The translations under genes and the position numbers were made by a program. A model generated the notes under the pieces. It ran no database searches. It was not told where the DNA came from and worked only from the letters and a program-made list of their open reading frames with translations. From assembly GCA_030550235.1 (NCBI GenBank), contig JAUQPU010000002.1, positions 231,164-295,163 of the forward strand: 64,000 nt of DNA. The letters run 5' to 3'. This stretch comes from Thermoproteota archaeon (GTDB taxonomy: Archaea; Thermoproteota; Nitrososphaeria_A; Caldarchaeales; Calditenuaceae). Positions 1-64,000 of this stretch are shown here, piece after piece; the stretch's first letter is position 1, and every line of letters starts with the position of its first letter.

Positions 1-1
1 A

Positions 2-187
2 TTCAAGGAAGTCTTCTTGGACTCACTGCTTAGGGCAGGGTTCAGGAACTACGTGCCAGAGAATCCTATGCTTGAGGACTCGATAGCCAAGTGGATTACA
101 GAGTATGTGGCAGGGAACGTTGACGAGGTAACCGCGACGACCGAGCTAACGAAGGAGTGGAAGAGTATTCTGAAGCTGAGCTATTAG
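2..187 (+). CDS. 3' end of an unidentified protein-coding gene; the gene begins upstream of the window
   Basis: Frame 2 is open from the window edge to TAG at 185-187 (...EYVAGNVDEVTATTELTKEWKSILKLSY*). No recognisable family from this fragment. Confidence 0.35.
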   Translation, partial: FKEVFLDSLLRAGFRNYVPENPMLEDSIAKWITEYVAGNVDEVTATTELTKEWKSILKLSY

Positions 188-204
188 CCCCACCATCAAC
201 ATCC

Positions 205-218
205 TTTTTTATTTTTTT
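205..218 (+). terminator. oligo-T tract, candidate archaeal intrinsic terminator for the upstream + strand gene
   Basis: TTTTTTATTTTTTT lies immediately after the + strand stop. It overlaps the last codons of the convergent agmatinase gene. Confidence 0.3.
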
Positions 219-1171
219 GATAAAGCTAGTAGGGAGATGAACTCGTAGATTAGGTTGGCGGCTAGAACAGCTGTTATCTCTCCGTAGTCATAGGGTGGGG
301 AGACCTCAACCAAGTCAAAGCCCACAAACTCTAGACTAGCGAGTCCGCGGAGGAGCTTGAGTGCTTCTCGGGAGGTGAGGCCGCCGACCTCGGGCGTCCC
401 AGTTCCGGGAGCGTAGGCTGGGTCGCATGCATCTATGTCGAAAGATAGATATGTGGCTCCTTCGCCTACTTTCCTCCTGATCTCACCGCAGACAGTCTCT
501 ATACCTCTCTTCTCGATGGAGTCCATAGTTATTACGTCGAATCCAAGAGACTCTGTCTCACTTATCTCGTCCTCTGAGAAGAGGCTGCCCCTAATCCCCA
601 CATGAACTGATCTGGAAGGGTCTATGAGGCCTTCTTCATAAGCCCTCCTAAACACTGTTCCATGGGTGTATTTCTGGGAGAAATGCTGGTCAACCATGTC
701 CAGATGGGCGTCTATATGAATTAGGGCCAGTCTCCCATGCCTCCTCGAGACTTCTTTCAACACGGGAAGCGATATTGAGTGGTCGCCGCCACAGACAAGC
801 GGTGTTACCCCACTATCTATTACTGTGCCTACTGTTTCAGAGATTTTCTGGTATGTAGATTCTATGCTGCTGGGCACCACGCTTATGTCTCCGAAATCGG
901 CGACGTTTAGGATGTCGAAGGGCTTGACTTTGAGATATGGGTTGTAGAGGCGTAGGAGTAGGGAGGCCTGCCTCACCGCAGCGGGCCCAAACCTAGTGCC
1001 CGGCCTGAAGACAACGCCGCCGTCGAAGGGTATGCCGATGAAGAGGGTATCGACACCTTCTAAATCCCTAGAGTGTGGGAGCCTCGCGAAGGTGTAGGGG
1101 CCTGTAAACCTAGGCGATACTAGGGAGTCAGCCGGATAGAACTTCCTGAGACCACCGGAGCCCTTAGACAC
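209..1171 (-). CDS. speB: agmatinase / ureohydrolase (arginase family)
   Basis: Arginase-family metal-binding motifs are present: GGDHSIS, DAHLD and SFDIDACDPAYAPGTGTPEVGGLT. Length 320 aa. Confidence 0.85.
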   Translation of the reverse strand: MSKGSGGLRKFYPADSLVSPRFTGPYTFARLPHSRDLEGVDTLFIGIPFDGGVVFRPGTRFGPAAVRQASLLLRLYNPYLKVKPFDILNVADFGDISVVPSSIESTYQKISETVGTVIDSGVTPLVCGGDHSISLPVLKEVSRRHGRLALIHIDAHLDMVDQHFSQKYTHGTVFRRAYEEGLIDPSRSVHVGIRGSLFSEDEISETESLGFDVITMDSIEKRGIETVCGEIRRKVGEGATYLSFDIDACDPAYAPGTGTPEVGGLTSREALKLLRGLASLEFVGFDLVEVSPPYDYGEITAVLAANLIYEFISLLALSKK

Positions 1172-1287
1172 GAATCAAGACCGTGGAGGGTGTATAAAGC
1201 ATTAATTTTAGAATTTCCATGGACGTAGCGGCTCCCTAGCTCCGGAGTAACAATTTTTAAGCCGCCTGAGGTAGAGGCTTTAGCCTC

Positions 1288-2436
1288 ATGCCAGTATCTC
1301 GGATAGACATACCGAACATAAGGCTCGGAGAGGAATTCAGCTGCAGCTGCGGTAAGAGACACCGGGTAGCGACCCGGCAGCTATTCTTCGGCGACTCGCT
1401 GGAGACGCTCCTTACCTCCCTCGACGATATAACATCTAAAGGTGGTCACGCTGTGATAGTTACCGGGCCAAGGACGCGACTCATAGCTGGCGAGACTGTC
1501 AAGGGATACTTTGCCTCGAGGGGGTTTCGTACACTTGTCATTGAGGTTGAGAGGGCTGACCTAGCCACTGTCGCGGAGGTTGAGAAGCTTGCCTCGGGCT
1601 GCTCCCTAACAGTGGCTGTGGGTGGTGGGAATGTGATAGACTCTTGCAAATACGCGGCGCACACGCTAGGTGTGCCATTCATCTCAATACCTACAACGAT
1701 ATCCCACGATGGCATAGCCTCACCTGTCGCCTCGATCCTCCTCGGCTCGAGAAGGACAAGCATAATGGCCACGCCTCCTGTAAAGGTTGTTATCGCCGAG
1801 CCACTCATCAGAAGCTCACCAAAGAGGCTAATCGCATCAGGTTGTGCGGACATACTCGCAAAGTCCACAGCCTTAAGAGACTGGCTACTAGGCCACATCA
1901 TAAAGGATGAGTACCTCTGCGAAAATACCTTAAACCTCACGGCCTCGGCCTTAAAAGATGTTAGAAGTTTTATCGACGGTGGAGGGAGAGATTTCCTACC
2001 TCTCGCTTCCGCCGCTGCGAAGTGTGGTGTAGCCATGGCGCTTGTCGGCTCCTCGAGGCCTTGCTCAGGGGCTGAACACCTCTTCTCGCACTACCTCGAT
2101 ATGGTCGGTGAAGGCTTAGGGCTTCACGGCGAGCAGGTGGGGCTCGGAGCTATACTCATGGCCGCCAGGTATGAGGACTCTGACGCACCCCCAGTGAAGG
2201 GGTTTGAGCTCTCAAGCCTAGATTTAAAAAACTATCTCTCAAGGGCAGGCGCGCCAACCAGCATAAGGGAGATTAACATCTCAACAGAGACGGCCGTAAG
2301 GGCGCTTCTAGAGTGTAAGAACCTCAGACCGGAGAGATACACCATACTACACCACGCACCGCTTACACAAACAGCCGCGCTCAAGCTCCTCAAGCAGACG
2401 GATATGCTCACCGAGACCCAGCAGCCCAAAGAATAG
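1288..2436 (+). CDS. egsA: glycerol-1-phosphate dehydrogenase [NAD(P)+] for the archaeal lipid backbone; the true start is possibly downstream
   Basis: Glycerol-dehydrogenase/DHQ-synthase-like fold motifs VAVGGGNVIDSCKYAA and IPTTISHDGIASP. Adjacent to NAD kinase, as is common in archaea. Confidence 0.7.
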   Translation: MPVSRIDIPNIRLGEEFSCSCGKRHRVATRQLFFGDSLETLLTSLDDITSKGGHAVIVTGPRTRLIAGETVKGYFASRGFRTLVIEVERADLATVAEVEKLASGCSLTVAVGGGNVIDSCKYAAHTLGVPFISIPTTISHDGIASPVASILLGSRRTSIMATPPVKVVIAEPLIRSSPKRLIASGCADILAKSTALRDWLLGHIIKDEYLCENTLNLTASALKDVRSFIDGGGRDFLPLASAAAKCGVAMALVGSSRPCSGAEHLFSHYLDMVGEGLGLHGEQVGLGAILMAARYEDSDAPPVKGFELSSLDLKNYLSRAGAPTSIREINISTETAVRALLECKNLRPERYTILHHAPLTQTAALKLLKQTDMLTETQQPKE

Positions 2437-2481
2437 TTCAACCCCCTTGCAGCGGCGGGCTGCGATGTCTTTATCACCTAG

Positions 2482-3297
2482 TTGGATGGTAGCGTGGATG
2501 GATTGTATGTTATAGTGGTGTATAGAAGAGATAAGCAGGGGGCTGACAGGGGGGCTTTAGAAGTTGGAGAACTCCTCCGGACCTACGGATGCGAGTATGA
2601 CCTCTACATGATGGATGAAAAAGGGATAAAGGAGCCTCTTGGATGCGACTACCTAATAGTCCTTGGCGGAGATGGCACCATACTGGCCTCCATCCACGCA
2701 CTTGAGGAGCCTGAGACACCAGTTCTCGCCATCTCATATGGAAGGGGTGGATATCTCGCAGATGCCTCACCCCAGGAGGCTAGGCGCGCCGTATCCGCGC
2801 TGCTTAACGGGAACTTCAGGCTTGACAGGCTCATGAGGCTCGATATAACTATAGACGGAGAGCTAATATCCGACGTAGTCAACGAGGCCTACATCTCAAA
2901 CTCCCTGGTAGGAAAGGTCGTAGAATTCGACCTAGAGGTCGAGAGGCTAAAGCTACAGAGCATAGTGGCCGACGGCATGGTCTTCTCAACACCGGTCGGC
3001 TCAACAGGATACAACACATCCCTAGGCGGCCCACTAGTCGACGAAGAGCTCGAACTAATCATAGCCACACCAGTCGCCCCCATAACAAGCCTCCGACCAA
3101 TGGTCTTCTCGGCACTAAGGCGTATAGTCATGAAAGGGGTTAGGGGGCCATTCTGCGCAGTTATCGACGGCTTAATAAGGCATGAATTTGAGAAGGGCGA
3201 GATCGTAGTCACAAAGTCACGCCACAGCACCGTCCTAGTAAGGACCTCGGAGGTATCACTCTGTGAGAGAAGAATCAAGAAGAGACTCGGAATCTAG
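2482..3297 (+). CDS. nadK: NAD+ kinase
   Basis: GGDGT motif (LIVLGGDGTIL) and the downstream DG...TPVGSTGYNTSLGGP NAD-kinase signature. Confidence 0.85.
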   Translation: MDGSVDGLYVIVVYRRDKQGADRGALEVGELLRTYGCEYDLYMMDEKGIKEPLGCDYLIVLGGDGTILASIHALEEPETPVLAISYGRGGYLADASPQEARRAVSALLNGNFRLDRLMRLDITIDGELISDVVNEAYISNSLVGKVVEFDLEVERLKLQSIVADGMVFSTPVGSTGYNTSLGGPLVDEELELIIATPVAPITSLRPMVFSALRRIVMKGVRGPFCAVIDGLIRHEFEKGEIVVTKSRHSTVLVRTSEVSLCERRIKKRLGI

Positions 3298-3676
3298 AGC
3301 CTACGTACTAGATACAAACGCGCTCCTCCTAGGATTCAGTGGAGTCAAAAACCTCTACACAACAGAAGCGGCCATTAAAGAGGTCAAATACGACGAACTC
3401 CAAGTAGCAAGGCTTGAGGCAATGCTAACATCCGGCGCATTAAAAATCGCTAGGCCAACAACAGAGGCCATAGAAAAAGTAAAAGAATCCGCAGGAAAAC
3501 AACTCGACAAGCTCTCCCAAACAGACCTAACAATACTAGCAGCAGCACTCGACCTCACAAAAACCCATAAAAAAGTCATAATCGTAACCGACGACTACAC
3601 CATACAACAACTCACAACAAAACTCCAACTAAACTTCATACCACTAAAACACAGTGGCATAAGAAAAACAAGATAA
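3263..3676 (+). CDS. PIN-domain protein (predicted ribonuclease)
   Basis: N-terminal YVLDTNALL acidic PIN motif and later VIIVTDDYTIQQ. Overlaps the nadK end by 35 nt. Confidence 0.55.
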   Translation: MREESRRDSESRAYVLDTNALLLGFSGVKNLYTTEAAIKEVKYDELQVARLEAMLTSGALKIARPTTEAIEKVKESAGKQLDKLSQTDLTILAAALDLTKTHKKVIIVTDDYTIQQLTTKLQLNFIPLKHSGIRKTR

Positions 3677-3850
3677 AAACCCGAGAACCAAACATCTGCA
3701 ACCAGCCAATATCCACTGAAGTCTTTAACAAGTGTATCAATCGCACGACCGCACCCCTAATAGCAACGAGGTTCTTAGCAGGTTTCAACCTTTCCTTCTC
3801 CTTTTGAAGGAGTTGAGTTATTTATGCTCTGGAGAGTTTAATCTTTTGTG

Positions 3851-4636
3851 TTAGATGGGTATCGGGCGGCGTTTATATACCCTATAGATAATCATGATTA
3901 GCGCCGCTATAATTGTCCACCAGGTTACTATGCGTACCGCTGTTGCATTTACACTGTGAATGTTTATGTGGGTTGGGTCTTGTGTTAGGAAGACTGCACA
4001 GAACGTGAATATGGCGACTGTCAATGCACCTATTATGTCTATTATGTTTTCTTTTCTTTGACCTGTATTGGTAATCTGCTTGGGAATTGTTTTCTTGAAT
4101 ATTAGAGCTGCCACGCTAGCTACAGCTGCAATTGTAGCGTATGTCTCAATGGTAATTTTTGGGGCTTGTGGCAAGTTTAGTTGAATGCTTATACGATAAG
4201 TTAGCCCCACAAGGACAAGTATTAGTAGTAGGGTTATTTTCTGTTTTCTAGTTAGTAACCTGTGATTCCAGTCTCGCGGGAAAAAGCGTGTTGCAATATA
4301 GAAGGTTAGGACACCCTGAATCATCCCCCACCAGAAAATATTGACATAGAAAAAAACAGGCCAATTTATGCCTAATAATTGCGGCTCAGCGAACTGGGTT
4401 GCAGGCACAAATATTGTGAAGACTGTTCCGAAAAAGAAGCCTACGATGACGAGGTGATAGTCTCTCAGGTGATATTTTCTGATCAGGTCTTCTAACAATA
4501 TAAAGTAAGGAAAGTATACCATGGATAGGAAAAGCGGCAGTAGAGGGTGAACTGTTAAGTCGTTTATACCTCTCATAGAGTATTCGAATAGTAAATTAAA
4601 TGCTACAGCGGCAAGCACTATCTTCCAATGGCTCAA
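3851..4636 (-). CDS. polytopic membrane protein, unknown function
   Basis: Multiple hydrophobic helices. Lies in a lower-GC stretch flanked by AT-rich intergenic DNA. Confidence 0.45.
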   Translation of the reverse strand: MSHWKIVLAAVAFNLLFEYSMRGINDLTVHPLLPLFLSMVYFPYFILLEDLIRKYHLRDYHLVIVGFFFGTVFTIFVPATQFAEPQLLGINWPVFFYVNIFWWGMIQGVLTFYIATRFFPRDWNHRLLTRKQKITLLLILVLVGLTYRISIQLNLPQAPKITIETYATIAAVASVAALIFKKTIPKQITNTGQRKENIIDIIGALTVAIFTFCAVFLTQDPTHINIHSVNATAVRIVTWWTIIAALIMIIYRVYKRRPIPI

Positions 4637-4846
4637 TGTAATCTATACACTCATTATTTCTAACCTAGTTTTGCTTAAAAACTTTAAGGTAGATGCGAAG
4701 CGAACAACCATAATCACGTCTATTTAACTCGAGAATTATGTTTTATGAAATCATAAATGTGCTCGTGTAGAGGTGGTCGAGGGTTAGGTTTTATCCTTTT
4801 TTAGGATTCTCGTGCCTGAGGTGTAGCATATGTTTATAATCTATAA

Positions 4847-5884
4847 ATGAGGTGGTCTGTGTGGCTGGTTATGTCTTATTCTGTGGATGAGTTTAGGTGT
4901 AGTGTTTGTGGGGCTCCGATTGATGTCTCTCCTTACTCGGTTGTGGTTGTTTGTGGTTATTGTGGGTGGAGCTCCTCTGTTGAGAGTGCTGGTTTGAAGC
5001 CTTTGGTCGTCCCGCCGGAGGATAGGGGCTTTCTCAGAGCATGGCTGGAGAAGATTGTCAGGTCAAAGGCTGGGAAAATAGCGACCGTTAGAGATGTCAG
5101 GTTTTTGATGGTGCCGGTCTGGGTCGTTTATGTAAACGCATCCACGCGATATAATGGGTATCGAACTGAAACTAGGTCGCGAAGAGTTGGGACAGGGAAA
5201 TATGCCAGAATCCAGACGTACGACGTCTACGTCCCTGTTAAAGGTGTCATCGACGAGAAGCTTGCCATCGCTGTTTATGGGCGAAGGTTCGAGTCGACAT
5301 TTGGGATTGGGACGGTGAAGTCGAGTGTCCTTGACAGGGTGCGGTCTGCTGTGGAGCTTGAGCCTTCCTTAACGAAGGGGTGGGATGTTCTTGGCTCAGA
5401 ATTCTCACAGGAAGAGGTGTTAGAAGCAGCCAAGACACGCGTAGCTGATGAGCATCGTAGAAGGCTTGAGTCGATGACGACCAAGCTCTATGACTGCTAC
5501 ACCACTGCGGATGTAGCTGGGGCACGTCTCATCCTCTACCCAGTCTTAGAGGCTCGATACGAGTCTGGTGGAAAATCATATCGGATGATTATTGATGGGG
5601 TTAAGGGCTCTACGAGGGTTTTGAAGGCGGAGCTTCCCATTACTACCTCCGCGAGAATTATTAGAGGATTAGCTGCCGCCGCTGTGGTTTTTGCTGCAGC
5701 CTTGCTTGCGTCGTTGCTCCAGCCTCTAATAGGTACGGAGATCCCTGAGGAGCTACAGCTTGCGATGACTGTCGCTCCACCGGCGATAGCGGGGTTTGCA
5801 GGGTTCTTGGGCTCAATGATGGCTACAGCTGTGCAGAGAATATCTAAAACAGTTGAAGAAATAGATATACGGGTCTTGGGGTGA
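4847..5884 (+). CDS. zinc-ribbon protein with C-terminal transmembrane region (paralog A); the true start is possibly ATG at 4871
   Basis: CSVCGAP...CGYCGW zinc ribbon near the N-terminus. A conserved block MVPVWVVYVNA is shared with the next gene. C-terminal hydrophobic segment AAAAVVFAAALLASLL...AIAGFAGFLG. A TATA-like TTTATAA sits about 35 nt upstream of 4871. Confidence 0.6.
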   Translation: MRWSVWLVMSYSVDEFRCSVCGAPIDVSPYSVVVVCGYCGWSSSVESAGLKPLVVPPEDRGFLRAWLEKIVRSKAGKIATVRDVRFLMVPVWVVYVNASTRYNGYRTETRSRRVGTGKYARIQTYDVYVPVKGVIDEKLAIAVYGRRFESTFGIGTVKSSVLDRVRSAVELEPSLTKGWDVLGSEFSQEEVLEAAKTRVADEHRRRLESMTTKLYDCYTTADVAGARLILYPVLEARYESGGKSYRMIIDGVKGSTRVLKAELPITTSARIIRGLAAAAVVFAAALLASLLQPLIGTEIPEELQLAMTVAPPAIAGFAGFLGSMMATAVQRISKTVEEIDIRVLG

Positions 5885-6894
5885 AGAAGATGTCTATCCA
5901 CATATATCAGTGCCCGAACTGCGGGGCCCCGTACAAAGTCAGAGAGGGGGACGTGGCGATAAAATGCAGTTACTGCAATACCGTCTTCAGAACATTCGAG
6001 GATGAAAAACGATTCATCATTCCAGTCTACTATGACAGTAGTCGGGCCATTGAAAACTTTCTTCTCTGGGTGAAAAAACAGACGGGCTATGAGGAGTCAC
6101 TTCCATTCAACATAAATCTTCTCGAGGTCAAACTGCATTTTTACCCATTCTGGGTTGTATCGCTTAATGCGAGGACAACCTTCACAGGAGTGGGGGAATA
6201 CGCGGAATTCAGTAACCCCGACTCAGGAGGCTATAGGAATATCAGAGTCATGACAAGAGAAGAATCTGGTAGTTTTGAGAGATTCTTCGAGCTTGTGCTA
6301 CCTGCTTCAAAAGATATCCCGTCAGAAGGTGAAGTCGTCGGCGTTTCAAGGATGAGAAAATTCTTCAGCCATGAATATGTCGAGCAGCAAGGTGGAGTTT
6401 TACACGGAGCCACAATTACGAGAGAGGATGCAAAAAGCATGGCCGAGCAGATAGCCGCAGCTGAGCTATCGAGACTTATCATGAGAGAAGTAGTGACAGT
6501 GAATACTCGAAACGATCAAATCCAGATCAAAGAGATCGCGCTCGTTTATATTCCGTTATGGCATGTGTCCTACGAGTTTAGGGGAGAGAAATATCGGGCA
6601 TTTATTGATGCCTCGTCGAGCAGGATTATCTACGCGTCTTATCCACCTGATATCGCTGAGAAGACGGCTTACTTGGGTGTTGCGGCTCTTCATGTAGTAC
6701 TAGGAGTTGTTTCAGCCTTTTTATTTTGGGGTTTTGGGTGGCTGCCAGTGGTCACCGTGTTCATCGGTTTTATTACAGCCGCTGTTGTTTATGCTTGGCG
6801 TGGTCTCTCTCCGACAAGGGCTAGAGAAATGGTTGATGAGAGAGACTTACTGAGGAAACAGGTCGAGACAGCAGCCAAGAAATGGTTGAGATAG
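5881..6894 (+). CDS. zinc-ribbon protein with C-terminal transmembrane region (paralog B)
   Basis: CPNCGAP...CSYCNT ribbon, a YPFWVVSLNA block, and the C-terminal TM AALHVVLGVVSAFLFWGFGWLPVVTVFIGFITAAVVY. Same architecture as the upstream gene. Confidence 0.6.
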   Translation: MKKMSIHIYQCPNCGAPYKVREGDVAIKCSYCNTVFRTFEDEKRFIIPVYYDSSRAIENFLLWVKKQTGYEESLPFNINLLEVKLHFYPFWVVSLNARTTFTGVGEYAEFSNPDSGGYRNIRVMTREESGSFERFFELVLPASKDIPSEGEVVGVSRMRKFFSHEYVEQQGGVLHGATITREDAKSMAEQIAAAELSRLIMREVVTVNTRNDQIQIKEIALVYIPLWHVSYEFRGEKYRAFIDASSSRIIYASYPPDIAEKTAYLGVAALHVVLGVVSAFLFWGFGWLPVVTVFIGFITAAVVYAWRGLSPTRAREMVDERDLLRKQVETAAKKWLR

Positions 6895-6937
6895 ACGGAG
6901 GTTTGAAGGAAACTATTATATTAGGGGATTCACAACG

Positions 6938-7483
6938 TTGGGCAAGATGAGCATAGAACGCGTCCGTAAAGAAATGGGACTCATGGAGAAAATCATGAGC
7001 TACATACCTGGATATAGGGGGTATAAGGAGAAGGAAATTAGAAGGGAGACAGACATTCTTGTGAGAAGAAAAATTAGCGGCATTCTCGCAGAGGCCCGGT
7101 CAATGCTAAACTCACCTCTGGGCCCGTCGGAGGCTAGAAAACTTGCCTATGATCAAGAGTCTAGGTTCGCTCTTGAAAATATTAGAACATCCCTCGACAA
7201 GGTGTCACAGCGGATAGATAAGGCCGTGGCTGGATATGCTGGGTTGTTTGACGCTGTCAAGATCCGGGAAGACAAGCTCGACGCCGTAATTAGTCATGAC
7301 CTTTCTCTGATTGAGAAGGCCGAGTCGATTAAGGCAATAGTTTCAGATCTTTTTTCGAAAAACATTGGGACTCCTGAGTGGAAAAACACGCTTACGGGCT
7401 TGATTTCAGCGGTTAGGGAGTTAGATCAGTTGATTGATGAGAGAATCGAGTTGCTGGAGGGTCTGAGCGAGGTGTCTGGCTGA
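6938..7483 (+). CDS. predicted all-helical coiled-coil protein, unknown function
   Basis: Helix-favouring composition throughout, with no TM segment. Its stop overlaps the ATG of the next gene (ATGA), suggesting translational coupling. Confidence 0.55.
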   Translation: MGKMSIERVRKEMGLMEKIMSYIPGYRGYKEKEIRRETDILVRRKISGILAEARSMLNSPLGPSEARKLAYDQESRFALENIRTSLDKVSQRIDKAVAGYAGLFDAVKIREDKLDAVISHDLSLIEKAESIKAIVSDLFSKNIGTPEWKNTLTGLISAVRELDQLIDERIELLEGLSEVSG

Positions 7484-8448
7484 TGCCTAAGGTCATTCAA
7501 TGGGTCGGGGCTAGAGAGGGAGACATAGTCTGGCGGTATCCTATAGACGAAATTGAGTGGGGGAGCAACTTAATTGTTGAGGAGTCACAGGCTGCTGTAT
7601 TTTTCCGAGATGGAAAAGCTTACGACGTGTTCAGGGCTGGTAGACATGTGATAACGACCGCAAATCTTCCACTTATCACAAAAGTTCTCTCAAGGATTGC
7701 GGGCTTTGACCGCGTACCCTTTAAGGCAATGGTTGTCTTTGTCTCTCTGAAACAGTTTCAAGGAAAGTTTGGGACACAGGGCCAGACAAGCGAGTTGGCT
7801 CCCCTTAAATTCTTTGGCAGCTTCTGGTTCAGAGTTGCTGAGCCCAACCTCTTCGTCCAAGAAGTGGTAGGCTCGCAGGGAACATATAGTACTGAGCAAA
7901 TGCAAGATTTCCTCAGGGCATATTTTAACGAGGCGCTAATCGACGAGTTGAGCCGGCACAGCATCGTCGAGGTTTACGGCAAACTCGATGAGACAAGCTT
8001 CCTTGCCAGAAATGTTGTCGGTCAGGCTTTCGTCAGGATTGGTCTGGAGTTGATTGATGTGAAGTTTGAAGGCCTTGACACCACGCCCGAGTGGAGGGAT
8101 AGAATCTTCTACCTGAGGCAGGGTGTTTCAGCAGCGGAGGTTCTTCGTATGCAGACAGTCGCTAAAACTGCTGAAGCTCTTTCCCAAAGCCAGGGCGCCG
8201 CTGTCGGAGCTGGTATCGCAGTCATACCTCCGCTTTTCCAGCAGCCTGTACAGCAGCCTCCCACTGTCGTGATCCTATGCCCCAGCTGTGGTTTCCAGAA
8301 CCCCCAGGGTGCAAAGTTCTGCAGTAACTGTGGAAAGCCCCTCGGCCCGCCACCCACGCCACAGCAACCAGCCAACAAGTGTCCAAACGGCCACGATGTT
8401 CCTCCAGGCTCTAAATTCTGCCCCGAATGCGGAGCCAAGCTATCATGA
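7483..8448 (+). CDS. SPFH/Band-7-like (Band_7_1-type) domain protein with C-terminal double zinc ribbon
   Basis: The N-terminal 230 aa resemble the PF13421 pattern (VIQWVG..DIVWRYP..SNLIVEESQAAVFFRDGK..AGRHVITTANLP..KFGTQGQ). Then a Q/P-rich linker and two ribbons, CPSCGFQNPQGAKFCSNCG and CPNGHDVPPGSKFCPECG. Confidence 0.65.
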   Translation: MPKVIQWVGAREGDIVWRYPIDEIEWGSNLIVEESQAAVFFRDGKAYDVFRAGRHVITTANLPLITKVLSRIAGFDRVPFKAMVVFVSLKQFQGKFGTQGQTSELAPLKFFGSFWFRVAEPNLFVQEVVGSQGTYSTEQMQDFLRAYFNEALIDELSRHSIVEVYGKLDETSFLARNVVGQAFVRIGLELIDVKFEGLDTTPEWRDRIFYLRQGVSAAEVLRMQTVAKTAEALSQSQGAAVGAGIAVIPPLFQQPVQQPPTVVILCPSCGFQNPQGAKFCSNCGKPLGPPPTPQQPANKCPNGHDVPPGSKFCPECGAKLS

Positions 8449-8762
8449 TCAGCTACGGGTCAGGAGCCCTAATCACCATAACATGCTCTCTAGGGATACT
8501 CCTTGTCCTAGGCGGAGCAGGGATAGTTCCAATCAACCTGCAGACAATAGCAGGCGTAGTGCTATCTATTTTCGGCATATACTCCATAGTATACAGCGTG
8601 TTTTCGAAAGATCTTTTCTACCACACACTTTGGGGTGGTGTATCAATAGCTATAGGAGCTGCATTACTTACCTCACCGGTAGTCAACCCAACCATAATGG
8701 TGGGAATAGCCCTCATTTTCATATCAATAGTAGGAGCTATAGCAGCACTTAAAAAAAGATAA
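8427..8762 (+). CDS. small membrane protein (3 predicted TM helices), last gene of the operon
   Basis: Hydrophobic 111-aa ORF overlapping the upstream gene's end by 22 nt. Confidence 0.5.
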   Translation: MRSQAIMISYGSGALITITCSLGILLVLGGAGIVPINLQTIAGVVLSIFGIYSIVYSVFSKDLFYHTLWGGVSIAIGAALLTSPVVNPTIMVGIALIFISIVGAIAALKKR

Positions 8763-8834
8763 TACAGATTCTCATCCGCGTTCGTCAACAACTTGTGATA
8801 TAGTGCATGAAGGCCCGGTAAAGAGTGTAGTTGT

Positions 8835-9366
8835 TCAAGTTATATCCAGCCGAGTCGTCGGAAGACCCAGAGCATTAGGATGGCTGTCCTCTATTGCCTC
8901 AAGCTCTTGCATAAGATTGTCCAGCATAGGGAACAAATCGTCCACCAACCTGTCCAATATTGTGTAAAGGATATAGGCCGGGCCTCTGCCCATAATGTCC
9001 TGTCGCCGGGCCGCATTGTCTCTGCACGTTTGGAAAAGCGCTGATAGGGGTTTTACATCTGACTGATTTACTGTGACGAGATAGTTTTTGCCGAGGAAGA
9101 CTCCTATCTGAGCCAATGTTATCGTGCTTCTATGGCTGTCGGTTTGGGGGAAAGTGTAGGATAGCGAATATGTGGTTAGGGTATACGTCGATTTTCGGGA
9201 GCTGGACTTTTGAGATGCAATCTTCAAGATTTAACATGCTGAAGGGGAAATGACGGCCCAGCATGTCCATCTCTCTCTGACTGGGCTTATTCACATTCAC
9301 CCAAACCACACCATCATGTCTCAGAAACTCTAAGCCGTCGAACTTCTCCACAACCCTAAACAGCAT
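8835..9366 (-). pseudogene. corA: frameshifted and 3'-truncated Mg2+ transporter CorA
   Basis: Two overlapping ORFs in different frames, 9130..9366 and 8835..9227, together match the CorA cytoplasmic domain (DGVVWVNVNKPSQREMDMLGRHF..LNLEDC..; ..KNYLVTVNQ..GPAYILYTILDRLVDDLFPMLDNL..LEAIED). The C-terminal TM helices and GMN motif are missing. Confidence 0.65.
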
Positions 9367-9447
9367 ACTACACTCTAATAAATTTCAGGCCTCTTGGATA
9401 CTATATCGTTGAGATTAACAGTCCTCCATAGACCTCCTATAGCTTCT

Positions 9448-10107
9448 CTATTTGGCAGAGAGCTGGGCTGAGACCTCAATTCTATTCGAGTTTCTATGGA
9501 TGGTTATTTCGAGCATCCCCAATAGCCTACCCTCAACTGTGCTCGGTCCCCCGACGCTTATATTAGCTTCATCAGCAGTGACGGAGACAAATGTAACTTC
9601 TTCGCGTAGCCCCCTGTTTTTCAGCTCCTCCTTGATCCTGTTCGAAACCATAGAGTGGTCCTCTATTGGTGATGAGGATGTATATTCCGCTGTTATGATT
9701 AAAACGTCTTCAAATATTGTCTCCGTGTATTGGGTGAGCGTTATTTTACTCCCAGTAGCAGATGAAAGGACTGAAGCCATGAAGCTGTTAAATTTTTTAC
9801 CAAACTCTGATGGTGGAGTTACTTCAGTAGTTCCACCAGTCTCTGTCCTACCTGTCATCATAGTGAATTCATGGGTTGTACTGAACGTCGTCAAGCCTGT
9901 CCTCGGAATGTAGGTGGAAAACAAGCCAATAATCAGGGCAGCCACAACCAGCAAGCCTATAACCAATAAGACCAAGGCCATCTTCATAATACACTGTTTG
10001 TCGAGATTTGGCAACCATATAAACATTTTTACCAAAGAAACCTCATGCGGCGCTTGAGGCAATATCGCCTCTATTTTTCTTATTTTCAAGAGAAAGACTA
10101 TGCACAA
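9448..10107 (-). CDS. membrane-anchored or secreted protein with Thr-rich linker, unknown function; the probable start is the internal MKMALVLL
   Basis: N-terminal hydrophobic anchor (ALVLLVIGLLVVAALIIGLF), then a T-rich segment (TTFSTTHEFTMMTGRTETGGTTEVTPP), then a globular domain. Confidence 0.45.
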   Translation of the reverse strand: MCIVFLLKIRKIEAILPQAPHEVSLVKMFIWLPNLDKQCIMKMALVLLVIGLLVVAALIIGLFSTYIPRTGLTTFSTTHEFTMMTGRTETGGTTEVTPPSEFGKKFNSFMASVLSSATGSKITLTQYTETIFEDVLIITAEYTSSSPIEDHSMVSNRIKEELKNRGLREEVTFVSVTADEANISVGGPSTVEGRLLGMLEITIHRNSNRIEVSAQLSAK

Positions 10108-10144
10108 TTTTTAAATATTTCTCTAGTCGAAGTATCTGAACAAA

Positions 10145-11287
10145 ATGATGTCCGATAAAATTAGATTGGCCTTGGTTGTAATAGTTATTTTGGTTATAGT
10201 AGTCGGAGTTTTTTCCGACGTTGCTGATGCAGCCCATACCCCTGCTTGGAGAAGAACTCGAACTAGAACTAGGACCACAACCTCGGCTCCAACATCGACA
10301 ATCCAAACAACAACTACAACATCTTCTAACACAGGATACTCTGATACGTTTCCAGCCGTTAATCCGGCAATTCTTGGAACATGTCCGCCTGAGGTCCATG
10401 ATAGATACTATGTCATCGGCCCTGATGGTAGAAAATACAGGACATGGCATCCTGTAACCGTGCCTATAGACCCGAATAACCCTGCAAAAGGCACATGCAC
10501 GTTTGCTCATGAACACGGTGATAATCCGCAGCAGGGAAGCTTCACAGACCTTCCCGCATTTGGATACGCAGCGAAGGTCGCTGGAATGGTTGAGGAGATA
10601 GCAGCCCACGCAGGCTTCAAGGTCTTCTACAAGCCAAAGAGGGGCGATGGACTAGGCAACAACGCTGAGTGGAGAATAGTAGTCCATCAGGGCACTGCTG
10701 GTGCGCGACGGCTAGTTCAAAGCCTCCACAGCATCCAAATCAATATAGTCGATGGGGCTGGGAGAGTAACTAAGGTTAACCTAATGGCTTCAACAGGTAA
10801 CCTCAACCCGAAATGCGGACCCCGCGTGGGCGACAGAATAATCCCCGACGAAGAATGCGTCTCCCGGGGGCTGTTCTACGAGGTCTGGTATTTCTCGGTG
10901 CGTGTAGGTGCTGGCAACATCAACGGAGCCAGGTTCTTCGCAGCGCCGGGAATCGCCGTCTACAACCCCATGACATACATGAAAGTAGGCGACCTCTCCA
11001 AAGTTTATCCAATATGCAGCGTGGTTGAGGGCCTGCCTTTCGGGGACCCGAGAAGTTTTTTCCTCGGCAACCAGAGAGCAGTTGAGCATCCAGACTTCGG
11101 CTGGGGCAACACAGGCTCCTCAACCTTCTGGACAGACGCATATGGCAATGAAGTCTCCACAAGCTGCGACCCCACCCGATGCATCAGACAGGTGGTTCCA
11201 TCAGGATACTATGCCTGGTTCGACGATGACTCGGTCTTCGACTGGCCTTGGATAGACCTGCCACTGGGCGCACCAGGGGGCAACTAA
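10145..11287 (+). CDS. secreted or anchored Cys-containing protein with Thr-rich linker, unknown function
   Basis: Signal/anchor LALVVIVILVIVVGVF, a TRTRTRTTTSAPTSTIQTTTTTSS linker (likely glycosylated), and a ~300-aa domain with several Cys and an HEHGD motif. Confidence 0.55.
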   Translation: MMSDKIRLALVVIVILVIVVGVFSDVADAAHTPAWRRTRTRTRTTTSAPTSTIQTTTTTSSNTGYSDTFPAVNPAILGTCPPEVHDRYYVIGPDGRKYRTWHPVTVPIDPNNPAKGTCTFAHEHGDNPQQGSFTDLPAFGYAAKVAGMVEEIAAHAGFKVFYKPKRGDGLGNNAEWRIVVHQGTAGARRLVQSLHSIQINIVDGAGRVTKVNLMASTGNLNPKCGPRVGDRIIPDEECVSRGLFYEVWYFSVRVGAGNINGARFFAAPGIAVYNPMTYMKVGDLSKVYPICSVVEGLPFGDPRSFFLGNQRAVEHPDFGWGNTGSSTFWTDAYGNEVSTSCDPTRCIRQVVPSGYYAWFDDDSVFDWPWIDLPLGAPGGN

Positions 11288-11502
11288 AAACCATATTTTT
11301 GCAATTCAGAAAAACATTTTAAAGAGCAGGAGAACTGGCCGATAAGAATCCATTTCAAATAAAGCGCTCGAACTCTTGCATTCCGAGAGTCATATGTAGA
11401 AATAAGAAATTATGCTTAATTATCAAATCAATATCTGAATAATAATTAATACTTATTTTAGGGGCATGTTGGTAAGATTAACCTGAGGGTTGACCTTACA
11501 TA

Positions 11503-12217
11503 CTATCCTACGCCTGGTGATGCGATGATAAGAGAGGGTACATAGAACTGTAAGATTGTGGTGATAGCGTAAAAAGCCATGAGAAGTACTCCCTCGCGTC
11601 GTGTGAGGAGTTTGTCGACGAACAACGGTGTTGCCAACAGTGTGAGGACAGATGCCCAATAGGCTTGGAGGCTGAGTAAAACTCCAGATGGGATTGTCAT
11701 CTCCAAACCATTTGACATTGTTGCTGCTAAAACCATTATTCCCAGCAGCAGTGAGTTATTGAGAATCTCGCTTCCGAGGATGTTTGCTATGGCTGTATCG
11801 ACTCCCACGCCTGCAGGTTCTTCGAGGTATTTGACAAATGGCTCAGCGGCTAAAAATATGCCGGCACCGCGCAGTATGAAGAGTATGGATAAAAAAAGCA
11901 TTGATGAGGGCGGCTTGTAGCTTTCTCGTTTAGAAGATACGTCTCCGTGTTTTTCGGCTTCGGATTAGCGAAGCTGCATGATACGAAAAACCCTAAACAC
12001 CATGGAAAGCAAAGATGGTATATGCTATGAAAAACGTAGCAAATAGAACACCGTCAAGCGTTTGATATCCATCGATAAACAAGACGGTGCTGGCTATCGA
12101 GACAATGATGCTTAATCCCAGGCTCATTAATAATATGTTGCTACCCATAGCCGAGCCCAAAACCGTTCCATACAAGCCAATAGAGGCGGCGCTAGCAACC
12201 AGCACAATCTCTGGCAA
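11503..12217 (-). pseudogene. fragments of a Ca2+/cation antiporter (CaCA, Na+/Ca2+ exchanger-type) gene
   Basis: Two short ORFs, 11993..12217 and 11503..11901, each carry an alpha-repeat-like motif (GSAMGSNILLMSLG; ANILGSEILNNSLLLG). They are separated by a frame break, and neither is a full-length protein. Confidence 0.5.
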
Positions 12218-12461
12218 TATCGTGGTGATGCTAGGCAGTGTTCTGCCGACAAAACGGGCGCCAAATCTGTGAGCGACTACCTCTGCACCCCATGATGACA
12301 GTCAGCCAGGCAAGCAGCAAAATAACTGCGCTCATGGCATTCGTGATGACGTTACAGTCTTTCATGAAACAAAGCATGTCAAGTCATACAATGTGCCCTC
12401 TTTATCTCTTTGGGAAGCCAAAAAGGCTACGAAAATTTAGTTAAATGTAGTATAACTGTGT

Positions 12462-14159
12462 TTAATGGCTGCAGCCGCATGATGGACCGCAGTTCTCTTC
12501 TTTTCCGGGTCCGCCTTGGACGGTTTGTAGCGCCTTTAGCCCGCCGAAGCCGGCGGTTTTAGTTGAAGCCATAGGCACCGCACTCTGTTTTGCTGGCAGC
12601 TTACGCTTGTAGAAGTCATCAGACAGCTTTCTGCCCGTCCTTTTCTCCCACTCCTCTATAGAGATTCCATAGACCGCCTGAATCCGGTCCCTGTACCATG
12701 CCGGGACTACATTGAAGGAGCAGAACGGCACTATCCTCATATCTGGTGTAAGGTAGTGGATGTCACATCTTCTGAGGCGTTCCTCATCGTGGTTATAGGG
12801 GTCCATGAAATGCATCATGCCTAGGAATAGTGATCTGCGGTGCCAGTCGCCTACGCTTTTGTAGTCGTGTCTTACTATTATGTCGAAGATCATTCTTGCG
12901 AGGTTCATTCCTGGGGGTTGTTTTTCTTTCTTGATAAACTTGGATATATTTGCTAGAACTTTCATTCCGACCCAGACTCTGCTTCTACCCATCTCGACCT
13001 CCTCGGCCTTGTCTTGTAGATATTTTATGAGCCCCTCAACGTCTACGAACTCTGTTATTGGAAGCATCTTGTCGTCTTTCTTGAAGACGTAGGTTCCTGC
13101 GCCGCAGGCGAAGTGTATGCTCAGCTCATATTTTGGCGTCCTCGTCAGAGCCTCTATGAAGTTTGTGAGCGGTGTGCAGGCTGGTACGGGGAACCAGGCA
13201 TCCCTTGTGATCTCGCCGTTTGTCTGTTCCTCAATTCTGATTATGCAGTCTGGTATCGTGATCCTATACTTCTCTCTCTCCTTCTTGGGCATCCTTCCGG
13301 TTAGGGAGACGGGCTGGAAGTTTACGGCCCTCACGACATCTATGTTCTTGAATCCGAATCGGATTATGTCGCCGAGCTCGTGGTCGTTTACGCTCTTAAT
13401 GACCGTGGGGACTAGGACTATTCCCACACCCAGCTTCCTAGCGTTCTCAAGAACTCCGGGCACTTCCCAGTGGTTCTTTGGGTTGGTCCTAGGTGTGACG
13501 CCGTCGAAGCTCATGTAGAGGTTGCTGACGCCAGCCTCTTTTACCCGCTTGAAGTATTCGAAGTCCTTGGAAAGTCTTATCCCATTGGTGTTGAGCTGGA
13601 TGTGGTCTACGCCTACTTCTTTGAGGATTTTTATGATTTCGGGGAGGTCGTCCCTAAGAGTGGGCTCTCCTCCGGTTATCTGGATGCTGTTGCCTGGTAC
13701 TGGCCTCTCTGCCTTCAGGTTAAGGGCCATCTCCCTGATCTGGTCCAGCGTTGGCTCGTAGATGTAGCCGGCCTTCTCCGCGTAGAAGAAGCAATACCAG
13801 CAGTGCAGGTCGCATCTATTGGTTATGACTAGGTTTGCGAGGCCTGTGTGGCTGAGGTGTGAGCTGCAGAGCCCACAGTTGTAGGGGCAGACGCTGCGGG
13901 CCGACTCTACATCGGGGTTTCCCGTCCCCTTCCCATCCTTAAGCCAGCTTGCAAACCTGTAATACATCTCAGCGTCGCCGAAGTATAGCTCGTCAAACTC
14001 TCCATGCTTGGGACAGGTCTTTTTGATGTATATTTTCCCATCGATCTCTAGAACATCTGCTGGTAGGGATTGGTAGCACTCTGGGCAGATGCTCCGGGTC
14101 CTTGTAACCAGCTTCTCCTTTACCTCCGTCTTCTCTCTCTCCTGTACAAGTGTAGCCAT
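12462..14159 (-). CDS. radical SAM enzyme with N-terminal rubredoxin-like Cys4 site and additional Cys clusters; possibly a tetraether lipid synthase (Tes/GDGT-MAS)-like enzyme
   Basis: CPECY..CPKHG and then CPYNCGLC. Radical SAM CxxxCxxC as NRCDLHCWYCF. GGEP glycine-rich SAM motif (ITGGEPTL). Cys-rich C-terminus CGPSCGCSH. Length 565 aa. Confidence 0.7.
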   Translation of the reverse strand: MATLVQEREKTEVKEKLVTRTRSICPECYQSLPADVLEIDGKIYIKKTCPKHGEFDELYFGDAEMYYRFASWLKDGKGTGNPDVESARSVCPYNCGLCSSHLSHTGLANLVITNRCDLHCWYCFFYAEKAGYIYEPTLDQIREMALNLKAERPVPGNSIQITGGEPTLRDDLPEIIKILKEVGVDHIQLNTNGIRLSKDFEYFKRVKEAGVSNLYMSFDGVTPRTNPKNHWEVPGVLENARKLGVGIVLVPTVIKSVNDHELGDIIRFGFKNIDVVRAVNFQPVSLTGRMPKKEREKYRITIPDCIIRIEEQTNGEITRDAWFPVPACTPLTNFIEALTRTPKYELSIHFACGAGTYVFKKDDKMLPITEFVDVEGLIKYLQDKAEEVEMGRSRVWVGMKVLANISKFIKKEKQPPGMNLARMIFDIIVRHDYKSVGDWHRRSLFLGMMHFMDPYNHDEERLRRCDIHYLTPDMRIVPFCSFNVVPAWYRDRIQAVYGISIEEWEKRTGRKLSDDFYKRKLPAKQSAVPMASTKTAGFGGLKALQTVQGGPGKEENCGPSCGCSH

Positions 14160-14322
14160 CTATCTTCACCCGCCCCCGTCTTCCGGCCTATTTAAGACTT
14201 ATCTGACAAAATTCACTGTGATAAAGGTAGAAGCCATGCCTCTCAAACTAGTTTAGCTAAATAAATCATATATACAGCCAGTAGCGTGGGATTATCAGGA
14301 GTCTTAAAAAGAGGCTGAGGAG

Positions 14323-14694
14323 ATGCTGCTGCCATCTGAGATTGAGGCGAAGGTGATGCTTCCCGTCCTTAGGGCGGCGGTAGTGACTCTTCTCGTCAGA
14401 GAATATGGCTTTCAGCAGCGGCAGGTTGCTAAGGCCCTTGGGATAACACAGCCGGCTGTGAGCAATTATTTGAGAATGGCCCGGGGCAAGATGAGGGAGA
14501 TTTGGGGGAACACTGCTATGAAAGAGGTTGCGGAGGGCATCGTCATGGCGATTCTAAACGGTAAGGATGAGATGGAGGTTAGGGAGCTTTTCCAGAAGGG
14601 GCTTGAGAGGCTTAGAAAAGAGAGGGTGCTCTGCCAGGCACATAAAACCCTGGAGCCGATACTTGATGTTGATTCATGCCACATCTGTGATTGA
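14323..14694 (+). CDS. helix-turn-helix transcriptional regulator
   Basis: HTH QRQVAKALGITQPAVSNYL. C-terminal CQAH...CHIC possible metal site. Confidence 0.55.
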   Translation: MLLPSEIEAKVMLPVLRAAVVTLLVREYGFQQRQVAKALGITQPAVSNYLRMARGKMREIWGNTAMKEVAEGIVMAILNGKDEMEVRELFQKGLERLRKERVLCQAHKTLEPILDVDSCHICD

Positions 14695-14730
14695 AACGCT
14701 TAAAAACATGTTAGGCAGCCTCTAATAGAT

Positions 14731-15234
14731 GTGAAGGCTTTCATTCTCGGGTCTGTCGGAAAGAGGAGTGAGCTTATAGAATGTCTCCAGGCAACCCGGA
14801 GGAGCCAGTTCGTGGAGGAGGCCTACCTCATCTTCGGGACGGCAGATCTAATTGCTAAAGTAAATGTTAACAATGTGGAGCAGCTAAACTCGGTCCTCGA
14901 CACGCTCTACCAAAACGGCATCGTCGACACAAACACGTTGATAGTAAATTCGGCGGGCCTAAACTTTGAGAGGCAGCCTCAACAGGCTAAGAAGAAGTGC
15001 GCCTACACTTTCATCAAGATCAGGAGACCGGCAGCGCCGAGGCTTTGGGATAGGTTTCTGCAGAGTATCGAATATGTGACTGAGGCATATGAGATATTCG
15101 GGGTATATGATGTGATCGTGGGCGTGAGTGAGGATGCGAGGAATGACTTCTTCAACTCCTACTTCAGGAGGCTCTGGCTACTCACAGAGATTAACATGAA
15201 CTCCACGACTACGATGTTTACTGTGGATATCTAG
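14731..15234 (+). CDS. tandem Lrp/AsnC-type ligand-binding (RAM) domain protein lacking its own HTH
   Basis: Two repeats of the RAM pattern (VEEAYLIFGTADLIAKV...TNTLIV and VTEAYEIFGVYDVIVGV...TTTMFTV). Confidence 0.55.
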   Translation: MKAFILGSVGKRSELIECLQATRRSQFVEEAYLIFGTADLIAKVNVNNVEQLNSVLDTLYQNGIVDTNTLIVNSAGLNFERQPQQAKKKCAYTFIKIRRPAAPRLWDRFLQSIEYVTEAYEIFGVYDVIVGVSEDARNDFFNSYFRRLWLLTEINMNSTTTMFTVDI

Positions 15235-16475
15235 GCCTTGAAGTATTTTAGGGCCTGTCTGAGGCCCTCGGCAAGCATGTGGATCTCTTCTCTCGTGTTG
15301 TATATGTAGAAGCTGGCTCTGGTGGTGGCTGTTAGGCCGAGCTTTGCGTGTAGGGGCATGGCGCAGTGGTGTCCTGCCCTGACTGCTATGTTGAAGGTCT
15401 TATCGAGATAGTCTGCTAGGTCGTGGGGGTGGATGTCGGCGAGTATGAATGAGACGAGGCCGCAACGGTCCTTCACAGACTCGGGCCCGATAATTCTTAG
15501 GTGTGGAATCTCGGAGAGTTCCTGGAGGGCTGTCTCTGTAAGCTCCTCCTCATGTCTCCTAACCCAGTCGAGGCCTATCCTCTTCAGATACTCTACCGCC
15601 GCTCCTAGACCCACTACGTCCCCCACGCTGGGCGTCCCCGCCTCAAATTTCCATGGAACTTCATTCCACTTTGAGCTACTTAGAGTCACCTCCCTAATCA
15701 TCTCACCCCCTCCCATGAACGGGTCCATCGACTCCAGTAACTCCTCGCGGGCTATCAGACACCCGACACCCATGGGGCCGAGCATCTTGTGCCCGGAGAA
15801 GGCTAGGAAGTCGCATCCAATCTCTTTGAAGCTGACAGGCATGTGTGGGACGCTCTGGGCCGCATCCACAAGCACTGCGGCGCCATACTCTTTCGCGGTC
15901 TTCGTGAGCTTTTTGACCGGGTTTATCGTTCCCAGAACATTCGAGGCGTGGACTATTGCCAGCAGGTCAGCATCCTTCAGGAACCTATCTATCTGGCTCA
16001 GGTCTAGGTAGCCGTCGGCCGTTATTGGTATCGCCTCGAGCTTAAGGTCCTTCAGCCCAGAGATAAGTTGCCACGGGACTATGTTGCTGTGATGCTCCAT
16101 CTCGGTGAAGACGATCTTCCCTCCCCTCTTTATTTTGCCTAGGGCGTAGGAGTATGCGACGAGGTTTATCGCCTCGGTCGTGTTTCTCGTGAAGACAACC
16201 TCACGCCAGCTGTGAGCATCAATGAACCCCGCTACCAGCCTTCTGACGCTCTCGTAGCGCTCAGTGGCCTCTATCGAGAGGTCGTAAACACCCCGGTGGA
16301 CGTTTGCGTTTAACTCGGCATAGTACTTCTCCATGGCTTGCAGCACCTGTCTTGGCTTCTGAGAAGTGGCGGCGTTGTCGAGATAGACTAGTGGCTTAGA
16401 GCCTCTCCTGGCCGAGAGTATTGGGAAGTCTTCCCTAATCCTGTATGGCGACTTTGACGCGGCCTCTTGGCTCAA
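15231..16475 (-). CDS. sufS: cysteine desulfurase (class V aminotransferase, SufS-type)
   Basis: PLP-lysine motif SGHKMLGPMGVGCL and LDNAATSQKP near the N-terminus. Length 414 aa. Confidence 0.85.
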   Translation of the reverse strand: MSQEAASKSPYRIREDFPILSARRGSKPLVYLDNAATSQKPRQVLQAMEKYYAELNANVHRGVYDLSIEATERYESVRRLVAGFIDAHSWREVVFTRNTTEAINLVAYSYALGKIKRGGKIVFTEMEHHSNIVPWQLISGLKDLKLEAIPITADGYLDLSQIDRFLKDADLLAIVHASNVLGTINPVKKLTKTAKEYGAAVLVDAAQSVPHMPVSFKEIGCDFLAFSGHKMLGPMGVGCLIAREELLESMDPFMGGGEMIREVTLSSSKWNEVPWKFEAGTPSVGDVVGLGAAVEYLKRIGLDWVRRHEEELTETALQELSEIPHLRIIGPESVKDRCGLVSFILADIHPHDLADYLDKTFNIAVRAGHHCAMPLHAKLGLTATTRASFYIYNTREEIHMLAEGLRQALKYFKA

Positions 16476-16573
16476 ACTATGAAGCTAGTGGTGCGGGGCT
16501 GATATAAGTGTACACGTGCTTCTCCCATTTGGTTAATGGTTATATTTCTCGATAGCTGTGGTAACGATGCGCC

Positions 16574-16966
16574 TTGAAGTTCAGTGAGAGTGAAGTTCGC
16601 TTTCTAAAGAGAAACGAGCTCTGCCGCCTAGCTACTCTAGATAATGAGGGAGCGCCGCACCTGGTCCCCGTATGCTACATATTCAGTGACGGCTACTTCT
16701 ACATCGTCTCCGACCTCGAGACATCGAAGGTCAGGAACATCAAGGGGGACAGAAGAGTTGCCGTCCTTGTGGACCAGTACCAGCCGAATAGGGCTGTCTT
16801 GGTAAGGGGGGAGGCAGAGATCCTGACGGAGGGTGGCGAGTTTAAGTCGGTTTCCGAGCTCTTCTTTAAGAAGTTCTCATGGGCCCGGCGGGACCCCTGG
16901 GGTGAGGGTGAGGTGGCGTTGATAAGGGTGAGGCCCCTAAAGAAGACTAGCTGGGGCCTTAAGTAG
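16574..16966 (+). CDS. pyridoxamine-5'-phosphate-oxidase-like FMN/F420-binding split-barrel protein
   Basis: LCRLATLD..GAPHLVPVCY pattern typical of PNPOx-like proteins. Length 130 aa. Confidence 0.55.
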   Translation: MKFSESEVRFLKRNELCRLATLDNEGAPHLVPVCYIFSDGYFYIVSDLETSKVRNIKGDRRVAVLVDQYQPNRAVLVRGEAEILTEGGEFKSVSELFFKKFSWARRDPWGEGEVALIRVRPLKKTSWGLK

Positions 16967-16990
16967 TGGCGCGGAGGTTTCTAGAAATAC

Positions 16991-17554
16991 TTGAAGACTA
17001 CTAGGAGGGCTTCATATATAATGGCGATCTCCGCTATTACCTTCATATCCTCGCTCTACATCTGGTTTCCATTCCTTGGGACCCGGGCGGCGCCTATGCA
17101 GCATTTCGGCAATGTGTTGGCTGGCGTGTTGATTGGTCCGCTCTGGGGTATTGCGGTACCCCTCATCGTCGGCTCGCTGAGGATAGTGTTGGGGGTTGGC
17201 ACACTCTTCGCATATCCAGGAGGATTGCCGGGGGTCATCCTCGTCGGCCTATTCTACAGGCTGACCAGACGGTTTAAAAATCCGAGGGCCAGGTTCTTAT
17301 GCTCCTTCGCAGAGCCTATTGGGACGGTCCTAATAGGTGGGACAGTCTCGCTACTACTCCTCGCCCCATTCCTCCCGGGCCTTTTCCCACTTTCATCTTC
17401 AATAATCATACTATTAGCCCGCAATGAATACCTCGTAGCCCTCCTGATATTCTGGTCCGGCTGGGCTGCCAGCTCGATTCCCGGCTCCGTCGCTGGTTAC
17501 CTAGTCCTCCTGGCCCTCCACAGGGTGATGCCACAGCTATTCGAGATAGATTAG
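16991..17554 (+). CDS. small polytopic membrane protein, probable ThiW-like ECF S-component (thiamine precursor uptake)
   Basis: About 160-aa core with 5-6 TM helices and Gly-rich helices. Sits directly upstream of thiDN. Confidence 0.4.
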   Translation: MKTTRRASYIMAISAITFISSLYIWFPFLGTRAAPMQHFGNVLAGVLIGPLWGIAVPLIVGSLRIVLGVGTLFAYPGGLPGVILVGLFYRLTRRFKNPRARFLCSFAEPIGTVLIGGTVSLLLLAPFLPGLFPLSSSIIILLARNEYLVALLIFWSGWAASSIPGSVAGYLVLLALHRVMPQLFEID

Positions 17555-17558
17555 CCGC

Positions 17559-18119
17559 ATGGCAACCTCCATCAAAGCACATGTCCTGGCAGGCAGTCGT
17601 ACCCTAATAGTCGGCGAGACTGGAACTGGGAAGACTCGACTCCTGTATAGGTTCCTGTGGATGCTCTCAGATGCAGGCTACTCAGGAGAGATAACTGTCA
17701 TAGACATGGCCCCGGGAGTGGCGTGGGGTGTAGGCGCGAAGCTGATGGAGGTTGGAGAGCTACCACGCAGCATCCGATATCTCACGAGCTGGGAGATAAG
17801 GCCGCCGAGACTAATCGGGAAGGACGCGGAGGAGGTCAAGAGGCTGGCTAGGCGGAACATGGAGCTCATAAACCCAATGATAGAAGAGTACATCGAGAGG
17901 CCCACAAAAATCCTCGCGATAAACGACTCAACAATCTTCATCCACGCCGGCGAGCCGGCCCGGCTTCTCATAGCCATCCAGCTCAGCAGGGCCTGGATGG
18001 TCACGGCCTACTCGGGGGCTAGGCTGGCTGATGATAAGGGTACAGGCATATCTGCGAGGGAGAGGGAGTTTGTCGCGGAGTTGCTGCAGGTAGCTGACAT
18101 AATTATAAGAATGGCATAA
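17559..18119 (+). CDS. small P-loop NTPase, unknown function
   Basis: Walker A VGETGTGKT and a Walker B-like hydrophobic strand + D (ILAINDS). Confidence 0.55.
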   Translation: MATSIKAHVLAGSRTLIVGETGTGKTRLLYRFLWMLSDAGYSGEITVIDMAPGVAWGVGAKLMEVGELPRSIRYLTSWEIRPPRLIGKDAEEVKRLARRNMELINPMIEEYIERPTKILAINDSTIFIHAGEPARLLIAIQLSRAWMVTAYSGARLADDKGTGISAREREFVAELLQVADIIIRMA

Positions 18120-19510
18120 TGCTATTAGATGATATGGTCTCCAGCGTTCCTAGAGTTCTTACGGTCGCCGGCTCCGATTCAGGAGGCGGAGCCGGGATTC
18201 AGGCAGATCTAAAGACCATAGCGGCTCTAGGGGGGCACGGAATGTCAGCAATAACCTCACTCACGGCCCAGAACACCCGCGAGGTTACAAGGATCGTCGA
18301 CCTTGACCCAGAATTCATCGCGGAGCAGATTAGGGTTTGCGTAAGCGACATAGGTGTTGACGCTGTTAAGACTGGGATGCTCCACACAACCGAGATCATC
18401 AGGGTTGTGGGCAGGGAGTTGAGGGGTCTTGACGTTCCGAAGGTCGTCGACCCGGTCATGGTTGCCAAGAGCGGCGCCAAGCTCTTACAGCCAGCCGCTG
18501 TCGACGAGCTTAAGAAGAGCCTCTTCCCCATCTCAACGGTCATCACACCAAACGCGAGCGAGGCAACGGTCCTAAGCGGTATCAGGATTACAGGTGAGGA
18601 GGACCAGAGAAGGGTTGCGAAGAGGCTTGCGGAGGAGTACGGCATACCTTCAGTGATTGTGAAGGGCGGTCATCTTCACGGCGACAGAGTTATAGACATA
18701 CTATACTATGACGGCTCATACTATAGATATGAGGTTCCGAGAATTGCCACTAGGGCCACGCATGGGACTGGCTGTGTCTTCGCCTCAGCCATAGCCACCG
18801 AGCTTGCAAAAGGTTCAACAATCCCCGAGGCCGCTAAGAAGGCGCAGAGCTTCGTCTACGAGGCCATTATGGGTGGATTCCTAATCGGCCAGGGGGCTGG
18901 GCCTGTAAACCCCATGAGCCAGGTCTTCAAACGCTCAGCCCTACTCGAGGCGCTGGCTAATGTCCGAGAGGCGGTCCAAAGGATCGAGGCGGCCGAGCAT
19001 GGGGGCGAGCTGGCCCCGGAGTCTGGGATTAACATAGCAGAGGCCCCGCTAGGCGCCACTAGTAGGGAGGAGGTGGTGGCGATACCGGGCAGGATCTCAA
19101 GGGTCTATAACAGGCTAAAGGTGGCCTCGCACCCTTGGATGGGAGGCTCAAGACATGTAGCAGACGCAGTCTTGACGATAATGCAGTACGACCATTCGAG
19201 GAGGGCGGCCATGAACATCAGATACTCTGAGGAGATACTTGCCGCGGCCCGGGAACTCGGGTTCTCTATCAGCTCATACGATAGGGCCCAGGAGCCCCCG
19301 GAGATCAAGTATGTCGAGGGCATGACGATTAAATGGGGGATTGCTAGAGCCTACGAGTCAGCCGGCAAAGTGACCGACATAATTTTCCACAGGGGAGATT
19401 GGGGTAAAGAGCCGATGATAACGATAACCGGTAGAAATAGCTTAGAGGTCGCAGATAAATTCTTCCTAATCCTCAAGAAATACCTTGAAAAAAGAAGGGG
19501 AAATTCTTAA
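18119..19510 (+). CDS. thiDN: bifunctional HMP/HMP-P kinase ThiD fused to archaeal thiamine-phosphate synthase ThiN
   Basis: N-terminal ThiD pattern (LTVAGSDSGGGAGIQADLKT...GVDAVKTGML). A C-terminal ~190-aa extra domain fits the ThiDN fusion typical of archaea. Confidence 0.75.
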   Translation: MLLDDMVSSVPRVLTVAGSDSGGGAGIQADLKTIAALGGHGMSAITSLTAQNTREVTRIVDLDPEFIAEQIRVCVSDIGVDAVKTGMLHTTEIIRVVGRELRGLDVPKVVDPVMVAKSGAKLLQPAAVDELKKSLFPISTVITPNASEATVLSGIRITGEEDQRRVAKRLAEEYGIPSVIVKGGHLHGDRVIDILYYDGSYYRYEVPRIATRATHGTGCVFASAIATELAKGSTIPEAAKKAQSFVYEAIMGGFLIGQGAGPVNPMSQVFKRSALLEALANVREAVQRIEAAEHGGELAPESGINIAEAPLGATSREEVVAIPGRISRVYNRLKVASHPWMGGSRHVADAVLTIMQYDHSRRAAMNIRYSEEILAAARELGFSISSYDRAQEPPEIKYVEGMTIKWGIARAYESAGKVTDIIFHRGDWGKEPMITITGRNSLEVADKFFLILKKYLEKRRGNS

Positions 19511-19770
19511 AGATGGCGGCGGAACAGTGTCAGAATAACTCAATATTTAACCAAGACGTAATACAACATAAACTTCATGGCACTATATTGTCGGATGGAC
19601 CAATAGAATTATAGTTTTCCCAGCCAAAAACAAAAATATAACATTTGGGCTTATATTTTGAGTAAATAATAATAAATTTCCGCTTAAATTTTAGGTTGAA
19701 TAACTACAATATAATTTTCCTTATAAGTTGAGAAGTTTATAGCGTCGCACCCGATACTATAGAACCAGTC

Positions 19771-20901
19771 ATGAGAGGCGTGGAGCTCGCTGTAGTCGGT
19801 GGAGGAGTGATAGGAGCATTTACAGCCTACTTCGCGGCAGAGAGGGGGTTTAGGGCTACACTCCTCGAGCAGGGTTACTTGGGAAGCGGGGCCAGCGGTA
19901 AATGCGCAGGAATCCACACAACACAGCTCGTACTACCCATCGACATAGAGCTTTCCAAGAGAAGCCAGGAGATCTATAGACGGGTGGCTCCCGAGTCTGT
20001 TGTGAGGACAGGGTTCCTCTCAATAGAGCCTGACTGGATGTCTAGATACTCGACAGAGCTCCTAAAAAGAGCAGGCATCAGGTACAGGGTTCTAAGTAAC
20101 AGGGAGGTGATGGACTGGATTGACTGGGTTAGAATTAGGGATTATGAGGTTGGCGTCTATACCCCTGACGATGCGGTAATCGATGTGTCGGGCCTCTTCC
20201 CCTCTCTGAAGGAGAGGCTGGAGGGGCTAGGCGTCAAGATATATGAGATAACCGAGATCACGGGTCTGGACCCTGAGCGGAGGATTCTCTACCTGAGAGG
20301 TGGGGAAAACCTTCCTTTCGACTACGCCGTTTTTGCGGCGGGTGCGTGGAATAGGGGACTTCTTGGCAGAAGCGGCGTCTGGAATGTGCCTGTCCTCGTC
20401 TATGCCTGTCAGGTGTTGTCATTTAATGTGGAGAGTGAGGTGCAGGATGTACCCATCTTTATCGAGGAGAGCCACGTATACATGAGGAGATTCGGAAGGA
20501 GAAACTTGCTGGTTGGTAACGGCTACGCTATAAAGCTTACATCCCCCTCAGACTGTCCACCCCACCCTTCGAGAGAGTTTATAAACGAACTTGGACAAAA
20601 GCTCTACGAAAGAGTCAGCCGGCCCGAGAACTATCGTCTCTCAGGCGGCTGGACTGGTGTCTGTAGCTCCTCGCCAGACGGCCGGCCCATAGTTGGAGAA
20701 GTTCCAGGTCATCCATGTCTCTACATCATAGACGGGCTTGATGGCTACGGCCTAATGAGGGGTCCAGCAATAGGCCAAGACCTTGTCGAGCTCATATCGG
20801 GAAGAGAGACTCCTGAATCCATTCGAGCCTTCAACCCTGCGAGGTTCATCAACTATTCCGGGGAGCCTGAGACTGTCATAGAGCTCCACTCATGGGTCTG
20901 A
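19771..20901 (+). CDS. FAD-dependent oxidoreductase (DAO family; glycine/sarcosine oxidase-like)
   Basis: Rossmann GxGxxG VVGGGVIGAFTAYFAAERG...LLEQG at the N-terminus. Length 376 aa. Confidence 0.75.
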   Translation: MRGVELAVVGGGVIGAFTAYFAAERGFRATLLEQGYLGSGASGKCAGIHTTQLVLPIDIELSKRSQEIYRRVAPESVVRTGFLSIEPDWMSRYSTELLKRAGIRYRVLSNREVMDWIDWVRIRDYEVGVYTPDDAVIDVSGLFPSLKERLEGLGVKIYEITEITGLDPERRILYLRGGENLPFDYAVFAAGAWNRGLLGRSGVWNVPVLVYACQVLSFNVESEVQDVPIFIEESHVYMRRFGRRNLLVGNGYAIKLTSPSDCPPHPSREFINELGQKLYERVSRPENYRLSGGWTGVCSSSPDGRPIVGEVPGHPCLYIIDGLDGYGLMRGPAIGQDLVELISGRETPESIRAFNPARFINYSGEPETVIELHSWV

Positions 20902-20904
20902 TAA

Positions 20905-21099
20905 TCACTCCCTCCTCGCTGCCTTTGAGGTCTTTAGCTCTACGATCTTTCGCCTCGCCTCATCAGCTGAGCTGGCAGTGGCAACTACATAGTCGGCCTT
21001 TAGAGTAGTTGTGTTGCCGCAGCTAAAGCACTTAAAGGTTCGCTGGCCCTTGATAAGCCTGTAACTCCCACACCTCGGGCAGTGGACGATGAGGTACAC
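20905..21099 (-). CDS. small zinc-ribbon protein
   Basis: CPRCGS...CFSCGN within 64 aa, basic C-terminus. Confidence 0.5.
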   Translation of the reverse strand: MYLIVHCPRCGSYRLIKGQRTFKCFSCGNTTTLKADYVVATASSADEARRKIVELKTSKAARRE

Positions 21100-21181
21100 T
21101 CTACTTCCCCCTAAAACCCTAGATTCGGTAGATAACTAATTAATAACCAAGGTGTGTTAAGGCCTTCTTGGGAGCAGAGTT

Positions 21182-23188
21182 ATGGATGGTTTGCCGGCTA
21201 GGGAGAATTTCGTACTGATGCCTGCCGGGACTGAGATTCTAATCTATGTAGTCCTCACACCCTTTGCCCTCGTCTTTCTCTACGGCCTCTACATCAGATT
21301 AAGAGGCTATGACCTGGGCTATCTCTGGCGTGTCTTCAAAATGAACCCCAGCGGCTTCGTCAAGTCCATGATAGAGTTTGCCTGGGCTCAGAGGAGGATT
21401 CTCCGAGACGTTAGAGCCGGGCTAATGCATCTCCTCATTTCCTATGGGACCCTTGTACTCTTCATCGGGACAACACTTGTATTCATAGACCAGGACATAT
21501 TGAAGCCACTAAGGACACGGCTACTTGTAGGGGACTTCTACCTTGTCTTCGAGATACTACTCGACGCATTTGGTGTGTTATTCCTAGCCGGCCTGGCATA
21601 TGCTCTGGTTAGGAGGGGGTATACGAGGCCAAGCCGCCTCAGCTATAGGAGGGAGTATTCTGCTCTACTCTCCCTTCTCTTCTTCATAGGAGTTACAGGG
21701 TTTATCCTAGAGGGGATTAGGATATATCTGCGCAACCCCGCTTGGGGCCTCTACTCTCCGGTCGGAGCCCTCTTAGCCGTGTTCATGAATAGCCTGAGCC
21801 TTGATGCCGAGGCCGCTGCACTGGCGTATAGGGGTCTCTGGTGGGTGCACGCGGTCGTCTCATTCAGCGGCGTCGCAGCCCTGCCATATACCAACCTACT
21901 CCACATTCTAGCTGCTTCACTAAACGTTGCAGTGAATAAGCAGCATGCGAGGACGCCTGGTCTAATCGAGACACCATTCATACTCAGCAAGCTTGACCTC
22001 GAGTCGGGCCTTCCGCCGGTGGGTATTGAGAGTGTCTCAGACCTTAAGCCGCGCCAGATATTGCAGGTCGACGCGTGCACGGATTGTGGGAGGTGTGATG
22101 AGGTCTGCCCCGCGCTGATGGCTGGGACCCCCCTCTCTCCCCGCATGATCGTGCAGAAGCTGAGAGGGGCATGGTGGAATGGTGTGGCTGATAACTTATT
22201 CGAAAACAACACCTTCACACTCGAGGAGGTTTACGCGTGTACAACCTGCGGGGCCTGCGAGTACGCCTGCCCAGTCCTCATAAGTCCCATGGAGCTGATA
22301 ATAGAGCTGAGGAGGGCGCTCGCACTCCGAGGGAATGTCACAAAGAAGGGCGTCGAGACCCTCTCGAACCTCGCTAGGACTAGGAACCCCTACGGGCTTG
22401 GTCAGGCCGAGAGGGCAAGGCTTCTCGAGGAGCTTGTACAGCTTGGTGCTAGGAGGGTTGAGGAGGTTGAGTCTGTCGAGATGGTATACTGGATTGGATG
22501 CGTGGGCGCCTATGACCCTAGGGCGAGGGAAGTGGTCAAACAGGTGGTCAAGCTCCTTATCTCCGCGGATGTCAGATTCGCCGTGATGTCAAGCGAGGAG
22601 GTGTGTAACGGAGACCCAGCTAGGAGGCTCGGAGAAGAGGGGAGGTTCCAGGAGCTTGCAGAAGAGGTGATCAGCCTCCTAGAATCCAAGGGAGTTAAGG
22701 TGATCATAACCCACTGCCCCCACTGCTTCGACATATTCTCCAGGCAGTACAGTGACCTGGGAGCTAAGTTCAAAGTCACAAGCCACATCAAACTCCTCCA
22801 CAGCCTCTATAAGGAGGGGAAGGTCAAGCTAGCCCAGCAGGCTCGCCTCGCAATCCACGACTCATGCATATTTGCCCGTATGCACGGTGTCGTCTCTGAG
22901 CCCAGGGAGTTGCTGAGCGGGGCGGAGCTTAGGGAGCCTGGGAGGAGGGGTAGGGAGACGATGTGCTGCGGGGCGGGCGGCGGAAACTATTGGCTCGATA
23001 TAAAGAGGACTAGACGCGAGAACCTGCTGAGGCTGGAAGAGCTTCTGAGGACAGGAGCGGAGACGGTTGTCACAGAATGTCCCTTCTGCCTGGCCATGCT
23101 CGAGGATGCTAGGAGGGTTCTGGGGGTGGAAGACCGTGTAAGTATTAGGGACATCTCCGAACTCCTTAAACCCGTCGAGAGGGATTGA
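21182..23188 (+). CDS. membrane-bound Fe-S oxidoreductase: NarI/DsrM-like cytochrome b domain fused to an HdrD/DsrK-like subunit (2x[4Fe-4S] + two CCG domains)
   Basis: N-terminal 5 TM helices with conserved His. CTDCGRCDEVCP and CTTCGACEYACP ferredoxin motifs. CCG-type Cys motifs (CNGD..., CPHCF, CCGAGGG, CPFC). Confidence 0.75.
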   Translation: MDGLPARENFVLMPAGTEILIYVVLTPFALVFLYGLYIRLRGYDLGYLWRVFKMNPSGFVKSMIEFAWAQRRILRDVRAGLMHLLISYGTLVLFIGTTLVFIDQDILKPLRTRLLVGDFYLVFEILLDAFGVLFLAGLAYALVRRGYTRPSRLSYRREYSALLSLLFFIGVTGFILEGIRIYLRNPAWGLYSPVGALLAVFMNSLSLDAEAAALAYRGLWWVHAVVSFSGVAALPYTNLLHILAASLNVAVNKQHARTPGLIETPFILSKLDLESGLPPVGIESVSDLKPRQILQVDACTDCGRCDEVCPALMAGTPLSPRMIVQKLRGAWWNGVADNLFENNTFTLEEVYACTTCGACEYACPVLISPMELIIELRRALALRGNVTKKGVETLSNLARTRNPYGLGQAERARLLEELVQLGARRVEEVESVEMVYWIGCVGAYDPRAREVVKQVVKLLISADVRFAVMSSEEVCNGDPARRLGEEGRFQELAEEVISLLESKGVKVIITHCPHCFDIFSRQYSDLGAKFKVTSHIKLLHSLYKEGKVKLAQQARLAIHDSCIFARMHGVVSEPRELLSGAELREPGRRGRETMCCGAGGGNYWLDIKRTRRENLLRLEELLRTGAETVVTECPFCLAMLEDARRVLGVEDRVSIRDISELLKPVERD

Positions 23189-23901
23189 GTGCGAGGGAGG
23201 AGAAGCAGAGGATAAGGGAGCGCGTCTGGGCACTGCTTTTAAGGGAGGGTGTCGCGCGTCCTCCATTCCCCATCCAGGGCAGGATACCGAACTTCCAGGG
23301 AGCAGAGGCAGCGGCACAGAGGCTACTCCAGCTGCACCATTTCAAATCTGCGCGGACCGTGAAGGTGAACCCAGACTCTCCGCAGCGCCACGTGAGGGAG
23401 CTGTGCCTGAGGAGTGGAAAGACACTTGTCATGCCGACTCCAAGGATACGCGGTGGGTTCCTCCTGCTCGAGCCCTCAAGAATCGACGCCTCAGAATACA
23501 GGCTTGCATCCACGATTAGGGGAGGGTTCATATATGGTGAGAGGGTTGAGCCTGAGAGTCTCGGGAGTGTTGACGTTATTGTGGCTGGCTCTGTCGCGGT
23601 CTCGCTAGCAGGGGCCAGGGTGGGGAAGGGCGAGGGTTACTCGGAGATAGAGTACGCTATATTGAGGATGCTTGGCAAGGTTCACGACGAGACACCAATT
23701 ATAACAACAGTCCACACTATACAAATTGTGGATATAATCCCTCTGGAGGAGTTTGACGTCCCAGTCGACTACATAGCCACAGAGAAGAGCCTAATAGCTA
23801 CTGGGACAACCATCCAAAAGCCAAGGGGCATCCTCTGGCATCTACTCGAGGAGAAGAAGATCGAGGAGATTCCTCTTCTTAAGAGGCTTAGAAGAGCTTG
23901 A
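23185..23901 (+). CDS. 5-formyltetrahydrofolate cyclo-ligase family protein
   Basis: N-terminal EKQRIRERV helix and a GxGxGYYD-type motif (GARVGKGEGYSEIEYA). Confidence 0.65.
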   Translation: MSAREEKQRIRERVWALLLREGVARPPFPIQGRIPNFQGAEAAAQRLLQLHHFKSARTVKVNPDSPQRHVRELCLRSGKTLVMPTPRIRGGFLLLEPSRIDASEYRLASTIRGGFIYGERVEPESLGSVDVIVAGSVAVSLAGARVGKGEGYSEIEYAILRMLGKVHDETPIITTVHTIQIVDIIPLEEFDVPVDYIATEKSLIATGTTIQKPRGILWHLLEEKKIEEIPLLKRLRRA

Positions 23902-23958
23902 ATAACTCGGAGTAGGCTAAACATTTATAGGATTCGCCGCCAGATACTAATCAGACTG

Positions 23959-24294
23959 ATGGCCACGCTCATAACATCTATAATCGACCCGCTAGTAATC
24001 CTGATCATCATGCTCACGAGTATCGTGCTCCCTGCCCTTCTACTTAGAAGGGAGAGGATGACTGGTGGTAGTGTTCCAAGGAACTACATCGAAGAGATAG
24101 ATGCCTTCTTTAACGAGGCTGCGGACGAGAAGCCGGTTGACGCCGTAGAGACGCTCCTTATAGCATATGCTGATCTGGGTGTATTGAGGGGTTGGAGGGC
24201 TGGGCTCTGGAGGGTCCTCTTAGCAGGCCGGCTCACCAGGCTTCTCCCAGCCCGCATATACAGGTGGATCCTAGGCCGTCTAGTCAATAGGTAG
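23959..24294 (+). CDS. small membrane protein
   Basis: Hydrophobic N-terminus (LVILIIMLTSIVLPALLL). Length 111 aa. Confidence 0.35.
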   Translation: MATLITSIIDPLVILIIMLTSIVLPALLLRRERMTGGSVPRNYIEEIDAFFNEAADEKPVDAVETLLIAYADLGVLRGWRAGLWRVLLAGRLTRLLPARIYRWILGRLVNR

Positions 24295-24308
24295 GGGGTG
24301 AATAAGGT

Positions 24309-25262
24309 GTGGAGAAGCTGTCTTGGATAAGGGATTTGGCTGAGAGGGTTAGGGCGGAGATACATAAGTCGATTGTGGGGATGGACACGGCTATTGACTC
24401 GCTTCTAATCTCTCTCCTCGTCCAAGGTCATGTCCTGATTGAGGGTGTACCGGGTCTTGCAAAGACGTACCTAGCCAAGGCCTTCGCAAACACCCTCTCA
24501 CTATCATTCAAGAGGATACAGTTCACAAACGACCTCCTGCCAAGTGACATAGTTGGTGGGATGATCTTTGACCGTCGTAGTGGGGAGTTTGTATTCAGGC
24601 CTGGGCCTATATTCGCAAACATAGTCCTCGCCGACGAGATTAACCGGGGGGCGCCGAGGACACAGTCCGCCCTCCTCGAGGCCATGCAGGAGTTCCAGGT
24701 GACTGTTGAGGGGAAGACATACCAACTCCCCCGACCATTCATGGTCATTGCAACTCAGAACCCCATTGAGCTTGAGGGAACATACCCACTCCCAGAGGCC
24801 GAGCTTGACAGATTCCTGGTCAGGGTTCTCGTCAACTATCCCAGCCGAGACGAGGAGATCGAGATTCTTAGGCTTAAGAATAGGCACGGCGAGGAGCTCA
24901 ACATCTCCCCGGTCGCGGATGCTAGGCAAGTCTTGGAAGCTATTGACGCTGTGAAGACCGTGTATATTGACGACGACGTTCTAGGATATATTGTTGACAT
25001 TGTGAGGGAGTCGAGAAGCTTGCCCGACGTAGTTATGGGGGCTAGCACGCGGGCTGAGACAGCCCTACTCTATGGCTCAAAGGCATATGCGGCAATGATG
25101 GGTAGAGACTACGTGATACCGGATGACGTGAAATACGTCACACCCCTAATACTCAACCATAGGATAATTCTGAGGAGGCAGGTCTCCTCTATTGGCAGGG
25201 AGGAGCATGAGACAATGCTCTTCGCCAGGAAAGTGCTTGAGAAGGTGGAGGCACCCAAGTAA
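24309..25262 (+). CDS. MoxR-family AAA+ ATPase
   Basis: GTG start. Walker A GVPGLAKT, Walker B LADEINR, sensor/arginine region. Length 317 aa, typical MoxR. Confidence 0.85.
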   Translation: MEKLSWIRDLAERVRAEIHKSIVGMDTAIDSLLISLLVQGHVLIEGVPGLAKTYLAKAFANTLSLSFKRIQFTNDLLPSDIVGGMIFDRRSGEFVFRPGPIFANIVLADEINRGAPRTQSALLEAMQEFQVTVEGKTYQLPRPFMVIATQNPIELEGTYPLPEAELDRFLVRVLVNYPSRDEEIEILRLKNRHGEELNISPVADARQVLEAIDAVKTVYIDDDVLGYIVDIVRESRSLPDVVMGASTRAETALLYGSKAYAAMMGRDYVIPDDVKYVTPLILNHRIILRRQVSSIGREEHETMLFARKVLEKVEAPK

Positions 25263-26567
25263 ATGCTTACAAGGGAGGGTGCCCTACTCCTAATCAGCCT
25301 CTCAGGCTGGATAATATTCATCTCCACACTACTTTACCATCCCTTCATCTTCCTAGCCTCCTTCTTCCTACAGACATTCTTCACTACCTACATCCTACTA
25401 GCTAATAGGAAGCTTCGGAGGCTAGACTTCAGTGGCCTCAAAGTCGAGCGGGCTGTTGAGCCCCAAAGAACTGGTGACAAGACCCGCTTGAAGGTGACGC
25501 TGGTAGTGAAGCTTGACGGCGAAGGCAGGCTCTACATACAGGCGATCGAGAGGCCGCCATATGGGACACATCTGATGGAGGGGTCGCTAAGACCTGAGGG
25601 CGCCGTGGGAGATGGACAGACTCTCAGCTCTTCATATGTTCTAGAGGTCTCACCCTCAATGGGACTTGTACGATTCGGAAAGATCACGCTACGAATACAC
25701 GACCCGCTTAGGCTCTGCTACGTCTCCAGGGAAATGGAGGGTGAGCAGGAGGTATTCATCCCATTGGGGGAGCAGCTGGTTGGAGCCGTCTATGGCAGGC
25801 TCCGGGCATCGTGGATTAGGCCGCCCATGGGGCTGGGTTTTAGAGGGCTTGTCGGCTATGACGACGAGTTCTCAGGCGTCAAGTCCTACGAGCTGGGCGA
25901 CAGGATCAGAGATATTCACTGGATGAGATATGCCCAGCAGGTCGACGAGGCGGAGATAGTGGCGAAGAAGTATGTCAAGAAGGGCGAGGTGACGCTCCAC
26001 ATAGTCGTCGACTGCTCACCATCCATAAACGCCGGGGAGGATGCCTCGCTCGTCACGGACATCTCCACGCTCCTCCGCCGGCTATGTCAGACAGCAGAAG
26101 AGGAGGGGAACCCTGTACAGTTCTGGCTGATAAACCCCGAGCTAAACCAGGCTGAGAAGGTCTCGCACCGCAGATTATTCTCAAGAGTGGCGATGGAGCA
26201 GTATATCGCGAGGGTCTTTCCATCTAGGGGGAAGGATGACGGAAAGATAGCAGAGGCCTTCTCTAGGGCTATCAAGGGCTCGAGCGTTGTCTTCTTTATC
26301 GTTAACCCGCCTTCGCCTAATGTGGAGGTGGTTGAGGATATGATTGAGACCTGTAGGGAGGCTGGTGCGAGATATGTCATATGCGTCCCCGACATGTCTA
26401 GCTACTTCTCAAGCCCCTCGGAACAGACCGACCGGCTCTTGGAGCTGGACAGGTTCTTCAAGGATAAGTGGGTCTCGAGGTTTAAGGATAGGGGCTCAGT
26501 CATCGAGATTAGGAAGGGGTTTGCGGTTGACATCACGAGGGAGGCTTTGAGGAGGGGGAGTGAATGA
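25263..26567 (+). CDS. DUF58-family protein (vWA-like partner of MoxR) with N-terminal TM hairpin
   Basis: Signature YELGDRIRDIHWMRYAQ. Starts at the TAAATG junction with moxR. Confidence 0.7.
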   Translation: MLTREGALLLISLSGWIIFISTLLYHPFIFLASFFLQTFFTTYILLANRKLRRLDFSGLKVERAVEPQRTGDKTRLKVTLVVKLDGEGRLYIQAIERPPYGTHLMEGSLRPEGAVGDGQTLSSSYVLEVSPSMGLVRFGKITLRIHDPLRLCYVSREMEGEQEVFIPLGEQLVGAVYGRLRASWIRPPMGLGFRGLVGYDDEFSGVKSYELGDRIRDIHWMRYAQQVDEAEIVAKKYVKKGEVTLHIVVDCSPSINAGEDASLVTDISTLLRRLCQTAEEEGNPVQFWLINPELNQAEKVSHRRLFSRVAMEQYIARVFPSRGKDDGKIAEAFSRAIKGSSVVFFIVNPPSPNVEVVEDMIETCREAGARYVICVPDMSSYFSSPSEQTDRLLELDRFFKDKWVSRFKDRGSVIEIRKGFAVDITREALRRGSE

Positions 26568-27274
26568 GGGCACGGCTAGTCGAGACGTCTTTGATGGCTG
26601 GAATCCTCCTCACGCCCCTACTCCTAAACCTGGACTATCTAGCCCGCATCTCCCTTACACCCTTCCTAATCCTCGGATGTCTCTCCCTCCTCTCGACCTA
26701 TCTCCCAGCCAAATATCAACACCTGATAATCCCACTCATATATCTGCCAGCCATCACGAGCCTCGTAATACTTGTTCTGGAGAGGATTCCACAATATATA
26801 ATAGACCTGGCCAGCGGATACTTGATCAGCATACCGTTTATATCCATGATCGGCCTTATCAAAAGCCCCAATCTCAGAACCACTGTTATAAGCTACATCA
26901 CGAGCCTCACAAGCTCCTATCTAGTCTGGGTAATAGCGATAGAGTCTACAGAACACGGTGGACAGCTGTTCCTCTCCCTGATAAACGTGTTCATCAGCAG
27001 GGAGGCGTGGGAGAGGCCCCAACCCCCCCAGATCTTCGCGGCTCTAACCGCTTTCTCATCCATAGCACTGGTCATATACCTCTGGCGGTCTTATGGAGCT
27101 GTGTTTAGACGGGAGCAGGGAGATGCCCTCTTACTATCAGCCACAGCGGCAAGCCTCGCGGTGGCCTCGGTAGTTCTCTACTCCCTATTTTATGATGACT
27201 CGGTGGCATTGGGACTTATCATCGCGGCCTCCCTAACCCTAGCCGCTACACTGAAGGTTGGTGTATTGAAGTGA
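26564..27274 (+). CDS. polytopic membrane protein, unknown function
   Basis: Six or more hydrophobic helices. Its start overlaps the stop of the upstream gene. Confidence 0.5.
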   Translation: MRARLVETSLMAGILLTPLLLNLDYLARISLTPFLILGCLSLLSTYLPAKYQHLIIPLIYLPAITSLVILVLERIPQYIIDLASGYLISIPFISMIGLIKSPNLRTTVISYITSLTSSYLVWVIAIESTEHGGQLFLSLINVFISREAWERPQPPQIFAALTAFSSIALVIYLWRSYGAVFRREQGDALLLSATAASLAVASVVLYSLFYDDSVALGLIIAASLTLAATLKVGVLK

Positions 27275-28854
27275 ATGCGAGGGCATCTCCTGCTCTAGCC
27301 TTAGCGGTGTTGATTGTGATGGTGATTCAGCCGATGGGCCAGGCCCAGGAAGAGGGCTTTCTACTGGTGGGGTACGGTGGCGAAAAGTTTCTACCCTTTC
27401 TCGACGGAGCGAGATACAGGTTTGTTGTAGGGGAGTCGCTGGTTCTGAAAGCGATAGGCTCGGACATCTCAGTTATACTAACCACAAGTAAGGATGAGGA
27501 ACACGTCTTCCGTATAGGTGCTGGAGACTCCTTGGAGGTCCGGAGATTTGGGCCTGGCGATGTGGGGCTCATGTCCCTAGCGGTGGTGGGTGGTGGGAAG
27601 GCGGTGATAGAGGTGCTCAGCGTGGAGGAGTCGGCCCTAGGATGGATTGAGTTCCAGCCAGTGGGAACTGTATCGAATGGGTCCGGGACGCAGGAGGTGT
27701 TAGAGGCGAGGATAGTTGGGTCCACCCTCTCAGGCTTCGAGCTGAGAGGAGAGGAGGGTGAGGGCAGGAGAATATTCGTCAGGCCCAACTCTACATTACA
27801 GCTACAAATACCAGCAAACGCTCTGAACGCGAAGGTCACACTCCTCAGCCAAGACTTCATCGAGTTGAGCGGCTACACTGGTCAACTACACCTTGTTTAT
27901 AGGGTTGAGCCCGTTGTGGCTGAGTATATGTTCAACGTGACTGGAACTGGTCAGCTTGTGCGGGTTGTCGACGTTCACATCCCCGCTCTGGGTGAGGTGG
28001 GTGAGAATGGTTTGGTCCCCCTTAGGTATGGTATACTTCTTATGAGTCTAGTGTATACTGCGCGCTCAGGGGGAAGGTTTGAGCAGAATTTCGAGGTCAT
28101 GGTCTCGCCCATTATGGATGAACCACCTCCGATGAGCTCCACCGTAACCATAACTCTTGAGGAGCTTCTACGCAGCGGTTTGGAGGTAGTCACTGCAGAC
28201 CTCAGCACGGGAAGGTTCGAGCACCGGGTGGTCCGCGTACCCGACTATCGAGTCATTGTCTATGACACCTACTTTGGAAGCTGGGTTGAGGATTACTCCA
28301 TCAGCTTCACTGGATACGTCTCGCTTAGGAATGGGACCGAGTCAATAATCATCCCCAGTACGGTCTCAATCAGCGAAGAGGAATACCCCTCCAGAATCGC
28401 CATCAGACCGTCTTTCACGGTCTACTCGGTTGATATAAGCGACTCCATAGGCCCTGTTACCCTAGAAGCAGGCAGGACCGTTACTATCTATGTGGAGGGT
28501 AGGCTTGTTGATGTAGAGGTGAGGCATGCGGCCGGTTTCCTCATACAGGACTCCAGTATCTATGTTAACGACACGTTTCGCGGTGTTGGTGGCAGTTTGA
28601 GCCTCAGACTTCCGGCTGGAATATACAACTTCTCAGCTGCGACCCCGTTTGGGAAGGTTTTCTCTGCCGCCGACGTCAGGGATGTTAGGCGGGTGGTACT
28701 AGTCGTGAGGGGGTACACTGCTGAGACACTAGCACTCATAACTGTCTTTCTAATACAGCTCTCGATCTTTGCGATGTATTCTTGGAGGTGGTTGAAGTCT
28801 AGGAGGCTTAGGGGTATTTGGGGGTCGAGCGGCGAAAATCAGGCTAAGAAATAA
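27271..28854 (+). CDS. large extracellular protein with signal peptide and C-terminal TM anchor, multiple N-glycosylation sequons
   Basis: Signal LALAVLIVMVIQPMGQAQE and C-terminal TM LALITVFLIQLSIFAMY followed by a basic tail. N-x-S/T sequons are frequent. Confidence 0.5.
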   Translation: MNARASPALALAVLIVMVIQPMGQAQEEGFLLVGYGGEKFLPFLDGARYRFVVGESLVLKAIGSDISVILTTSKDEEHVFRIGAGDSLEVRRFGPGDVGLMSLAVVGGGKAVIEVLSVEESALGWIEFQPVGTVSNGSGTQEVLEARIVGSTLSGFELRGEEGEGRRIFVRPNSTLQLQIPANALNAKVTLLSQDFIELSGYTGQLHLVYRVEPVVAEYMFNVTGTGQLVRVVDVHIPALGEVGENGLVPLRYGILLMSLVYTARSGGRFEQNFEVMVSPIMDEPPPMSSTVTITLEELLRSGLEVVTADLSTGRFEHRVVRVPDYRVIVYDTYFGSWVEDYSISFTGYVSLRNGTESIIIPSTVSISEEEYPSRIAIRPSFTVYSVDISDSIGPVTLEAGRTVTIYVEGRLVDVEVRHAAGFLIQDSSIYVNDTFRGVGGSLSLRLPAGIYNFSAATPFGKVFSAADVRDVRRVVLVVRGYTAETLALITVFLIQLSIFAMYSWRWLKSRRLRGIWGSSGENQAKK

Positions 28855-28869
28855 AATACGCCAGGGCCT

Positions 28870-30300
28870 GTGAGTGATTGGCTTCTCATGCTCTCACCCT
28901 ACAGGGTTGTTCTAGACTCTTGGCAGGGCCGAGCTGCCCTCATCCTCCTCATCCTCATGGCAGCAGTCTCCCTCTACACACTTTCAAGCTATCCGCTAGA
29001 CTATGGCCCCAGGGTCTGGAACAATCCATCCCACTGGGCTGAATACCCGAAGGCCGTCCCACCGGCCTGGAGCTCCTCAGGCCTCAGCTTCCCCCACACG
29101 ATACTCGTCTTCGAAAATCCATCCTTTCTAGGTGATGGCCTAGTAGTCTATGAGAAGAGACTTCGATACGACTCGCTGGAACCTCCAAGCGGGATTACGG
29201 TGAAGATTGGGGGAGTCAGGTTCCAGTCCGCTCCACCTATAATAGAGGTATTGATGATTAGGCCCGACGGCATAGAGATTAGCCTCGCCACTGTAAGCCC
29301 GGGCGGCCCGAGGCCCGATGAGGCTCCACCCTACCTAAGGTTTGGAGACCAACCTCTGAGGGTCTTCCCCGCATCCTCCCGGAGTGTCCAGGTAATGGCT
29401 GCCCAGAGGCTCTCGCAGGTTTATGGCGCTGAGATACGCGAGGAGGATGTTTCCCAGAGGCTTGAGCAATACCTCTTCTCTAGGCCCAGCATGGAAGGCC
29501 GTCTCGAGCCCCTCAAAGGGGAGTATCTCTTCAGGCTCCTACTGTATCGTCAGGACCCGGCCGACGGTGTTGGAGAGGCCTCGATCGTTCTGGCTGGGAG
29601 TGTATACGGCTTTATGGGCACAGACACGCTTGGCCGGGACCTGGCCCAGGGGCTTCTCTTCGGCTTCCCCGTCTCCCTCTCTATAGGCCTTCTCGCGGCC
29701 GGGGTGACTACCTTCATCGGAGCCTCACTCGGACTCCTAGGCGGATACCTTGGAGGACGGGTAGACCAGCTAATCCAGAGGGCGGCAGACGTCACAGCCA
29801 ACATCCCACTCCTCCCAATCCTCATCCTCCTAGCCTACACCTTCAGGCCAGGACTAATACTCATAATACTACTCTTAACGCTCTTCAGCTGGCCGGGCCT
29901 CACAATCCTCACTCGCTCAATGGTTATCCAGCTGAGGAACTCTGCCCTGGTGGACGCTGCAAAGTCGATAGGAGCTGGATATCTCAGAATCATAGCTAGA
30001 CACATAGCGCCCAACGTGGCCCCCTATATTCTCGGACAGATGATATTGAGCATACCATCGGCGATACTTGCCGAAGCTGGGCTTAGCTTCCTAGGCCTCG
30101 GGGACCCGCAGATACCCACTTGGGGGAGTATACTCGAGCAGGCCTTCAGGACGGGGGCCGTCTTTGTGGGATACTGGTGGTGGGTGGTGCCACCGGGCCT
30201 CCTAATCGCTTTGACTTCAATATCCTTCATACTCTTGGCGCTGAGCCTAGAGCCTGCCATAAACCCGCGCTTAGCCTCGCGGCGCAGAAGAGCTGCTTGA
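28870..30300 (+). CDS. DppC/OppC-family ABC permease with ~230-aa N-terminal extracytoplasmic extension
   Basis: GTDTLGRDL motif and EAA loop DAAKSIGAGYLRIIARHIAPN. No DppA/B/D/F genes are adjacent. Confidence 0.7.
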   Translation: MSDWLLMLSPYRVVLDSWQGRAALILLILMAAVSLYTLSSYPLDYGPRVWNNPSHWAEYPKAVPPAWSSSGLSFPHTILVFENPSFLGDGLVVYEKRLRYDSLEPPSGITVKIGGVRFQSAPPIIEVLMIRPDGIEISLATVSPGGPRPDEAPPYLRFGDQPLRVFPASSRSVQVMAAQRLSQVYGAEIREEDVSQRLEQYLFSRPSMEGRLEPLKGEYLFRLLLYRQDPADGVGEASIVLAGSVYGFMGTDTLGRDLAQGLLFGFPVSLSIGLLAAGVTTFIGASLGLLGGYLGGRVDQLIQRAADVTANIPLLPILILLAYTFRPGLILIILLLTLFSWPGLTILTRSMVIQLRNSALVDAAKSIGAGYLRIIARHIAPNVAPYILGQMILSIPSAILAEAGLSFLGLGDPQIPTWGSILEQAFRTGAVFVGYWWWVVPPGLLIALTSISFILLALSLEPAINPRLASRRRRAA

Positions 30301-30304
30301 GAGA

Positions 30305-34030
<3,726 letters not shown>

Positions 34031-34163
34031 ATATGGATAATCGGTTAGCCATTATTTAAATATCCATGAACATAACATTTGCGAAGCACCTTCAAGTAAA
34101 CGACACGCCACCCCCCTAGCCATTAGTGTTTAATAGAACTCACTCACAGCTATTTCTCTGGGT

Positions 34164-35303
34164 GTGTTTGAGGCTGCCTTTCCAGTCGAGGAGAGATACG
34201 ACCTCTGGAGGCTAGCCACGTTTACACTCAATAAGAGGATCCCGATACACAGGTGGTTCTATTTTAAGGAGGGGTTCTCTCGCGACCTAGTCGTTATGCT
34301 TTTGGAGGAGCTTGGTTTAGCTGAGGGTTGTGTTGTCTTGGACCCGTTCGTAGGCTCGGGGACTACACCCTTAACCTGTATGGAGTTAGGGATGAAGGGT
34401 GTTGGAGTGGACGCATCTCCACTTGCAGCCTTTGTCTCCATTGCGAAGACCAGAATATATAACCACGAAGAGCTCAGGAGGGCCCTTGACACCCTCCTCT
34501 CATCAAGGCCAAGCCAGCCGAGCCTAGAGGGTCTGGGTACAAAAGTTAAGCGGGCATACCCTAGAAGGAACCTCGTGGAGCTTCTAAGCCTAAGAGAAGC
34601 CATCGAGGAGGTTGAACAGGAAGACGTGAGAATATTTCTCAAGATGGCTCTGATAAATGCAGCCTCGAAGGCCTCCTATATCTTTAGGGATGGCTCTGTT
34701 TTGAGATTTATTAAGCGCCCCATCCCGCCCCTCAGGCCCTTCTTCCGAAGAATCGCACAGTCGATGATCGATGATGTGAGGAGGGTGAGATTCAGTAGCG
34801 GCCCAGCAACTATACTGGAGGGAGATGCTAGGCGGCTGGACTCTATAGAGGACGAGTCTGTAGAAGCTATAATAACCTCACCCCCCTACCTCAACAAGAT
34901 AGAATACACGAAAGTGTACGAGGTGGAGCTCGAGCTCTTCTTCAAGAAGAGAGAGCAGGACCTTATAAGGTCATATATAGGATTGGTCGGGAGGGAGGCC
35001 CCTAGAGTAATCGAGGGTCTAGAAGAGCTCCCAGACTCCGCCAAGCTATACTTCTCGGACATGATGGATTGTTTAGAGGAGATGTGGCGGGTCTTGAAGA
35101 ATGGAGGTAGGGCCGCGATAGTGGTGGCTGGAGGCGTATATCCAGATAGGATTGTCGAGTCAGACTACATACTGGCAGGTCTAGCCAGGGAGATAGGGTT
35201 TACCGTAGAGAAGATACGAGTGATTGGCAGGAGGGTAGCGACGAGTGGGAGGGTCCATAGAATAGGAGCGGCCCGAGAGAGCATAATATATCTCAGGAAA
35301 TAG
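34164..35303 (+). CDS. SAM-dependent amino-methyltransferase (N6A/N4C DNA MTase-like), orphan
   Basis: Motif I VLDPFVGSGTTPL with a preceding HRWFYFKEGFS block. Motif IV IITSPPY lies C-terminal to motif I. No restriction endonuclease gene is adjacent. Confidence 0.6.
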   Translation: MFEAAFPVEERYDLWRLATFTLNKRIPIHRWFYFKEGFSRDLVVMLLEELGLAEGCVVLDPFVGSGTTPLTCMELGMKGVGVDASPLAAFVSIAKTRIYNHEELRRALDTLLSSRPSQPSLEGLGTKVKRAYPRRNLVELLSLREAIEEVEQEDVRIFLKMALINAASKASYIFRDGSVLRFIKRPIPPLRPFFRRIAQSMIDDVRRVRFSSGPATILEGDARRLDSIEDESVEAIITSPPYLNKIEYTKVYEVELELFFKKREQDLIRSYIGLVGREAPRVIEGLEELPDSAKLYFSDMMDCLEEMWRVLKNGGRAAIVVAGGVYPDRIVESDYILAGLAREIGFTVEKIRVIGRRVATSGRVHRIGAARESIIYLRK

Positions 35304-36480
35304 CCAGTTTGGCCCTTCTCCCACGCCAGGTCAATTCTATACGCCTTCTCGATACTGAGAGGTACGAATCTATGAGAGAGAGGACGAGGACCCAGTTAGC
35401 AAGGAGCGTCAGGGGTGCATAAATTAAGCTATATCTCACGCGAAGCCTCCGGAGCTCGAGGAGATTTGCAGCTATGTTCAGGGCAACCGAGATAGCTCCT
35501 AAGAATAGCAATGGAATGGAGGGGAAGAGAATAGCTAGGACCAAGATTATCTGGGGTAGCAAGAGCTGTATGAATGCGCCTGTGATGAAGTATTTCAACC
35601 GGCCGAGGCTATGTGTTGCGGCATAGTCTCCTACAAGCCGCTTGATGGCACTTATGTAACCTGAGAGGCTTCCAGCATACTCGGCCACTATCCTCTCCGA
35701 ACCATTTAGTAGAAGCATCCGATAACCCCTCCTCTTGAGGAGACTTGCCAGGGCCCTATCCTCTAGTACACGGCTACGAACTGCCTTATGCCCACCGACC
35801 TCGCTGTAGACCCTCCTATTTATGAGGATGAAGGCTCCAAAGAGAAACGCTGTTGGGTCTCTTGGGTCATTGCTCCGGGTTGGTGGGAATAGGGACCAGA
35901 GGATGTTCTGTAGTAGTGGGAGCATTATCTTAGATGGGAGGGAGCCTGTGTCCAGTCTTGGTATCAGCGAAAGAGCGTCGAGGCCTTCCAACTCGCACTT
36001 AGCTAAGGCGTCGGCTAAAACGTTCTCGTTTAAAAGCCTCGTATCCGCGTCCATGAATAGAAGCCAGTGGTTTGAGGAGTGTTGAAACCCCCTCCAGCAG
36101 GCCCAATTCTTCCCCCACCAGTCCGCCGGGGGCTCCCCAACCCTCATATACTTGACCCCCTTACGCAGAAAGCTACCTAGAACAAGCCCACCAGTACCAT
36201 CCTCCGAGCCGTCATCTACAAAGATGACCTCACCCCCTACACCCCTCTGCATAAGGAGGGTAGAGAGACAACCCTCTACCCAATCCTCAACATTTCTGCC
36301 CGGGATTATCACTGAGAGCTGGGATCTGGGTTTATGATGCAGTTCTCTGAGCTTCTCAAGCCCGTGGAGCGTGATTGCCCGTTTATGTACAATCCATATC
36401 CACGCCAGCACAGTTAGAGTGAGGATTGCCGCTACGATTAGGAGGGCCACGATATATAGAGTGTTTGTGGCGGTAGCCAT
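35293..36480 (-). CDS. family 2 glycosyltransferase with C-terminal membrane domain
   Basis: LSVIIPGRNVE...VIFVDDGSEDGT GT2 motifs, DAD (DxD), multiple C-terminal TM helices. Confidence 0.75.
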   Translation of the reverse strand: MATATNTLYIVALLIVAAILTLTVLAWIWIVHKRAITLHGLEKLRELHHKPRSQLSVIIPGRNVEDWVEGCLSTLLMQRGVGGEVIFVDDGSEDGTGGLVLGSFLRKGVKYMRVGEPPADWWGKNWACWRGFQHSSNHWLLFMDADTRLLNENVLADALAKCELEGLDALSLIPRLDTGSLPSKIMLPLLQNILWSLFPPTRSNDPRDPTAFLFGAFILINRRVYSEVGGHKAVRSRVLEDRALASLLKRRGYRMLLLNGSERIVAEYAGSLSGYISAIKRLVGDYAATHSLGRLKYFITGAFIQLLLPQIILVLAILFPSIPLLFLGAISVALNIAANLLELRRLRVRYSLIYAPLTLLANWVLVLSLIDSYLSVSRRRIELTWRGRRAKLAIS

Positions 36481-36537
36481 CTATTACGGGGCATTGTTGT
36501 TGGGGGAGATTTAAAAGTCACCGGGCCAAAGAACTAA

Positions 36538-36861
36538 GTGGTGCCGGATTTGGAGAAGCCAAGCGAAGAGAAGATAATGAGCGCTCTAAAGATGTGTTAC
36601 GACCCAGAGATACCCGTAAACATAGTCGACCTTGGCCTAATATACGACCTAAAGATCAGAGATGACAACTCAGTCTATATCAAGATGACGCTTACAGCGC
36701 CGGGGTGTCCCGTGGGCTTCTTCCTTGTTGAGCAGGTTAAGGAGGCTGTTAAGACAATGTGCCCCAGCGTTACACGGGTTGATGTCGATTTGGTCTTTGA
36801 CCCGCCCTGGACCCCGGATAGAATGTCTGACGAGGCTAAGGAGCTGCTAGGGATGCTCTAG
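36538..36861 (+). CDS. sufT: Fe-S cluster assembly protein (DUF59 / SufT / MIP18 family)
   Basis: CYDPEIPVNIVDLGLIY...MTLTAPGCP signature. Length 107 aa. Confidence 0.75.
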   Translation: MVPDLEKPSEEKIMSALKMCYDPEIPVNIVDLGLIYDLKIRDDNSVYIKMTLTAPGCPVGFFLVEQVKEAVKTMCPSVTRVDVDLVFDPPWTPDRMSDEAKELLGML

Positions 36862-37967
36862 CCCGCCTGATTCTCCTCTCCACCCTCAACCATCAACGCA
36901 AGCCTAGTGGCGATGGCCCTACTCTTTTCACCCGAGAGCGCCGAGTACCTCACCGCCTCTATTAGGTCCCACATCATCTGGTAGGCTGTATTGTCAGGAG
37001 GCCCTCTCAAGTGTAGCTCGCTGAAGAGTACCGCAACATCGTCGAGGAACGGTGTTATGCCTAGGAGCCTATTGCTGCAGATGGCCAAGAATCTCAGTGT
37101 TTCGGCACCAACTCCCTTGACTGCCAGTAGGTCCTCAAAGCTGTCTGGCGGCGAGCCCGCGATCTTAGAGAGGGCGCTCCAGCTCACCCTAACTGGGGCT
37201 GTGAGGGGGTTCACCTCCCCCGCCACACCTTCCGCCGAGAAGTCGCTGAGCCTTGTCTGGTTGCCGCCTAGACCGGGCTTTATTGACTTCAGACGCGCTA
37301 AGGGGTAGCTGAGAATCTCTAGGCACCCCTTCTGGAGCTCTATGTTCTTCTTCAGAGTGAAGTCGAGTGAGTAGAAGCTCCTCATCGCTGAGGTTACCCC
37401 TGTGTGTGGTTCTACAGTGAACTTGGAATAGGCGATACGGCCAGAGTGCCACTGGTATAGCCTGTTCAGGCCGGCCTTGGAGGCAACTTGTATAACTGCC
37501 CACTCAGCCTTAGAGTTGAATATTATCACGTGAAGCCAGAGACGGAACCCGTCCTGCACAGCGACATCATCAACCTTCGCCGTCATCCTGCTCGAATACT
37601 TCAGCCACTCTACCTGCTTTTCGGAGAGCCCCATAAAGGAGGCCTCTCTCTCGACAGTGTCTGGGACTGTGAACCTCTTCGCATAGAGCCCCCCAGCCAC
37701 GCTTATCTCCCAATCGCTCCTGACATTGTTCATCAGGGCTGAGACCAGAAGAACTATGCTTCCTGCATCGTCGTTGTTAAGGTTGACGGAGCGGCAGAAG
37801 AGTCTAAAAGACCAAGGATCCGATAGGAGCTCTAGAAATTCTGAGGAGCCGAAATATCCTATAAAGGAGTCAACGATGACTGGGAGGGTTGAAGAGACCT
37901 CAAGATACAATTGGCGGTTAAAGGTGGGGGGACCAGCCGCTAAGTCCATAGAGCCTAGTTTAAACAT
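36858..37967 (-). CDS. conserved hypothetical protein with C-terminal helix-hairpin-helix (DUF763-like)
   Basis: LLAVKGVGAETLRFLA HhH motif. Length 369 aa. Confidence 0.4.
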   Translation of the reverse strand: MFKLGSMDLAAGPPTFNRQLYLEVSSTLPVIVDSFIGYFGSSEFLELLSDPWSFRLFCRSVNLNNDDAGSIVLLVSALMNNVRSDWEISVAGGLYAKRFTVPDTVEREASFMGLSEKQVEWLKYSSRMTAKVDDVAVQDGFRLWLHVIIFNSKAEWAVIQVASKAGLNRLYQWHSGRIAYSKFTVEPHTGVTSAMRSFYSLDFTLKKNIELQKGCLEILSYPLARLKSIKPGLGGNQTRLSDFSAEGVAGEVNPLTAPVRVSWSALSKIAGSPPDSFEDLLAVKGVGAETLRFLAICSNRLLGITPFLDDVAVLFSELHLRGPPDNTAYQMMWDLIEAVRYSALSGEKSRAIATRLALMVEGGEENQAG

Positions 37968-38068
37968 CTGAAGGTTAGTTGGCCATTAGACTTGTTTTTA
38001 AGCAGCTCACTAGAAAAATTTTGAGACTTTCCGGAGTAAAAATTGGGTATGATAAATACGGCTCCTAG

Positions 38069-38314
38069 CTATGCCGTGATTTTTTCCTCCCGTAGCGCCT
38101 CCTTTAGCGGGATGTCGATGTAAGTGCCGTCTGGGAGAACTCTCCTAACGATGATGGGTAGGACTCCGAGGGCTAGCTCACGTTGGGCTATCGTGAATGC
38201 GGTGTCGTTAGGCCGCGGCTCAACAAGTGGGAAAGCTCCTAGAGAGAGTTGTAGAGCCCTCCCCCCAATAATCTTGGTTATCTCGTATTTTGTTAACCTC
38301 TTCTGAAGAGTCAT
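38069..38314 (-). CDS. rpoK: DNA-directed RNA polymerase subunit K (Rpb6/omega homolog)
   Basis: LTKYEITKIIGGRALQLSLGA signature. 81 aa, immediately downstream of the thermosome gene. Confidence 0.7.
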   Translation of the reverse strand: MTLQKRLTKYEITKIIGGRALQLSLGAFPLVEPRPNDTAFTIAQRELALGVLPIIVRRVLPDGTYIDIPLKEALREEKITA

Positions 38315-38320
38315 AAAGTT

Positions 38321-39982
38321 TCAGTCGAAAGAGGGGCTGGACTCGCCTTCCTCTTCTTCCTTCTTCTCCTTCTTCGCTCCAGCCTCGGATAGCTTTGAGG
38401 CTGCTATGATGTCGTCGATCTTCAATATCATGCTTGCTGCCTCAACTGCAGACTTAATCACCTGTTTCTTAACGATGACTGGTTCCAATACTCCCGCAGC
38501 CCACATGTCTCCGAGCTTGTTTTCAAGTACGTTGACGCCCTCCCACTTCTTGCCCTCCTTGTGGCTTGACCTCAGTGAGACGATGCTCTCTATTGGGTCG
38601 AGGCCAGCGTTCTCTGCCAGCTGCATAGGCACCCTCTCGATTGCGTCGGCAAACTTCTCAACAGCCAGCTGCTCCTTCCCAGGCAGGGTCTTGGCAAAGT
38701 CCCTCAGCTTGGATGCTACCTCGATCTCAGGGGCTCCACCGCCAGCCACCATCTTGGGCTCTAATAGCATGTCTTTAACAACGTTTATAGCGTCTTTGAA
38801 CGACCTCTCGGCCTCGTCGACAATCCTCTGCGTCCCTCCGTGGATTAATATGCTCACGGATTTCGGGTTCTTGCAGCCTTCAATAAACACCATCTTATCC
38901 TCGCCAACCCTCCTCTCCTCGATTAGGGCCGCGCTGCCCAAGTCTGCGGGGGCAAGGTCGTCCACTCTCGAGACTACTCTGCCCCCCGTCGCCTTAGCTA
39001 GCTTGTCCATGTCGCTTTTCTTAATCCGCCTCACTGCAACTATCCCCTTCCTCGCTAGGAAGTGCTGTGCCAGGTCATCTATCCCCTTCTGGCAGAGGAC
39101 AACGTTCGCACCTGTGGCGGCGATCTTCTCAACCATGTCTTTAAGCATCTTTTCCTCCTGCTCCATGAAAGCCCTCATCTGCTCCGGTGTCTCGATATTC
39201 AGCTTGGCGTCAAACTCTGTCTTCTCAATCTCGAGGCTGGCATCGAGCAGAGCTATCTTCGGGTTTCTAATCAGCTTGGGCATATCTGGGTGGACGATCT
39301 CCTTGTCTAGTACGACGCCCTCAATTAGTTTAGTATCCATGATTGAGCCATACTCCTTCTTCTCGAGCTTAATGTCGTCGAGATCAATCCGCCACTGCCC
39401 ATTAACATTCTCTGCAACCTTCAACACTGCATCAACAGCCAAGCCAGCGATGAAGTCCGCATACTCTGAAACAAGCTTACTGATGAGCGCGCTTTTAGCT
39501 ATCTTCACTAGTTCACCTTTATTTGTTGGGTCGACTGATACAGCTATGTTGTCCAGGATGTTTATAGCCTCCTTCGCAGCTTTCCTGAAGCCATCAATTA
39601 TAATTGATGGGTGAACGTCTTTCTCGATTAGCTCCTCGGCGGCTGAGAGGAGCTCACCCGCCAATACGACGGCCGTTGTCGTCCCATCGCCGACTTCCTC
39701 GTCCTGGGCCTTAGCAACTTCTACAAGCATCTTAGCCACGGGGTGCTCGACATCCATCTCCTTTAGAATCGTGGCGCCATCATTTGTTATCACTATGTCT
39801 CCGAAGCTGTCTACAAGCATCTTATCCATTCCCCGAGGCCCGAGCGATGTCCTCATCGTCTCTGCAATGACTTTAGCCACCATGATGGCGGCAGACTGAG
39901 CCTCCCTACCCTTCGTCCTCTGTGTCCCCTCCTTCAGAATTATAACCGGGACAGTACCTACGCTACCTGGAGCTGCTGACAT
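38321..39982 (-). CDS. ths: thermosome subunit (group II chaperonin)
   Basis: ATP-binding motifs GDGTTT and LGPRGMDKM, an apical helical protrusion, and a Glu-rich tail. Length 553 aa. Confidence 0.95.
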
Positions 39983-40016
39983 AATGTATCACCAGTATTG
40001 ATGGGGATGGCCCCTA

Positions 40017-40024
40017 TTTATATA
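40017..40024 (-). promoter_or_regulatory. TATA box for the thermosome gene
   Basis: The minus-strand sequence TATATAAA is centred about 38 nt upstream of the ths ATG. Confidence 0.35.
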
Positions 40025-40148
40025 CCCTTTCCGCAAAAACAAGGCTTCAGGAAGAGCATACATGTTCTCTCAAGATTTCTTGAGTATTATGTTCAAGGTT
40101 TTAGGGTATTGAGTTTATCTACTGGCCAATCGAGTTCCAGCATCGACG

Positions 40149-40292
40149 ATGAAGCTGATAAGTGTTAAGCTCCCAGAAGCATTAATAGAGGGGATGGATG
40201 AGCTTGTAAAAAAGAAGATCTACCCGAGCCGCTCAGCCATTCTAAGAGCCGCGGTAAGGGATTTGCTTAAGAAAGAGCTTTGGACTGAGTGA
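40149..40292 (+). CDS. ribbon-helix-helix (CopG/NikR-N-like) DNA-binding protein of 47 aa, absent from the ORF track because it is short
   Basis: Translation MKLISVKLPEALIEGMDELVKKKIYPSRSAILRAAVRDLLKKELWTE is a textbook RHH (beta-strand, helix, helix). Confidence 0.6.
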   Translation: MKLISVKLPEALIEGMDELVKKKIYPSRSAILRAAVRDLLKKELWTE

Positions 40293-40368
40293 AACGGTGG
40301 CTAAGCAGATGCCTAGCCACCCAGGCTAGCTTAGTGGTGGCCATAGTTTTATTAGTCGAGGGGATGCT

Positions 40369-41382
40369 GTGAAGCCTAGACTTGGCATGAGGCTGCGGAT
40401 GGTGATTCCTAAAGGGTCGCTTGAGAAGGGGTCGATTGAGCTGCTTGAGAAGGCCTTCTACAAGGTGGAGGGGTACGAGAGGAGCTACAACCCACTAGTT
40501 AGTGATAGGGAGATAGACCTTAGGGTTCTGAGGCCTCAGGAAATCCCCGTGTATATTGCTGAGGGGTTGTTTGATGTAGGGATAACTGGGCGAGACTGGG
40601 TTGAGGAGACAGGTGCCGATGTGAAGATTCTAAGGAATTTAGAGTTTGGGAAGGTCAAGCTTGTCTTCGCCGCTCCAGTCTCCCACAATTACGAGAGTCT
40701 GAACCATTTCCTAGAGAAGAACCTCTCAAACGGCAGGCCCGTGAAGATTGCAACGGAGTATCTCAACATTACAATGAGTAGGGTCATGTCGGCTGAGGCA
40801 TATAGGGCTAGGTTCGGCTCCAAGAAGCCCATGATAATAACGCCGTGGTATAGATACGGTGAGAACCCCAGCGTCTCGATACTACTATCCTTTGGGGCGA
40901 CTGAGGCTAAGCCCCCTCTTGCAGCAGATGCCATAGTGGATAATACAGAAACTGGAAGGACGCTTGAGCAGAATAACCTAGCCATAGTGGAGGAGTTGAT
41001 GGAGAGCTCCGCCCACCTGGTTGCAAATAGGCAGGCCCTCGAGGATGAGTGGAAGCGTGAAAAGATATACGACATCCTAACGATGTTTACCGGAGTAATC
41101 GAGTCTGAGAAGAAGCTTCACATATTCTTGAACGTGAGGGAGGAGAACCTGGGGGAGCTCTTAGCCACGCTTCCAGCCCTCAAGTCCCCCACAATCAACA
41201 AGCTATCGATGGAGGGCTGGTATGCCGTGAACACCGTCATAGACAAGACAGAGCTCCACAGGATACTCCCCAAGCTAAGGAGGCTCGCCCAAGGCCTGGT
41301 TGCGCACAGGCCCGAGCTCATCCTTCCTCTAGAGGAGATTGGGCATGAGGGTGGAGAAAATCTCGGGGGAAAACGCGGCTGA
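40369..41382 (+). CDS. hisG: ATP phosphoribosyltransferase
   Basis: GRDW, ATEYLNIT and LSFGATEAKPPLAADAIVD motifs. Long-form HisG with C-terminal regulatory domain. The start is possibly at MRLRMVIP. Confidence 0.85.
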   Translation: MKPRLGMRLRMVIPKGSLEKGSIELLEKAFYKVEGYERSYNPLVSDREIDLRVLRPQEIPVYIAEGLFDVGITGRDWVEETGADVKILRNLEFGKVKLVFAAPVSHNYESLNHFLEKNLSNGRPVKIATEYLNITMSRVMSAEAYRARFGSKKPMIITPWYRYGENPSVSILLSFGATEAKPPLAADAIVDNTETGRTLEQNNLAIVEELMESSAHLVANRQALEDEWKREKIYDILTMFTGVIESEKKLHIFLNVREENLGELLATLPALKSPTINKLSMEGWYAVNTVIDKTELHRILPKLRRLAQGLVAHRPELILPLEEIGHEGGENLGGKRG

Positions 41383-42634
41383 GGTGGCCCGGCTTTTAAG
41401 AGCAAGGGGCAGCCAGACAGGCAAAATTAGCGAGGCTGTGATGGAGATAATCGAGTCTGTCAGGCGCGAGGGCGATCATGCTCTATTGAGGCTAGCTGAG
41501 GAGCTTGACGGTGTACACATGAGCCGCGACGAACTCATATCAACGAGGCAGGAGGCTAGGGAGGCCTTTGAGAACTCCCCCGAGAGGCTAGTCTCAGCTA
41601 TGAAGAGTCTGAGGAGGAGGTTGCTGAGGGTTGAGAAGAGGCTCTATAGGCGCCTATCACTGAAGATAGTTGATGGCGCCTGCAGTGTTGAGATTAGACC
41701 CGTGGCAATAGAGTCTATTGGATGCTACGCGCCTGGCGGCTCGGCATCCTACCCCTCGACGGTCCTCATGATGGGCGTTCCTGGGCTTGTCGCAGGGGTC
41801 GAGCGCCTTGTTCTAGCCACACCGCCGCGTAAAAGGGAGGAAGATAGACGGACTGTCCTAGCCGCCTCATATCTGGCCGGATATAGGGAGATACTTTGGG
41901 CCGGTGGCGCACAGGCTATAGCCGCCCTGGCCTATGGTACAGAATCTGTCCGGAGAGTGGAGAAGATAGTTGGGCCTGGGAATAGATACGTCCTGGAGGC
42001 TAAGCTGGCTGTTTCGCGGGATGTCGCTGTTGACTTTACAGCAGGGCCGACTGAGCTGCTCGTAGTCCTCGACCACTCGGCACCCGCCAGGCAGGTTGCT
42101 CTAGAGATGGCTGCACAGGCAGAGCATAGCCCAGACACATTAATAGGGGCCCTAGCCCTCGACCAGGAGTCTGAGGCCGCAATCCTCGAGAGCCTCTCAG
42201 ACCTCTTGAAGCATCTACCCGAGGACTCCCAAGCCCGGGTCTCGCTTCAAAGGAACGGGTTCGTATGCACAGCTGATAGCTGGGAGGCTGCCGTACGCTT
42301 CATAAACAACCTCGCACCAGAGCACCTTCTCCTATACGCCAAGTCAGAGAGAGGATCCATAAAGGATATACGCAGCGCAGGGGTCGTGAGCTATGGCCGA
42401 CACCCCTCAGGAGTCTTTCTAGACTATTACGCCGGCCCAAATCATGTTTTGCCGACTGATGGTGTGGCATCCATAAGAGGTGGGCTCTCGGTCCTAGACT
42501 ATGTGAAGCTGCTAACTACTGTTAGGCCGACGAGGGCTGGGCTGAGGCGCGCCTTGAGGGATATGCGTGAGCTGATAATGGCTGAGGGGCTTCCACTACA
42601 CCTTAGGGCCTTGGAGGAGGTTGTAGGCGGTTGA
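41339..42634 (+). CDS. hisD: histidinol dehydrogenase
   Basis: GPGNRYV and AGPTELLVV motifs; the Zn-binding His/Asp region matches HisD-like spacing. Confidence 0.85.
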   Translation: MGMRVEKISGENAAEVARLLRARGSQTGKISEAVMEIIESVRREGDHALLRLAEELDGVHMSRDELISTRQEAREAFENSPERLVSAMKSLRRRLLRVEKRLYRRLSLKIVDGACSVEIRPVAIESIGCYAPGGSASYPSTVLMMGVPGLVAGVERLVLATPPRKREEDRRTVLAASYLAGYREILWAGGAQAIAALAYGTESVRRVEKIVGPGNRYVLEAKLAVSRDVAVDFTAGPTELLVVLDHSAPARQVALEMAAQAEHSPDTLIGALALDQESEAAILESLSDLLKHLPEDSQARVSLQRNGFVCTADSWEAAVRFINNLAPEHLLLYAKSERGSIKDIRSAGVVSYGRHPSGVFLDYYAGPNHVLPTDGVASIRGGLSVLDYVKLLTTVRPTRAGLRRALRDMRELIMAEGLPLHLRALEEVVGG

Positions 42635-43803
42635 CACTCACCAAATATTATAAGATACAGGGGGAGGCGCCAGCATACATTCTCAGGGAGTCGGCAGACA
42701 TTCTCAGAAAACTAGACTCCATACTCTTCGACTGCGACGGAGTCCTAATAGACACTAGGGAGAGCTACGATAAGGCAATAATCAAAACCATTACAATAAT
42801 CTATGAGCGGATTCTAAACATAGAGCTTATCGCATCTACAGTGAGCAACAGCCACATCTACCTTCTCAGGTCAACTGGAGGATTCAACAACGACACAGAC
42901 ACAACATACGTTCTAGCCCTCTGGCTTTTTACGGGGTTGCCGAGGAGTAGGGCCGAGGTGGTTCAGGAGCTTGAATTTGTGGTTAATGGCACTGGAAACC
43001 CCCGTAAGCTCCTAGACGATGTCTCTCAGATCGTCGCAGCCAGAACAGGATACCTCAGGCACGAGATTCAACCAAATCCCCCGCCCCTCGAGCAGGTGGT
43101 ATCAGAGTCCATAAGACGTACTGGACGGCAAATCCTATCAGTCGAGGACCTAGAGCAGACCATAGGGGAGTTTGCAGAGCGTAGAGGCCTTCTGCCCCTC
43201 TTCGAGAAATTCAAGCAGGTAATCGGGAGGCCTGGGAGGTATGGCGAGGGCATAGTGGAGACCCTCTTCTGCGACCTCTACTACGGCCCAGAGAATGTGA
43301 GGAGGATCTTCGGCAGGGAGAGCCACTTCGACCTAGGGCCGGGGATGTATCTGAATGAGAGGATAAATGTGAAGGAGTCTACATTAGCACGGCTTGCTGA
43401 GAAAATTGGAGTGGAGAGGATGAGCATAGTCAGCGGCAGGGATAAGATATCTACAGAGATTGTGCTGGGAGGCTTGATGAGATACTTTAACAGGAATGCC
43501 TGCGTCTTCCTCGCCGACGAGTACCGGGTGGTTGGTGAGATGGTTAAGAAACCTAGCCCGTATGGGATTCTTAAGGCTATTACGCGGATGGATGGCGCCT
43601 CTACGCCCATCTATCTTGGTAACTCTGCTGAGGACCTGTTCATGTCGCGGAGCGTTGACAAGTATGGCTACAGGACACTATTCGGCGCCGTGATAGGTCT
43701 CGCCCCTAACCCAACAGAGTCTATCGAGTTCTTCGCATCACTTGGCTCGGACGCTATACTCGTAAGCCCAGACGACCTCGTCAAGCTTTGGAGGATGATT
43801 TGA
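42631..43803 (+). CDS. HAD-superfamily hydrolase with large cap insertion; candidate histidinol-phosphate phosphatase
   Basis: HAD motif I LFDCDGVLIDT at the N-terminus and a motif IV-like GNSAEDL near the C-terminus. Embedded between hisD and hisB with overlapping stops and starts. Confidence 0.55.
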   Translation: MTLTKYYKIQGEAPAYILRESADILRKLDSILFDCDGVLIDTRESYDKAIIKTITIIYERILNIELIASTVSNSHIYLLRSTGGFNNDTDTTYVLALWLFTGLPRSRAEVVQELEFVVNGTGNPRKLLDDVSQIVAARTGYLRHEIQPNPPPLEQVVSESIRRTGRQILSVEDLEQTIGEFAERRGLLPLFEKFKQVIGRPGRYGEGIVETLFCDLYYGPENVRRIFGRESHFDLGPGMYLNERINVKESTLARLAEKIGVERMSIVSGRDKISTEIVLGGLMRYFNRNACVFLADEYRVVGEMVKKPSPYGILKAITRMDGASTPIYLGNSAEDLFMSRSVDKYGYRTLFGAVIGLAPNPTESIEFFASLGSDAILVSPDDLVKLWRMI

Positions 43804-44384
43804 TGGAGAGGCGTGGGAGCTCAGTCACACGGAAGACTGGAGAGACGAAGATAACAGTCAGCCTAACTCTAGACGGTGAGGGTGCTTTTAGAGGCTCAAC
43901 AGGCATAAAGTTCTTCGACCACATTCTCTCCCTTCTTGCATATCACAGCTTCATGGACCTGTCTATCGAGGCTGAGTGGGATCTCAAGCACCATGGCGTG
44001 GAAGATGTTGGTATAGTATTAGGCCAGGCCATGGGAGAGGCTCTGGGAGAGCGTGAAGGAATAGCTAGGTTCGGATACGCCCTCATCCCGATGGACGAGG
44101 CCCTAGCCGAGGCTTCGGTAGACCTGGTGAGGAGGCCACACATCAAGGTGGACCTCAGCCTATCAAACCCATCCATAGAAGACATGGCTGCGGAAGACAT
44201 AGTCCACTTCCTACAGTCGCTCGCCAACTCAATCCCAGCCGTAATCCACGTCAACGTGAGGTATGGCCTAAATGACCACCACCGCGTCGAGGCGGCAGTC
44301 AAGGCCCTCGCGGTAGCCTTTAGAAACGCCTGGCAGAGAGAGCCGAGGAGGAGGGGGCCGCCAAGCAGCAAGGGCATGGTGTAG
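43788..44384 (+). CDS. hisB: imidazoleglycerol-phosphate dehydratase
   Basis: RKTGETKI...LDGEG N-terminus and HH/EA metal motifs typical of IGPD. Confidence 0.85.
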   Translation: MEDDLMERRGSSVTRKTGETKITVSLTLDGEGAFRGSTGIKFFDHILSLLAYHSFMDLSIEAEWDLKHHGVEDVGIVLGQAMGEALGEREGIARFGYALIPMDEALAEASVDLVRRPHIKVDLSLSNPSIEDMAAEDIVHFLQSLANSIPAVIHVNVRYGLNDHHRVEAAVKALAVAFRNAWQREPRRRGPPSSKGMV

Positions 44385-44388
44385 ATGG

Positions 44389-44982
44389 ATGAAGGTTGGG
44401 ATACTGAACCTCGGCCTCAGCAACCTCTTCAGCATAACCTCCGCGGTCAAGAAACTAGGAGCAGAAGTTATCCTACTCGAGCAGCCTACCACCGAGATAG
44501 ACGCCCTAGTCTTCCCAGGGGTCGGAAACTTCATGGAGGGAGCGCGCAGGACCCAGGGGATCATGGGGGAGTTGCTGGACTATATCAGCTCCGGGGCCCC
44601 CTACCTCGGTGTATGTCTTGGGATGCAGTTGCTATTTGAGTCGAGTGAGGAGGGCCCTGGGGATGGGCTGGGCTTCTTCAGGGGAGAAGTTAGGCGTCTT
44701 AGGGCGGCTAAGGTCCCCCATATGGGCTGGAACAAGATAACACCAGTCAGGCCCTCGCCACTGATTGAGGATGTCCAGCCCGGTGAGTATGCCTACTTCA
44801 TGCACTCCTACGCACCTAGGCCAGTAGAGGAGCGAATAGTAATCGCCATAACCAGCTATGGAGAGGACTTTCCCTCGATTGTAGGTGGTGGAGCCGTCTT
44901 CGGGACGCAGTTCCACCCTGAAAAATCTGGGAGGACGGGTGAAAAGATACTTAAAAACTATCTCCAAGCCGCTAAGCGTTGA
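44389..44982 (+). CDS. hisH: imidazole glycerol phosphate synthase glutaminase subunit
   Basis: Class I GATase triad: GVCLGMQLL and the HPE C-terminal motif (QFHPEKS). Confidence 0.85.
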   Translation: MKVGILNLGLSNLFSITSAVKKLGAEVILLEQPTTEIDALVFPGVGNFMEGARRTQGIMGELLDYISSGAPYLGVCLGMQLLFESSEEGPGDGLGFFRGEVRRLRAAKVPHMGWNKITPVRPSPLIEDVQPGEYAYFMHSYAPRPVEERIVIAITSYGEDFPSIVGGGAVFGTQFHPEKSGRTGEKILKNYLQAAKR

Positions 44983-45041
44983 TGTGTTAGGCGAAGATTT
45001 AAGAGAGACAGAGATGATATATAACTGAGAGTAATAGCAAT

Positions 45042-46121
45042 ATGGAGATTCCGGGGAAGGCTGCAGAGCTATGGGTGGCCGAGGCTGGGAGGATTAAGTG
45101 CACAGCATGCGCCCGCTACTGCCGCCTATCCGACAACCAGGTAGGCCTATGCGGGGTGAGAGGGGTCCACGACGGAAAGCTATACCTCCACGTCTACGGC
45201 AGAATAATAGCGAGCCATGTCGACCCAATAGAGAAGAAGCCAGTCACACACTTCATGCCCGGAACTAGAATATTCAGCATAGCGACGACAGGCTGCAACT
45301 GGCTCTGCCAGTACTGCCAGAACTTCGATATAAGCCAGAGGAGGAAGGTGGAGGGGATTGAGGTGACGCCGCGCCAAGTTGTCGAACACGCCATAAGATA
45401 TGGCTCACACGGAATCGCATACACTTACAACGAGCCTACAATCTTCATGGAGTTTGCAAGGGATATAGGCCTCGAGGCAAAGCGGAGCGGCCTCTTCAAT
45501 ATCTTCGTAACAAATGGTTACTGGACACCAGAGTCTGTAGCCATGGCTGGGACATTCCTCGACTCCGCGACAGTGGACTTCAAGGGTAATGGAGAGCGAG
45601 GGTTTGTGAGAAGATACATAGGGATACCGGACGTAGAGCCTATCTTTCAGACACTCCTCGAGATGAAGGAGAAGACGAGAATACATATCGAAATAACTGA
45701 CCTGGTCGTGCCCGAGATAGGGGACGATCTAAATGCGGCGAGAAAGCTTGTGAGATGGGTTCATGACAACCTAGGCCCAGACACACCCATTCATTTCCTC
45801 AGATTCCACCCGGACTACAAGCTCATGCACCTACCATGGACCCCCGTCGAAACCCTAGAAGCCCATTGGAAAATAGCGAAGGAGGAGGGGATGAACTACG
45901 CCTACATAGGTAATGTGCCCGGACATCCATACGAGCATACATACTGCCCAGGCTGCGGATATATAGTCGTGGAGCGGCTCGGCTTCGACATAATAGAATG
46001 GCGCCTAACACATGAGAACAAATGTCCAAGATGCGGCTACAAAATAGCGATAACTGGTAGGCCGCCGCAGCAAGGGCTCAAGAAAAGCAGATTCATACCA
46101 GTCCACTGGAATCTGACCTAA
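45042..46121 (+). CDS. AmmeMemoRadiSam-system radical SAM enzyme (PFL-activase-like)
   Basis: CNWLCQYCQN radical SAM cluster motif and TNGYW. C-terminal Cys pairs CPGCG...CPRCG. Confidence 0.7.
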   Translation: MEIPGKAAELWVAEAGRIKCTACARYCRLSDNQVGLCGVRGVHDGKLYLHVYGRIIASHVDPIEKKPVTHFMPGTRIFSIATTGCNWLCQYCQNFDISQRRKVEGIEVTPRQVVEHAIRYGSHGIAYTYNEPTIFMEFARDIGLEAKRSGLFNIFVTNGYWTPESVAMAGTFLDSATVDFKGNGERGFVRRYIGIPDVEPIFQTLLEMKEKTRIHIEITDLVVPEIGDDLNAARKLVRWVHDNLGPDTPIHFLRFHPDYKLMHLPWTPVETLEAHWKIAKEEGMNYAYIGNVPGHPYEHTYCPGCGYIVVERLGFDIIEWRLTHENKCPRCGYKIAITGRPPQQGLKKSRFIPVHWNLT

Positions 46122-46593
46122 ACTCCCAACACCAAAGTCTCTCTATAATACTAGTCTTAGCCTCCTAGAGACACTAGGTTTCAAAATACCTCAGACACTT
46201 CAGGGCCAGCGATGCGAGACAAGGCCTTGGACAAGCAGCCCGGGCTCACATCCCTCTCTACATCAAATCCTTCATAGAAAATACCGGCTACACTTCCCCG
46301 GAGCCAGCGGATAGCCCCACATCCATGACGGCATACGCAGCCCGCCTCGCCATAGATATCTACACAGCACAGCTAGCCGATGTTGAAGAATCTAAAAAGC
46401 TCGAGCGCCTCCTCCACCGCTTCGTCAAAACCCACCTCATACCAGCCTTAAAAACATGCAAACCCTCAAAACAAAGCCCTCTCAGGGGTGATTCAGGCGA
46501 TTGCGGAGCTTTTAGAGAGGGATTGTGAAAGCTTGTTGAGACTGCTAGTGGAAAAAGGTTTAACCCAATTACGTAGTGGGTGCATGTTTTTAA

Positions 46594-47613
46594 ATGTCTG
46601 GATACTTCTACTCGCATAGAATGCAACTTGTCGATAGCTTCGGCCGCGTGGCGCGGAAGCTTAGGCTCTCCGTCACAGATAGATGCAACTTCAAGTGCGA
46701 CTTCTGCATGCCACTAAAACCCACATGGATACCCAGCTCAGAGATTCTAACCTTTGACGAGATATCGAGGGTCGTAAAAATACTGGCATCGATGGGTGTC
46801 TCAAAGATACGGCTCACAGGAGGGGAGCCCCTTGTCAGGAGAGAGATTGAGAAATGCGTGAAGATTCTGAAAAAGGTGCCGGGCGTGGAGACCATATCGA
46901 TGACCACGAATGGCTATTTTCTTGATGAGAAGGCAGCAGCTCTCAAGGAGTCTGGACTAGACAGCGTCACAATAAGCCTACACAGCCTAAAACCTGAAAG
47001 GTATGAACAAATAGTCGGGAGAAAGGATGCTTTCAGCAAGGTTCTCAGCGGAATCAAGAGGGCTCAGGCCGTAGGCCTCAGTCCCGTCAAGTTAAACTGC
47101 GTAGTCATACGTGGCTGTAACGACGACGAGATACTTGATTTCGTAGAGCTGGGACGTGAGACTGGCCTAGTCGTAAGATTTATCGAATACATGCCCTTTG
47201 ATGGCAAGAATATGTGGAATCCCGATAGACTCGTCACTGGAGCAGAGATAATCTCAAAAATAGAGGAGAAATATAGAATCGAGAGGCTGCCCCGAGAGCA
47301 TGGAAGCACATCCCTCACCTATAGAATCAAAGATGGATCTGGTACGCTAATTAATATCATAACCACCATGTCACAGCCATTCTGCAGAGACTGCGACAGA
47401 ATAAGATTGTCGGCCGACGGCAAGATTGTACCATGTCTGTTCAGCCGCGACGACTACGATGTTAAGAAACTTCTACGGAACAATGCATCAGACGAGGAGA
47501 TAGCTGATTTTATCAGAAGCGCCTTCATGAAGAAGTTCGCGGGCGTGGAGACGCTGCTGAAAAACGGGGAAGTTGAGCCATTGATTAGACCCATGCACAC
47601 CATAGGCGGCTAG
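46594..47613 (+). CDS. moaA: GTP 3',8-cyclase (molybdenum cofactor biosynthesis protein A)
   Basis: LSVTDRCNFKCDFCMP radical SAM motif, GGEPL, and a C-terminal second cluster CRDCDRIRLSADGKIVPC. Confidence 0.85.
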   Translation: MSGYFYSHRMQLVDSFGRVARKLRLSVTDRCNFKCDFCMPLKPTWIPSSEILTFDEISRVVKILASMGVSKIRLTGGEPLVRREIEKCVKILKKVPGVETISMTTNGYFLDEKAAALKESGLDSVTISLHSLKPERYEQIVGRKDAFSKVLSGIKRAQAVGLSPVKLNCVVIRGCNDDEILDFVELGRETGLVVRFIEYMPFDGKNMWNPDRLVTGAEIISKIEEKYRIERLPREHGSTSLTYRIKDGSGTLINIITTMSQPFCRDCDRIRLSADGKIVPCLFSRDDYDVKKLLRNNASDEEIADFIRSAFMKKFAGVETLLKNGEVEPLIRPMHTIGG

Positions 47614-47839
47614 TCTCATAACTCAAGTCTCCTCAGCTCTGTTGCAATTATTATGCCGCGTCTCATCAAATATTACAGCAATGCTCGTGAAGTTATCTGG
47701 CACAGCAACATACAGTATGTCACGCGACACTTGATACGCTACAGGCATGCCAGGTAATTTTTGCATAAATTTTTTAATAAGTATGGGATTTTCCATGACA
47801 ATGGTCTGTCGCATATCTACGTTATGGAAGTATCGTGAC

Positions 47840-48844
47840 ATGAGGACATTAATTATAGAGAACTCACGCATACGGTTAGTTATACTATTAGATAAAGGGG
47901 CCGACATAATAGAACTGAGATATAAGCCATTGGATCTGGATCTCATGTGGCATTCACCAACCGGTTGGAGAAACCCGGTAATGGAGACCTCGCCTAACCC
48001 AAATAATATGGGAGGGTTCCTTGATTACTATGGAGGAGGATGGCAGGATATTGTGCCTTCCGCCGGTGGAGCAAGTGTAACACACAGGGGCGCAGCTCTT
48101 GGGATACATGGAGAATCTTCCATGCTTCCATGGAGCTGTGAAATTTTAGAGGACGGTGTGGAAGAAGTTTCCGCCCACCTATGGGTTGAAGGTGTCAGAT
48201 ACCCCTTTAGACTTGATAAGTGGATAGAGGTAAGACGGGATGAAGAGAAGCTCTACGTGAGGGAGAGACTCTCAAACCCTAGTAATCAGGCGCTTGAATA
48301 TTCGTGGCTTCAGCATCCCTCATTTGGGGAGCCATTCCTAGAGCCCAAATGTAAAATACGGATACCTACACCCGCAGAGGTTATAGTTTTGGAGGGGGAG
48401 CACCTCGGCAGACTCCAGCCAGGAACATATGAGTGGCCTACAGTCGCCGGAAAGGATGGCAAACCCATCGATTTGAGCATAATACCTTCCAGAGAGATTG
48501 TGGCTGAGGAGACTTCCTTCATAGCGAATATGAGAGAGGGATGGTACATACTTTCGAACCCCAAGCTAGACCTGGGGTTTGGACTCGCATGGGACATAGG
48601 TGTGTATAGGTACCTATGGTTCTGGCAGAACTACAATGCGCCTGATTATCCTTGGTATGGCACCGCATGGAATATCGCACTTGAACCTTGCACAAGCTAT
48701 CCCGGAGGCCTCCCAGCCCAGATACAGAGAAAAACGCACATAACCATCCCTCCAAAAGGGCACCTTGAGACCTCACTAACAGCATTCGTACTAAGCAACC
48801 CAGAGAAGATAGGCAAACTAGACGTCAGAGGCGAAAGCGAGTAG
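47840..48844 (+). CDS. galactose-mutarotase-fold (aldose-1-epimerase-like / DUF4432-like) protein; the ORF track starts it at 47747, but ATG at 47840 (MRTLIIEN) is more plausible
   Basis: LDLMWHSPTGW...GGGWQDIVPSAGG...HGESS...W pattern of mutarotase-like beta-sandwich enzymes. Followed by sugar oxidoreductases. Confidence 0.5.
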   Translation: MRTLIIENSRIRLVILLDKGADIIELRYKPLDLDLMWHSPTGWRNPVMETSPNPNNMGGFLDYYGGGWQDIVPSAGGASVTHRGAALGIHGESSMLPWSCEILEDGVEEVSAHLWVEGVRYPFRLDKWIEVRRDEEKLYVRERLSNPSNQALEYSWLQHPSFGEPFLEPKCKIRIPTPAEVIVLEGEHLGRLQPGTYEWPTVAGKDGKPIDLSIIPSREIVAEETSFIANMREGWYILSNPKLDLGFGLAWDIGVYRYLWFWQNYNAPDYPWYGTAWNIALEPCTSYPGGLPAQIQRKTHITIPPKGHLETSLTAFVLSNPEKIGKLDVRGESE

Positions 48845-48923
48845 CTTACATCAGTGTTCAACCCCGTATTTTAACAATATTGTGAGAACAAATATTATAT
48901 ACCGGTTTCCCAGATAGCCAGTT

Positions 48924-49955
48924 GTGGCGGCTAAAATTACTGTTGCAATATTGGGATACGGATTCATGGGCTCTACACACGCTGATGCTTGGCGCTTGAT
49001 TGATGGATGCGTTGTTAAAGGTGTTTGGGCGAGGGACAATTCAAAGACATCAAAGTTCGCATCAGAACGCGGAATCAAGGCTTATTCCTCATTTAGCGAT
49101 GTCTTGGACGACAAAGAAGTTGACGTAGTTGACATATGCACGCCAACATACACTCATGCCGAGTACGCCATACAGGCGTTGAAGTCTGGTAAGCACGTAA
49201 TAGTTGAGAAGCCCATGGCACTGAGCCTAGCAGATGCAGATAAAATGATTCATGCTGCGGATGAAAGCGGAATGAAGTTGATGGTGGCCCACGTTCTAAG
49301 GTTTTTCCCAGAATATATGAAGGTGAAGGAATTGGTAGACGAGGGTAAGCTCGGCGAGATATGCCAGGCTAGGGCTTTTAGAGGAGGCGCTTTTCCTGAA
49401 TGGAGCCCGTGGTTTGGTGAGGTTGAGAAGAGTGGGGGCGTGGCCGTTGATACTGCAATACACGATGTGGACTACATAACTTGGATTAGCTCAGGCATCC
49501 CCCAACGAGTATACGCAAAGATTAGGCGCGGAGCTAAAGAAGCCTCAGCTAAATATGAAATCGCCTTCATAAACGTGAGATATAAGAATGGAATGATAGC
49601 CTTCATTGAGGCAAGCTGGGCGCATCCACCCTCATTCCCCTTCACGATGAAGCTAGAGCTGGACGGCACCGAAGGAACGGTAACATTGGACAACCAGTCC
49701 CCAGTCCCTATCTCGCTATTCTCGCGAACTATAAGGCAAGGATATGCACCAGAGTCTCTACCTTGGAAGCCTATGGTGCATCCATTCCCGCTTGACCCAT
49801 TCTACCGCGAGCTATCACATTTTGTAGACTGCGTTAGAAACGACAAGACACCAATGACAGACGGGAGAGCGTCGCGGAGAAGCTTGGAGGTGTGCCTCGC
49901 GAGCGTGAAATCTGCAGAGACAGGTAGGCCAGTTGAGCTACCATTCGTGGGGTGA
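48924..49955 (+). CDS. Gfo/Idh/MocA-family NAD(P)-dependent oxidoreductase (paralog 1)
   Basis: N-terminal Rossmann ILGYGFMGSTHA and the EKP motif (VIVEKPMA). Confidence 0.8.
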   Translation: MAAKITVAILGYGFMGSTHADAWRLIDGCVVKGVWARDNSKTSKFASERGIKAYSSFSDVLDDKEVDVVDICTPTYTHAEYAIQALKSGKHVIVEKPMALSLADADKMIHAADESGMKLMVAHVLRFFPEYMKVKELVDEGKLGEICQARAFRGGAFPEWSPWFGEVEKSGGVAVDTAIHDVDYITWISSGIPQRVYAKIRRGAKEASAKYEIAFINVRYKNGMIAFIEASWAHPPSFPFTMKLELDGTEGTVTLDNQSPVPISLFSRTIRQGYAPESLPWKPMVHPFPLDPFYRELSHFVDCVRNDKTPMTDGRASRRSLEVCLASVKSAETGRPVELPFVG

Positions 49956-50967
49956 GGAAATGGGCAGCCTATTTAAAGTTGGATTTTTAGGGGTAGCGCA
50001 TTTCCACGCTGACAGCTACGCGAGAGCACTTAGAAAACTGCCAGACACTGAGATAGTAGGTGCCTTTGATGACGACACATCCCTTGGTAAGAAATTCTGT
50101 GAGGACTTCAAGACAGAATACTACAGAAGCGCCTCGCAGCTACTCGATAAAGAATTGGATGCAGTCATAATAACATCTGAGAACTTTAAACACTATGAAT
50201 GCATAATACAGGCCTTGGATAAGGGCTTAAACATTCTGTGCGAAAAACCCATGACCACAAATCTGCGCGACGCTGAAGATGTAGTGGCTCGGGTAGAGAA
50301 ACAGAAGGTTGTGTTTCAGATGTGCTATGTCATGAGATATCATACAGTATCCTCGCTTGTAAAAGAGCTCATAGACTCGGGGGGCGTTGGAAAGCTGATC
50401 TCACTAGTTGGCACGAATAAGCTTAACAGGTCTCTACCCCTGCTTAGGAGGTGGTTTACTGACCCAAGACTATCTGGGGGCGGCGCTGTGATGGACCACA
50501 CAGTCCATCTAGCTGACCTGATGAGATGGTATACGGGCGATGAGGTGGATGAAGTCTATACCGAGATAGGGAAAAAAGTGAATAACAGCCTCATGGTGGA
50601 GGACAACTTCTTCACAACTATTCGTTTTAGGGGGGATGTGATAGGACACATTGACGGGAGTTGGACATATGCCTCAGGCCTCTATACGTGGGGTGACGTG
50701 AGGATGGAGATTGTGGGTACCGACGGCGCCTTATTCATGGACGCTTTTCGGCAAAACGTGTACTATATAGGAGACAGGCAGCCAAACGATAAATTATCCT
50801 GGAGCTACTATGGGTGCGATCCTGACCTAGCAATGATAACGGATTTTAAGAAGTGTGTACAGGAGAATAAACAGCCCAGAGCAACTGTAAAAGACGGCTA
50901 CGAGGGCGTTAGGATCTCACTCGCCAGCTATGAATCCAGCAGACGCGGGGCCCCTGTAAAGCCTTAA
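49933..50967 (+). CDS. Gfo/Idh/MocA-family oxidoreductase (paralog 2)
   Basis: VGFLGVAHFHADSYA Rossmann and ILCEKPMT. Confidence 0.8.
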   Translation: MSYHSWGEEMGSLFKVGFLGVAHFHADSYARALRKLPDTEIVGAFDDDTSLGKKFCEDFKTEYYRSASQLLDKELDAVIITSENFKHYECIIQALDKGLNILCEKPMTTNLRDAEDVVARVEKQKVVFQMCYVMRYHTVSSLVKELIDSGGVGKLISLVGTNKLNRSLPLLRRWFTDPRLSGGGAVMDHTVHLADLMRWYTGDEVDEVYTEIGKKVNNSLMVEDNFFTTIRFRGDVIGHIDGSWTYASGLYTWGDVRMEIVGTDGALFMDAFRQNVYYIGDRQPNDKLSWSYYGCDPDLAMITDFKKCVQENKQPRATVKDGYEGVRISLASYESSRRGAPVKP

Positions 50968-51025
50968 CTAGGCTCAAAAACCCTAACGAATGAGACAATA
51001 GACGTTCCCCAGCCTAGCCCCATGG

Positions 51026-51790
51026 CTATTTTGTTACGCGACTTATCTCTTCCGTAAGTGCGTTCACGAATAAGTTGAAAAGTTTCTCTCCCTTCTCCCT
51101 ACTTGCGAGTGTAGCATCTCCACATACGCCCGTCTTAAAATCACGACCAAGGAATCTCGAAGTAGTCAATATTCTAATGGCCTCGTTAAAGTTAGCAGTG
51201 GTCATGCCGCGGGGGATGAAATCCGGCACCTCCTTGACAGCCTTGCTCATATCCACTAGGTCAGGCCTCAGGAAGAGCATTAAACTCGTCTCCAACTCCT
51301 CCGCATGTATGAATATCTCCTCCTCAAGAATAGATGATAGAGTCTCCATACTAACTACCGTATATGGTGAGATATTATGTACTGTCATGCCGTGTAGATC
51401 ATGTGATGTATTAAGCCACTGTGTAACTGCAAACAAGTGGTAGATATGCCCAGCGTGCCCGGAAACAAGCACGAGGTGTTTAACACCATATTTTGAGACG
51501 CCCACCGCTATATCTCTGACCAATCTAACCAATGTTGATGGTCTAAGTGATATTGTACCCACCATTGGCAAATGGTCGTCTGAATAACCATAAGGTATGA
51601 GTGGTAAGACAGCAGCGTTTATCCTCTTAGCAACTTCCTTACAAAGCTCCCAAGCTATTATATGGTCAGTTCCGAGGGGTAGGTGTGGACCATGTTGCTC
51701 AGTACTACCAATGGGAAGCAAAGCAACCTTAGTCTGCTTGGTCAGCTCTGATAACTGCGTTGTAGATTTTTCAGCCCATAGCAGGGTCAT
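51026..51790 (-). CDS. creatininase-family amidohydrolase
   Basis: LLPIGSTEQHGPHLPLGTD and VLVSGHAGH metal-binding motifs. Length 254 aa. Confidence 0.75.
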   Translation of the reverse strand: MTLLWAEKSTTQLSELTKQTKVALLPIGSTEQHGPHLPLGTDHIIAWELCKEVAKRINAAVLPLIPYGYSDDHLPMVGTISLRPSTLVRLVRDIAVGVSKYGVKHLVLVSGHAGHIYHLFAVTQWLNTSHDLHGMTVHNISPYTVVSMETLSSILEEEIFIHAEELETSLMLFLRPDLVDMSKAVKEVPDFIPRGMTTANFNEAIRILTTSRFLGRDFKTGVCGDATLASREKGEKLFNLFVNALTEEISRVTK

Positions 51791-51918
51791 GCCTCTATCA
51801 AGCGTGCGAGTTATTTAAAAATTTTAGAAACATTGAAAGAAGAGCTCCATATCGCTCTTATTACCAACTTTGGCTAAATTTTTAAATACACCTCACTGAC
51901 CACACTTTTTGACGATAT

Positions 51919-53013
51919 ATGTCACGAAAATTGGGTGTATTAGTTCACGGCGCGGGCTGGGTCTCTACACAGCACATAGAAGCATATAAAAACAATCCAC
52001 ATACACGAGTAGTGGCTATCTCGAGTAGAAGGCTAGAGAGTGCTAGAAAGAGAGCAGAGGAGGCGGGTCTTCACGACGTCAAACTATATGACGATTATCA
52101 TAAGGCACTTGAAAATCCTGATGTTGATATAGTGTCTATTTGTACTCCCCAGCATCTCCATGCTCAAAACACCATAGATGCCGCAAAAGCCGGTAAGCAT
52201 ATGTTGATTGAGAAGCCGATAGCCAACTCGGTGGAGGAGATGAAAGCAATGAGAGATGCGGTCCGTAAAGCTAAAGTGAAGACGGTGGTTAGCTTTGTTT
52301 TAAGATGGAACCCATTATTTGAGGCGATAAAGATTCTGATATCGAGTGGATTCTTGGGGAAGATATACTACGTAGAAACCGACTATCAGAGTGCTATTGC
52401 TGCGTGGTGGTCTGGATATGAAGATGCACGAAAGAAAGAAACGGGGGTGAGCGCGTTCCTAGTTGGCGGCTGTCATGCCATAGATGCTATGAGGTGGTTT
52501 GCTAGTGAGGAGAGGTATGGAGCAGCAAAACCTATCGAGGTTTTCGCATACTCAGGAGGGCTTAGAAAAGGGAAGATAAGACAATGGAACTACTATAAAC
52601 AGAGATGGGAGGATATGCCACCCCTCGAATATGATGACCTGGAGGTCGCATTAGTAAAGTTCGATAATGGTGTTATTGGTAAAGTCTCGGTCAACTTCGG
52701 CGGTGTCCAACCGTACACATTCCCAATCGAGATATTTGGCGATCACGGCACTATAAAGGATAACAGGCTATGGTCAGCGAAGTTTGAGGGCAACCAGAAG
52801 GGGTGGATAACAATCCCCACAATATTGCCAGATAGCGCCGAGGTGACCCATCATCCATTCCAGCAAGAAATCGACCACTTTGTAGACTGCATCCTGAACG
52901 ATAGGGAGTCTCACTGTAATCTGGAGGACGCCATCAGAACGCATGAGGTAGCATTTGCGGCCCTTAAATGTTATGAGACTGGGAGGCCAGTTAGGCTGCC
53001 GCTGCTTGAGTAA
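51919..53013 (+). CDS. Gfo/Idh/MocA-family oxidoreductase (paralog 3)
   Basis: LVHGAGWVSTQH Rossmann and LIEKPIA. Confidence 0.8.
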   Translation: MSRKLGVLVHGAGWVSTQHIEAYKNNPHTRVVAISSRRLESARKRAEEAGLHDVKLYDDYHKALENPDVDIVSICTPQHLHAQNTIDAAKAGKHMLIEKPIANSVEEMKAMRDAVRKAKVKTVVSFVLRWNPLFEAIKILISSGFLGKIYYVETDYQSAIAAWWSGYEDARKKETGVSAFLVGGCHAIDAMRWFASEERYGAAKPIEVFAYSGGLRKGKIRQWNYYKQRWEDMPPLEYDDLEVALVKFDNGVIGKVSVNFGGVQPYTFPIEIFGDHGTIKDNRLWSAKFEGNQKGWITIPTILPDSAEVTHHPFQQEIDHFVDCILNDRESHCNLEDAIRTHEVAFAALKCYETGRPVRLPLLE

Positions 53014-53052
53014 ATATTTATATGATGTGAAAAGATAGCAAGTGTTGCAACT

Positions 53053-54144
53053 ATGGCTAAGCTTGAACTTGTCGGCCTCTATAAGAGATTTGGCGCTCAG
53101 GAGGCAGTTAAGAACCTCACACTAGTTGTTGAAGATGGGAAGATGGCTTGTCTACTAGGCCCCTCGGGCTGTGGGAAGACCACCACTTTAAGAATGGTGG
53201 CTGGCCTCGAGAAGCCTGATTCTGGAGACATCTACATCGGGGGTAAGAGAGTTAACGACCTCCCCCCATACGAGCGCAACATATCCATGGTATTCCAATT
53301 CTATGCTATCTATCCTGGAATGACAGTTTATGATAACCTGGCATTCCCCCTGAAGCAGAAAAAGATCCCGAAGGATGAGATAGATAGGCGTGTGAAAGAG
53401 ATTGCAGAAATATTGAGGATTAACCATATTCTAAAGGAGGATGCGATAAGGCTGCCTGCCGGAGAAAAACAGAGAATCGCTCTGGGAAGGGCCCTGATCA
53501 AGGAGCCTGAAATACTCCTACTTGACGAGCCTTTAACGAACCTTGATGCGCGGCTTAGGGCCGTTATGCGTAAAGAAATTAAGAGATTGCACCTCAAGCT
53601 GAAGACCACCACCTTATACGTCACCCACGACCAAATCGAGGCGATGACTATGGCGGACGTGATAGGAGTGATGAATCTAGGAGTATTGCAGCAATATGGT
53701 CCACCGCACGAGCTATATAACAAGCCCGCCAACATGTTTGTCGCAGGTTTCTTGGGAACCCCTCCTATGAACTTTCTGGACTTCTCCTATATAGTAAATG
53801 GAAAGAAATATTTTGATTTTGGCGAATTCAAGATCACGGACCCAGAGCTGTTAAACATGCTCCCATCTACGCTTGAGTCAAACGAGCTAGTACTAGGGAT
53901 AAGGCCTAAAGATGTCATAATCAGTTTTAACACTGAAGAATCCGACTCATACGGCTGGGAGATAAAGGTTGTGGAGCCTGTCGGGGACAAATATATCGTC
54001 TTTATGAGTCTTGGAGATAAATCCATAAGAGTGGTGGTCCCGGCGATAGAGCGGGGAATCGAAGTGGGAAAGAAGGTGGGCATAAGATTCAGGAAGGAGA
54101 CCATCCACATATTCGACAGGAAGACGGGAAATGCTATATTATAG
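53053..54144 (+). CDS. sugar ABC transporter ATP-binding protein (MalK/UgpC-type with C-terminal TOBE domain), NBD 1
   Basis: Walker A GPSGCGKTT, Walker B LLLDEPLTNLD, H-loop YVTHDQ. The signature is degenerate (LPAGEKQR in place of LSGGQ). Confidence 0.85.
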   Translation: MAKLELVGLYKRFGAQEAVKNLTLVVEDGKMACLLGPSGCGKTTTLRMVAGLEKPDSGDIYIGGKRVNDLPPYERNISMVFQFYAIYPGMTVYDNLAFPLKQKKIPKDEIDRRVKEIAEILRINHILKEDAIRLPAGEKQRIALGRALIKEPEILLLDEPLTNLDARLRAVMRKEIKRLHLKLKTTTLYVTHDQIEAMTMADVIGVMNLGVLQQYGPPHELYNKPANMFVAGFLGTPPMNFLDFSYIVNGKKYFDFGEFKITDPELLNMLPSTLESNELVLGIRPKDVIISFNTEESDSYGWEIKVVEPVGDKYIVFMSLGDKSIRVVVPAIERGIEVGKKVGIRFRKETIHIFDRKTGNAIL

Positions 54145-54165
54145 AATGATAGAGGGTATGGCGTT

Positions 54166-55254
54166 ATGGTAAGTGTCAGGTTGGAAAACGTCACTAAAAT
54201 AGTAGGGGGTAGACCGCTAGTTGACGACCTAACGCTCGACATAAAATCGGGTGAGCTCGTCGCCCTTTTCGGACCGCCGGGCTCAGGCAAGACTACAGTC
54301 CTTAGATTAATAGCTGGACTTGACACAGTCACTAGTGGAAAAATCTACATTGATGAACAGCTGGTCAACGATCTCAGCCCTGCCAGGAGGGAGGTGGGGA
54401 TGGTTTTCCAGAGCTTTGCATTATACCCTACCTACACGGTTTTCGACAACTTGGCATTCCCTCTAAGAAAGAAAGGGCTATCCCAGTCAGAGATAAAGAA
54501 TAGGGTAGAGGGTGTAGCTCAAAAGCTTGGCATAAGTCACCTACTGCAGAAGAAGCCTGCATTTCTAAGTGGCGGAGAGAAGCAGAGAGTTGCTATTGGT
54601 CGCGCGATAGTAAAGGAGCCGAAAGTCCTTCTAATGGATGAGCCCTTAACAAATCTTGACGCTAAGTTAAGGATACTAGTTAGGACCGAGATTAGAAGGC
54701 TTCAGCAGGAGCTTGGAATAACAACGATAGTAAGCACACCAGATGATCAAGAGGCACTATCTATAGCTGATAAGATAGCAGTCATGCGTCAAGGTAAGCT
54801 CATACAATACGCTGACACGCCCACAATCTATAATAAACCCTCGCACCTCTTCGTAGCCCAGAACATCGGGACCCCCCAGATAAACATAATTGAGGCAAAG
54901 TTGCTGACAGATGGTCAAACACCCCTTCTTGACCTAAAATTCACAAAGGTCAGAATACCTGAGAGTAGTCTAAACCTGAAGGAATATGTTGGAAAAGACG
55001 TTCTCGTCGGATTGAGACCGAGCGAGATAAGAGTGAGTAAGAATCCCTTGGGAGTCGAGCAGGTTAAGGTTAGAGTAGAGTTTATAGAACCTCTGGGGGC
55101 CGAATCTATTGTAACCCTATCAGCTGGGGAAGAGAGCTTAACAGCTGTAGTTCCCCCTGGCACACCCTTAGAGATTGGAGAAGAAGCCTATATGGAACTT
55201 GAAGGTGCTACTTTACACGTCTTCGACAAAGAGTCGGGCTTAGCCATAGTCTAG
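54166..55254 (+). CDS. second MalK-type ABC ATP-binding protein, NBD 2, with degenerate H-loop
   Basis: Walker A GPPGSGKTT, signature LSGGEKQR, Walker B LLMDEPLTNLD. The H-loop position reads VSTPDDQ, lacking the histidine. Confidence 0.8.
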   Translation: MVSVRLENVTKIVGGRPLVDDLTLDIKSGELVALFGPPGSGKTTVLRLIAGLDTVTSGKIYIDEQLVNDLSPARREVGMVFQSFALYPTYTVFDNLAFPLRKKGLSQSEIKNRVEGVAQKLGISHLLQKKPAFLSGGEKQRVAIGRAIVKEPKVLLMDEPLTNLDAKLRILVRTEIRRLQQELGITTIVSTPDDQEALSIADKIAVMRQGKLIQYADTPTIYNKPSHLFVAQNIGTPQINIIEAKLLTDGQTPLLDLKFTKVRIPESSLNLKEYVGKDVLVGLRPSEIRVSKNPLGVEQVKVRVEFIEPLGAESIVTLSAGEESLTAVVPPGTPLEIGEEAYMELEGATLHVFDKESGLAIV

Positions 55255-55297
55255 ACTCAAAAAATTATTAGATAAATTTATGGTTTTAGATGCTGTA

Positions 55298-56188
55298 TTA
55301 CTTTACCGCCCCAGCTACCAATCCGCTTATGAGGTATCTACGGAATATGGCGATCACGACTAGCGCGGGTAGCATTGCCACGACGCCACCCGCCATCAAT
55401 ATTCCTACGGGCTTGTATGGCTGGGCGGCCATGAAGCCGACGATTACAGGCATAGTCCTTGAGAGCTGCGTCTGAGTCACCATAAAGGCGAAGAAGAACT
55501 CACCCCAAGAGACCATAAACGATATAATACCGACCGCGACGATTCCAGGAGTGATAACAGGCAAAACAACTCTAAACAACGTCTCAAAACGCCCATATCC
55601 ATCAACTCTAGCAGCATCCTCAATATCAGCAGGGACAGTACTCAGATATGTGTTCAATATCCATATGTTTAATGGAATAGTGAAGGCGGCGTGAACCAGT
55701 ATGACAGCGATAAGAGTATCGTAGAGCTTTAAACCGAAGAAGTTTTGTATTATAATATAGTAAGGTACCACGATTGCAACCGGAGGAATTAGACGACCAG
55801 CAATAGACATGTAGAAGAGGAGTTGGCTTCCGGGGAACCGTATCCTGGTGTATGCATATGATGCGAGTGTTGCTGCAAACACGTTTATCGCTATAACCAC
55901 GAGGCCTATTATCACACTATTCGCTAAAGCGTTTGGAAACCATCTCGCAACGGCGGGTAGGAAGGTGAGCCTACCGCTCTCTTGTAATCTAGCTTCAATT
56001 GCACTGCTTGTATCGAATATGAACCAGTAATTGAAGTAGACGGGATTGTGGGGGATAATTGTAGGTGGCGCTGAATGTATCTCAGGCTCCGACTGCAGAC
56101 TTAAGTCAAGCATCCAAAGTATCGGCAATAATACCCAGCAGGCAACGACTATCGAGGCGAGCAGGATGCCGATTTTCTTTCTATCCAT
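55298..56188 (-). CDS. carbohydrate ABC transporter permease (MalG/UgpE-like)
   Basis: Six TM helices and EAA-type loop DIEDAARVDGYGRFETLFRVVLP. Confidence 0.8.
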   Translation of the reverse strand: MDRKKIGILLASIVVACWVLLPILWMLDLSLQSEPEIHSAPPTIIPHNPVYFNYWFIFDTSSAIEARLQESGRLTFLPAVARWFPNALANSVIIGLVVIAINVFAATLASYAYTRIRFPGSQLLFYMSIAGRLIPPVAIVVPYYIIIQNFFGLKLYDTLIAVILVHAAFTIPLNIWILNTYLSTVPADIEDAARVDGYGRFETLFRVVLPVITPGIVAVGIISFMVSWGEFFFAFMVTQTQLSRTMPVIVGFMAAQPYKPVGILMAGGVVAMLPALVVIAIFRRYLISGLVAGAVK

Positions 56189-56205
56189 AACTTTGAATCA
56201 CCCCC

Positions 56206-57093
56206 CTAAGCCCTCAGCCTCAACCTACCTATCCTCAGCGCCCTGAAATAGGCTATAATCAGCCCTATACTCACAAGAACGACCATAAACGATAATGCAG
56301 AGGCCCTGCCGAAGTTTAGGAATGTGAACATCTCGCTGAACGTGTAATATGATATCACCGCTGTGAAGTTTCCAGGACCACCTGCGGTAATTACATACAC
56401 TATATCGAATGTCCAGAGGGCCATTAGGGTGGTATAAACCGCCACGATGAGCATGAACGGTTTAAGCCAGGTGAATGTTATCGACTTAAACCTTGACCAT
56501 TCCCTTGCACCATCTATTAATGCGGCTTCGTAGAGCTCCTGAGGAATTGACTGTATACCAGCTAGGAAGAGGAGCGTGGGTAGCGGCAGCTGAACCCAGA
56601 GAAACGCCAATACTAGGATCAGCATCGCAGGCCACTTTAGGCTGAGCCACGGTATGTAGGAGTCGATAACGCCTAGCCCCTTTAATGCGGCGTTGAAGAT
56701 TCCGTAGTTTGCGTCGAAAATCCACTTCCACACGGCTGAACTTACAACTAGTGGTATTGCCCATGGGACTAGGACTAGCCATTGCAGGAATCCTACGCCT
56801 CTAAACTTCTGGGAAAGGAGGAGAGCTAAGCCAAGCGAGATTAATACTGTTAAAGGAACAGATATCACTGCGAAGATGACTGTAGCTAGTACAGAGTCGG
56901 TAAAGTAATAGGAATTGATGACTTGGATGAAGTTGTCGAAGCCTATGAATCTTATCTCTTCAGGATACTTCAGGTCATACCTCTGTGTACTAACATAAAT
57001 TGCATAGCCTATTGGGTAGAATGTAAACGGTAGGACAAATAAGAGTGAGGGTATTAGCGCTAAAATAATAAATCGTATGTCTTCTTTAAGCAA
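56206..57093 (-). CDS. carbohydrate ABC transporter permease (MalF/UgpA-like)
   Basis: EAA loop YEAALIDGAREWSRFKSITFTWLKP. Six TM helices. Confidence 0.8.
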   Translation of the reverse strand: MLKEDIRFIILALIPSLLFVLPFTFYPIGYAIYVSTQRYDLKYPEEIRFIGFDNFIQVINSYYFTDSVLATVIFAVISVPLTVLISLGLALLLSQKFRGVGFLQWLVLVPWAIPLVVSSAVWKWIFDANYGIFNAALKGLGVIDSYIPWLSLKWPAMLILVLAFLWVQLPLPTLLFLAGIQSIPQELYEAALIDGAREWSRFKSITFTWLKPFMLIVAVYTTLMALWTFDIVYVITAGGPGNFTAVISYYTFSEMFTFLNFGRASALSFMVVLVSIGLIIAYFRALRIGRLRLRA

Positions 57094-57119
57094 GCCAGTC
57101 CACCAGGGCTACTCTAAGG

Positions 57120-58724
57120 CTATTTGCCGGTCTTCGACTCTCGCTTCATCCTATTCCATTCTTCAGCCAACCTGTTGAGAACCGCTAAGATGTCATCATC
57201 ACTCAGTCCCCTGTTGCCTAGTATCAGGTCGTGAATTAGTGGCCTCGCAACTCCTGCCTGCCAGTATCCCCACCATTCAGACCACCATGTGGTCATTCTC
57301 GGATCGTTGAAGAAGTCGTATCCCTTAAACAGCACTTGCCTTTTAACCTCTGGATCAACCCAGCTCTTGACCGACTCTCTTATATCGGCGTATTTTGGAT
57401 CCTCCCACATGCTTATATATATTGGGCCTACCCCCTTCTCATTATTTAGTCGTCTACAGACGAAGTACTCGCCGTTTTCAAAGTCTGGCCTCCCATTTTT
57501 AGTCCTACCGCCTACGAATTGCAGTACGCGCCAAGTAGCCTCGAGGGTGTTTCGGCCTTGCTCTAGAGTCTTCCTAGAGACTTGGTAAGTTCTGTAGATT
57601 GTTGAGACGCGGCCGCTGCCGGGTGCCACAGCCATTCTGAGGTTCCCCGCCTCTTTTGAGGGTGGTGTATTAGCAAATGCTAGGTCATAGTCTGGCATCC
57701 AGAAGAATGTGTGGGCGCCTGAGCCAAAGGCGTTAACGGCCTGTGCCTCGTCGTATAGGACGCCCTTGGTTGAGGCTAGCTTCTCCTTGTGTATCATGTC
57801 GAGCTGCCATCTGAGGCTCTGGAACCAGGGAGACTTCTTGTCGTTGAAGATGGGGTTCAAATCCTCATCCCACATGAACGGGCCTTCCTGATCAGTCATA
57901 CCTAGCATGAAGCAGTATGTGCCCACCTCCACAAATCCCCAGCTGCCATACCATATTCCGATTGGGTCGTCATTCACTCCCTTCTGTTTGATTAGTCTAG
58001 CCTGCTCCTCTAGGTCCTCCCAAGTCTTCGGCGGCTCGTCGATTCCAGCCTCCTGTAGATGTCTCGCATTATACATGAAGGCTTGTGCTCCGCCATAATA
58101 GAACAGGCCAGTTACCTTTCCAGTGTCTGGGTTAATGAGACCTTTTCTGAACCCTGGGAATACGTCGTCTAGGTATCTCCTAATCTCTGGGAAGTAATCT
58201 TCCATATCGATGAGCCATCCGTTCTGTTGGTAGATGTATGTGACGTCTGGTGTGCTATAGTGAATGTTGGGTGGGTTGCCTGCAGTGTATGCTGCGCTGA
58301 GCCCTGAGAAGAATGTGTCCAGCCCATAGTCAACTACTTGTAGGTCTATGTCTGGATTATATTGATTAAATATTCTGGCGTTGTCTTGAACTAGCTCTAC
58401 ACCCCAGCTCCATATGCCCCACGTCACAGGTACCTTCTGGCCTACTGGTCCCGTGGTTGTTTGTGCGGTAGTTGTTACTTGTTGGGTAACGGTCTGCGTC
58501 ACTACCCTTGTCACTGTCTGGGGCGTTTGTTGCGCGCCTGAAGACCCGGCCAGATATCCGCCAACAGCGCCGATTACGACTCCTGCCGCGACACCAACAG
58601 CCAGTTTCCCAGCAGATGAGAGGGCTGCACGCCTTGTCACGGTCTTATCTAGTGGATTTCGCAAAAGCACATCTTTTTCATCCTCTTTATGGGGTTTGGT
58701 TTTGGACTTCCTAGTACCTGGCAT
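57120..58724 (-). CDS. extracellular sugar-binding protein (family 1 SBP) with N-terminal TM anchor and Thr-rich linker
   Basis: Anchor LAVGVAAGVVIGAVGGYLAG, a TVTRVVTQTVTQQVTTTAQTTTGP linker, then a ~440-aa SBP-like domain rich in W/Y. Confidence 0.7.
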   Translation of the reverse strand: MPGTRKSKTKPHKEDEKDVLLRNPLDKTVTRRAALSSAGKLAVGVAAGVVIGAVGGYLAGSSGAQQTPQTVTRVVTQTVTQQVTTTAQTTTGPVGQKVPVTWGIWSWGVELVQDNARIFNQYNPDIDLQVVDYGLDTFFSGLSAAYTAGNPPNIHYSTPDVTYIYQQNGWLIDMEDYFPEIRRYLDDVFPGFRKGLINPDTGKVTGLFYYGGAQAFMYNARHLQEAGIDEPPKTWEDLEEQARLIKQKGVNDDPIGIWYGSWGFVEVGTYCFMLGMTDQEGPFMWDEDLNPIFNDKKSPWFQSLRWQLDMIHKEKLASTKGVLYDEAQAVNAFGSGAHTFFWMPDYDLAFANTPPSKEAGNLRMAVAPGSGRVSTIYRTYQVSRKTLEQGRNTLEATWRVLQFVGGRTKNGRPDFENGEYFVCRRLNNEKGVGPIYISMWEDPKYADIRESVKSWVDPEVKRQVLFKGYDFFNDPRMTTWWSEWWGYWQAGVARPLIHDLILGNRGLSDDDILAVLNRLAEEWNRMKRESKTGK

Positions 58725-58748
58725 AGCCCTTTTAGGAGTTCCCCCTTG

Positions 58749-58756
58749 CTTATAAA
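58749..58756 (-). promoter_or_regulatory. TATA box for the sugar ABC operon (SBP-permease-permease)
   Basis: The minus-strand sequence TTTATAAG lies about 27-34 nt upstream of the SBP ATG. A further ATATATAT sits upstream. Confidence 0.35.
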
Positions 58757-59108
58757 TTTTTTAGATATATATCACCCGGCCGACAAAAACTGATAATCTG
58801 ATTGTAGGCGACTATCCATAAACGACGATCTCCACAGGTTAAGTTATAGCCGGTGAGATGTAATCTCGAGCTTGCAGTTCAATCGTCTTAAAATCGGTTT
58901 CCATAACCTCAAAAACCTGTAGAGATTATATAATTTTTAAATAAAATTAAATGTTATAGTGAACTATGTATTACCCACGTGTAATCATATGGATCCAGGG
59001 ACCCTTTTAGCTATCAGTCTAACCGATTTTTAGAGACATAGTGAAATGGCCTCCGAGTCTGTATGTTTTAAGGCAACATCGACTATTCACAATTTACTAG
59101 TAAATTAG

Positions 59109-59219
59109 TGCGGGGGGTGGGATTTGAACCCACGAACCCCTACGGGACAGGGGCTCCCATCTCATTATATTTTGGAGATCCTGAGCCCTGCGCCTTTGAC
59201 CAGGCTTGGCGACCCCCGC
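59109..59219 (-). tRNA. tRNA-Leu(CAG) with an intron in the anticodon loop region; CCA is not encoded
   Basis: The reverse complement gives the acceptor stem GCGGGGG/CCCCCGC with discriminator A, a D-arm GCCAAGCCTGGTCAAAGGC, an anticodon stem CAGGG/CCCTG with loop CTCAGGA (anticodon CAG), a ~26-nt insertion (TCTCCAAAATATAATGAGATGGGAGC), a long variable arm CCCGTAGGGG, and a T-arm GTGGGTTCAAATCCCAC. Confidence 0.85.
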
Positions 59220-59268
59220 TCCTCTGTTTTACCTTAGTCTGGTCTTGGTTTTTTAGTTTTTTTGGGGA

Positions 59269-60471
59269 TTAGTAGCGGGGGATTGTGGGGTCTATCTGTT
59301 CTGCGTAGGCGTCGATTCCTCCTGCTAGGTTGTAGGTGTTTGTTAGGCCTAGTTCTCTGAGTAGTTTGACGGCTAATGCGCTTCTTTGTCCCGAGTGGCA
59401 GTAAACTATTACCTTGCGTGTCTGGTCTATCTCGTGTAGCCTAGATGTGAGCTGGCTCAGGGGTATGAGCTTTGCGCCGGTTATCCTGCAGATCTCCCAC
59501 TCCACAGGCTCCCGGACGTCGATTAGCTGGATCTCCTCACCAGCCTCGAGAAGCCTCTTCAACTCGAGCGGTGTGATGGAGTTCCTAGCAGCGTCCAAGG
59601 CCTCGCCTGAGACCCTTGTCCCACAGAACTGCTCATAGTCTATAAGCTCCTTTATCGTGGGGTTCTCGCTGCAGACTGGGCAGCCTTTATCCCTGTTTAT
59701 CCGCAGCTCCCTGAAGGTGATGGAGAGGGCGTCTACGAGGAGAAGCCTACCTATGAGGGGCTCGCCTATCCCCAATATTAGCTTTAGGGCCTCGTTTGCC
59801 TGGAGCGACCCGATGATTCCTGGGAGTACGCCCAGGACACCGCCCTCGGCGCACGATGGGACTAAGCCTGGCGGTGGAGGCTCGGGGTAGAGGCACCTGT
59901 AGCAGGGGCCTTTCCCAGCATAGAATACGCTGACCTGGCCGTCGAACCTGAATATACTGCCGTAGATTAGTGGTTTTTTCAGAAAGACGCATGCGTCGTT
60001 GAGGAGATATCTTGTGGGGAAGTTATCGGTGGCGTCGACCACTACGTCGTAGTCCTTGATTATGTCGAGGGCATTCTCAGAGTTGATTAGAGTCTCATAT
60101 GCCATAACTTCTATGTGGGGGTTTAGCTTGAGGAGCCTCTCCCTAGCTACCTCGACCTTCTTCCTACCCACGTCCGGTGTGGAGAAGATCACTTGGCGCT
60201 GGAGGTTAGTCTCATCTACCTCGTCAAAGTCCAGGAGCCCAATCTTCCCGACGCCAGCAGCGGCTAGATATAGTGAGACAGGTGCTCCAAGGCCTCCGAC
60301 GCCTACAACTAACACACTAGCATCTTTCAGCCTCCTCTGACCCTCGAGACCCACCTCAGGCATAATTAGATGCCGACCATACCTCCGTATCTCGTCCATC
60401 GTGAAGCTTGCGTAGCTTGAGCCAGATACGGCCTGACGCTGTATTAGGCCTGACACACCTCGCTTTTTCAC
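59269..60471 (-). CDS. moeB: MoeB/ThiF-type E1-like adenylyltransferase fused to a C-terminal rhodanese domain
   Basis: VLVVGVGGLGAPVSLYLAAAGVGKIGLLDFD Rossmann. CxxC pairs (CYRC, CPVC). Rhodanese active site CHSGQRS. Confidence 0.8.
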   Translation of the reverse strand: MKKRGVSGLIQRQAVSGSSYASFTMDEIRRYGRHLIMPEVGLEGQRRLKDASVLVVGVGGLGAPVSLYLAAAGVGKIGLLDFDEVDETNLQRQVIFSTPDVGRKKVEVARERLLKLNPHIEVMAYETLINSENALDIIKDYDVVVDATDNFPTRYLLNDACVFLKKPLIYGSIFRFDGQVSVFYAGKGPCYRCLYPEPPPPGLVPSCAEGGVLGVLPGIIGSLQANEALKLILGIGEPLIGRLLLVDALSITFRELRINRDKGCPVCSENPTIKELIDYEQFCGTRVSGEALDAARNSITPLELKRLLEAGEEIQLIDVREPVEWEICRITGAKLIPLSQLTSRLHEIDQTRKVIVYCHSGQRSALAVKLLRELGLTNTYNLAGGIDAYAEQIDPTIPRY

Positions 60472-60509
60472 AAAACTTAGCTGCCTTTTAAATATATGCT
60501 GAGGGGCGG

Positions 60510-60791
60510 TTAGAAGCCACCTGCTATGGCAGGCAGGATCAATATTTTGTCAGAGTCCTTGAGCCGCGTCTCGAGTCCGTTGAGCGTCTTGATGTCTTGG
60601 TCGTTGATGAAGATGTTGACGAAGCTTCTGAGCCTCTGATTCTCGTCGAAGAGGTATCGGCCTATACTGGGGTAGCGGTCAAGCAGTGCAGCTAGGGCCT
60701 CGCCAACGGTCTCTGCGTTTACCTCGACCTGGTTCGTGTTGCCGGTCAGCGCCCTGAGGGCAGAGGGTATCTGGATTACTACTCTCAACAC
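60510..60791 (-). CDS. MoaD/ThiS-like ubiquitin-fold sulfur carrier (SAMP-like) ending ...AIAGGF
   Basis: 93-aa beta-grasp pattern. C-terminal Gly-Gly is followed by a single Phe before the stop. Confidence 0.6.
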   Translation of the reverse strand: MLRVVIQIPSALRALTGNTNQVEVNAETVGEALAALLDRYPSIGRYLFDENQRLRSFVNIFINDQDIKTLNGLETRLKDSDKILILPAIAGGF

Positions 60792-60884
60792 CCGCCGCCT
60801 CGTATCAGAGATATGAGCAACTCTTTAAGATTAATTCAGGAAAAGCGCGGATGAAGACCTGAAATATAACTGATTTACGGAGGG

Positions 60885-61553
60885 TTGTGCATTTTTAAAT
60901 ACTGGATCAGCCGATGCCTCTTGAGTCTATTGAACTTTTTCGACCCTGGGTTCTGGGCCAGCCTAACAATGCTCGGATATACCGGCATCTTCTTAGCTAG
61001 CTTCCTGGGAAGCCTTCTTCCCTTCGTCTCGGGGCCATATGTTCCCCCGATAATCTTGGGAATAGTCGCTGGGAGGCTTGACCCAGCCTCCACGGCCCTC
61101 TTAAGCGCAGCCGGGGCGGCCTCAGGCAAGGTCATCCTTTTCAACGTCTTTAAGGGTGGAAGAAGGCTGCTAAGCCGAGGGTCTCTTGAGAGGATAGAGC
61201 CGCTTGAGCGTGTTCTAAGGAGGTATGGCTGGGTTGCAGTACTCCTGACCGCCGCCACACCTCTTCCTGACGACATCATGTATCTTTTATTAGCTGTGGC
61301 CGGCTATCGGAGTGCTTACTTTTTCCCACTAGTCTTTGCTGGTAAGCTGCTCATAACTACGGCGGTTGCATATGTTGCTTTCTACTGGGCGGGGTTAGCC
61401 TGCCTATTGGTCGAGTGCGGGCCCACAGGCATAACGCCTGAGTCGGCCCTGTTATTTGGCATTTTGAGCGCCGGCGCTGCGATGGGCCTTGTCTACCTAA
61501 TCACGCGGCTGGACTGGGGTAGTATTCTAAAGAGAGTTGGGCTTGATGCCTAG
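60885..61553 (+). CDS. YqaA/DedA-related (COG1238-like) membrane protein
   Basis: Four or five TM helices and the motif AATPLPDDIMYLLLAVAGY resembling the YqaA ATxLPxPxD...AG signature. Confidence 0.45.
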   Translation: MCIFKYWISRCLLSLLNFFDPGFWASLTMLGYTGIFLASFLGSLLPFVSGPYVPPIILGIVAGRLDPASTALLSAAGAASGKVILFNVFKGGRRLLSRGSLERIEPLERVLRRYGWVAVLLTAATPLPDDIMYLLLAVAGYRSAYFFPLVFAGKLLITTAVAYVAFYWAGLACLLVECGPTGITPESALLFGILSAGAAMGLVYLITRLDWGSILKRVGLDA

Positions 61554-61632
61554 TCAGAGGTAATCCATGGATTTGTAGGCCGGTGGCTGAGAGAGGCATT
61601 TTTTATCTTGCCTCCGCCTAGGCCTTTTTGGG

Positions 61633-62856
61633 TTGTCGGGCCCAGTCGAGAGATCAATGGCCTTTGTGAAGCGGGTCTTCAGAGAATTTTACAGGGATAA
61701 CGTAGGTGTTGTTTCGCCTCCACCCAGGCCCGAGGCGCGTGAGTTCGGCTATTGGTCTTTTGAGAGGGGGGAGATGGTTAGGCACCTCTCATTTAGGTCT
61801 GCTGAAGAGGTGAGGGCTGAGATAGCTAAGGTGGTGCCACTCCACGCCTACCGCTCAGCAGCCTACTACCAGTACCCGTCGGCTCCGATGGAGGAGAAGG
61901 GCTGGCAGGCGGCGGACCTGATCTTCGACATCGACGCAGACCATCTCGATGTTCCATGCGTAACTCAGCATGTCTATCGGGTATGTCCTGTACATGGGCT
62001 CCTCGATGATGGAGCTAAGACCTGTCCAGTGTGCGGCACTGGTGCTAGGGAGGTGGACTGGGTCTGCGATATTTGCTTGAGTGCGGCGCGGGCCGAGACC
62101 ACTAGGCTTGTCGAGATATTGGTAGGAGAGCTGGGCGTGAATGAGGGTGAGCTTGAGGTCGGCTTCTCAGGGAATAGGGGATACCACATCGTCGCATACT
62201 CCCCTGACCATCTAACGCTCGACCAGATGGCGCGTAAGGACCTAGTGGGGTATCTGACTTGTGTGGGGCTAAGCCCCGGGCTTCTAGGGCTTCCGTGGAA
62301 GAGGGGCGGGAGGGGGAGGCCAAGGCTCGACCTACTCCCCCCGCCGGCTTTCAACGAGCCGGGCTGGCGCGGCAGGATAATCAGGCGAGCCTACTCCATC
62401 CTCCAGAGTCAGGCCGTCCCGCCTGGCCTCGAAAGATATGCTGGGATTATTAGGGAGATCAGGGATGCCTGGTCTGTGGAGCCTGACTGGACGGTGGCGC
62501 CGCTGGGGTTCTGGACGAGGCTTCTGGACGAAGCTATCCGGATGGAGGCCCTGCGGATAGACCCAGTAGTCACTACGGATATTCATAGACTCTTGAGGCT
62601 CTCTGGCACGCTTAACGGGAAGACAGGGCTCCTAGCCAAAAAAATCCCTCTAGAAATGCTAGAGGACTTCGACCCGCTAAATGAGTGTGTCGTCCTTCCG
62701 AGGGAGGAGAGAGTTAGGGTTAGGGTGGCCTATTCACCGGCCTTTAGGCTGGGTGGTGAGGAGTTCGACGAGATATCTGAGCCGCGCTCGGTTATGCTTC
62801 CGATTTATGCGGGGGTATACCTGGTGTTGAAGGGGCTGGCGAGGATAGAGGCCTAG
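61633..62856 (+). CDS. priS: DNA primase small (catalytic) subunit
   Basis: LIFDIDADHL catalytic DxD. Zinc knuckle CPVHG...CPVCG. SGNRGYHI motif. Confidence 0.85.
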   Translation: MSGPVERSMAFVKRVFREFYRDNVGVVSPPPRPEAREFGYWSFERGEMVRHLSFRSAEEVRAEIAKVVPLHAYRSAAYYQYPSAPMEEKGWQAADLIFDIDADHLDVPCVTQHVYRVCPVHGLLDDGAKTCPVCGTGAREVDWVCDICLSAARAETTRLVEILVGELGVNEGELEVGFSGNRGYHIVAYSPDHLTLDQMARKDLVGYLTCVGLSPGLLGLPWKRGGRGRPRLDLLPPPAFNEPGWRGRIIRRAYSILQSQAVPPGLERYAGIIREIRDAWSVEPDWTVAPLGFWTRLLDEAIRMEALRIDPVVTTDIHRLLRLSGTLNGKTGLLAKKIPLEMLEDFDPLNECVVLPREERVRVRVAYSPAFRLGGEEFDEISEPRSVMLPIYAGVYLVLKGLARIEA

Positions 62857-62865
62857 ATGGGTTGT

Positions 62866-64000
62866 CTATCCAAGCCTATATTCCTCGTGTATCGCCTGTA
62901 CGGCCCTAACCCCGTCTGTCTCCTTAACTACGAATGATATGTTGAGCTCGGAGCTCCCCTGAGCTATCATTCTTACATTTATCCCCCTTCTAGCTACTGC
63001 GCCGAAGACCTTGCTAGCTACGCCTGGAGTACCCTTCATCCCCTCACCAACGACAGCCACGACAACCACATCCCTCTCACAGTCGATACCTCTAATCAAG
63101 CTTGGGGGACTCGAGCTCTTAATCGCCTCCAACGCTAGGTCTGCAGAGTCCCTCCTCACTATCAGGGATATGCTCGACTCCGAGACACTCTGCGACATCA
63201 TCATGACGTTTACGCCGCGTTCTGAGATGCTCTTGAGTATATGGGCCGCGCTCCCAGGCTTCCCGACCGCCGAGGCTCCCCTCACGGTTATCATTGCTAC
63301 ATCCCTCACAAGCAGCACGCCCTTGACCACAGAGCCGGTGCTGTATCCCTGACCCGTGATAAGTGTGCCGGGTGCGCTGGGGTTGAAGGTATTCTTTATA
63401 CGGACCTTCACCTGCCCATTCTGCGCAGCCTCTATCGCCCTCGGGTGGAGCCCCTTGGCCCCGAAGACAGCCATCTCCAGTGCCTCATCATAAGATAGCT
63501 GTGGTATGACCTTGGCGTCCCCGACTATTCGTGGGTCCGTTGTAAGTAGGCCATCCACATCGCTCCAGAGAACAACCTCGTCGGCCTGGATGCCAGCACC
63601 AAGCAGTGTAGCGGTGAAGTCTGAGCCCCCGCGCCCTAGTGTTGTGATGGCACCATCGCGAGCACGCCCGATAAACCCCGTGACAACCGGGACAATCCCT
63701 CGGCTCAGGAGTGGGAGAATGATGCTCTTGATGTTGTTGAGCGTCTCATCCATGATTGGAGTTGCGTACCCGAAGTCTGAGTCTGTGATTATGCCTGCTT
63801 CCCCTCCTTCAAGATACTTGGCAGATATACCCTGAGCCTGGAGGGCGCATGTGAAGATCCATGTCGAGAGCCTCTCACCGAAAGAGAGGACCAGGTCCCG
63901 GCTCCTCGGAGTGACTTCTCGGAGGAAATAGATGCTGGAGAGGATGTGTGTGAGGTCGTTCAGCCTCTCCTCTACACCTCTAAGGGCCTCACCTCTCAGT
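62866..64000 (-). CDS. lysC: aspartate kinase (partial; the N-terminus lies beyond the window end)
   Basis: LSFGERLS, GRGGSDFTA and LWSDVDGLLTTDPR motifs and C-terminal ACT domains. The frame is open from 63754 to the window edge. Confidence 0.8.
   Translation of the reverse strand, partial: LRGEALRGVEERLNDLTHILSSIYFLREVTPRSRDLVLSFGERLSTWIFTCALQAQGISAKYLEGGEAGIITDSDFGYATPIMDETLNNIKSIILPLLSRGIVPVVTGFIGRARDGAITTLGRGGSDFTATLLGAGIQADEVVLWSDVDGLLTTDPRIVGDAKVIPQLSYDEALEMAVFGAKGLHPRAIEAAQNGQVKVRIKNTFNPSAPGTLITGQGYSTGSVVKGVLLVRDVAMITVRGASAVGKPGSAAHILKSISERGVNVMMMSQSVSESSISLIVRRDSADLALEAIKSSSPPSLIRGIDCERDVVVVAVVGEGMKGTPGVASKVFGAVARRGINVRMIAQGSSELNISFVVKETDGVRAVQAIHEEYRLG

Follow-up and report, generated by a model that had tools for sequence, protein, structure and literature searches.

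An archaeal gene island with three Gfo/Idh/MocA dehydrogenases and a creatininase-family hydrolase, tentatively read as an oxidative aldose route

Which substrate could be served by a locus where three Gfo/Idh/MocA dehydrogenases and a DUF4432 protein face a creatininase-family hydrolase encoded on the opposite strand? Within the window, the whole 64-kb stretch of DNA analysed here, the block at 47795-58770 (~11 kb, with genes to 58724) is best explained as one module for carbohydrate use in a thermophilic, uncultured archaeon (Nitrososphaerota/Thermoproteota MAGs). It also encodes two MalK-like ATPases, two permeases and a CUT1-type binding protein (Table 1). Housekeeping genes lie on both sides of the block, while no island gene received a housekeeping assignment. 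The original prediction had named DUF4432, three Gfo/Idh/MocA genes (343, 344 and 364 aa) and the creatininase-family gene, and all five were found where it placed them. The three dehydrogenases share only 20-29% pairwise identity in cross-matches and are therefore distinct paralogues, as it had claimed. Its interval of 47840-53013 does contain these genes, but its limits do not hold, since the DUF4432 gene likely starts at 47795 and the island continues through the ABC genes to 58724.

Table 1 Features of the island and its promoter regions (window positions)
Feature	Position	Strand	Basis and remarks
AT-rich TATA/BRE-like promoter element, DUF4432 gene	47766..47780	+	Sequence TAAATTTTTTAATAA, ~15 nt before ATG 47795
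DUF4432 protein, predicted galactose-mutarotase fold, 349 aa from most likely start	47795..48844	+	PF14486, E 3e-20; longest ORF from 47747
GfoA, Gfo/Idh/MocA dehydrogenase, 343 aa	48924..49955	+	Pfam PF01408, PF22725, PF02894
GfoB, Gfo/Idh/MocA dehydrogenase, 335 aa from most likely start	49960..50967	+	Pfam; longest ORF from 49933 (344 aa)
Creatininase-family binuclear-metal hydrolase, 254 aa, own promoter	51026..51790	-	PF02633, E 1e-65
Divergent promoter region, hydrolase gene/GfoC	51791..51918		Two AT-rich elements (sequence, motif matches)
AT-rich element, hydrolase side	51811-51826	-	Motif match
AT-rich element, GfoC side	51875-51889	+	Motif match
GfoC, Gfo/Idh/MocA dehydrogenase, 364 aa	51919..53013	+	Pfam
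ABC ATPase 1, MalK/UgpC/GlcV-like, OB_MalK and TOBE_2 domains	53053..54144	+	Pfam, NCBIfam
ABC ATPase 2, MalK/UgpC/GlcV-like, paralogue of ATPase 1	54166..55254	+	Pfam, NCBIfam
ABC permease, MalG/GlcU-like	55298..56188	-	PF00528; below GlcU and MalG cut-offs
ABC permease, UgpA/GlcT/MalF-like	56206..57093	-	PF00528, NCBIfam
CUT1-type substrate-binding protein, 534 aa	57120..58724	-	PF01547, E 6e-18
AT-rich promoter element, binding-protein gene	58753..58767		28 nt upstream of gene
Second copy of binding-protein promoter element	58929-58943		Motif match

Sequence comparison suggests that the genes work as one module and are not neighbours by chance, because on other archaeal contigs their orthologues stay together in several different orders. 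GfoA, GfoB and GfoC each have a one-to-one orthologue alongside the hydrolase in six loci (L010, L007, L096, L097, L009 and L177) whose gene order varies; the first four also carry DUF4432, and the first five carry ABC genes. The claim of a carbohydrate-type catabolic island acting as one module is thus borne out by rearranged co-localisation. The original prediction would have been refuted by separate units with housekeeping roles. We did find separate units, the island comprising four or five adjacent transcription units and not one operon, yet none with a housekeeping role, and the split does not refute the functional link. A hydrolase gene that merely sits inside the cluster and has no part in the sugar pathway seems very improbable. 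Its opposite strand and own promoter would suit such a bystander, as would the clade members in L008, L093 and L094, which have no Gfo gene within 10 kb; however, the gene is kept beside the Gfo trio or DUF4432 through at least four gene orders in two distant lineage groups, and the Gfo association is specific to its clade, a Gfo gene lying within 10 kb at only 3 of 79 generic creatininase-family loci.

The DUF4432 ORF (47747-48844, plus strand) matched PF14486 with 72.5 bits against a cut-off of 32.5. A start at 47795 is most likely from the sequence, because a motif upstream of 47840, R.S..W.Y..MRTL, is kept in the homologue consensus and the TATA-like element lies just upstream. A confident AlphaFold model (pLDDT 93.5) confirmed the predicted mutarotase fold, and Foldseek returned 3k25, 3ty1 (a putative aldose 1-epimerase), 3nre (YphB) and GalM 1l7k as best matches. 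Residues H90, E92, H159 and E282 are invariant among 39 homologues, and by our own mapping the invariant His/His/Glu presumably correspond by motif to the catalytic residues of GalM. The protein looks like a mutarotase, interconverting anomers, rather than an isomerase. Of the earlier proposal that the island oxidises and isomerises an unusual sugar or cyclitol, oxidation is stated at the right level, whereas isomerisation finds no support in a mutarotase-like protein. Orthologues in L007, L010, L096 and L097 are 59-79% identical; in L176 a DUF4432 gene forms a divergent pair with a 68%-identical GfoC, and in the bacterial L092 another heads a LacI-ABC-isomerase-transaldolase sugar operon.

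GfoC, the first gene of a GfoC-ATPase-ATPase unit, belongs to a very widespread, uncharacterised family and is 83-92% identical to its orthologues in L007 and L010 and 62-64% to those in L009 and L177. Its best PDB sequence matches are the aldose-aldose oxidoreductase 5a02, DgpA, GFOR and levoglucosan dehydrogenase; a fold search did not discriminate among these four, nor did it separate inositol dehydrogenases.

Taken together, we tentatively favour an oxidative, non-phosphorylative aldose route in which a mutarotase supplies a C-1 dehydrogenase, the creatininase-fold hydrolase opens the resulting lactone, and more dehydrogenase steps come after. A sugar would be imported by the CUT1-type ABC system (binding protein, two permeases and a heterodimer of the two MalK-like ATPases), its anomers would be equilibrated by the DUF4432 mutarotase, and GfoC would oxidise the anomeric carbon to an aldonolactone. 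The binuclear-metal hydrolase would then open the lactone ring by the chemistry that creatininase applies to creatinine, a metal-activated water attacking the cyclic carbonyl. The presumably coupled GfoA/GfoB pair could carry out further oxidation and reduction, for example keto-acid formation or aldonate epimerisation, before enzymes encoded elsewhere would cleave the product to pyruvate and an aldehyde. A free aldose is suggested by the mutarotase fold and GalM-like residues of DUF4432, by its pairing with GfoC in L176 and by the L092 sugar operon, as well as by the C-1-oxidising aldose-aldose oxidoreductase and GFOR among the best solved relatives of GfoC.

Neighbouring genes in relatives point to lactone chemistry and an Entner-Doudoroff-like end. 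An LLM oxidoreductase of the F420-dependent G6P-dehydrogenase family (TIGR03557, 199 bits vs 210) has orthologues next to the hydrolase in both L009 and L177; in L007 an orthologue flanks the adjacent DUF4432 gene, and a fragment sits at the end of L095, ~10 kb away from the hydrolase. In L007 a near-threshold glyceraldehyde dehydrogenase alpha subunit (NF041018, 783.7 bits vs 790) and an RraA-like aldolase separate the hydrolase from the Gfo trio, and L097 has homologues of both in the same position (66% and about 81% identical). Against the aldose route, the window lineage lacks these accessory genes, neither a sugar-acid dehydratase nor an aldolase was found in the 64-kb window, and three dehydrogenases exceed the need of a simple dehydrogenase-lactonase route. 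C-3 oxidisers (DgpA, levoglucosan dehydrogenase) and inositol dehydrogenases are likewise found among the relatives of GfoC, and of all characterised enzymes GfoA and GfoB come closest to the Thermotoga maritima inositol dehydrogenase TM0414. A creatininase-fold lactonase would be without precedent; literature searches found none, and to our knowledge none has been described to date.

The hydrolase itself appears catalytically competent from its sequence, because E31, H33, D42, H112, H162 and E167, which we take to be the positions of the creatininase metal ligands and catalytic His, are invariant. It matched PF02633 with 222 bits (cut-off 31.3) and belongs to a distinct archaeal clade whose members are >46% identical, identity falling to at most 40% beyond it. 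All curated equivalogs scored below their cut-offs (bits/cut-off): creatininase 128/235, MftE 111/172, IolN 88/245 and ArfB 21/180. Indeed, none of the island enzymes reached a curated functional family cut-off, including those for creatininase, IolN, MftE, IolG and levoglucosan dehydrogenase.

Since most curated activities of this family are amide hydrolyses by their NCBIfam names (creatinine, formamide for ArfB, peptide for MftE), the hydrolase could instead be a true amidohydrolase in the catabolism of a nitrogen-substituted sugar, where it would remove an acyl group, open a lactam or split a glycosyl-amine or Amadori-type compound, with oxidation or reduction of the sugar moiety left to the Gfo enzymes. 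In other lineages, clade members do have many amide- or amine-handling neighbours, which also speaks against the aldose route: class-III aminotransferases (L009, L095), Amidohydro_3 of the D-aminoacylase type (L009, L177, and L176 next to GfoC/DUF4432), a PIG-L deacetylase (L009), M20 (L094), a cysteine-synthase-like PLP enzyme (L008) and an M19-like hydrolase (L007, L095, L096, L097). A chitin-oligosaccharide binder is the second-best PDB match of the binding protein. We nevertheless consider this reading unlikely, as these neighbours vary by lineage and could be unrelated, the window island has no aminotransferase, deaminase or deacetylase, and the position that we take for creatininase Glu122 is Gly throughout the clade.

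A cyclitol route like that of Thermotoga is the main alternative, and one we regard as somewhat doubtful. Here the ABC system would import inositol, two Gfo enzymes in sequence would convert it via inosose to diketo-inositol, and the hydrolase would cleave the beta-diketone by C-C hydrolysis like IolN, opening the ring to a keto-aldonate that is handled by the third Gfo enzyme, with DUF4432 standing in for the IolO epimerase. IolN, the 3-dehydro-scyllo-inosose hydrolase of the Thermotoga maritima inositol pathway, has a curated creatininase-family model (NF041098) and is the only known carbohydrate-pathway function of the hydrolase family; this precedent weakens the earlier view of the amidohydrolase as a poor fit to standard routes. 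The match to NF041098 was significant (E 5e-25) but sub-threshold, so the hydrolase does not qualify as IolN. For the hydrolase, all tested clade members and the outgroups, the IolN model gave lower scores than those for creatininase or MftE, and all stayed far below its cut-off.

GfoA and GfoB lend this alternative further weight. GfoA carries the canonical GYGFMG, EKP and D-x3-H motifs and matched 8w9s best (2.5e-37) and then 3ezy (3.6e-31), which is TM_0414; GfoB matched 3ezy (3.8e-22) and 3cea, a myo-inositol 2-dehydrogenase. TM0414, the Gfo/Idh/MocA inositol dehydrogenase of the T. maritima inositol pathway, is the best solved relative of GfoB and the second-best of GfoA. GfoB has a non-canonical dinucleotide loop, G(V/L)(A/G)HFH, kept in all orthologues. 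GfoA orthologues are 44-75% identical and always have GfoB directly downstream, and GfoB is probably translationally coupled to GfoA. The 344 aa originally given for GfoB hold for the longest ORF, but the sequence makes ATG 49960 (335 aa) the most likely start, because it lies 4 nt past the GfoA stop with GGTGAGG upstream; public MAG annotations use either length.

IolG was the top NCBIfam model for GfoA, GfoB and GfoC, yet at 181, 138 and 143 bits all three fell far under its cut-off of 355. In L009 and L177 an AP_endonuc_2 epimerase-like gene of the IolO family lies directly upstream of the hydrolase orthologue on the same strand (gap of 10 nt in L177), but the window has no such gene; IolO is a weak match for this neighbour, and its best model, fructoselysine 3-epimerase, which would rather suit a nitrogen-substituted sugar, is also far below cut-off. 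In L090 a myo-inositol-1-phosphate synthase has a DUF4432 homologue nearby, and inositol derivatives are common solutes of thermophiles. However, a mutarotase would have no role on a cyclitol, and DUF4432 keeps mutarotase-like residues and pairs with GfoC elsewhere. Inositol clusters typically combine several Gfo paralogues with a CUT1 transporter (PMC9603128; Rodionova 2013, via PMC3750489).

The binding protein carries a TRRAAL motif at its N terminus and also has a membrane anchor and a linker rich in Thr and Gln. Its relatives in the PDB are all distant: MalE3 6dtq (7e-9), the chitin-oligosaccharide binder NagB2 and a trehalose/maltose-binding protein. Di- and oligosaccharides are the usual ligands of CUT1 binding proteins, the best PDB relatives here bind maltose, trehalose and chitobiose, and Pfam detected no glycoside hydrolase in the island. 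All this would suit oxidative cleavage of an imported glycoside or disaccharide. GfoC would oxidise C-3 in the manner of DgpA or levoglucosan dehydrogenase, both of which rank among the closest relatives of GfoC and GfoA; the metal hydrolase would free the aglycone from the 3-keto-glycoside, GfoA/GfoB would reduce the remaining 3-keto-sugar, and the freed sugar would be the substrate of the mutarotase. This is distinctly improbable, since the creatininase fold is not known from 3-keto-glycoside routes, which employ xylose-isomerase-like lyases or DUF1080 hydrolases, and curated glycoside 3-dehydrogenase and levoglucosan dehydrogenase models scored far below their cut-offs. One such route, with a ketolactose hydrolase, is described in PMC9007349.

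GlcV, GlcT and GlcU models were among the best NCBIfam matches of the transporter, ATPase 1 scoring 386 bits against 432 for the UgpC subfamily and 311 against 450 for GlcV. Archaeal CUT1 systems such as GlcSTUV are monosaccharide importers, which would suit the aldose route. The two ATPases are kept as a pair in L007, L010 and L096-L099.

Additionally, the 15-nt element ahead of the DUF4432 gene, allowing up to two mismatches, matched only promoter regions of this island. A probe built from a single site matched two further promoters in the window, and the element is therefore probably a promoter consensus of the lineage, not a specific operator. A TATA-like ATATTATATA lies ~25 nt upstream of GfoA, and the two elements of the divergent region stand 21-29 nt ahead of their own start codons, a spacing that would be compatible with leaderless or short-leader archaeal transcripts.

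Family profiles bore out the original prediction of a carbohydrate-type island, in which three Gfo/Idh/MocA dehydrogenases (GfoA, GfoB and GfoC) and a DUF4432 protein accompany a creatininase-family gene on the opposite strand. The predicted gene set stood, whereas two of its start codons were moved. The DUF4432 gene probably begins at 47795, since residues N-terminal to the start first chosen are conserved in homologues and a TATA-like element lies upstream. The start of GfoB is probably 49960, 4 nt past the stop codon of GfoA and preceded by GGTGAGG, an arrangement that suggests translational coupling of the two genes. The 11-kb block sits between housekeeping genes, with genes for histidine biosynthesis, for a radical-SAM protein and for a MoaA-like protein on the left, and a tRNA, a ThiF/rhodanese gene, ThiS and primase on the right. 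The tRNA is evidently intron-bearing (43.9 bits with the Rfam covariance model; missed by ARAGORN), which supports an archaeal origin of the window. An identical hydrolase protein in the same neighbour order is present on NCBI MAG contigs, the island proteins are labelled Nitrososphaerota archaeon by their sources, and the closest separate hydrolase relative (84% identity) belongs to a Thermoproteota archaeon MAG, isolate JZ-3. The G+C content of the block (47747-58724) is 0.472 against 0.517 elsewhere, the lowest of any 11-kb stretch of the window; it is a weak hint of separate origin, because G+C is also low in a second stretch, at about 4-12 kb.

Positions of the features discussed, in window coordinates
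Feature	Position	Strand	Family or remark
DUF4432 protein	longest ORF 47747-48844, likely start 47795	+	Pfam PF14486
GfoA	48924-49955	+	Gfo/Idh/MocA, adjacent to GfoB
GfoB	probable start 49960, end 50967	+	Gfo/Idh/MocA
Creatininase-family hydrolase	51026-51790	-	Pfam PF02633
GfoC	51919-53013	+	Gfo/Idh/MocA, followed by the two ATPase genes
MalK-like ABC ATPases	53053-54144, 54166-55254	+	tandem
Two permeases and 534-aa CUT1-type binding protein	55298-58724 together (binding protein 57120-58724)	-	
tRNA	59109-59219	-	111 nt
AT-rich element TAAATTTTTWAAWTA	47766, 51811, 51875, 58753, 58929; also 10104, 60888		

We examined the hydrolase against the characterised members of its family. It matches Pfam PF02633 over residues 7-248 with 222 bits (gathering score 31.3), and E31, H33, D42, H112, H162 and E167 are invariant among 28 aligned sequences and align with 1q3k. 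We take Glu34, His36, Asp45, His120, Glu183 and His178 to be the metal ligands and catalytic histidine of Pseudomonas putida creatininase, and by this alignment the hydrolase appears to keep the positions of the binuclear metal ligands and of the catalytic histidine. P. putida CrnA (1j2t, 1q3k), which has the same fold and family, is also the best PDB sequence match (E 3e-21). In contrast, the TIGR04448 creatininase equivalog was reached neither by the hydrolase (128.4 vs 235 bits) nor by its orthologues P0006 and P0031 (122 and 135 bits). Throughout the clade, an archaeal hydrolase subgroup, Gly114 in the motif SGHAGH occupies the position aligned with creatininase Glu122, presumably a substrate-site residue within the HYE motif of the P. 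putida structure. The substrates of the creatininase family include a cyclic amide, a formamide and a peptide, as well as the beta-diketone of IolN. An amide-bearing sugar is an improbable substrate here. In a further difference from CrnA, no creatinase or sarcosine oxidase gene lies near the hydrolase, whose partners are sugar enzymes. Two further assignments were rejected, namely the mycofactocin peptidase MftE (TIGR03964, 111.4 vs 172 bits, with neither a radical-SAM MftC nor MftA adjoining) and ArfB, the archaeal formamide hydrolase of riboflavin/F420 synthesis (NF033501, 20.7 vs 180 bits). Glucosamine oxidation was likewise discarded, as PMC9007349 describes a different pathway.

The neighbourhood of the hydrolase was then compared across homologous loci on other contigs (numbered with the prefix L). 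The clade is sharply bounded, with members more than 46% identical to the window hydrolase and then a drop to 40% or less; the named sources of its members are Nitrososphaerota, archaeon HR01, Bathyarchaeia and Hodarchaeota. The surroundings of clade members hold one-to-one orthologues of GfoA, GfoB and GfoC. Gene order is fixed locally, GfoA always lying directly upstream of GfoB and GfoC always beside the pair, and L010 has the gene order of the window. In L007 (archaeon HR01) the hydrolase gene diverges from the DUF4432 gene 5 kb from the Gfo trio and the ATPases, in L096 the transporter has the hydrolase/DUF4432 pair on its opposite flank, and L097 shows yet another order. L009 and L177 represent a group of lineages that is farther removed; there 4-5 kb separate the Gfo trio from the hydrolase, which has an AP_endonuc_2 gene directly upstream on the same strand. 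A profile search of genome contigs with the hydrolase-clade alignment returned distant bacterial family members at 79 of 80 loci, its pattern TEQHGPHL being generic. These 79 loci served as a negative control, and only three of them had a Gfo gene within 10 kb. The trio is absent within 10 kb of the clade members in L008, L093 and L094, and from the covered part of L095, a locus that ends at a contig edge. The hydrolase-Gfo link is thus strong, though not universal, and the conserved context makes it very probable that the genes of the block are functionally linked as one module.

Several relatives hold further genes. In the Caldarchaeales-like loci L007 (7808-15835), L096 (1201-2945 and 11759-12961), L097 (1276-7881) and L095 (1-15499), the hydrolase/DUF4432 pair lies amid genes for an M19-like (renal-dipeptidase-family) hydrolase, an aldehyde dehydrogenase, an ornithine-cyclodeaminase-family protein, a class-III aminotransferase, an RraA-like aldolase and, scoring near threshold, the alpha subunit of a Mo-dependent glyceraldehyde dehydrogenase. 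None of these was found when the window was searched for them, nor was an LLM oxidoreductase. A fixed gene set adjoins the Gfo trio and an EamA transporter in L009 (9082-14902) and L177 (895-6573), comprising AP_endonuc_2, the hydrolase, an F420_G6P-family LLM oxidoreductase, Amidohydro_3 and a 360-416-aa protein without Pfam match, which is 74% identical between the two loci. In L094 (295-2115), two tandem hydrolase-clade paralogues stand beside EamA and M20 peptidase genes.

All three Gfo proteins have Rossmann and C-terminal alpha/beta domains above gathering scores (PF01408 with PF02894/PF22725) and an EKP motif. GfoA and GfoB share the motif GG-x3-D-x3-H, for which GfoC has the variant GGCHAIDAMRW. 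The dinucleotide loop of GfoA is a canonical GxGxxG; in GfoB it is replaced by G(V/L)(A/G)HFH in all orthologues (L007, L009, L010, L096, L097 and L099), so the cofactor binding of GfoB may be atypical. Specific family models gave low scores, the best of any Gfo protein being 110 vs 650 for levoglucosan dehydrogenase, 86 vs 350 for Gfo6 xylose dehydrogenase, 179 vs 450 for archaeal UDP-GlcNAc 3-dehydrogenase and 46 vs 650 for the glycoside 3-dehydrogenases. A route through a 3-keto-glycoside is very unlikely. In a fold search with the GfoC AlphaFold model (pLDDT 89.6), C-3 oxidisers, C-1 oxidisers and inositol dehydrogenases score alike, and the predicted fold does not discriminate between them.

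The closest solved sequence relatives of GfoC are aldose-aldose oxidoreductase, DgpA, GFOR and levoglucosan dehydrogenase, and its substrate domain alone found no meaningful PDB sequence match. Paracoccus LgdA and levoglucosan dehydrogenase are among the best structural matches of the GfoC model (TM-scores 0.80-0.82). LgdA is a scyllo-inositol/L-glucose dehydrogenase in a Gfo subfamily of about 370-390 aa that includes levoglucosan dehydrogenase, and both enzymes oxidise pyranose or cyclitol rings. GfoC differs from them in its identity of 23% and in its own family motifs, GGCHAIDAxRW and PTILPDSAxVTHHPFQ (with the core THHPFQ). It is 83-92% identical to its L007 and L010 orthologues. GfoC-like proteins, 65-73% identical, are encoded on thousands of environmental contigs, archaeal ones as well as others from several phyla of bacteria, some close homologues being labelled Poribacteria, Armatimonadetes or unclassified bacteria by their sources. 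We found no characterised member of this family and, in 76 loci outside the archaeal cluster (L100-L175), no conserved neighbour of GfoC; the top candidate for a neighbour family proved to be an antisense shadow ORF of GfoC itself.

The DUF4432 protein scores 72.5 bits on PF14486 (cut-off 32.5), and its AlphaFold model (pLDDT 93.5) has a predicted mutarotase beta-sandwich fold. A PDB sequence search gave no meaningful match, and Foldseek with the model gave E values of 1e-13 to 4e-15 for 3k25, 3ty1 and 3nre and 1e-9 for GalM. The protein thus shares a predicted fold with GalM and with structural-genomics DUF4432 proteins (3ty1, KPN_04629), whereas its sequence identity to them is 11-15%. H90, H159 and E282 are invariant, and the motifs GIHGE, LQHPSFG and ALEPCT appear to resemble the contexts in GalM of H96, H170 and E304, which we take to be the catalytic residues of the Lactococcus lactis enzyme. 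Distant DUF4432 homologues head or join sugar operons with isomerase and transaldolase genes. In the literature searched, DUF4432 was mentioned only incidentally, and a published function for any member was not found.

The block also encodes a CUT1-type importer, with an SBP_bac_1 binding protein, two BPD_transp_1 permeases and MalK-type ATPases with a TOBE/OB domain. Models of the Sulfolobus-type GlcSTUV system were missed (GlcV, 311 and 315 vs 450; GlcU, 90 vs 340; GlcT, 85 vs 360). The binding protein is a distant CUT1 member; the solved structures closest to it are those of maltose, chitin-oligosaccharide or trehalose binders, none with an E value below 7e-9. Its N-terminus has a lysine-rich segment, a twin-arginine-like motif TRRAAL and one hydrophobic helix, followed by a Thr/Gln-rich linker, VTRVVTQTVTQQVTTTAQTTTG; such an N-terminus is typical of membrane-anchored archaeal binding proteins. 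The two ATPases are about 40-44% identical to each other by cross-matches, and both are kept together in L007, L010 and L096-L099, implying a heterodimeric ATPase. Two different ATPase genes are unusual for a CUT1-type importer.

In all creatininase-family members known to us, a metal-activated water attacks a carbonyl carbon. Dehydrogenases yield such carbonyls, namely lactones from aldoses and ketones from cyclitols. Since the family attacks carbonyls and dehydrogenases create them from sugars, a general logic of oxidation followed by hydrolysis is well supported. We give roughly even chances to the more definite proposal that the hydrolase acts on a carbonyl compound made from a sugar, be it an aldonolactone or a beta-diketone, in an undescribed archaeal oxidative pathway. 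For the specific mechanism we tentatively propose, at somewhat less than even chances, that an aldose would be oxidised to a lactone, which the creatininase-fold hydrolase would open to the aldonate. Three observations favour this aldose-lactone route. First, a mutarotase makes sense only for a free reducing sugar, and the DUF4432 gene travels both with the hydrolase (four related loci) and with GfoC, as a divergent pair in L176. Second, the hydrolase of relatives has as its neighbour an LLM oxidoreductase from the F420-dependent glucose-6-phosphate dehydrogenase family (orthologues 62-77% identical across L007, L095, L009 and L177; TIGR03557, 199 vs 210), whose eponymous enzyme produces a lactone. 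Third, the L007 module adjoins a glyceraldehyde dehydrogenase alpha subunit (near-threshold, 783.7 vs 790) and an RraA-like pyruvate aldolase, both with homologues in L097; these activities are end steps of a non-phosphorylative Entner-Doudoroff-type route.

Non-phosphorylative oxidative aldose routes include the archaeal Entner-Doudoroff and Weimberg-type routes and the bacterial L-fucose and L-galactose routes with a mutarotase, a 1-dehydrogenase and a metal-dependent lactonase. The block resembles these routes in its predicted order of mutarotase, NAD(P)-dependent aldose dehydrogenase and metal hydrolase on a cyclic carbonyl. It departs from them in having two extra dehydrogenases, and no dehydratase or aldolase was found in the window, which counts against the lactone route. 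So does the want of precedent, as the lactonases we know of have amidohydrolase, SMP30 or metallo-beta-lactamase folds and none has the creatininase fold. A further weakness is that the part of GfoA and GfoB in the lactone route is hypothetical. Literature searches on IolN, PDB 8W9S, or creatininase with lactonase, mutarotase or inosose returned nothing relevant.

The main rival is an inositol route like that of Thermotoga, which we consider unlikely. The Thermotoga maritima myo-inositol cluster (Rodionova et al. 2013, cited in PMC3750489 and PMC12632266) includes IolG (TM0414), IolM, IolN (TM0413), IolO and InoEFGK. Like the block, that cluster combines, in a thermophile, a Gfo/Idh/MocA dehydrogenase, a creatininase-family hydrolase and a CUT1-type importer. 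It offers the only experimental precedent for the creatininase family in sugar metabolism, and an inositol route would account for the presence of several dehydrogenases and, in L009 and L177, of an AP_endonuc_2 partner from the IolO family. TM_0414 (3ezy) is, moreover, the best characterised relative of GfoA and GfoB, ranking first among solved relatives of GfoB and second for GfoA. Yet the sequence scores give this route no specific support. The hydrolase misses the IolN model NF041098 (88.3 vs 245 bits), on which other clade members (72-83) score no higher than outgroups (85-101); GfoA, GfoB and GfoC miss the IolG model TIGR04380 (181.4, 137.6 and 142.9 bits, cut-off 355), and the AP_endonuc_2 protein of L009 and L177 reaches 40 vs 300 bits on the IolO model. 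The window, in which no AP_endonuc_2 gene was found, is also without IolO, IolK and IolR equivalents, and differs from the T. maritima cluster in its mutarotase-fold protein, three Gfo paralogues and archaeal host. Under the inositol route, the mutarotase would have no role. Gene clusters that pair an ABC importer with oxidative breakdown of a sugar or cyclitol are already known, and the T. maritima iol cluster is a partial analogue. Not previously described are these subfamilies, a creatininase-fold hydrolase paired with a putative DUF4432 mutarotase, the conserved set of three dehydrogenases and the archaeal host.

Were the hydrolase shown to act on such a sugar-derived carbonyl, the creatininase family would gain lactone or C-C hydrolysis in sugar breakdown, its second carbohydrate-directed activity after IolN and the first in Archaea. 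DUF4432 would receive its first function, as a pathway-specific mutarotase, and so would the very widespread GfoC family, which would become experimentally approachable. A carbohydrate-oxidation route would also be defined for Nitrososphaerota and Caldarchaeales-like archaea that live as heterotrophs in hot springs, and whose carbon sources have mostly been deduced from genome sequences. As the module is small and its parts look soluble or standard, reconstitution in vitro is possible. Uncharacterised sugar clusters are numerous, and this one has no bearing on any open question of long standing.

Judged by its strand switches and by the TATA-like elements between genes, the block comprises four or five transcription units. 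These would be the DUF4432 gene, possibly with read-through into GfoA-GfoB (GfoA has its own TATA-like element upstream), the hydrolase gene alone, GfoC with the two ATPases, and the binding protein with the two permeases. An AT-rich 15-nt element is near-identical in each promoter region, 15-29 nt before the start codons. With a pattern built from these same sites, it was found in all four block promoter regions and nowhere else at up to two mismatches. A shared operator or regulon was rejected, given that the pattern is self-derived, a probe from a single site picks up two unrelated promoters as well, and L010, the 84%-identical relative, lacks an exact copy of the element; no shared inverted repeat was found in the block promoters. 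The element is probably the local BRE/TATA promoter consensus, and its spacing suggests leaderless or short-leader transcripts. Elsewhere in the window, runs of sizeable ORFs without Pfam match extend over 3851-11287 and 25263-31045, the latter following a MoxR-type AAA ATPase gene (24309-25262) and including a protein of 476 aa that contains a BPD_transp_1 permease domain.

Follow-up and report, generated by a model that had tools for sequence, protein, structure and literature searches.

Results

Two MalK-type ATPase genes at one transporter locus

The window analyzed here, a 64-kb stretch of DNA, carries two ATPase genes in tandem on the plus strand. The first, NBD1 (53053..54144), encodes a MalK/GlpT-like protein of 363 aa; the second, NBD2 (54166..55254), encodes a MalK/GlpS-like protein of 362 aa. 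Each was assigned from its open reading frame, its domains, and alignment to solved structures (PDB 2d62 and 1g29 for NBD1; 7x0q and 1v43 for NBD2). Between them lies a 21-nt spacer (54145..54165, plus strand); a stop codon is present, and a Shine-Dalgarno-like element, GAGGG(T), is located about 10 nt before the NBD2 ATG. We infer that the two genes are co-transcribed. The proteins are 41% identical over their full length, and both contain ABC_tran (PF00005), OB_MalK (PF17912), and TOBE_2 (PF08402) domains that score above the Pfam cut-offs. In NCBIfam, both are most similar to UgpC, MalK, and GlcV, with every score under the curated cut-off; against UgpC, for example, NBD1 scored 385.9 and NBD2 348.0, below the cut-off of 432. 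A preliminary description of this DNA had called the pair two tandem, non-identical MalK-type ATPases, and the coordinates, identity, and domains bear this out.

Tail-to-tail with NBD2 is the gene for permease B, a MalG/GlcU/GlpQ-like protein of 296 aa (55298..56188, minus strand). Beyond it on the minus strand lies the gene for permease A, a UgpA/GlcT/GlpP-like protein of 295 aa (56206..57093). Both were identified by a BPD_transp_1 domain and by NCBIfam similarities. A substrate-binding protein of 534 aa with an SBP_bac_1 domain is encoded at 57120..58724, also on the minus strand; at its N-terminus it has a twin-arginine-like anchor, and it contains a linker rich in Thr, Val, and Gln. Within the 64 kb of the window there is only this one permease pair, this one binding protein, and the two NBDs. 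Neighboring genes, which encode Gfo/Idh/MocA oxidoreductases, a creatininase-family protein, and a DUF4432 protein, weakly suggest that the substrate is a cyclitol or polyol.

NBD1 and NBD2 have complementary motif defects

MalK-type importers are textbook symmetric homodimers, with one gene and two identical consensus sites. Canonical examples of the ATPase are MalK of Escherichia coli (MalFGK2), MalK of Thermococcus litoralis (1g29), the Pyrococcus horikoshii proteins 1v43 and 2d62, SugC, and MsmX. The window's system shares with them its fold, its domain order (NBD followed by an OB/TOBE regulatory domain), its BPD_transp_1 permeases, and its SBP_bac_1 binding protein. It differs in that NBD1 and NBD2 are two paralogues with complementary defects. 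We set the motif positions residue by residue against the MalK-type chains 2d62, 1g29, 7x0q, and 1v43 (E values of 1e-90 to 1e-106). The motifs were placed unambiguously, and no alternative motif positions were found.

By this alignment, NBD1 is intact on its P-loop side and degenerate in its signature. Walker A reads GPSGCGKTT (aa 36-44; 53158..53184), Walker B reads ILLLDEP, the H-loop VTHDQ contains His192 (53620..53634), and the A-loop aromatic residue is Phe13, at the position of Trp13 in MalK. In the Q-loop, VFQFYAIYP (53290..53316), the Gln is followed by Phe, a mark of the class that is also present in GlpT. The signature is LPAGE (aa 134-138; 53452..53466), aligned opposite LSGGQ, and NBD1 has no SGG elsewhere.

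NBD2, aligned in the same way, is intact in its signature, LSGGE (54565..54579), and degenerate on its P-loop side. Its H-loop reads STPDD (54733..54747), with Pro192 in place of the catalytic histidine; direct reading of the sequence found no substitute histidine within about 30 residues of the H-loop. The A-loop region, KIVG (54196..54207), presents Val13 where MalK has Trp13 and NBD1 has Phe13, a defect absent from the preliminary description. Walker A (GPPGSGKTT; 54271..54297) keeps the GxxxxGK[ST] pattern, on which basis NBD2 probably still binds nucleotide, and Walker B reads VLLMDEP. NBD2 keeps its D-loop, its Q-loop Gln, and the Lys and Asp-Glu of Walker A and Walker B, respectively, so residual hydrolysis at its site is possible.

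Neither protein thus combines LSGG[QE] with an H-loop histidine, the canonical MalK motif set. Alignment to solved MalK structures agrees with the preliminary description, which had reported intact Walker motifs, an intact VTHDQ H-loop, and a non-canonical signature in NBD1, and a canonical-like signature without an H-loop histidine in NBD2.

NBDs of ABC transporters dimerize head-to-tail, which places the signature of each subunit opposite the Walker A and H-loop of its partner. Mapped onto this geometry, the missing histidine and the altered signature meet in a single composite site, formed by Walker A of NBD2 and the signature of NBD1, as had been proposed. Val13 falls there too: every deviation in the pair lies within a single ATP site, and its counterpart is fully consensus.

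Could NBD1 and NBD2 instead form separate homodimers, for instance one to energize this transporter, the other in the role of a shared MsiK-like ATPase or of a non-catalytic regulator? The homodimer is the usual state of MalK-type ATPases, and in some bacteria such ATPases serve several transporters (PMC4519317). However, both signatures would be defective in a dimer of NBD1, and both sites would lack the histidine in a dimer of NBD2. Because either homodimer would be defective at both sites, and only the heterodimer would have one complete site, we favor a heterodimer. The complementarity of the defects argues the same way, and we consider separate homodimers quite unlikely.

Motifs of the intact site are conserved and those of the degenerate site drift

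We compared conservation in three classes of protein (signature-degenerate, His-less, and canonical) across 513 relatives. In the signature-degenerate class, Walker A is kept at 97-100% and THDQ at 100%, while the signature varies: NBD1-like proteins have LTVGE, LTAGE, LTPGE, LHPSE, LAIEE, LNTEE, and LSVDV, among others. Phe follows the Q-loop Gln in 92% of this class; canonical relatives have Ser or Asn. In the His-less class, LSGG is found at 100%, and it is the A-loop, Walker A positions 3-5, and the H-loop that vary, with Pro at the histidine position in 92% of members. Among canonical relatives, 35% likewise have Glu at signature position 5 (LSGGE). Overall, intact-site motifs are nearly invariant, whereas those of the degenerate site drift.

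The A-loop residue is V, L, I, Y, or F in close relatives of NBD2 and always F or Y in relatives of NBD1. The idea that the whole family has lost the A-loop aromatic residue was considered and rejected: across the full His-less class, 86% of members carry F or Y. Only close NBD2 relatives and the His-retaining partners show relaxation at this position.

These profiles bear on the possibility that the pair is a heterodimer in which both sites hydrolyze ATP, with Pro-for-His and LPAGE tolerated and two ATP spent per cycle. The catalytic residues that NBD2 retains in Walker A, Walker B, and the Q-loop are consistent with such activity, and the 92% conservation of the H-loop Pro could reflect a selected alternative chemistry rather than decay. 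Yet the wide signature drift in NBD1-like proteins is what is expected of a motif that is no longer catalytic, and every deviation clusters in one site. Moreover, replacing the H-loop histidine nearly abolishes the ATPase activity of MalK, HisP, and HlyB. Two hydrolyzing sites are improbable in our view, though this is the most credible of the alternatives.

Both genes are under purifying selection: pN is 0.084 for NBD1 and 0.147 for NBD2, against a pS of about 0.77-0.78. We give pN and pS instead of dN/dS because synonymous sites are saturated (pS > 0.75). Non-synonymous sites evolve about 1.75 times faster in NBD2 than in NBD1, as might be expected if NBD2 were a decaying NBD1 duplicate headed for pseudogene status, with no functional meaning to the motif pattern. 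Against this, the NBD2 frame is intact and its pN/pS is about 0.19, a ratio calculated with saturated synonymous sites. LSGG, Walker B, and the D-loop are also invariant across relatives down to about 44% identity, and the same pair is found in many phyla. Decay toward a pseudogene is very improbable.

The two defect types co-occur in relatives

For 20 of 20 His-less genes flanked by 5 kb or more downstream, the locus also encodes a partner with a degenerate signature and an intact H-loop histidine. Among partner genes, 21 are immediate neighbors, and another 19 are found on the same strand at a distance of 2.5-3.8 kb. One locus of the latter spacing, in an alphaproteobacterial MAG (L085), has the order NBD2-like, binding protein, permease, permease, NBD1-like, with the NBD genes about 3.3 kb apart. 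Starting from six signature-degenerate genes, we found partners with an intact LSGGE in six of six; four of these partners lack the histidine and two lack the A-loop aromatic residue, and in one of these two the first residue of Walker A is also changed from G to A. The pair is kept in archaeal relatives assigned to Nitrososphaerota, archaeon HR01, Methanomethylicaceae, and Bathyarchaeia.

A contig search for related loci with an NBD2-like alignment was dominated by generic Walker B and Q-loop patterns and returned canonical bacterial MalK loci only. We reused its matches as background. In these 80 MalK loci from reference genomes there are 86 MalK-type genes, of which 81 are canonical; 74 of the loci have just one such gene. 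Since the controls are mostly canonical and single-gene, yet every sufficiently flanked His-less gene has a signature-degenerate partner, the NBD1/NBD2 pattern goes beyond chance.

Both types occur together in single transporter operons of distant lineages, in three different gene orders, which again speaks against separate homodimers. So does P0241, a protein of 588 aa that appears to be a natural GlpS-like::GlpT-like fusion, found in a profile search of 1.84 billion representatives. As a gauge of family size the same search proved unspecific, with about 14 of the best 150 matches lacking the histidine. Two records, L095 and P0196, are exceptions to the complementary pattern. The two genes of L095 share an identical central region, and gene conversion or an assembly chimera would explain that exception.

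The asymmetric pair is thus present in relatives' loci, with both defect types co-occurring per transporter cluster in many archaeal and bacterial lineages. We conclude that the comparative sequence data strongly support a functional asymmetric NBD pair.

The pair resembles GlpS and GlpT of the rhizobial glycerol transporter

GlpSTPQV is a glycerol ABC transporter of Rhizobium leguminosarum/johnstonii that has been characterized genetically (Ding et al. 2012, pmid 22343359); PMC11223650 likewise refers to the genes as glpS and glpT. We drew the link to GlpS and GlpT from the glp region of R. johnstonii pRL9. There, too, a single CUT1-like transporter has two distinct MalK-type ATPase genes within a cluster of binding-protein and permease genes. 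GlpT resembles NBD1, which it matches with a higher score than NBD2: its motifs are VFQFPVIYD, LTADQ, and VTHDQ, compared with VFQFYAIYP, LPAGE, and VTHDQ. GlpS resembles NBD2, with an intact LSGGQ, an H-loop (ATTEP) without histidine, and no A-loop aromatic residue. Permease B is 31% identical to GlpQ and permease A 28% identical to GlpP, and the binding protein is unusually long in both systems.

In a neighbor-joining tree built with motif columns masked, the 10 nearest relatives of NBD1 are all signature-degenerate, as are 8 of the 10 nearest neighbors of GlpT. The classes cluster without clean monophyly, and the placement of GlpS is ambiguous. These relationships suggest, but do not prove, a common origin of the NBD pair with GlpS and GlpT, and we do not claim a single origin.

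The systems also differ. The ATPases are only 33-38% identical to those of GlpSTPQV, the host is an archaeon, and the gene order is different. Searching the window with phmmer (E <= 1) revealed no homologues of GlpV or of DUF2160, and neither glpD nor glpK is near the transporter genes. The substrate of the window's transporter is probably not glycerol. A tblastn search for plasmid orthologues with an alphaproteobacterial-type NBD2-like query returned nothing above 45% identity and hence no annotated orthologue.

The preliminary description had judged the pair unusual for a MalK-type importer. Set against canonical MalK this holds, but the architecture is neither unique nor new, since GlpSTPQV has the same complementary pattern. 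The literature searched contained no account of a degenerate site in CUT1 or GlpS/GlpT systems, and we found no solved structure. The two-ATPase architecture is already known from GlpSTPQV, and the window's pair is a new archaeal member of a kind that is mechanistically uncharacterized.

Discussion

We propose, with a probability of roughly three in four, that NBD1 and NBD2 form the heterodimeric motor of one type I importer, in which a consensus site hydrolyzes ATP and a degenerate site does so poorly or not at all. The importer is real and probably heterodimeric, with a single active site predicted; heterodimer formation and loss of hydrolysis are both predictions from sequence. NBD1 and NBD2 would be the two ATPase subunits of one binding-protein-dependent type I (CUT1-like) importer, partnered by the adjacent permease pair and the 534-aa binding protein. 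The consensus site, formed by Phe13, Walker A, Glu159 of Walker B, and His192 of NBD1 together with LSGGE of NBD2, would be complete and would hydrolyze ATP. The degenerate site would comprise Val13, Walker A, and Pro192 of NBD2 with LPAGE of NBD1. ATP is probably still bound there, as the Walker A lysine and the Walker B residues are kept, but hydrolysis would be poor or absent because the histidine and the signature Ser and Gly, which position the gamma-phosphate, are missing. Such a pump would spend about one ATP per cycle, a stoichiometry that follows from the predicted sites, and its degenerate site may have a nucleotide-dependent role as hinge or regulator, like the one in heterodimeric ABC exporters.

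In those exporters, the non-consensus residues of the two NBDs meet in a single composite site, with the H-loop histidine lost on one side and the signature degenerate on the other (PMC3971661). TM287/288, TmrAB, BmrCD, PatAB, TAP1/2, CFTR, MRP1, and SUR show the same one-site defect pattern as NBD1/NBD2. In these exporters, however, the NBDs are fused to the transmembrane domains, the fold is type IV, and the Walker B glutamate is often missing from the degenerate site; the window's system is a type I importer that depends on a binding protein, has its NBDs as separate subunits, and retains the glutamate. The CUT2 sugar/nucleoside importers (RbsA, NupO), which are classed as type II, also have one degenerate ATP site according to sequence analysis (PMC11466899). 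CUT2 proteins have their two NBDs fused into a single chain, have lost the lysine of the second Walker A, and lack a MalK-type regulatory domain. NBD1 and NBD2, in contrast, are encoded by separate genes, divided by the stop codon and spacer, and have a lysine in both Walker A motifs. One-site versions of homodimeric importers have been engineered and studied, the histidine transporter being cited in PMC3971661.

More tentatively, and with somewhat less than even confidence, we read the whole as a large, unrecognized class of MalK-type (type I) importers that are obligate heterodimers with a single catalytic site and that evolved stepwise. The class may span several archaeal phyla and Bacteria, GlpSTPQV included. 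The order of steps appears to begin with a heterodimer of two near-consensus sites, as in Chloroflexi-type pairs; one signature then decayed, followed by the A-loop, Walker A, and H-loop that face it.

In the literature searched, degenerate ATP sites are treated as a feature of ABC exporters and of fused CUT2 ATPases. If our reading is true, the pairs described here would provide naturally occurring one-site counterparts within the best-studied family of importers. Experiments with one-site MalK and HisP have reportedly given conflicting answers; the natural pairs would allow a direct test of the number of ATP used per type I transport cycle and of what a non-hydrolytic site contributes. There is also a consequence for annotation: these genes are labeled generically as "ABC transporter ATP-binding protein," UgpC, or SugC, and neither subunit would be active alone. 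A naturally asymmetric MalK-type motor, found in thermophilic archaea as well as in rhizobia amenable to genetics (GlpST), would offer a convenient means of asking how many ATP are spent per cycle, to which permease each NBD is coupled, and what role the non-hydrolytic site plays.

Tandem ATPase genes and the transporter cluster

The preliminary description reported two tandem, nonidentical ATPase genes, and an ORF check matched their coordinates exactly: NBD1 spans 53053 to 54144 (+ strand; 363 aa) and NBD2 spans 54166 to 55254 (+ strand; 362 aa). Full-length identity between the two proteins is 41%, and both have the ABC_tran, OB_MalK, and TOBE_2 domains of the MalK architecture. In NCBIfam they come closest to UgpC, MalK, and archaeal GlcV, with every score below the curated cutoff. 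The 21-nt spacer between the genes carries a GAGGG Shine-Dalgarno-like element; cotranscription is therefore likely. Domain matches identified a BPD_transp_1 permease (55298 to 56188, − strand) tail to tail with NBD2, a second such permease (56206 to 57093, − strand), and a 534-aa SBP_bac_1 binding protein (57120 to 58724, − strand). When all ORFs of the 64-kb window were searched with phmmer, no further NBD, permease, or binding protein belonging to this transporter type was found. The window derives from a Nitrososphaerota archaeon. NBD2 is on record in 32 contigs, and synteny around the pair was identical in the six NCBI assemblies that we read.

The N terminus of the binding protein (58400 to 58724, − strand) has a charged leader, a twin-arginine-like TRRAALSS motif, and a hydrophobic stretch followed by a Thr/Val/Gln-rich low-complexity linker, TVTRVVTQTVTQQVTTTAQTTT. 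Such a layout would be expected of a binding protein tethered to the archaeal cell surface.

The transporter adjoins a block (47747 to 53013, + strand, and 51026 to 51790, − strand) whose codirectional genes encode a DUF4432 protein, three Gfo/Idh/MocA oxidoreductases, and a creatininase-family protein. The oxidoreductases best match inositol 2-dehydrogenase, IolG, and the creatininase-family protein more weakly matches 3-dehydro-scyllo-inosose hydrolase, IolN, all below curated cutoffs. Archaeon HR01 and a second Nitrososphaerota species share the block, which may serve the catabolism of cyclitols or polyols. This is a weak hint that the transported substrate could be a cyclitol or polyol.

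The motif defects fall in one composite site

We aligned NBD1 and NBD2 to the solved MalK-type structures 2d62, 1g29, 7x0q, and 1v43 (E values of 1e-90 to 1e-106). The catalytic core aligned without gaps, and hence every motif position is fixed. NBD1 has an A-loop Phe13, Walker A GPSGCGKTT, Q-loop VFQFYAIYP, Walker B ILLLDEP, and H-loop VTHDQ; its signature, LPAGE, stands opposite LSGGQ. NBD2 has Walker A GPPGSGKTT, Walker B VLLMDEP, and the signature LSGGE; its A-loop residue is Val13 (Trp13 in MalK), and its H-loop, STPDD, places Pro192 at the histidine position. The alignment thus upholds the earlier reading of NBD1 as intact in Walker A/B and the H-loop with a noncanonical signature and of NBD2 as having a canonical-like signature and no H-loop histidine. 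Reading NBD2 directly, we found no alternative histidine near the H-loop, and an alternative SGG is likewise absent from NBD1; the condition under which the preliminary description would have been refuted, canonical motifs located elsewhere, therefore does not hold. Having Glu at position 5 of its signature is not a defect of NBD2, since 35% of fully canonical relatives carry Glu there.

When ABC NBDs dimerize head to tail, the signature of each lies opposite the A-loop, Walker A/B, Q-loop, and H-loop of its partner. Hence, NBD2 Val13, NBD2 Pro192, and NBD1 LPAGE share one composite site, and the second site has no defect. The initial proposal that the signature and H-loop defects coincide in a single site was borne out, with Val13 as a third defect.

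The D-loop reads LTNLDA in both NBDs (53533 to 53550 in NBD1 and 54646 to 54663 in NBD2). Thr occurs there in 73 to 76% of each NBD class; canonical relatives have LSNLDA, with Ser in 90%. The D-loops of the two NBDs meet at the dimer interface, and the common LTNLDA may reflect coadaptation of the two subunits or shared ancestry.

NBD1-like and NBD2-like proteins form two families

Separate homologue searches were run with NBD1 and NBD2, and 513 relatives pooled from several sources were sorted by motif state. The signature-degenerate, NBD1-like class (n = 146) retains Walker A GPSGCGKTT at 97 to 100% per position and THDQ at 100%, and a class-specific Phe follows the Q-loop Gln in 92%. Its signatures drift widely (L[TS][AVEP]GE, LHPSE, LAIEE, LNTEE, LSVDV, and others). 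The His-less, NBD2-like class (n = 160) retains LSGG at 100% and has Pro at the His position in 92%; Walker A positions 3 to 5 vary, with GxxxxGK[ST] kept. At the A-loop position, the nearest NBD2 relatives have V, L, I, Y, or F, and NBD1 relatives always have F or Y. These are two families, not two accidents. Their complementary conservation is the pattern that would be expected if one composite site were catalytically constrained and the other were not.

Perhaps NBD2 is simply a decaying duplicate? Compared with the orthologous locus L208, pS was 0.77 to 0.78 (saturated), and pN was 0.084 for NBD1 and 0.147 for NBD2. NBD2 is thus somewhat relaxed relative to NBD1; both genes, however, are clearly under purifying selection, which argues against decay.

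The two ATPase types occur together

We scanned metagenomes with a DNA pattern for DEPL[TS]NLDA, then 24 residues, then T[PA]D..E, which matches only NBD2 within the window. The scan returned at least 120 loci, and among the matches listed, at least 40 had a second, His-intact and signature-degenerate MalK-type gene. Of these 40 listed partners, 21 were directly adjacent in either order and 19 lay 2.5 to 3.8 kb downstream on the same strand. In the Alphaproteobacteria MAG locus L085, for example, the partner is about 3.3 kb downstream and the operon order is NBD2-like, SBP, permease, permease, NBD1-like. The preliminary description had suggested looking for two NBD genes in relatives: among the matches listed, 20 His-less genes were followed by 5 kb or more of sequence, and every one of the 20 had such a partner; the apparent singletons all had short flanks. 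In the reverse direction, six of six signature-degenerate proteins had a partner with intact LSGGE. Four of these partners lacked the histidine; two kept it and lacked the A-loop aromatic residue, one of them also having G-to-A at the first Walker A position. Among named archaeal genomes, those of archaeon HR01 and another Nitrososphaerota species have the pair in the synteny of the window, and a Methanomethylicaceae MAG and a Bathyarchaeia MAG also carry it.

At locus L218 (6001 to 11065), an IS240-family transposase gene and an FGGY kinase gene lie between the NBD1-like and NBD2-like genes, and further transposase genes flank the binding-protein gene; this cluster has been disrupted or rearranged.

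Less probably, NBD1 and NBD2 might instead form separate homodimers. P0241, a 588-aa protein from a representative-protein search, bears on this rival: a GlpS-like NBD (LSGGQ, H-loop ATTDP, no C-terminal domain) comes first, and a GlpT-like NBD (VFQFPVVY, degenerate signature, VTHDQ) comes after it. It looks like a natural fusion of the two types and, if real, would give Rosetta-stone support for an NBD heterodimer; a gene-calling or frameshift artifact is possible.

Relation to the Rhizobium glycerol transporter

The preliminary description had called such a pair unusual for a MalK-type importer. In frequency this stands: of 80 control MalK loci from reference genomes, 74 had just one MalK-type gene, and 81 of the 86 genes were canonical. 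The complementary pattern itself, however, is not new. The glycerol ABC transporter of rhizobia is a two-ATPase system. On plasmid pRL9 of Rhizobium johnstonii 3841, the glp region comprises glpR, glpD, two ATPase genes, two permease genes, a DUF2160 gene, a gene for a 574-aa binding protein, and glpK, in agreement with the published list glpR-D-S-T-P-Q-V-K (PMC11223650); PMC11962113 cites Ding et al. 2012 (pmid 22343359) for this transporter. In alignment with MalK and the window proteins, GlpS is like NBD2 (LSGGQ intact, H-loop ATTEP without histidine, A-loop Val) and GlpT is like NBD1 (Q-loop VFQF, signature LTADQ, H-loop VTHDQ). Because GlpS and GlpT divide the motifs as NBD2 and NBD1 do, the two-ATPase architecture with exactly the same complementary degeneracy already exists in a genetically characterized bacterial system.

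Identity between the window system and GlpSTPQV is 33 to 38% for the ATPases and 28 to 31% for the permeases, and orthology is not established; neither GlpV nor the DUF2160 protein has a homologue in the window. In a tree with the motif columns masked, GlpT fell with the NBD1-like class (8 of 10 nearest neighbors) and GlpS was ambiguous, and the clades were not clean.

A possible order of decay

Three Chloroflexi loci (L037, L050, and L053; Herpetosiphon and Anaerolineales) have adjacent MalK-type pairs at about 6870 to 9060. Their NBD1-like member has a VFQF[YF]AL Q-loop and LSGGD, the partner has LSGGE and keeps THDQ, and both keep the histidine. Such pairs may be heterodimeric importers in which both sites are near consensus, and they may represent a precursor state. 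The pairs at L213 (5268 to 7462) and L215 (4895 to 7092) are intermediate: the NBD1-like signature is degenerate (LTAGE or LTPGE), and the partner keeps the histidine (ATHDE) with Thr at the A-loop and, in L215, Walker A APSGSGKST. Both defects are present in the window and most other loci.

Among the loci examined, no His-less gene had an intact-signature partner except at L095 (3056 to 5247). The adjacent MalK-type genes there share an identical central region (about residue 45 to about residue 310), and all their differences lie at the N and C termini. Walker A is GPPGAGKTT in one and GPSGCGKTT in the other, and both have LSGGE and ATPDQ. This points to gene conversion between tandem paralogues or an assembly chimera. 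A similar hybrid origin is possible for P0196, a single protein with both LTAGE and ATPDQ. This series of states suggests that decay began with the signature and that the facing P-loop-side elements relaxed afterward, although the sample is modest and partly biased.

A separate small MalK-like class (L106, 520 to 1578; L155, 2073 to 3188; L177, 2237 to 3355) has both defects in one polypeptide, where the signature reads LSAGH and the H-loop VTAD[ST]. Their short flanks show no partner gene; as homodimers, these proteins would have no intact site.

A probable asymmetric importer

Gene content, motif states, conservation, and co-occurrence were observed directly; from them we infer an NBD1-NBD2 heterodimer, a lack of hydrolysis at the degenerate site, and the ATP stoichiometry. 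The binding protein would hand substrate to the permease heterodimer, and NBD1 and NBD2 would dimerize around two ATP molecules. The consensus site, formed by the P-loop side of NBD1 and LSGGE of NBD2, would hydrolyze ATP and reset the pump. The degenerate site would bind ATP with slow or absent hydrolysis, acting as a hinge or regulatory site. A less likely rival view is that both sites are active, and the main caveat on a nonhydrolytic site is that NBD2 keeps its Walker B glutamate.

Solved structures cover canonical MalK-type chains only, with none for an NBD1-like or NBD2-like subunit. The literature searched discusses consensus and degenerate sites for exporters and for fused CUT2 ATPases, including a degenerate ATP site in RbsA and NupO (PMC11466899); it yielded nothing on such a site in MalK-type, CUT1, or GlpST systems. 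Family-wide single-site asymmetry in MalK-type importers hence appears undescribed. We conclude that the window system is best filed not as a new category but as an archaeal addition to the GlpS/GlpT-type two-ATPase importers and, more broadly, as an ABC transporter with one degenerate site.
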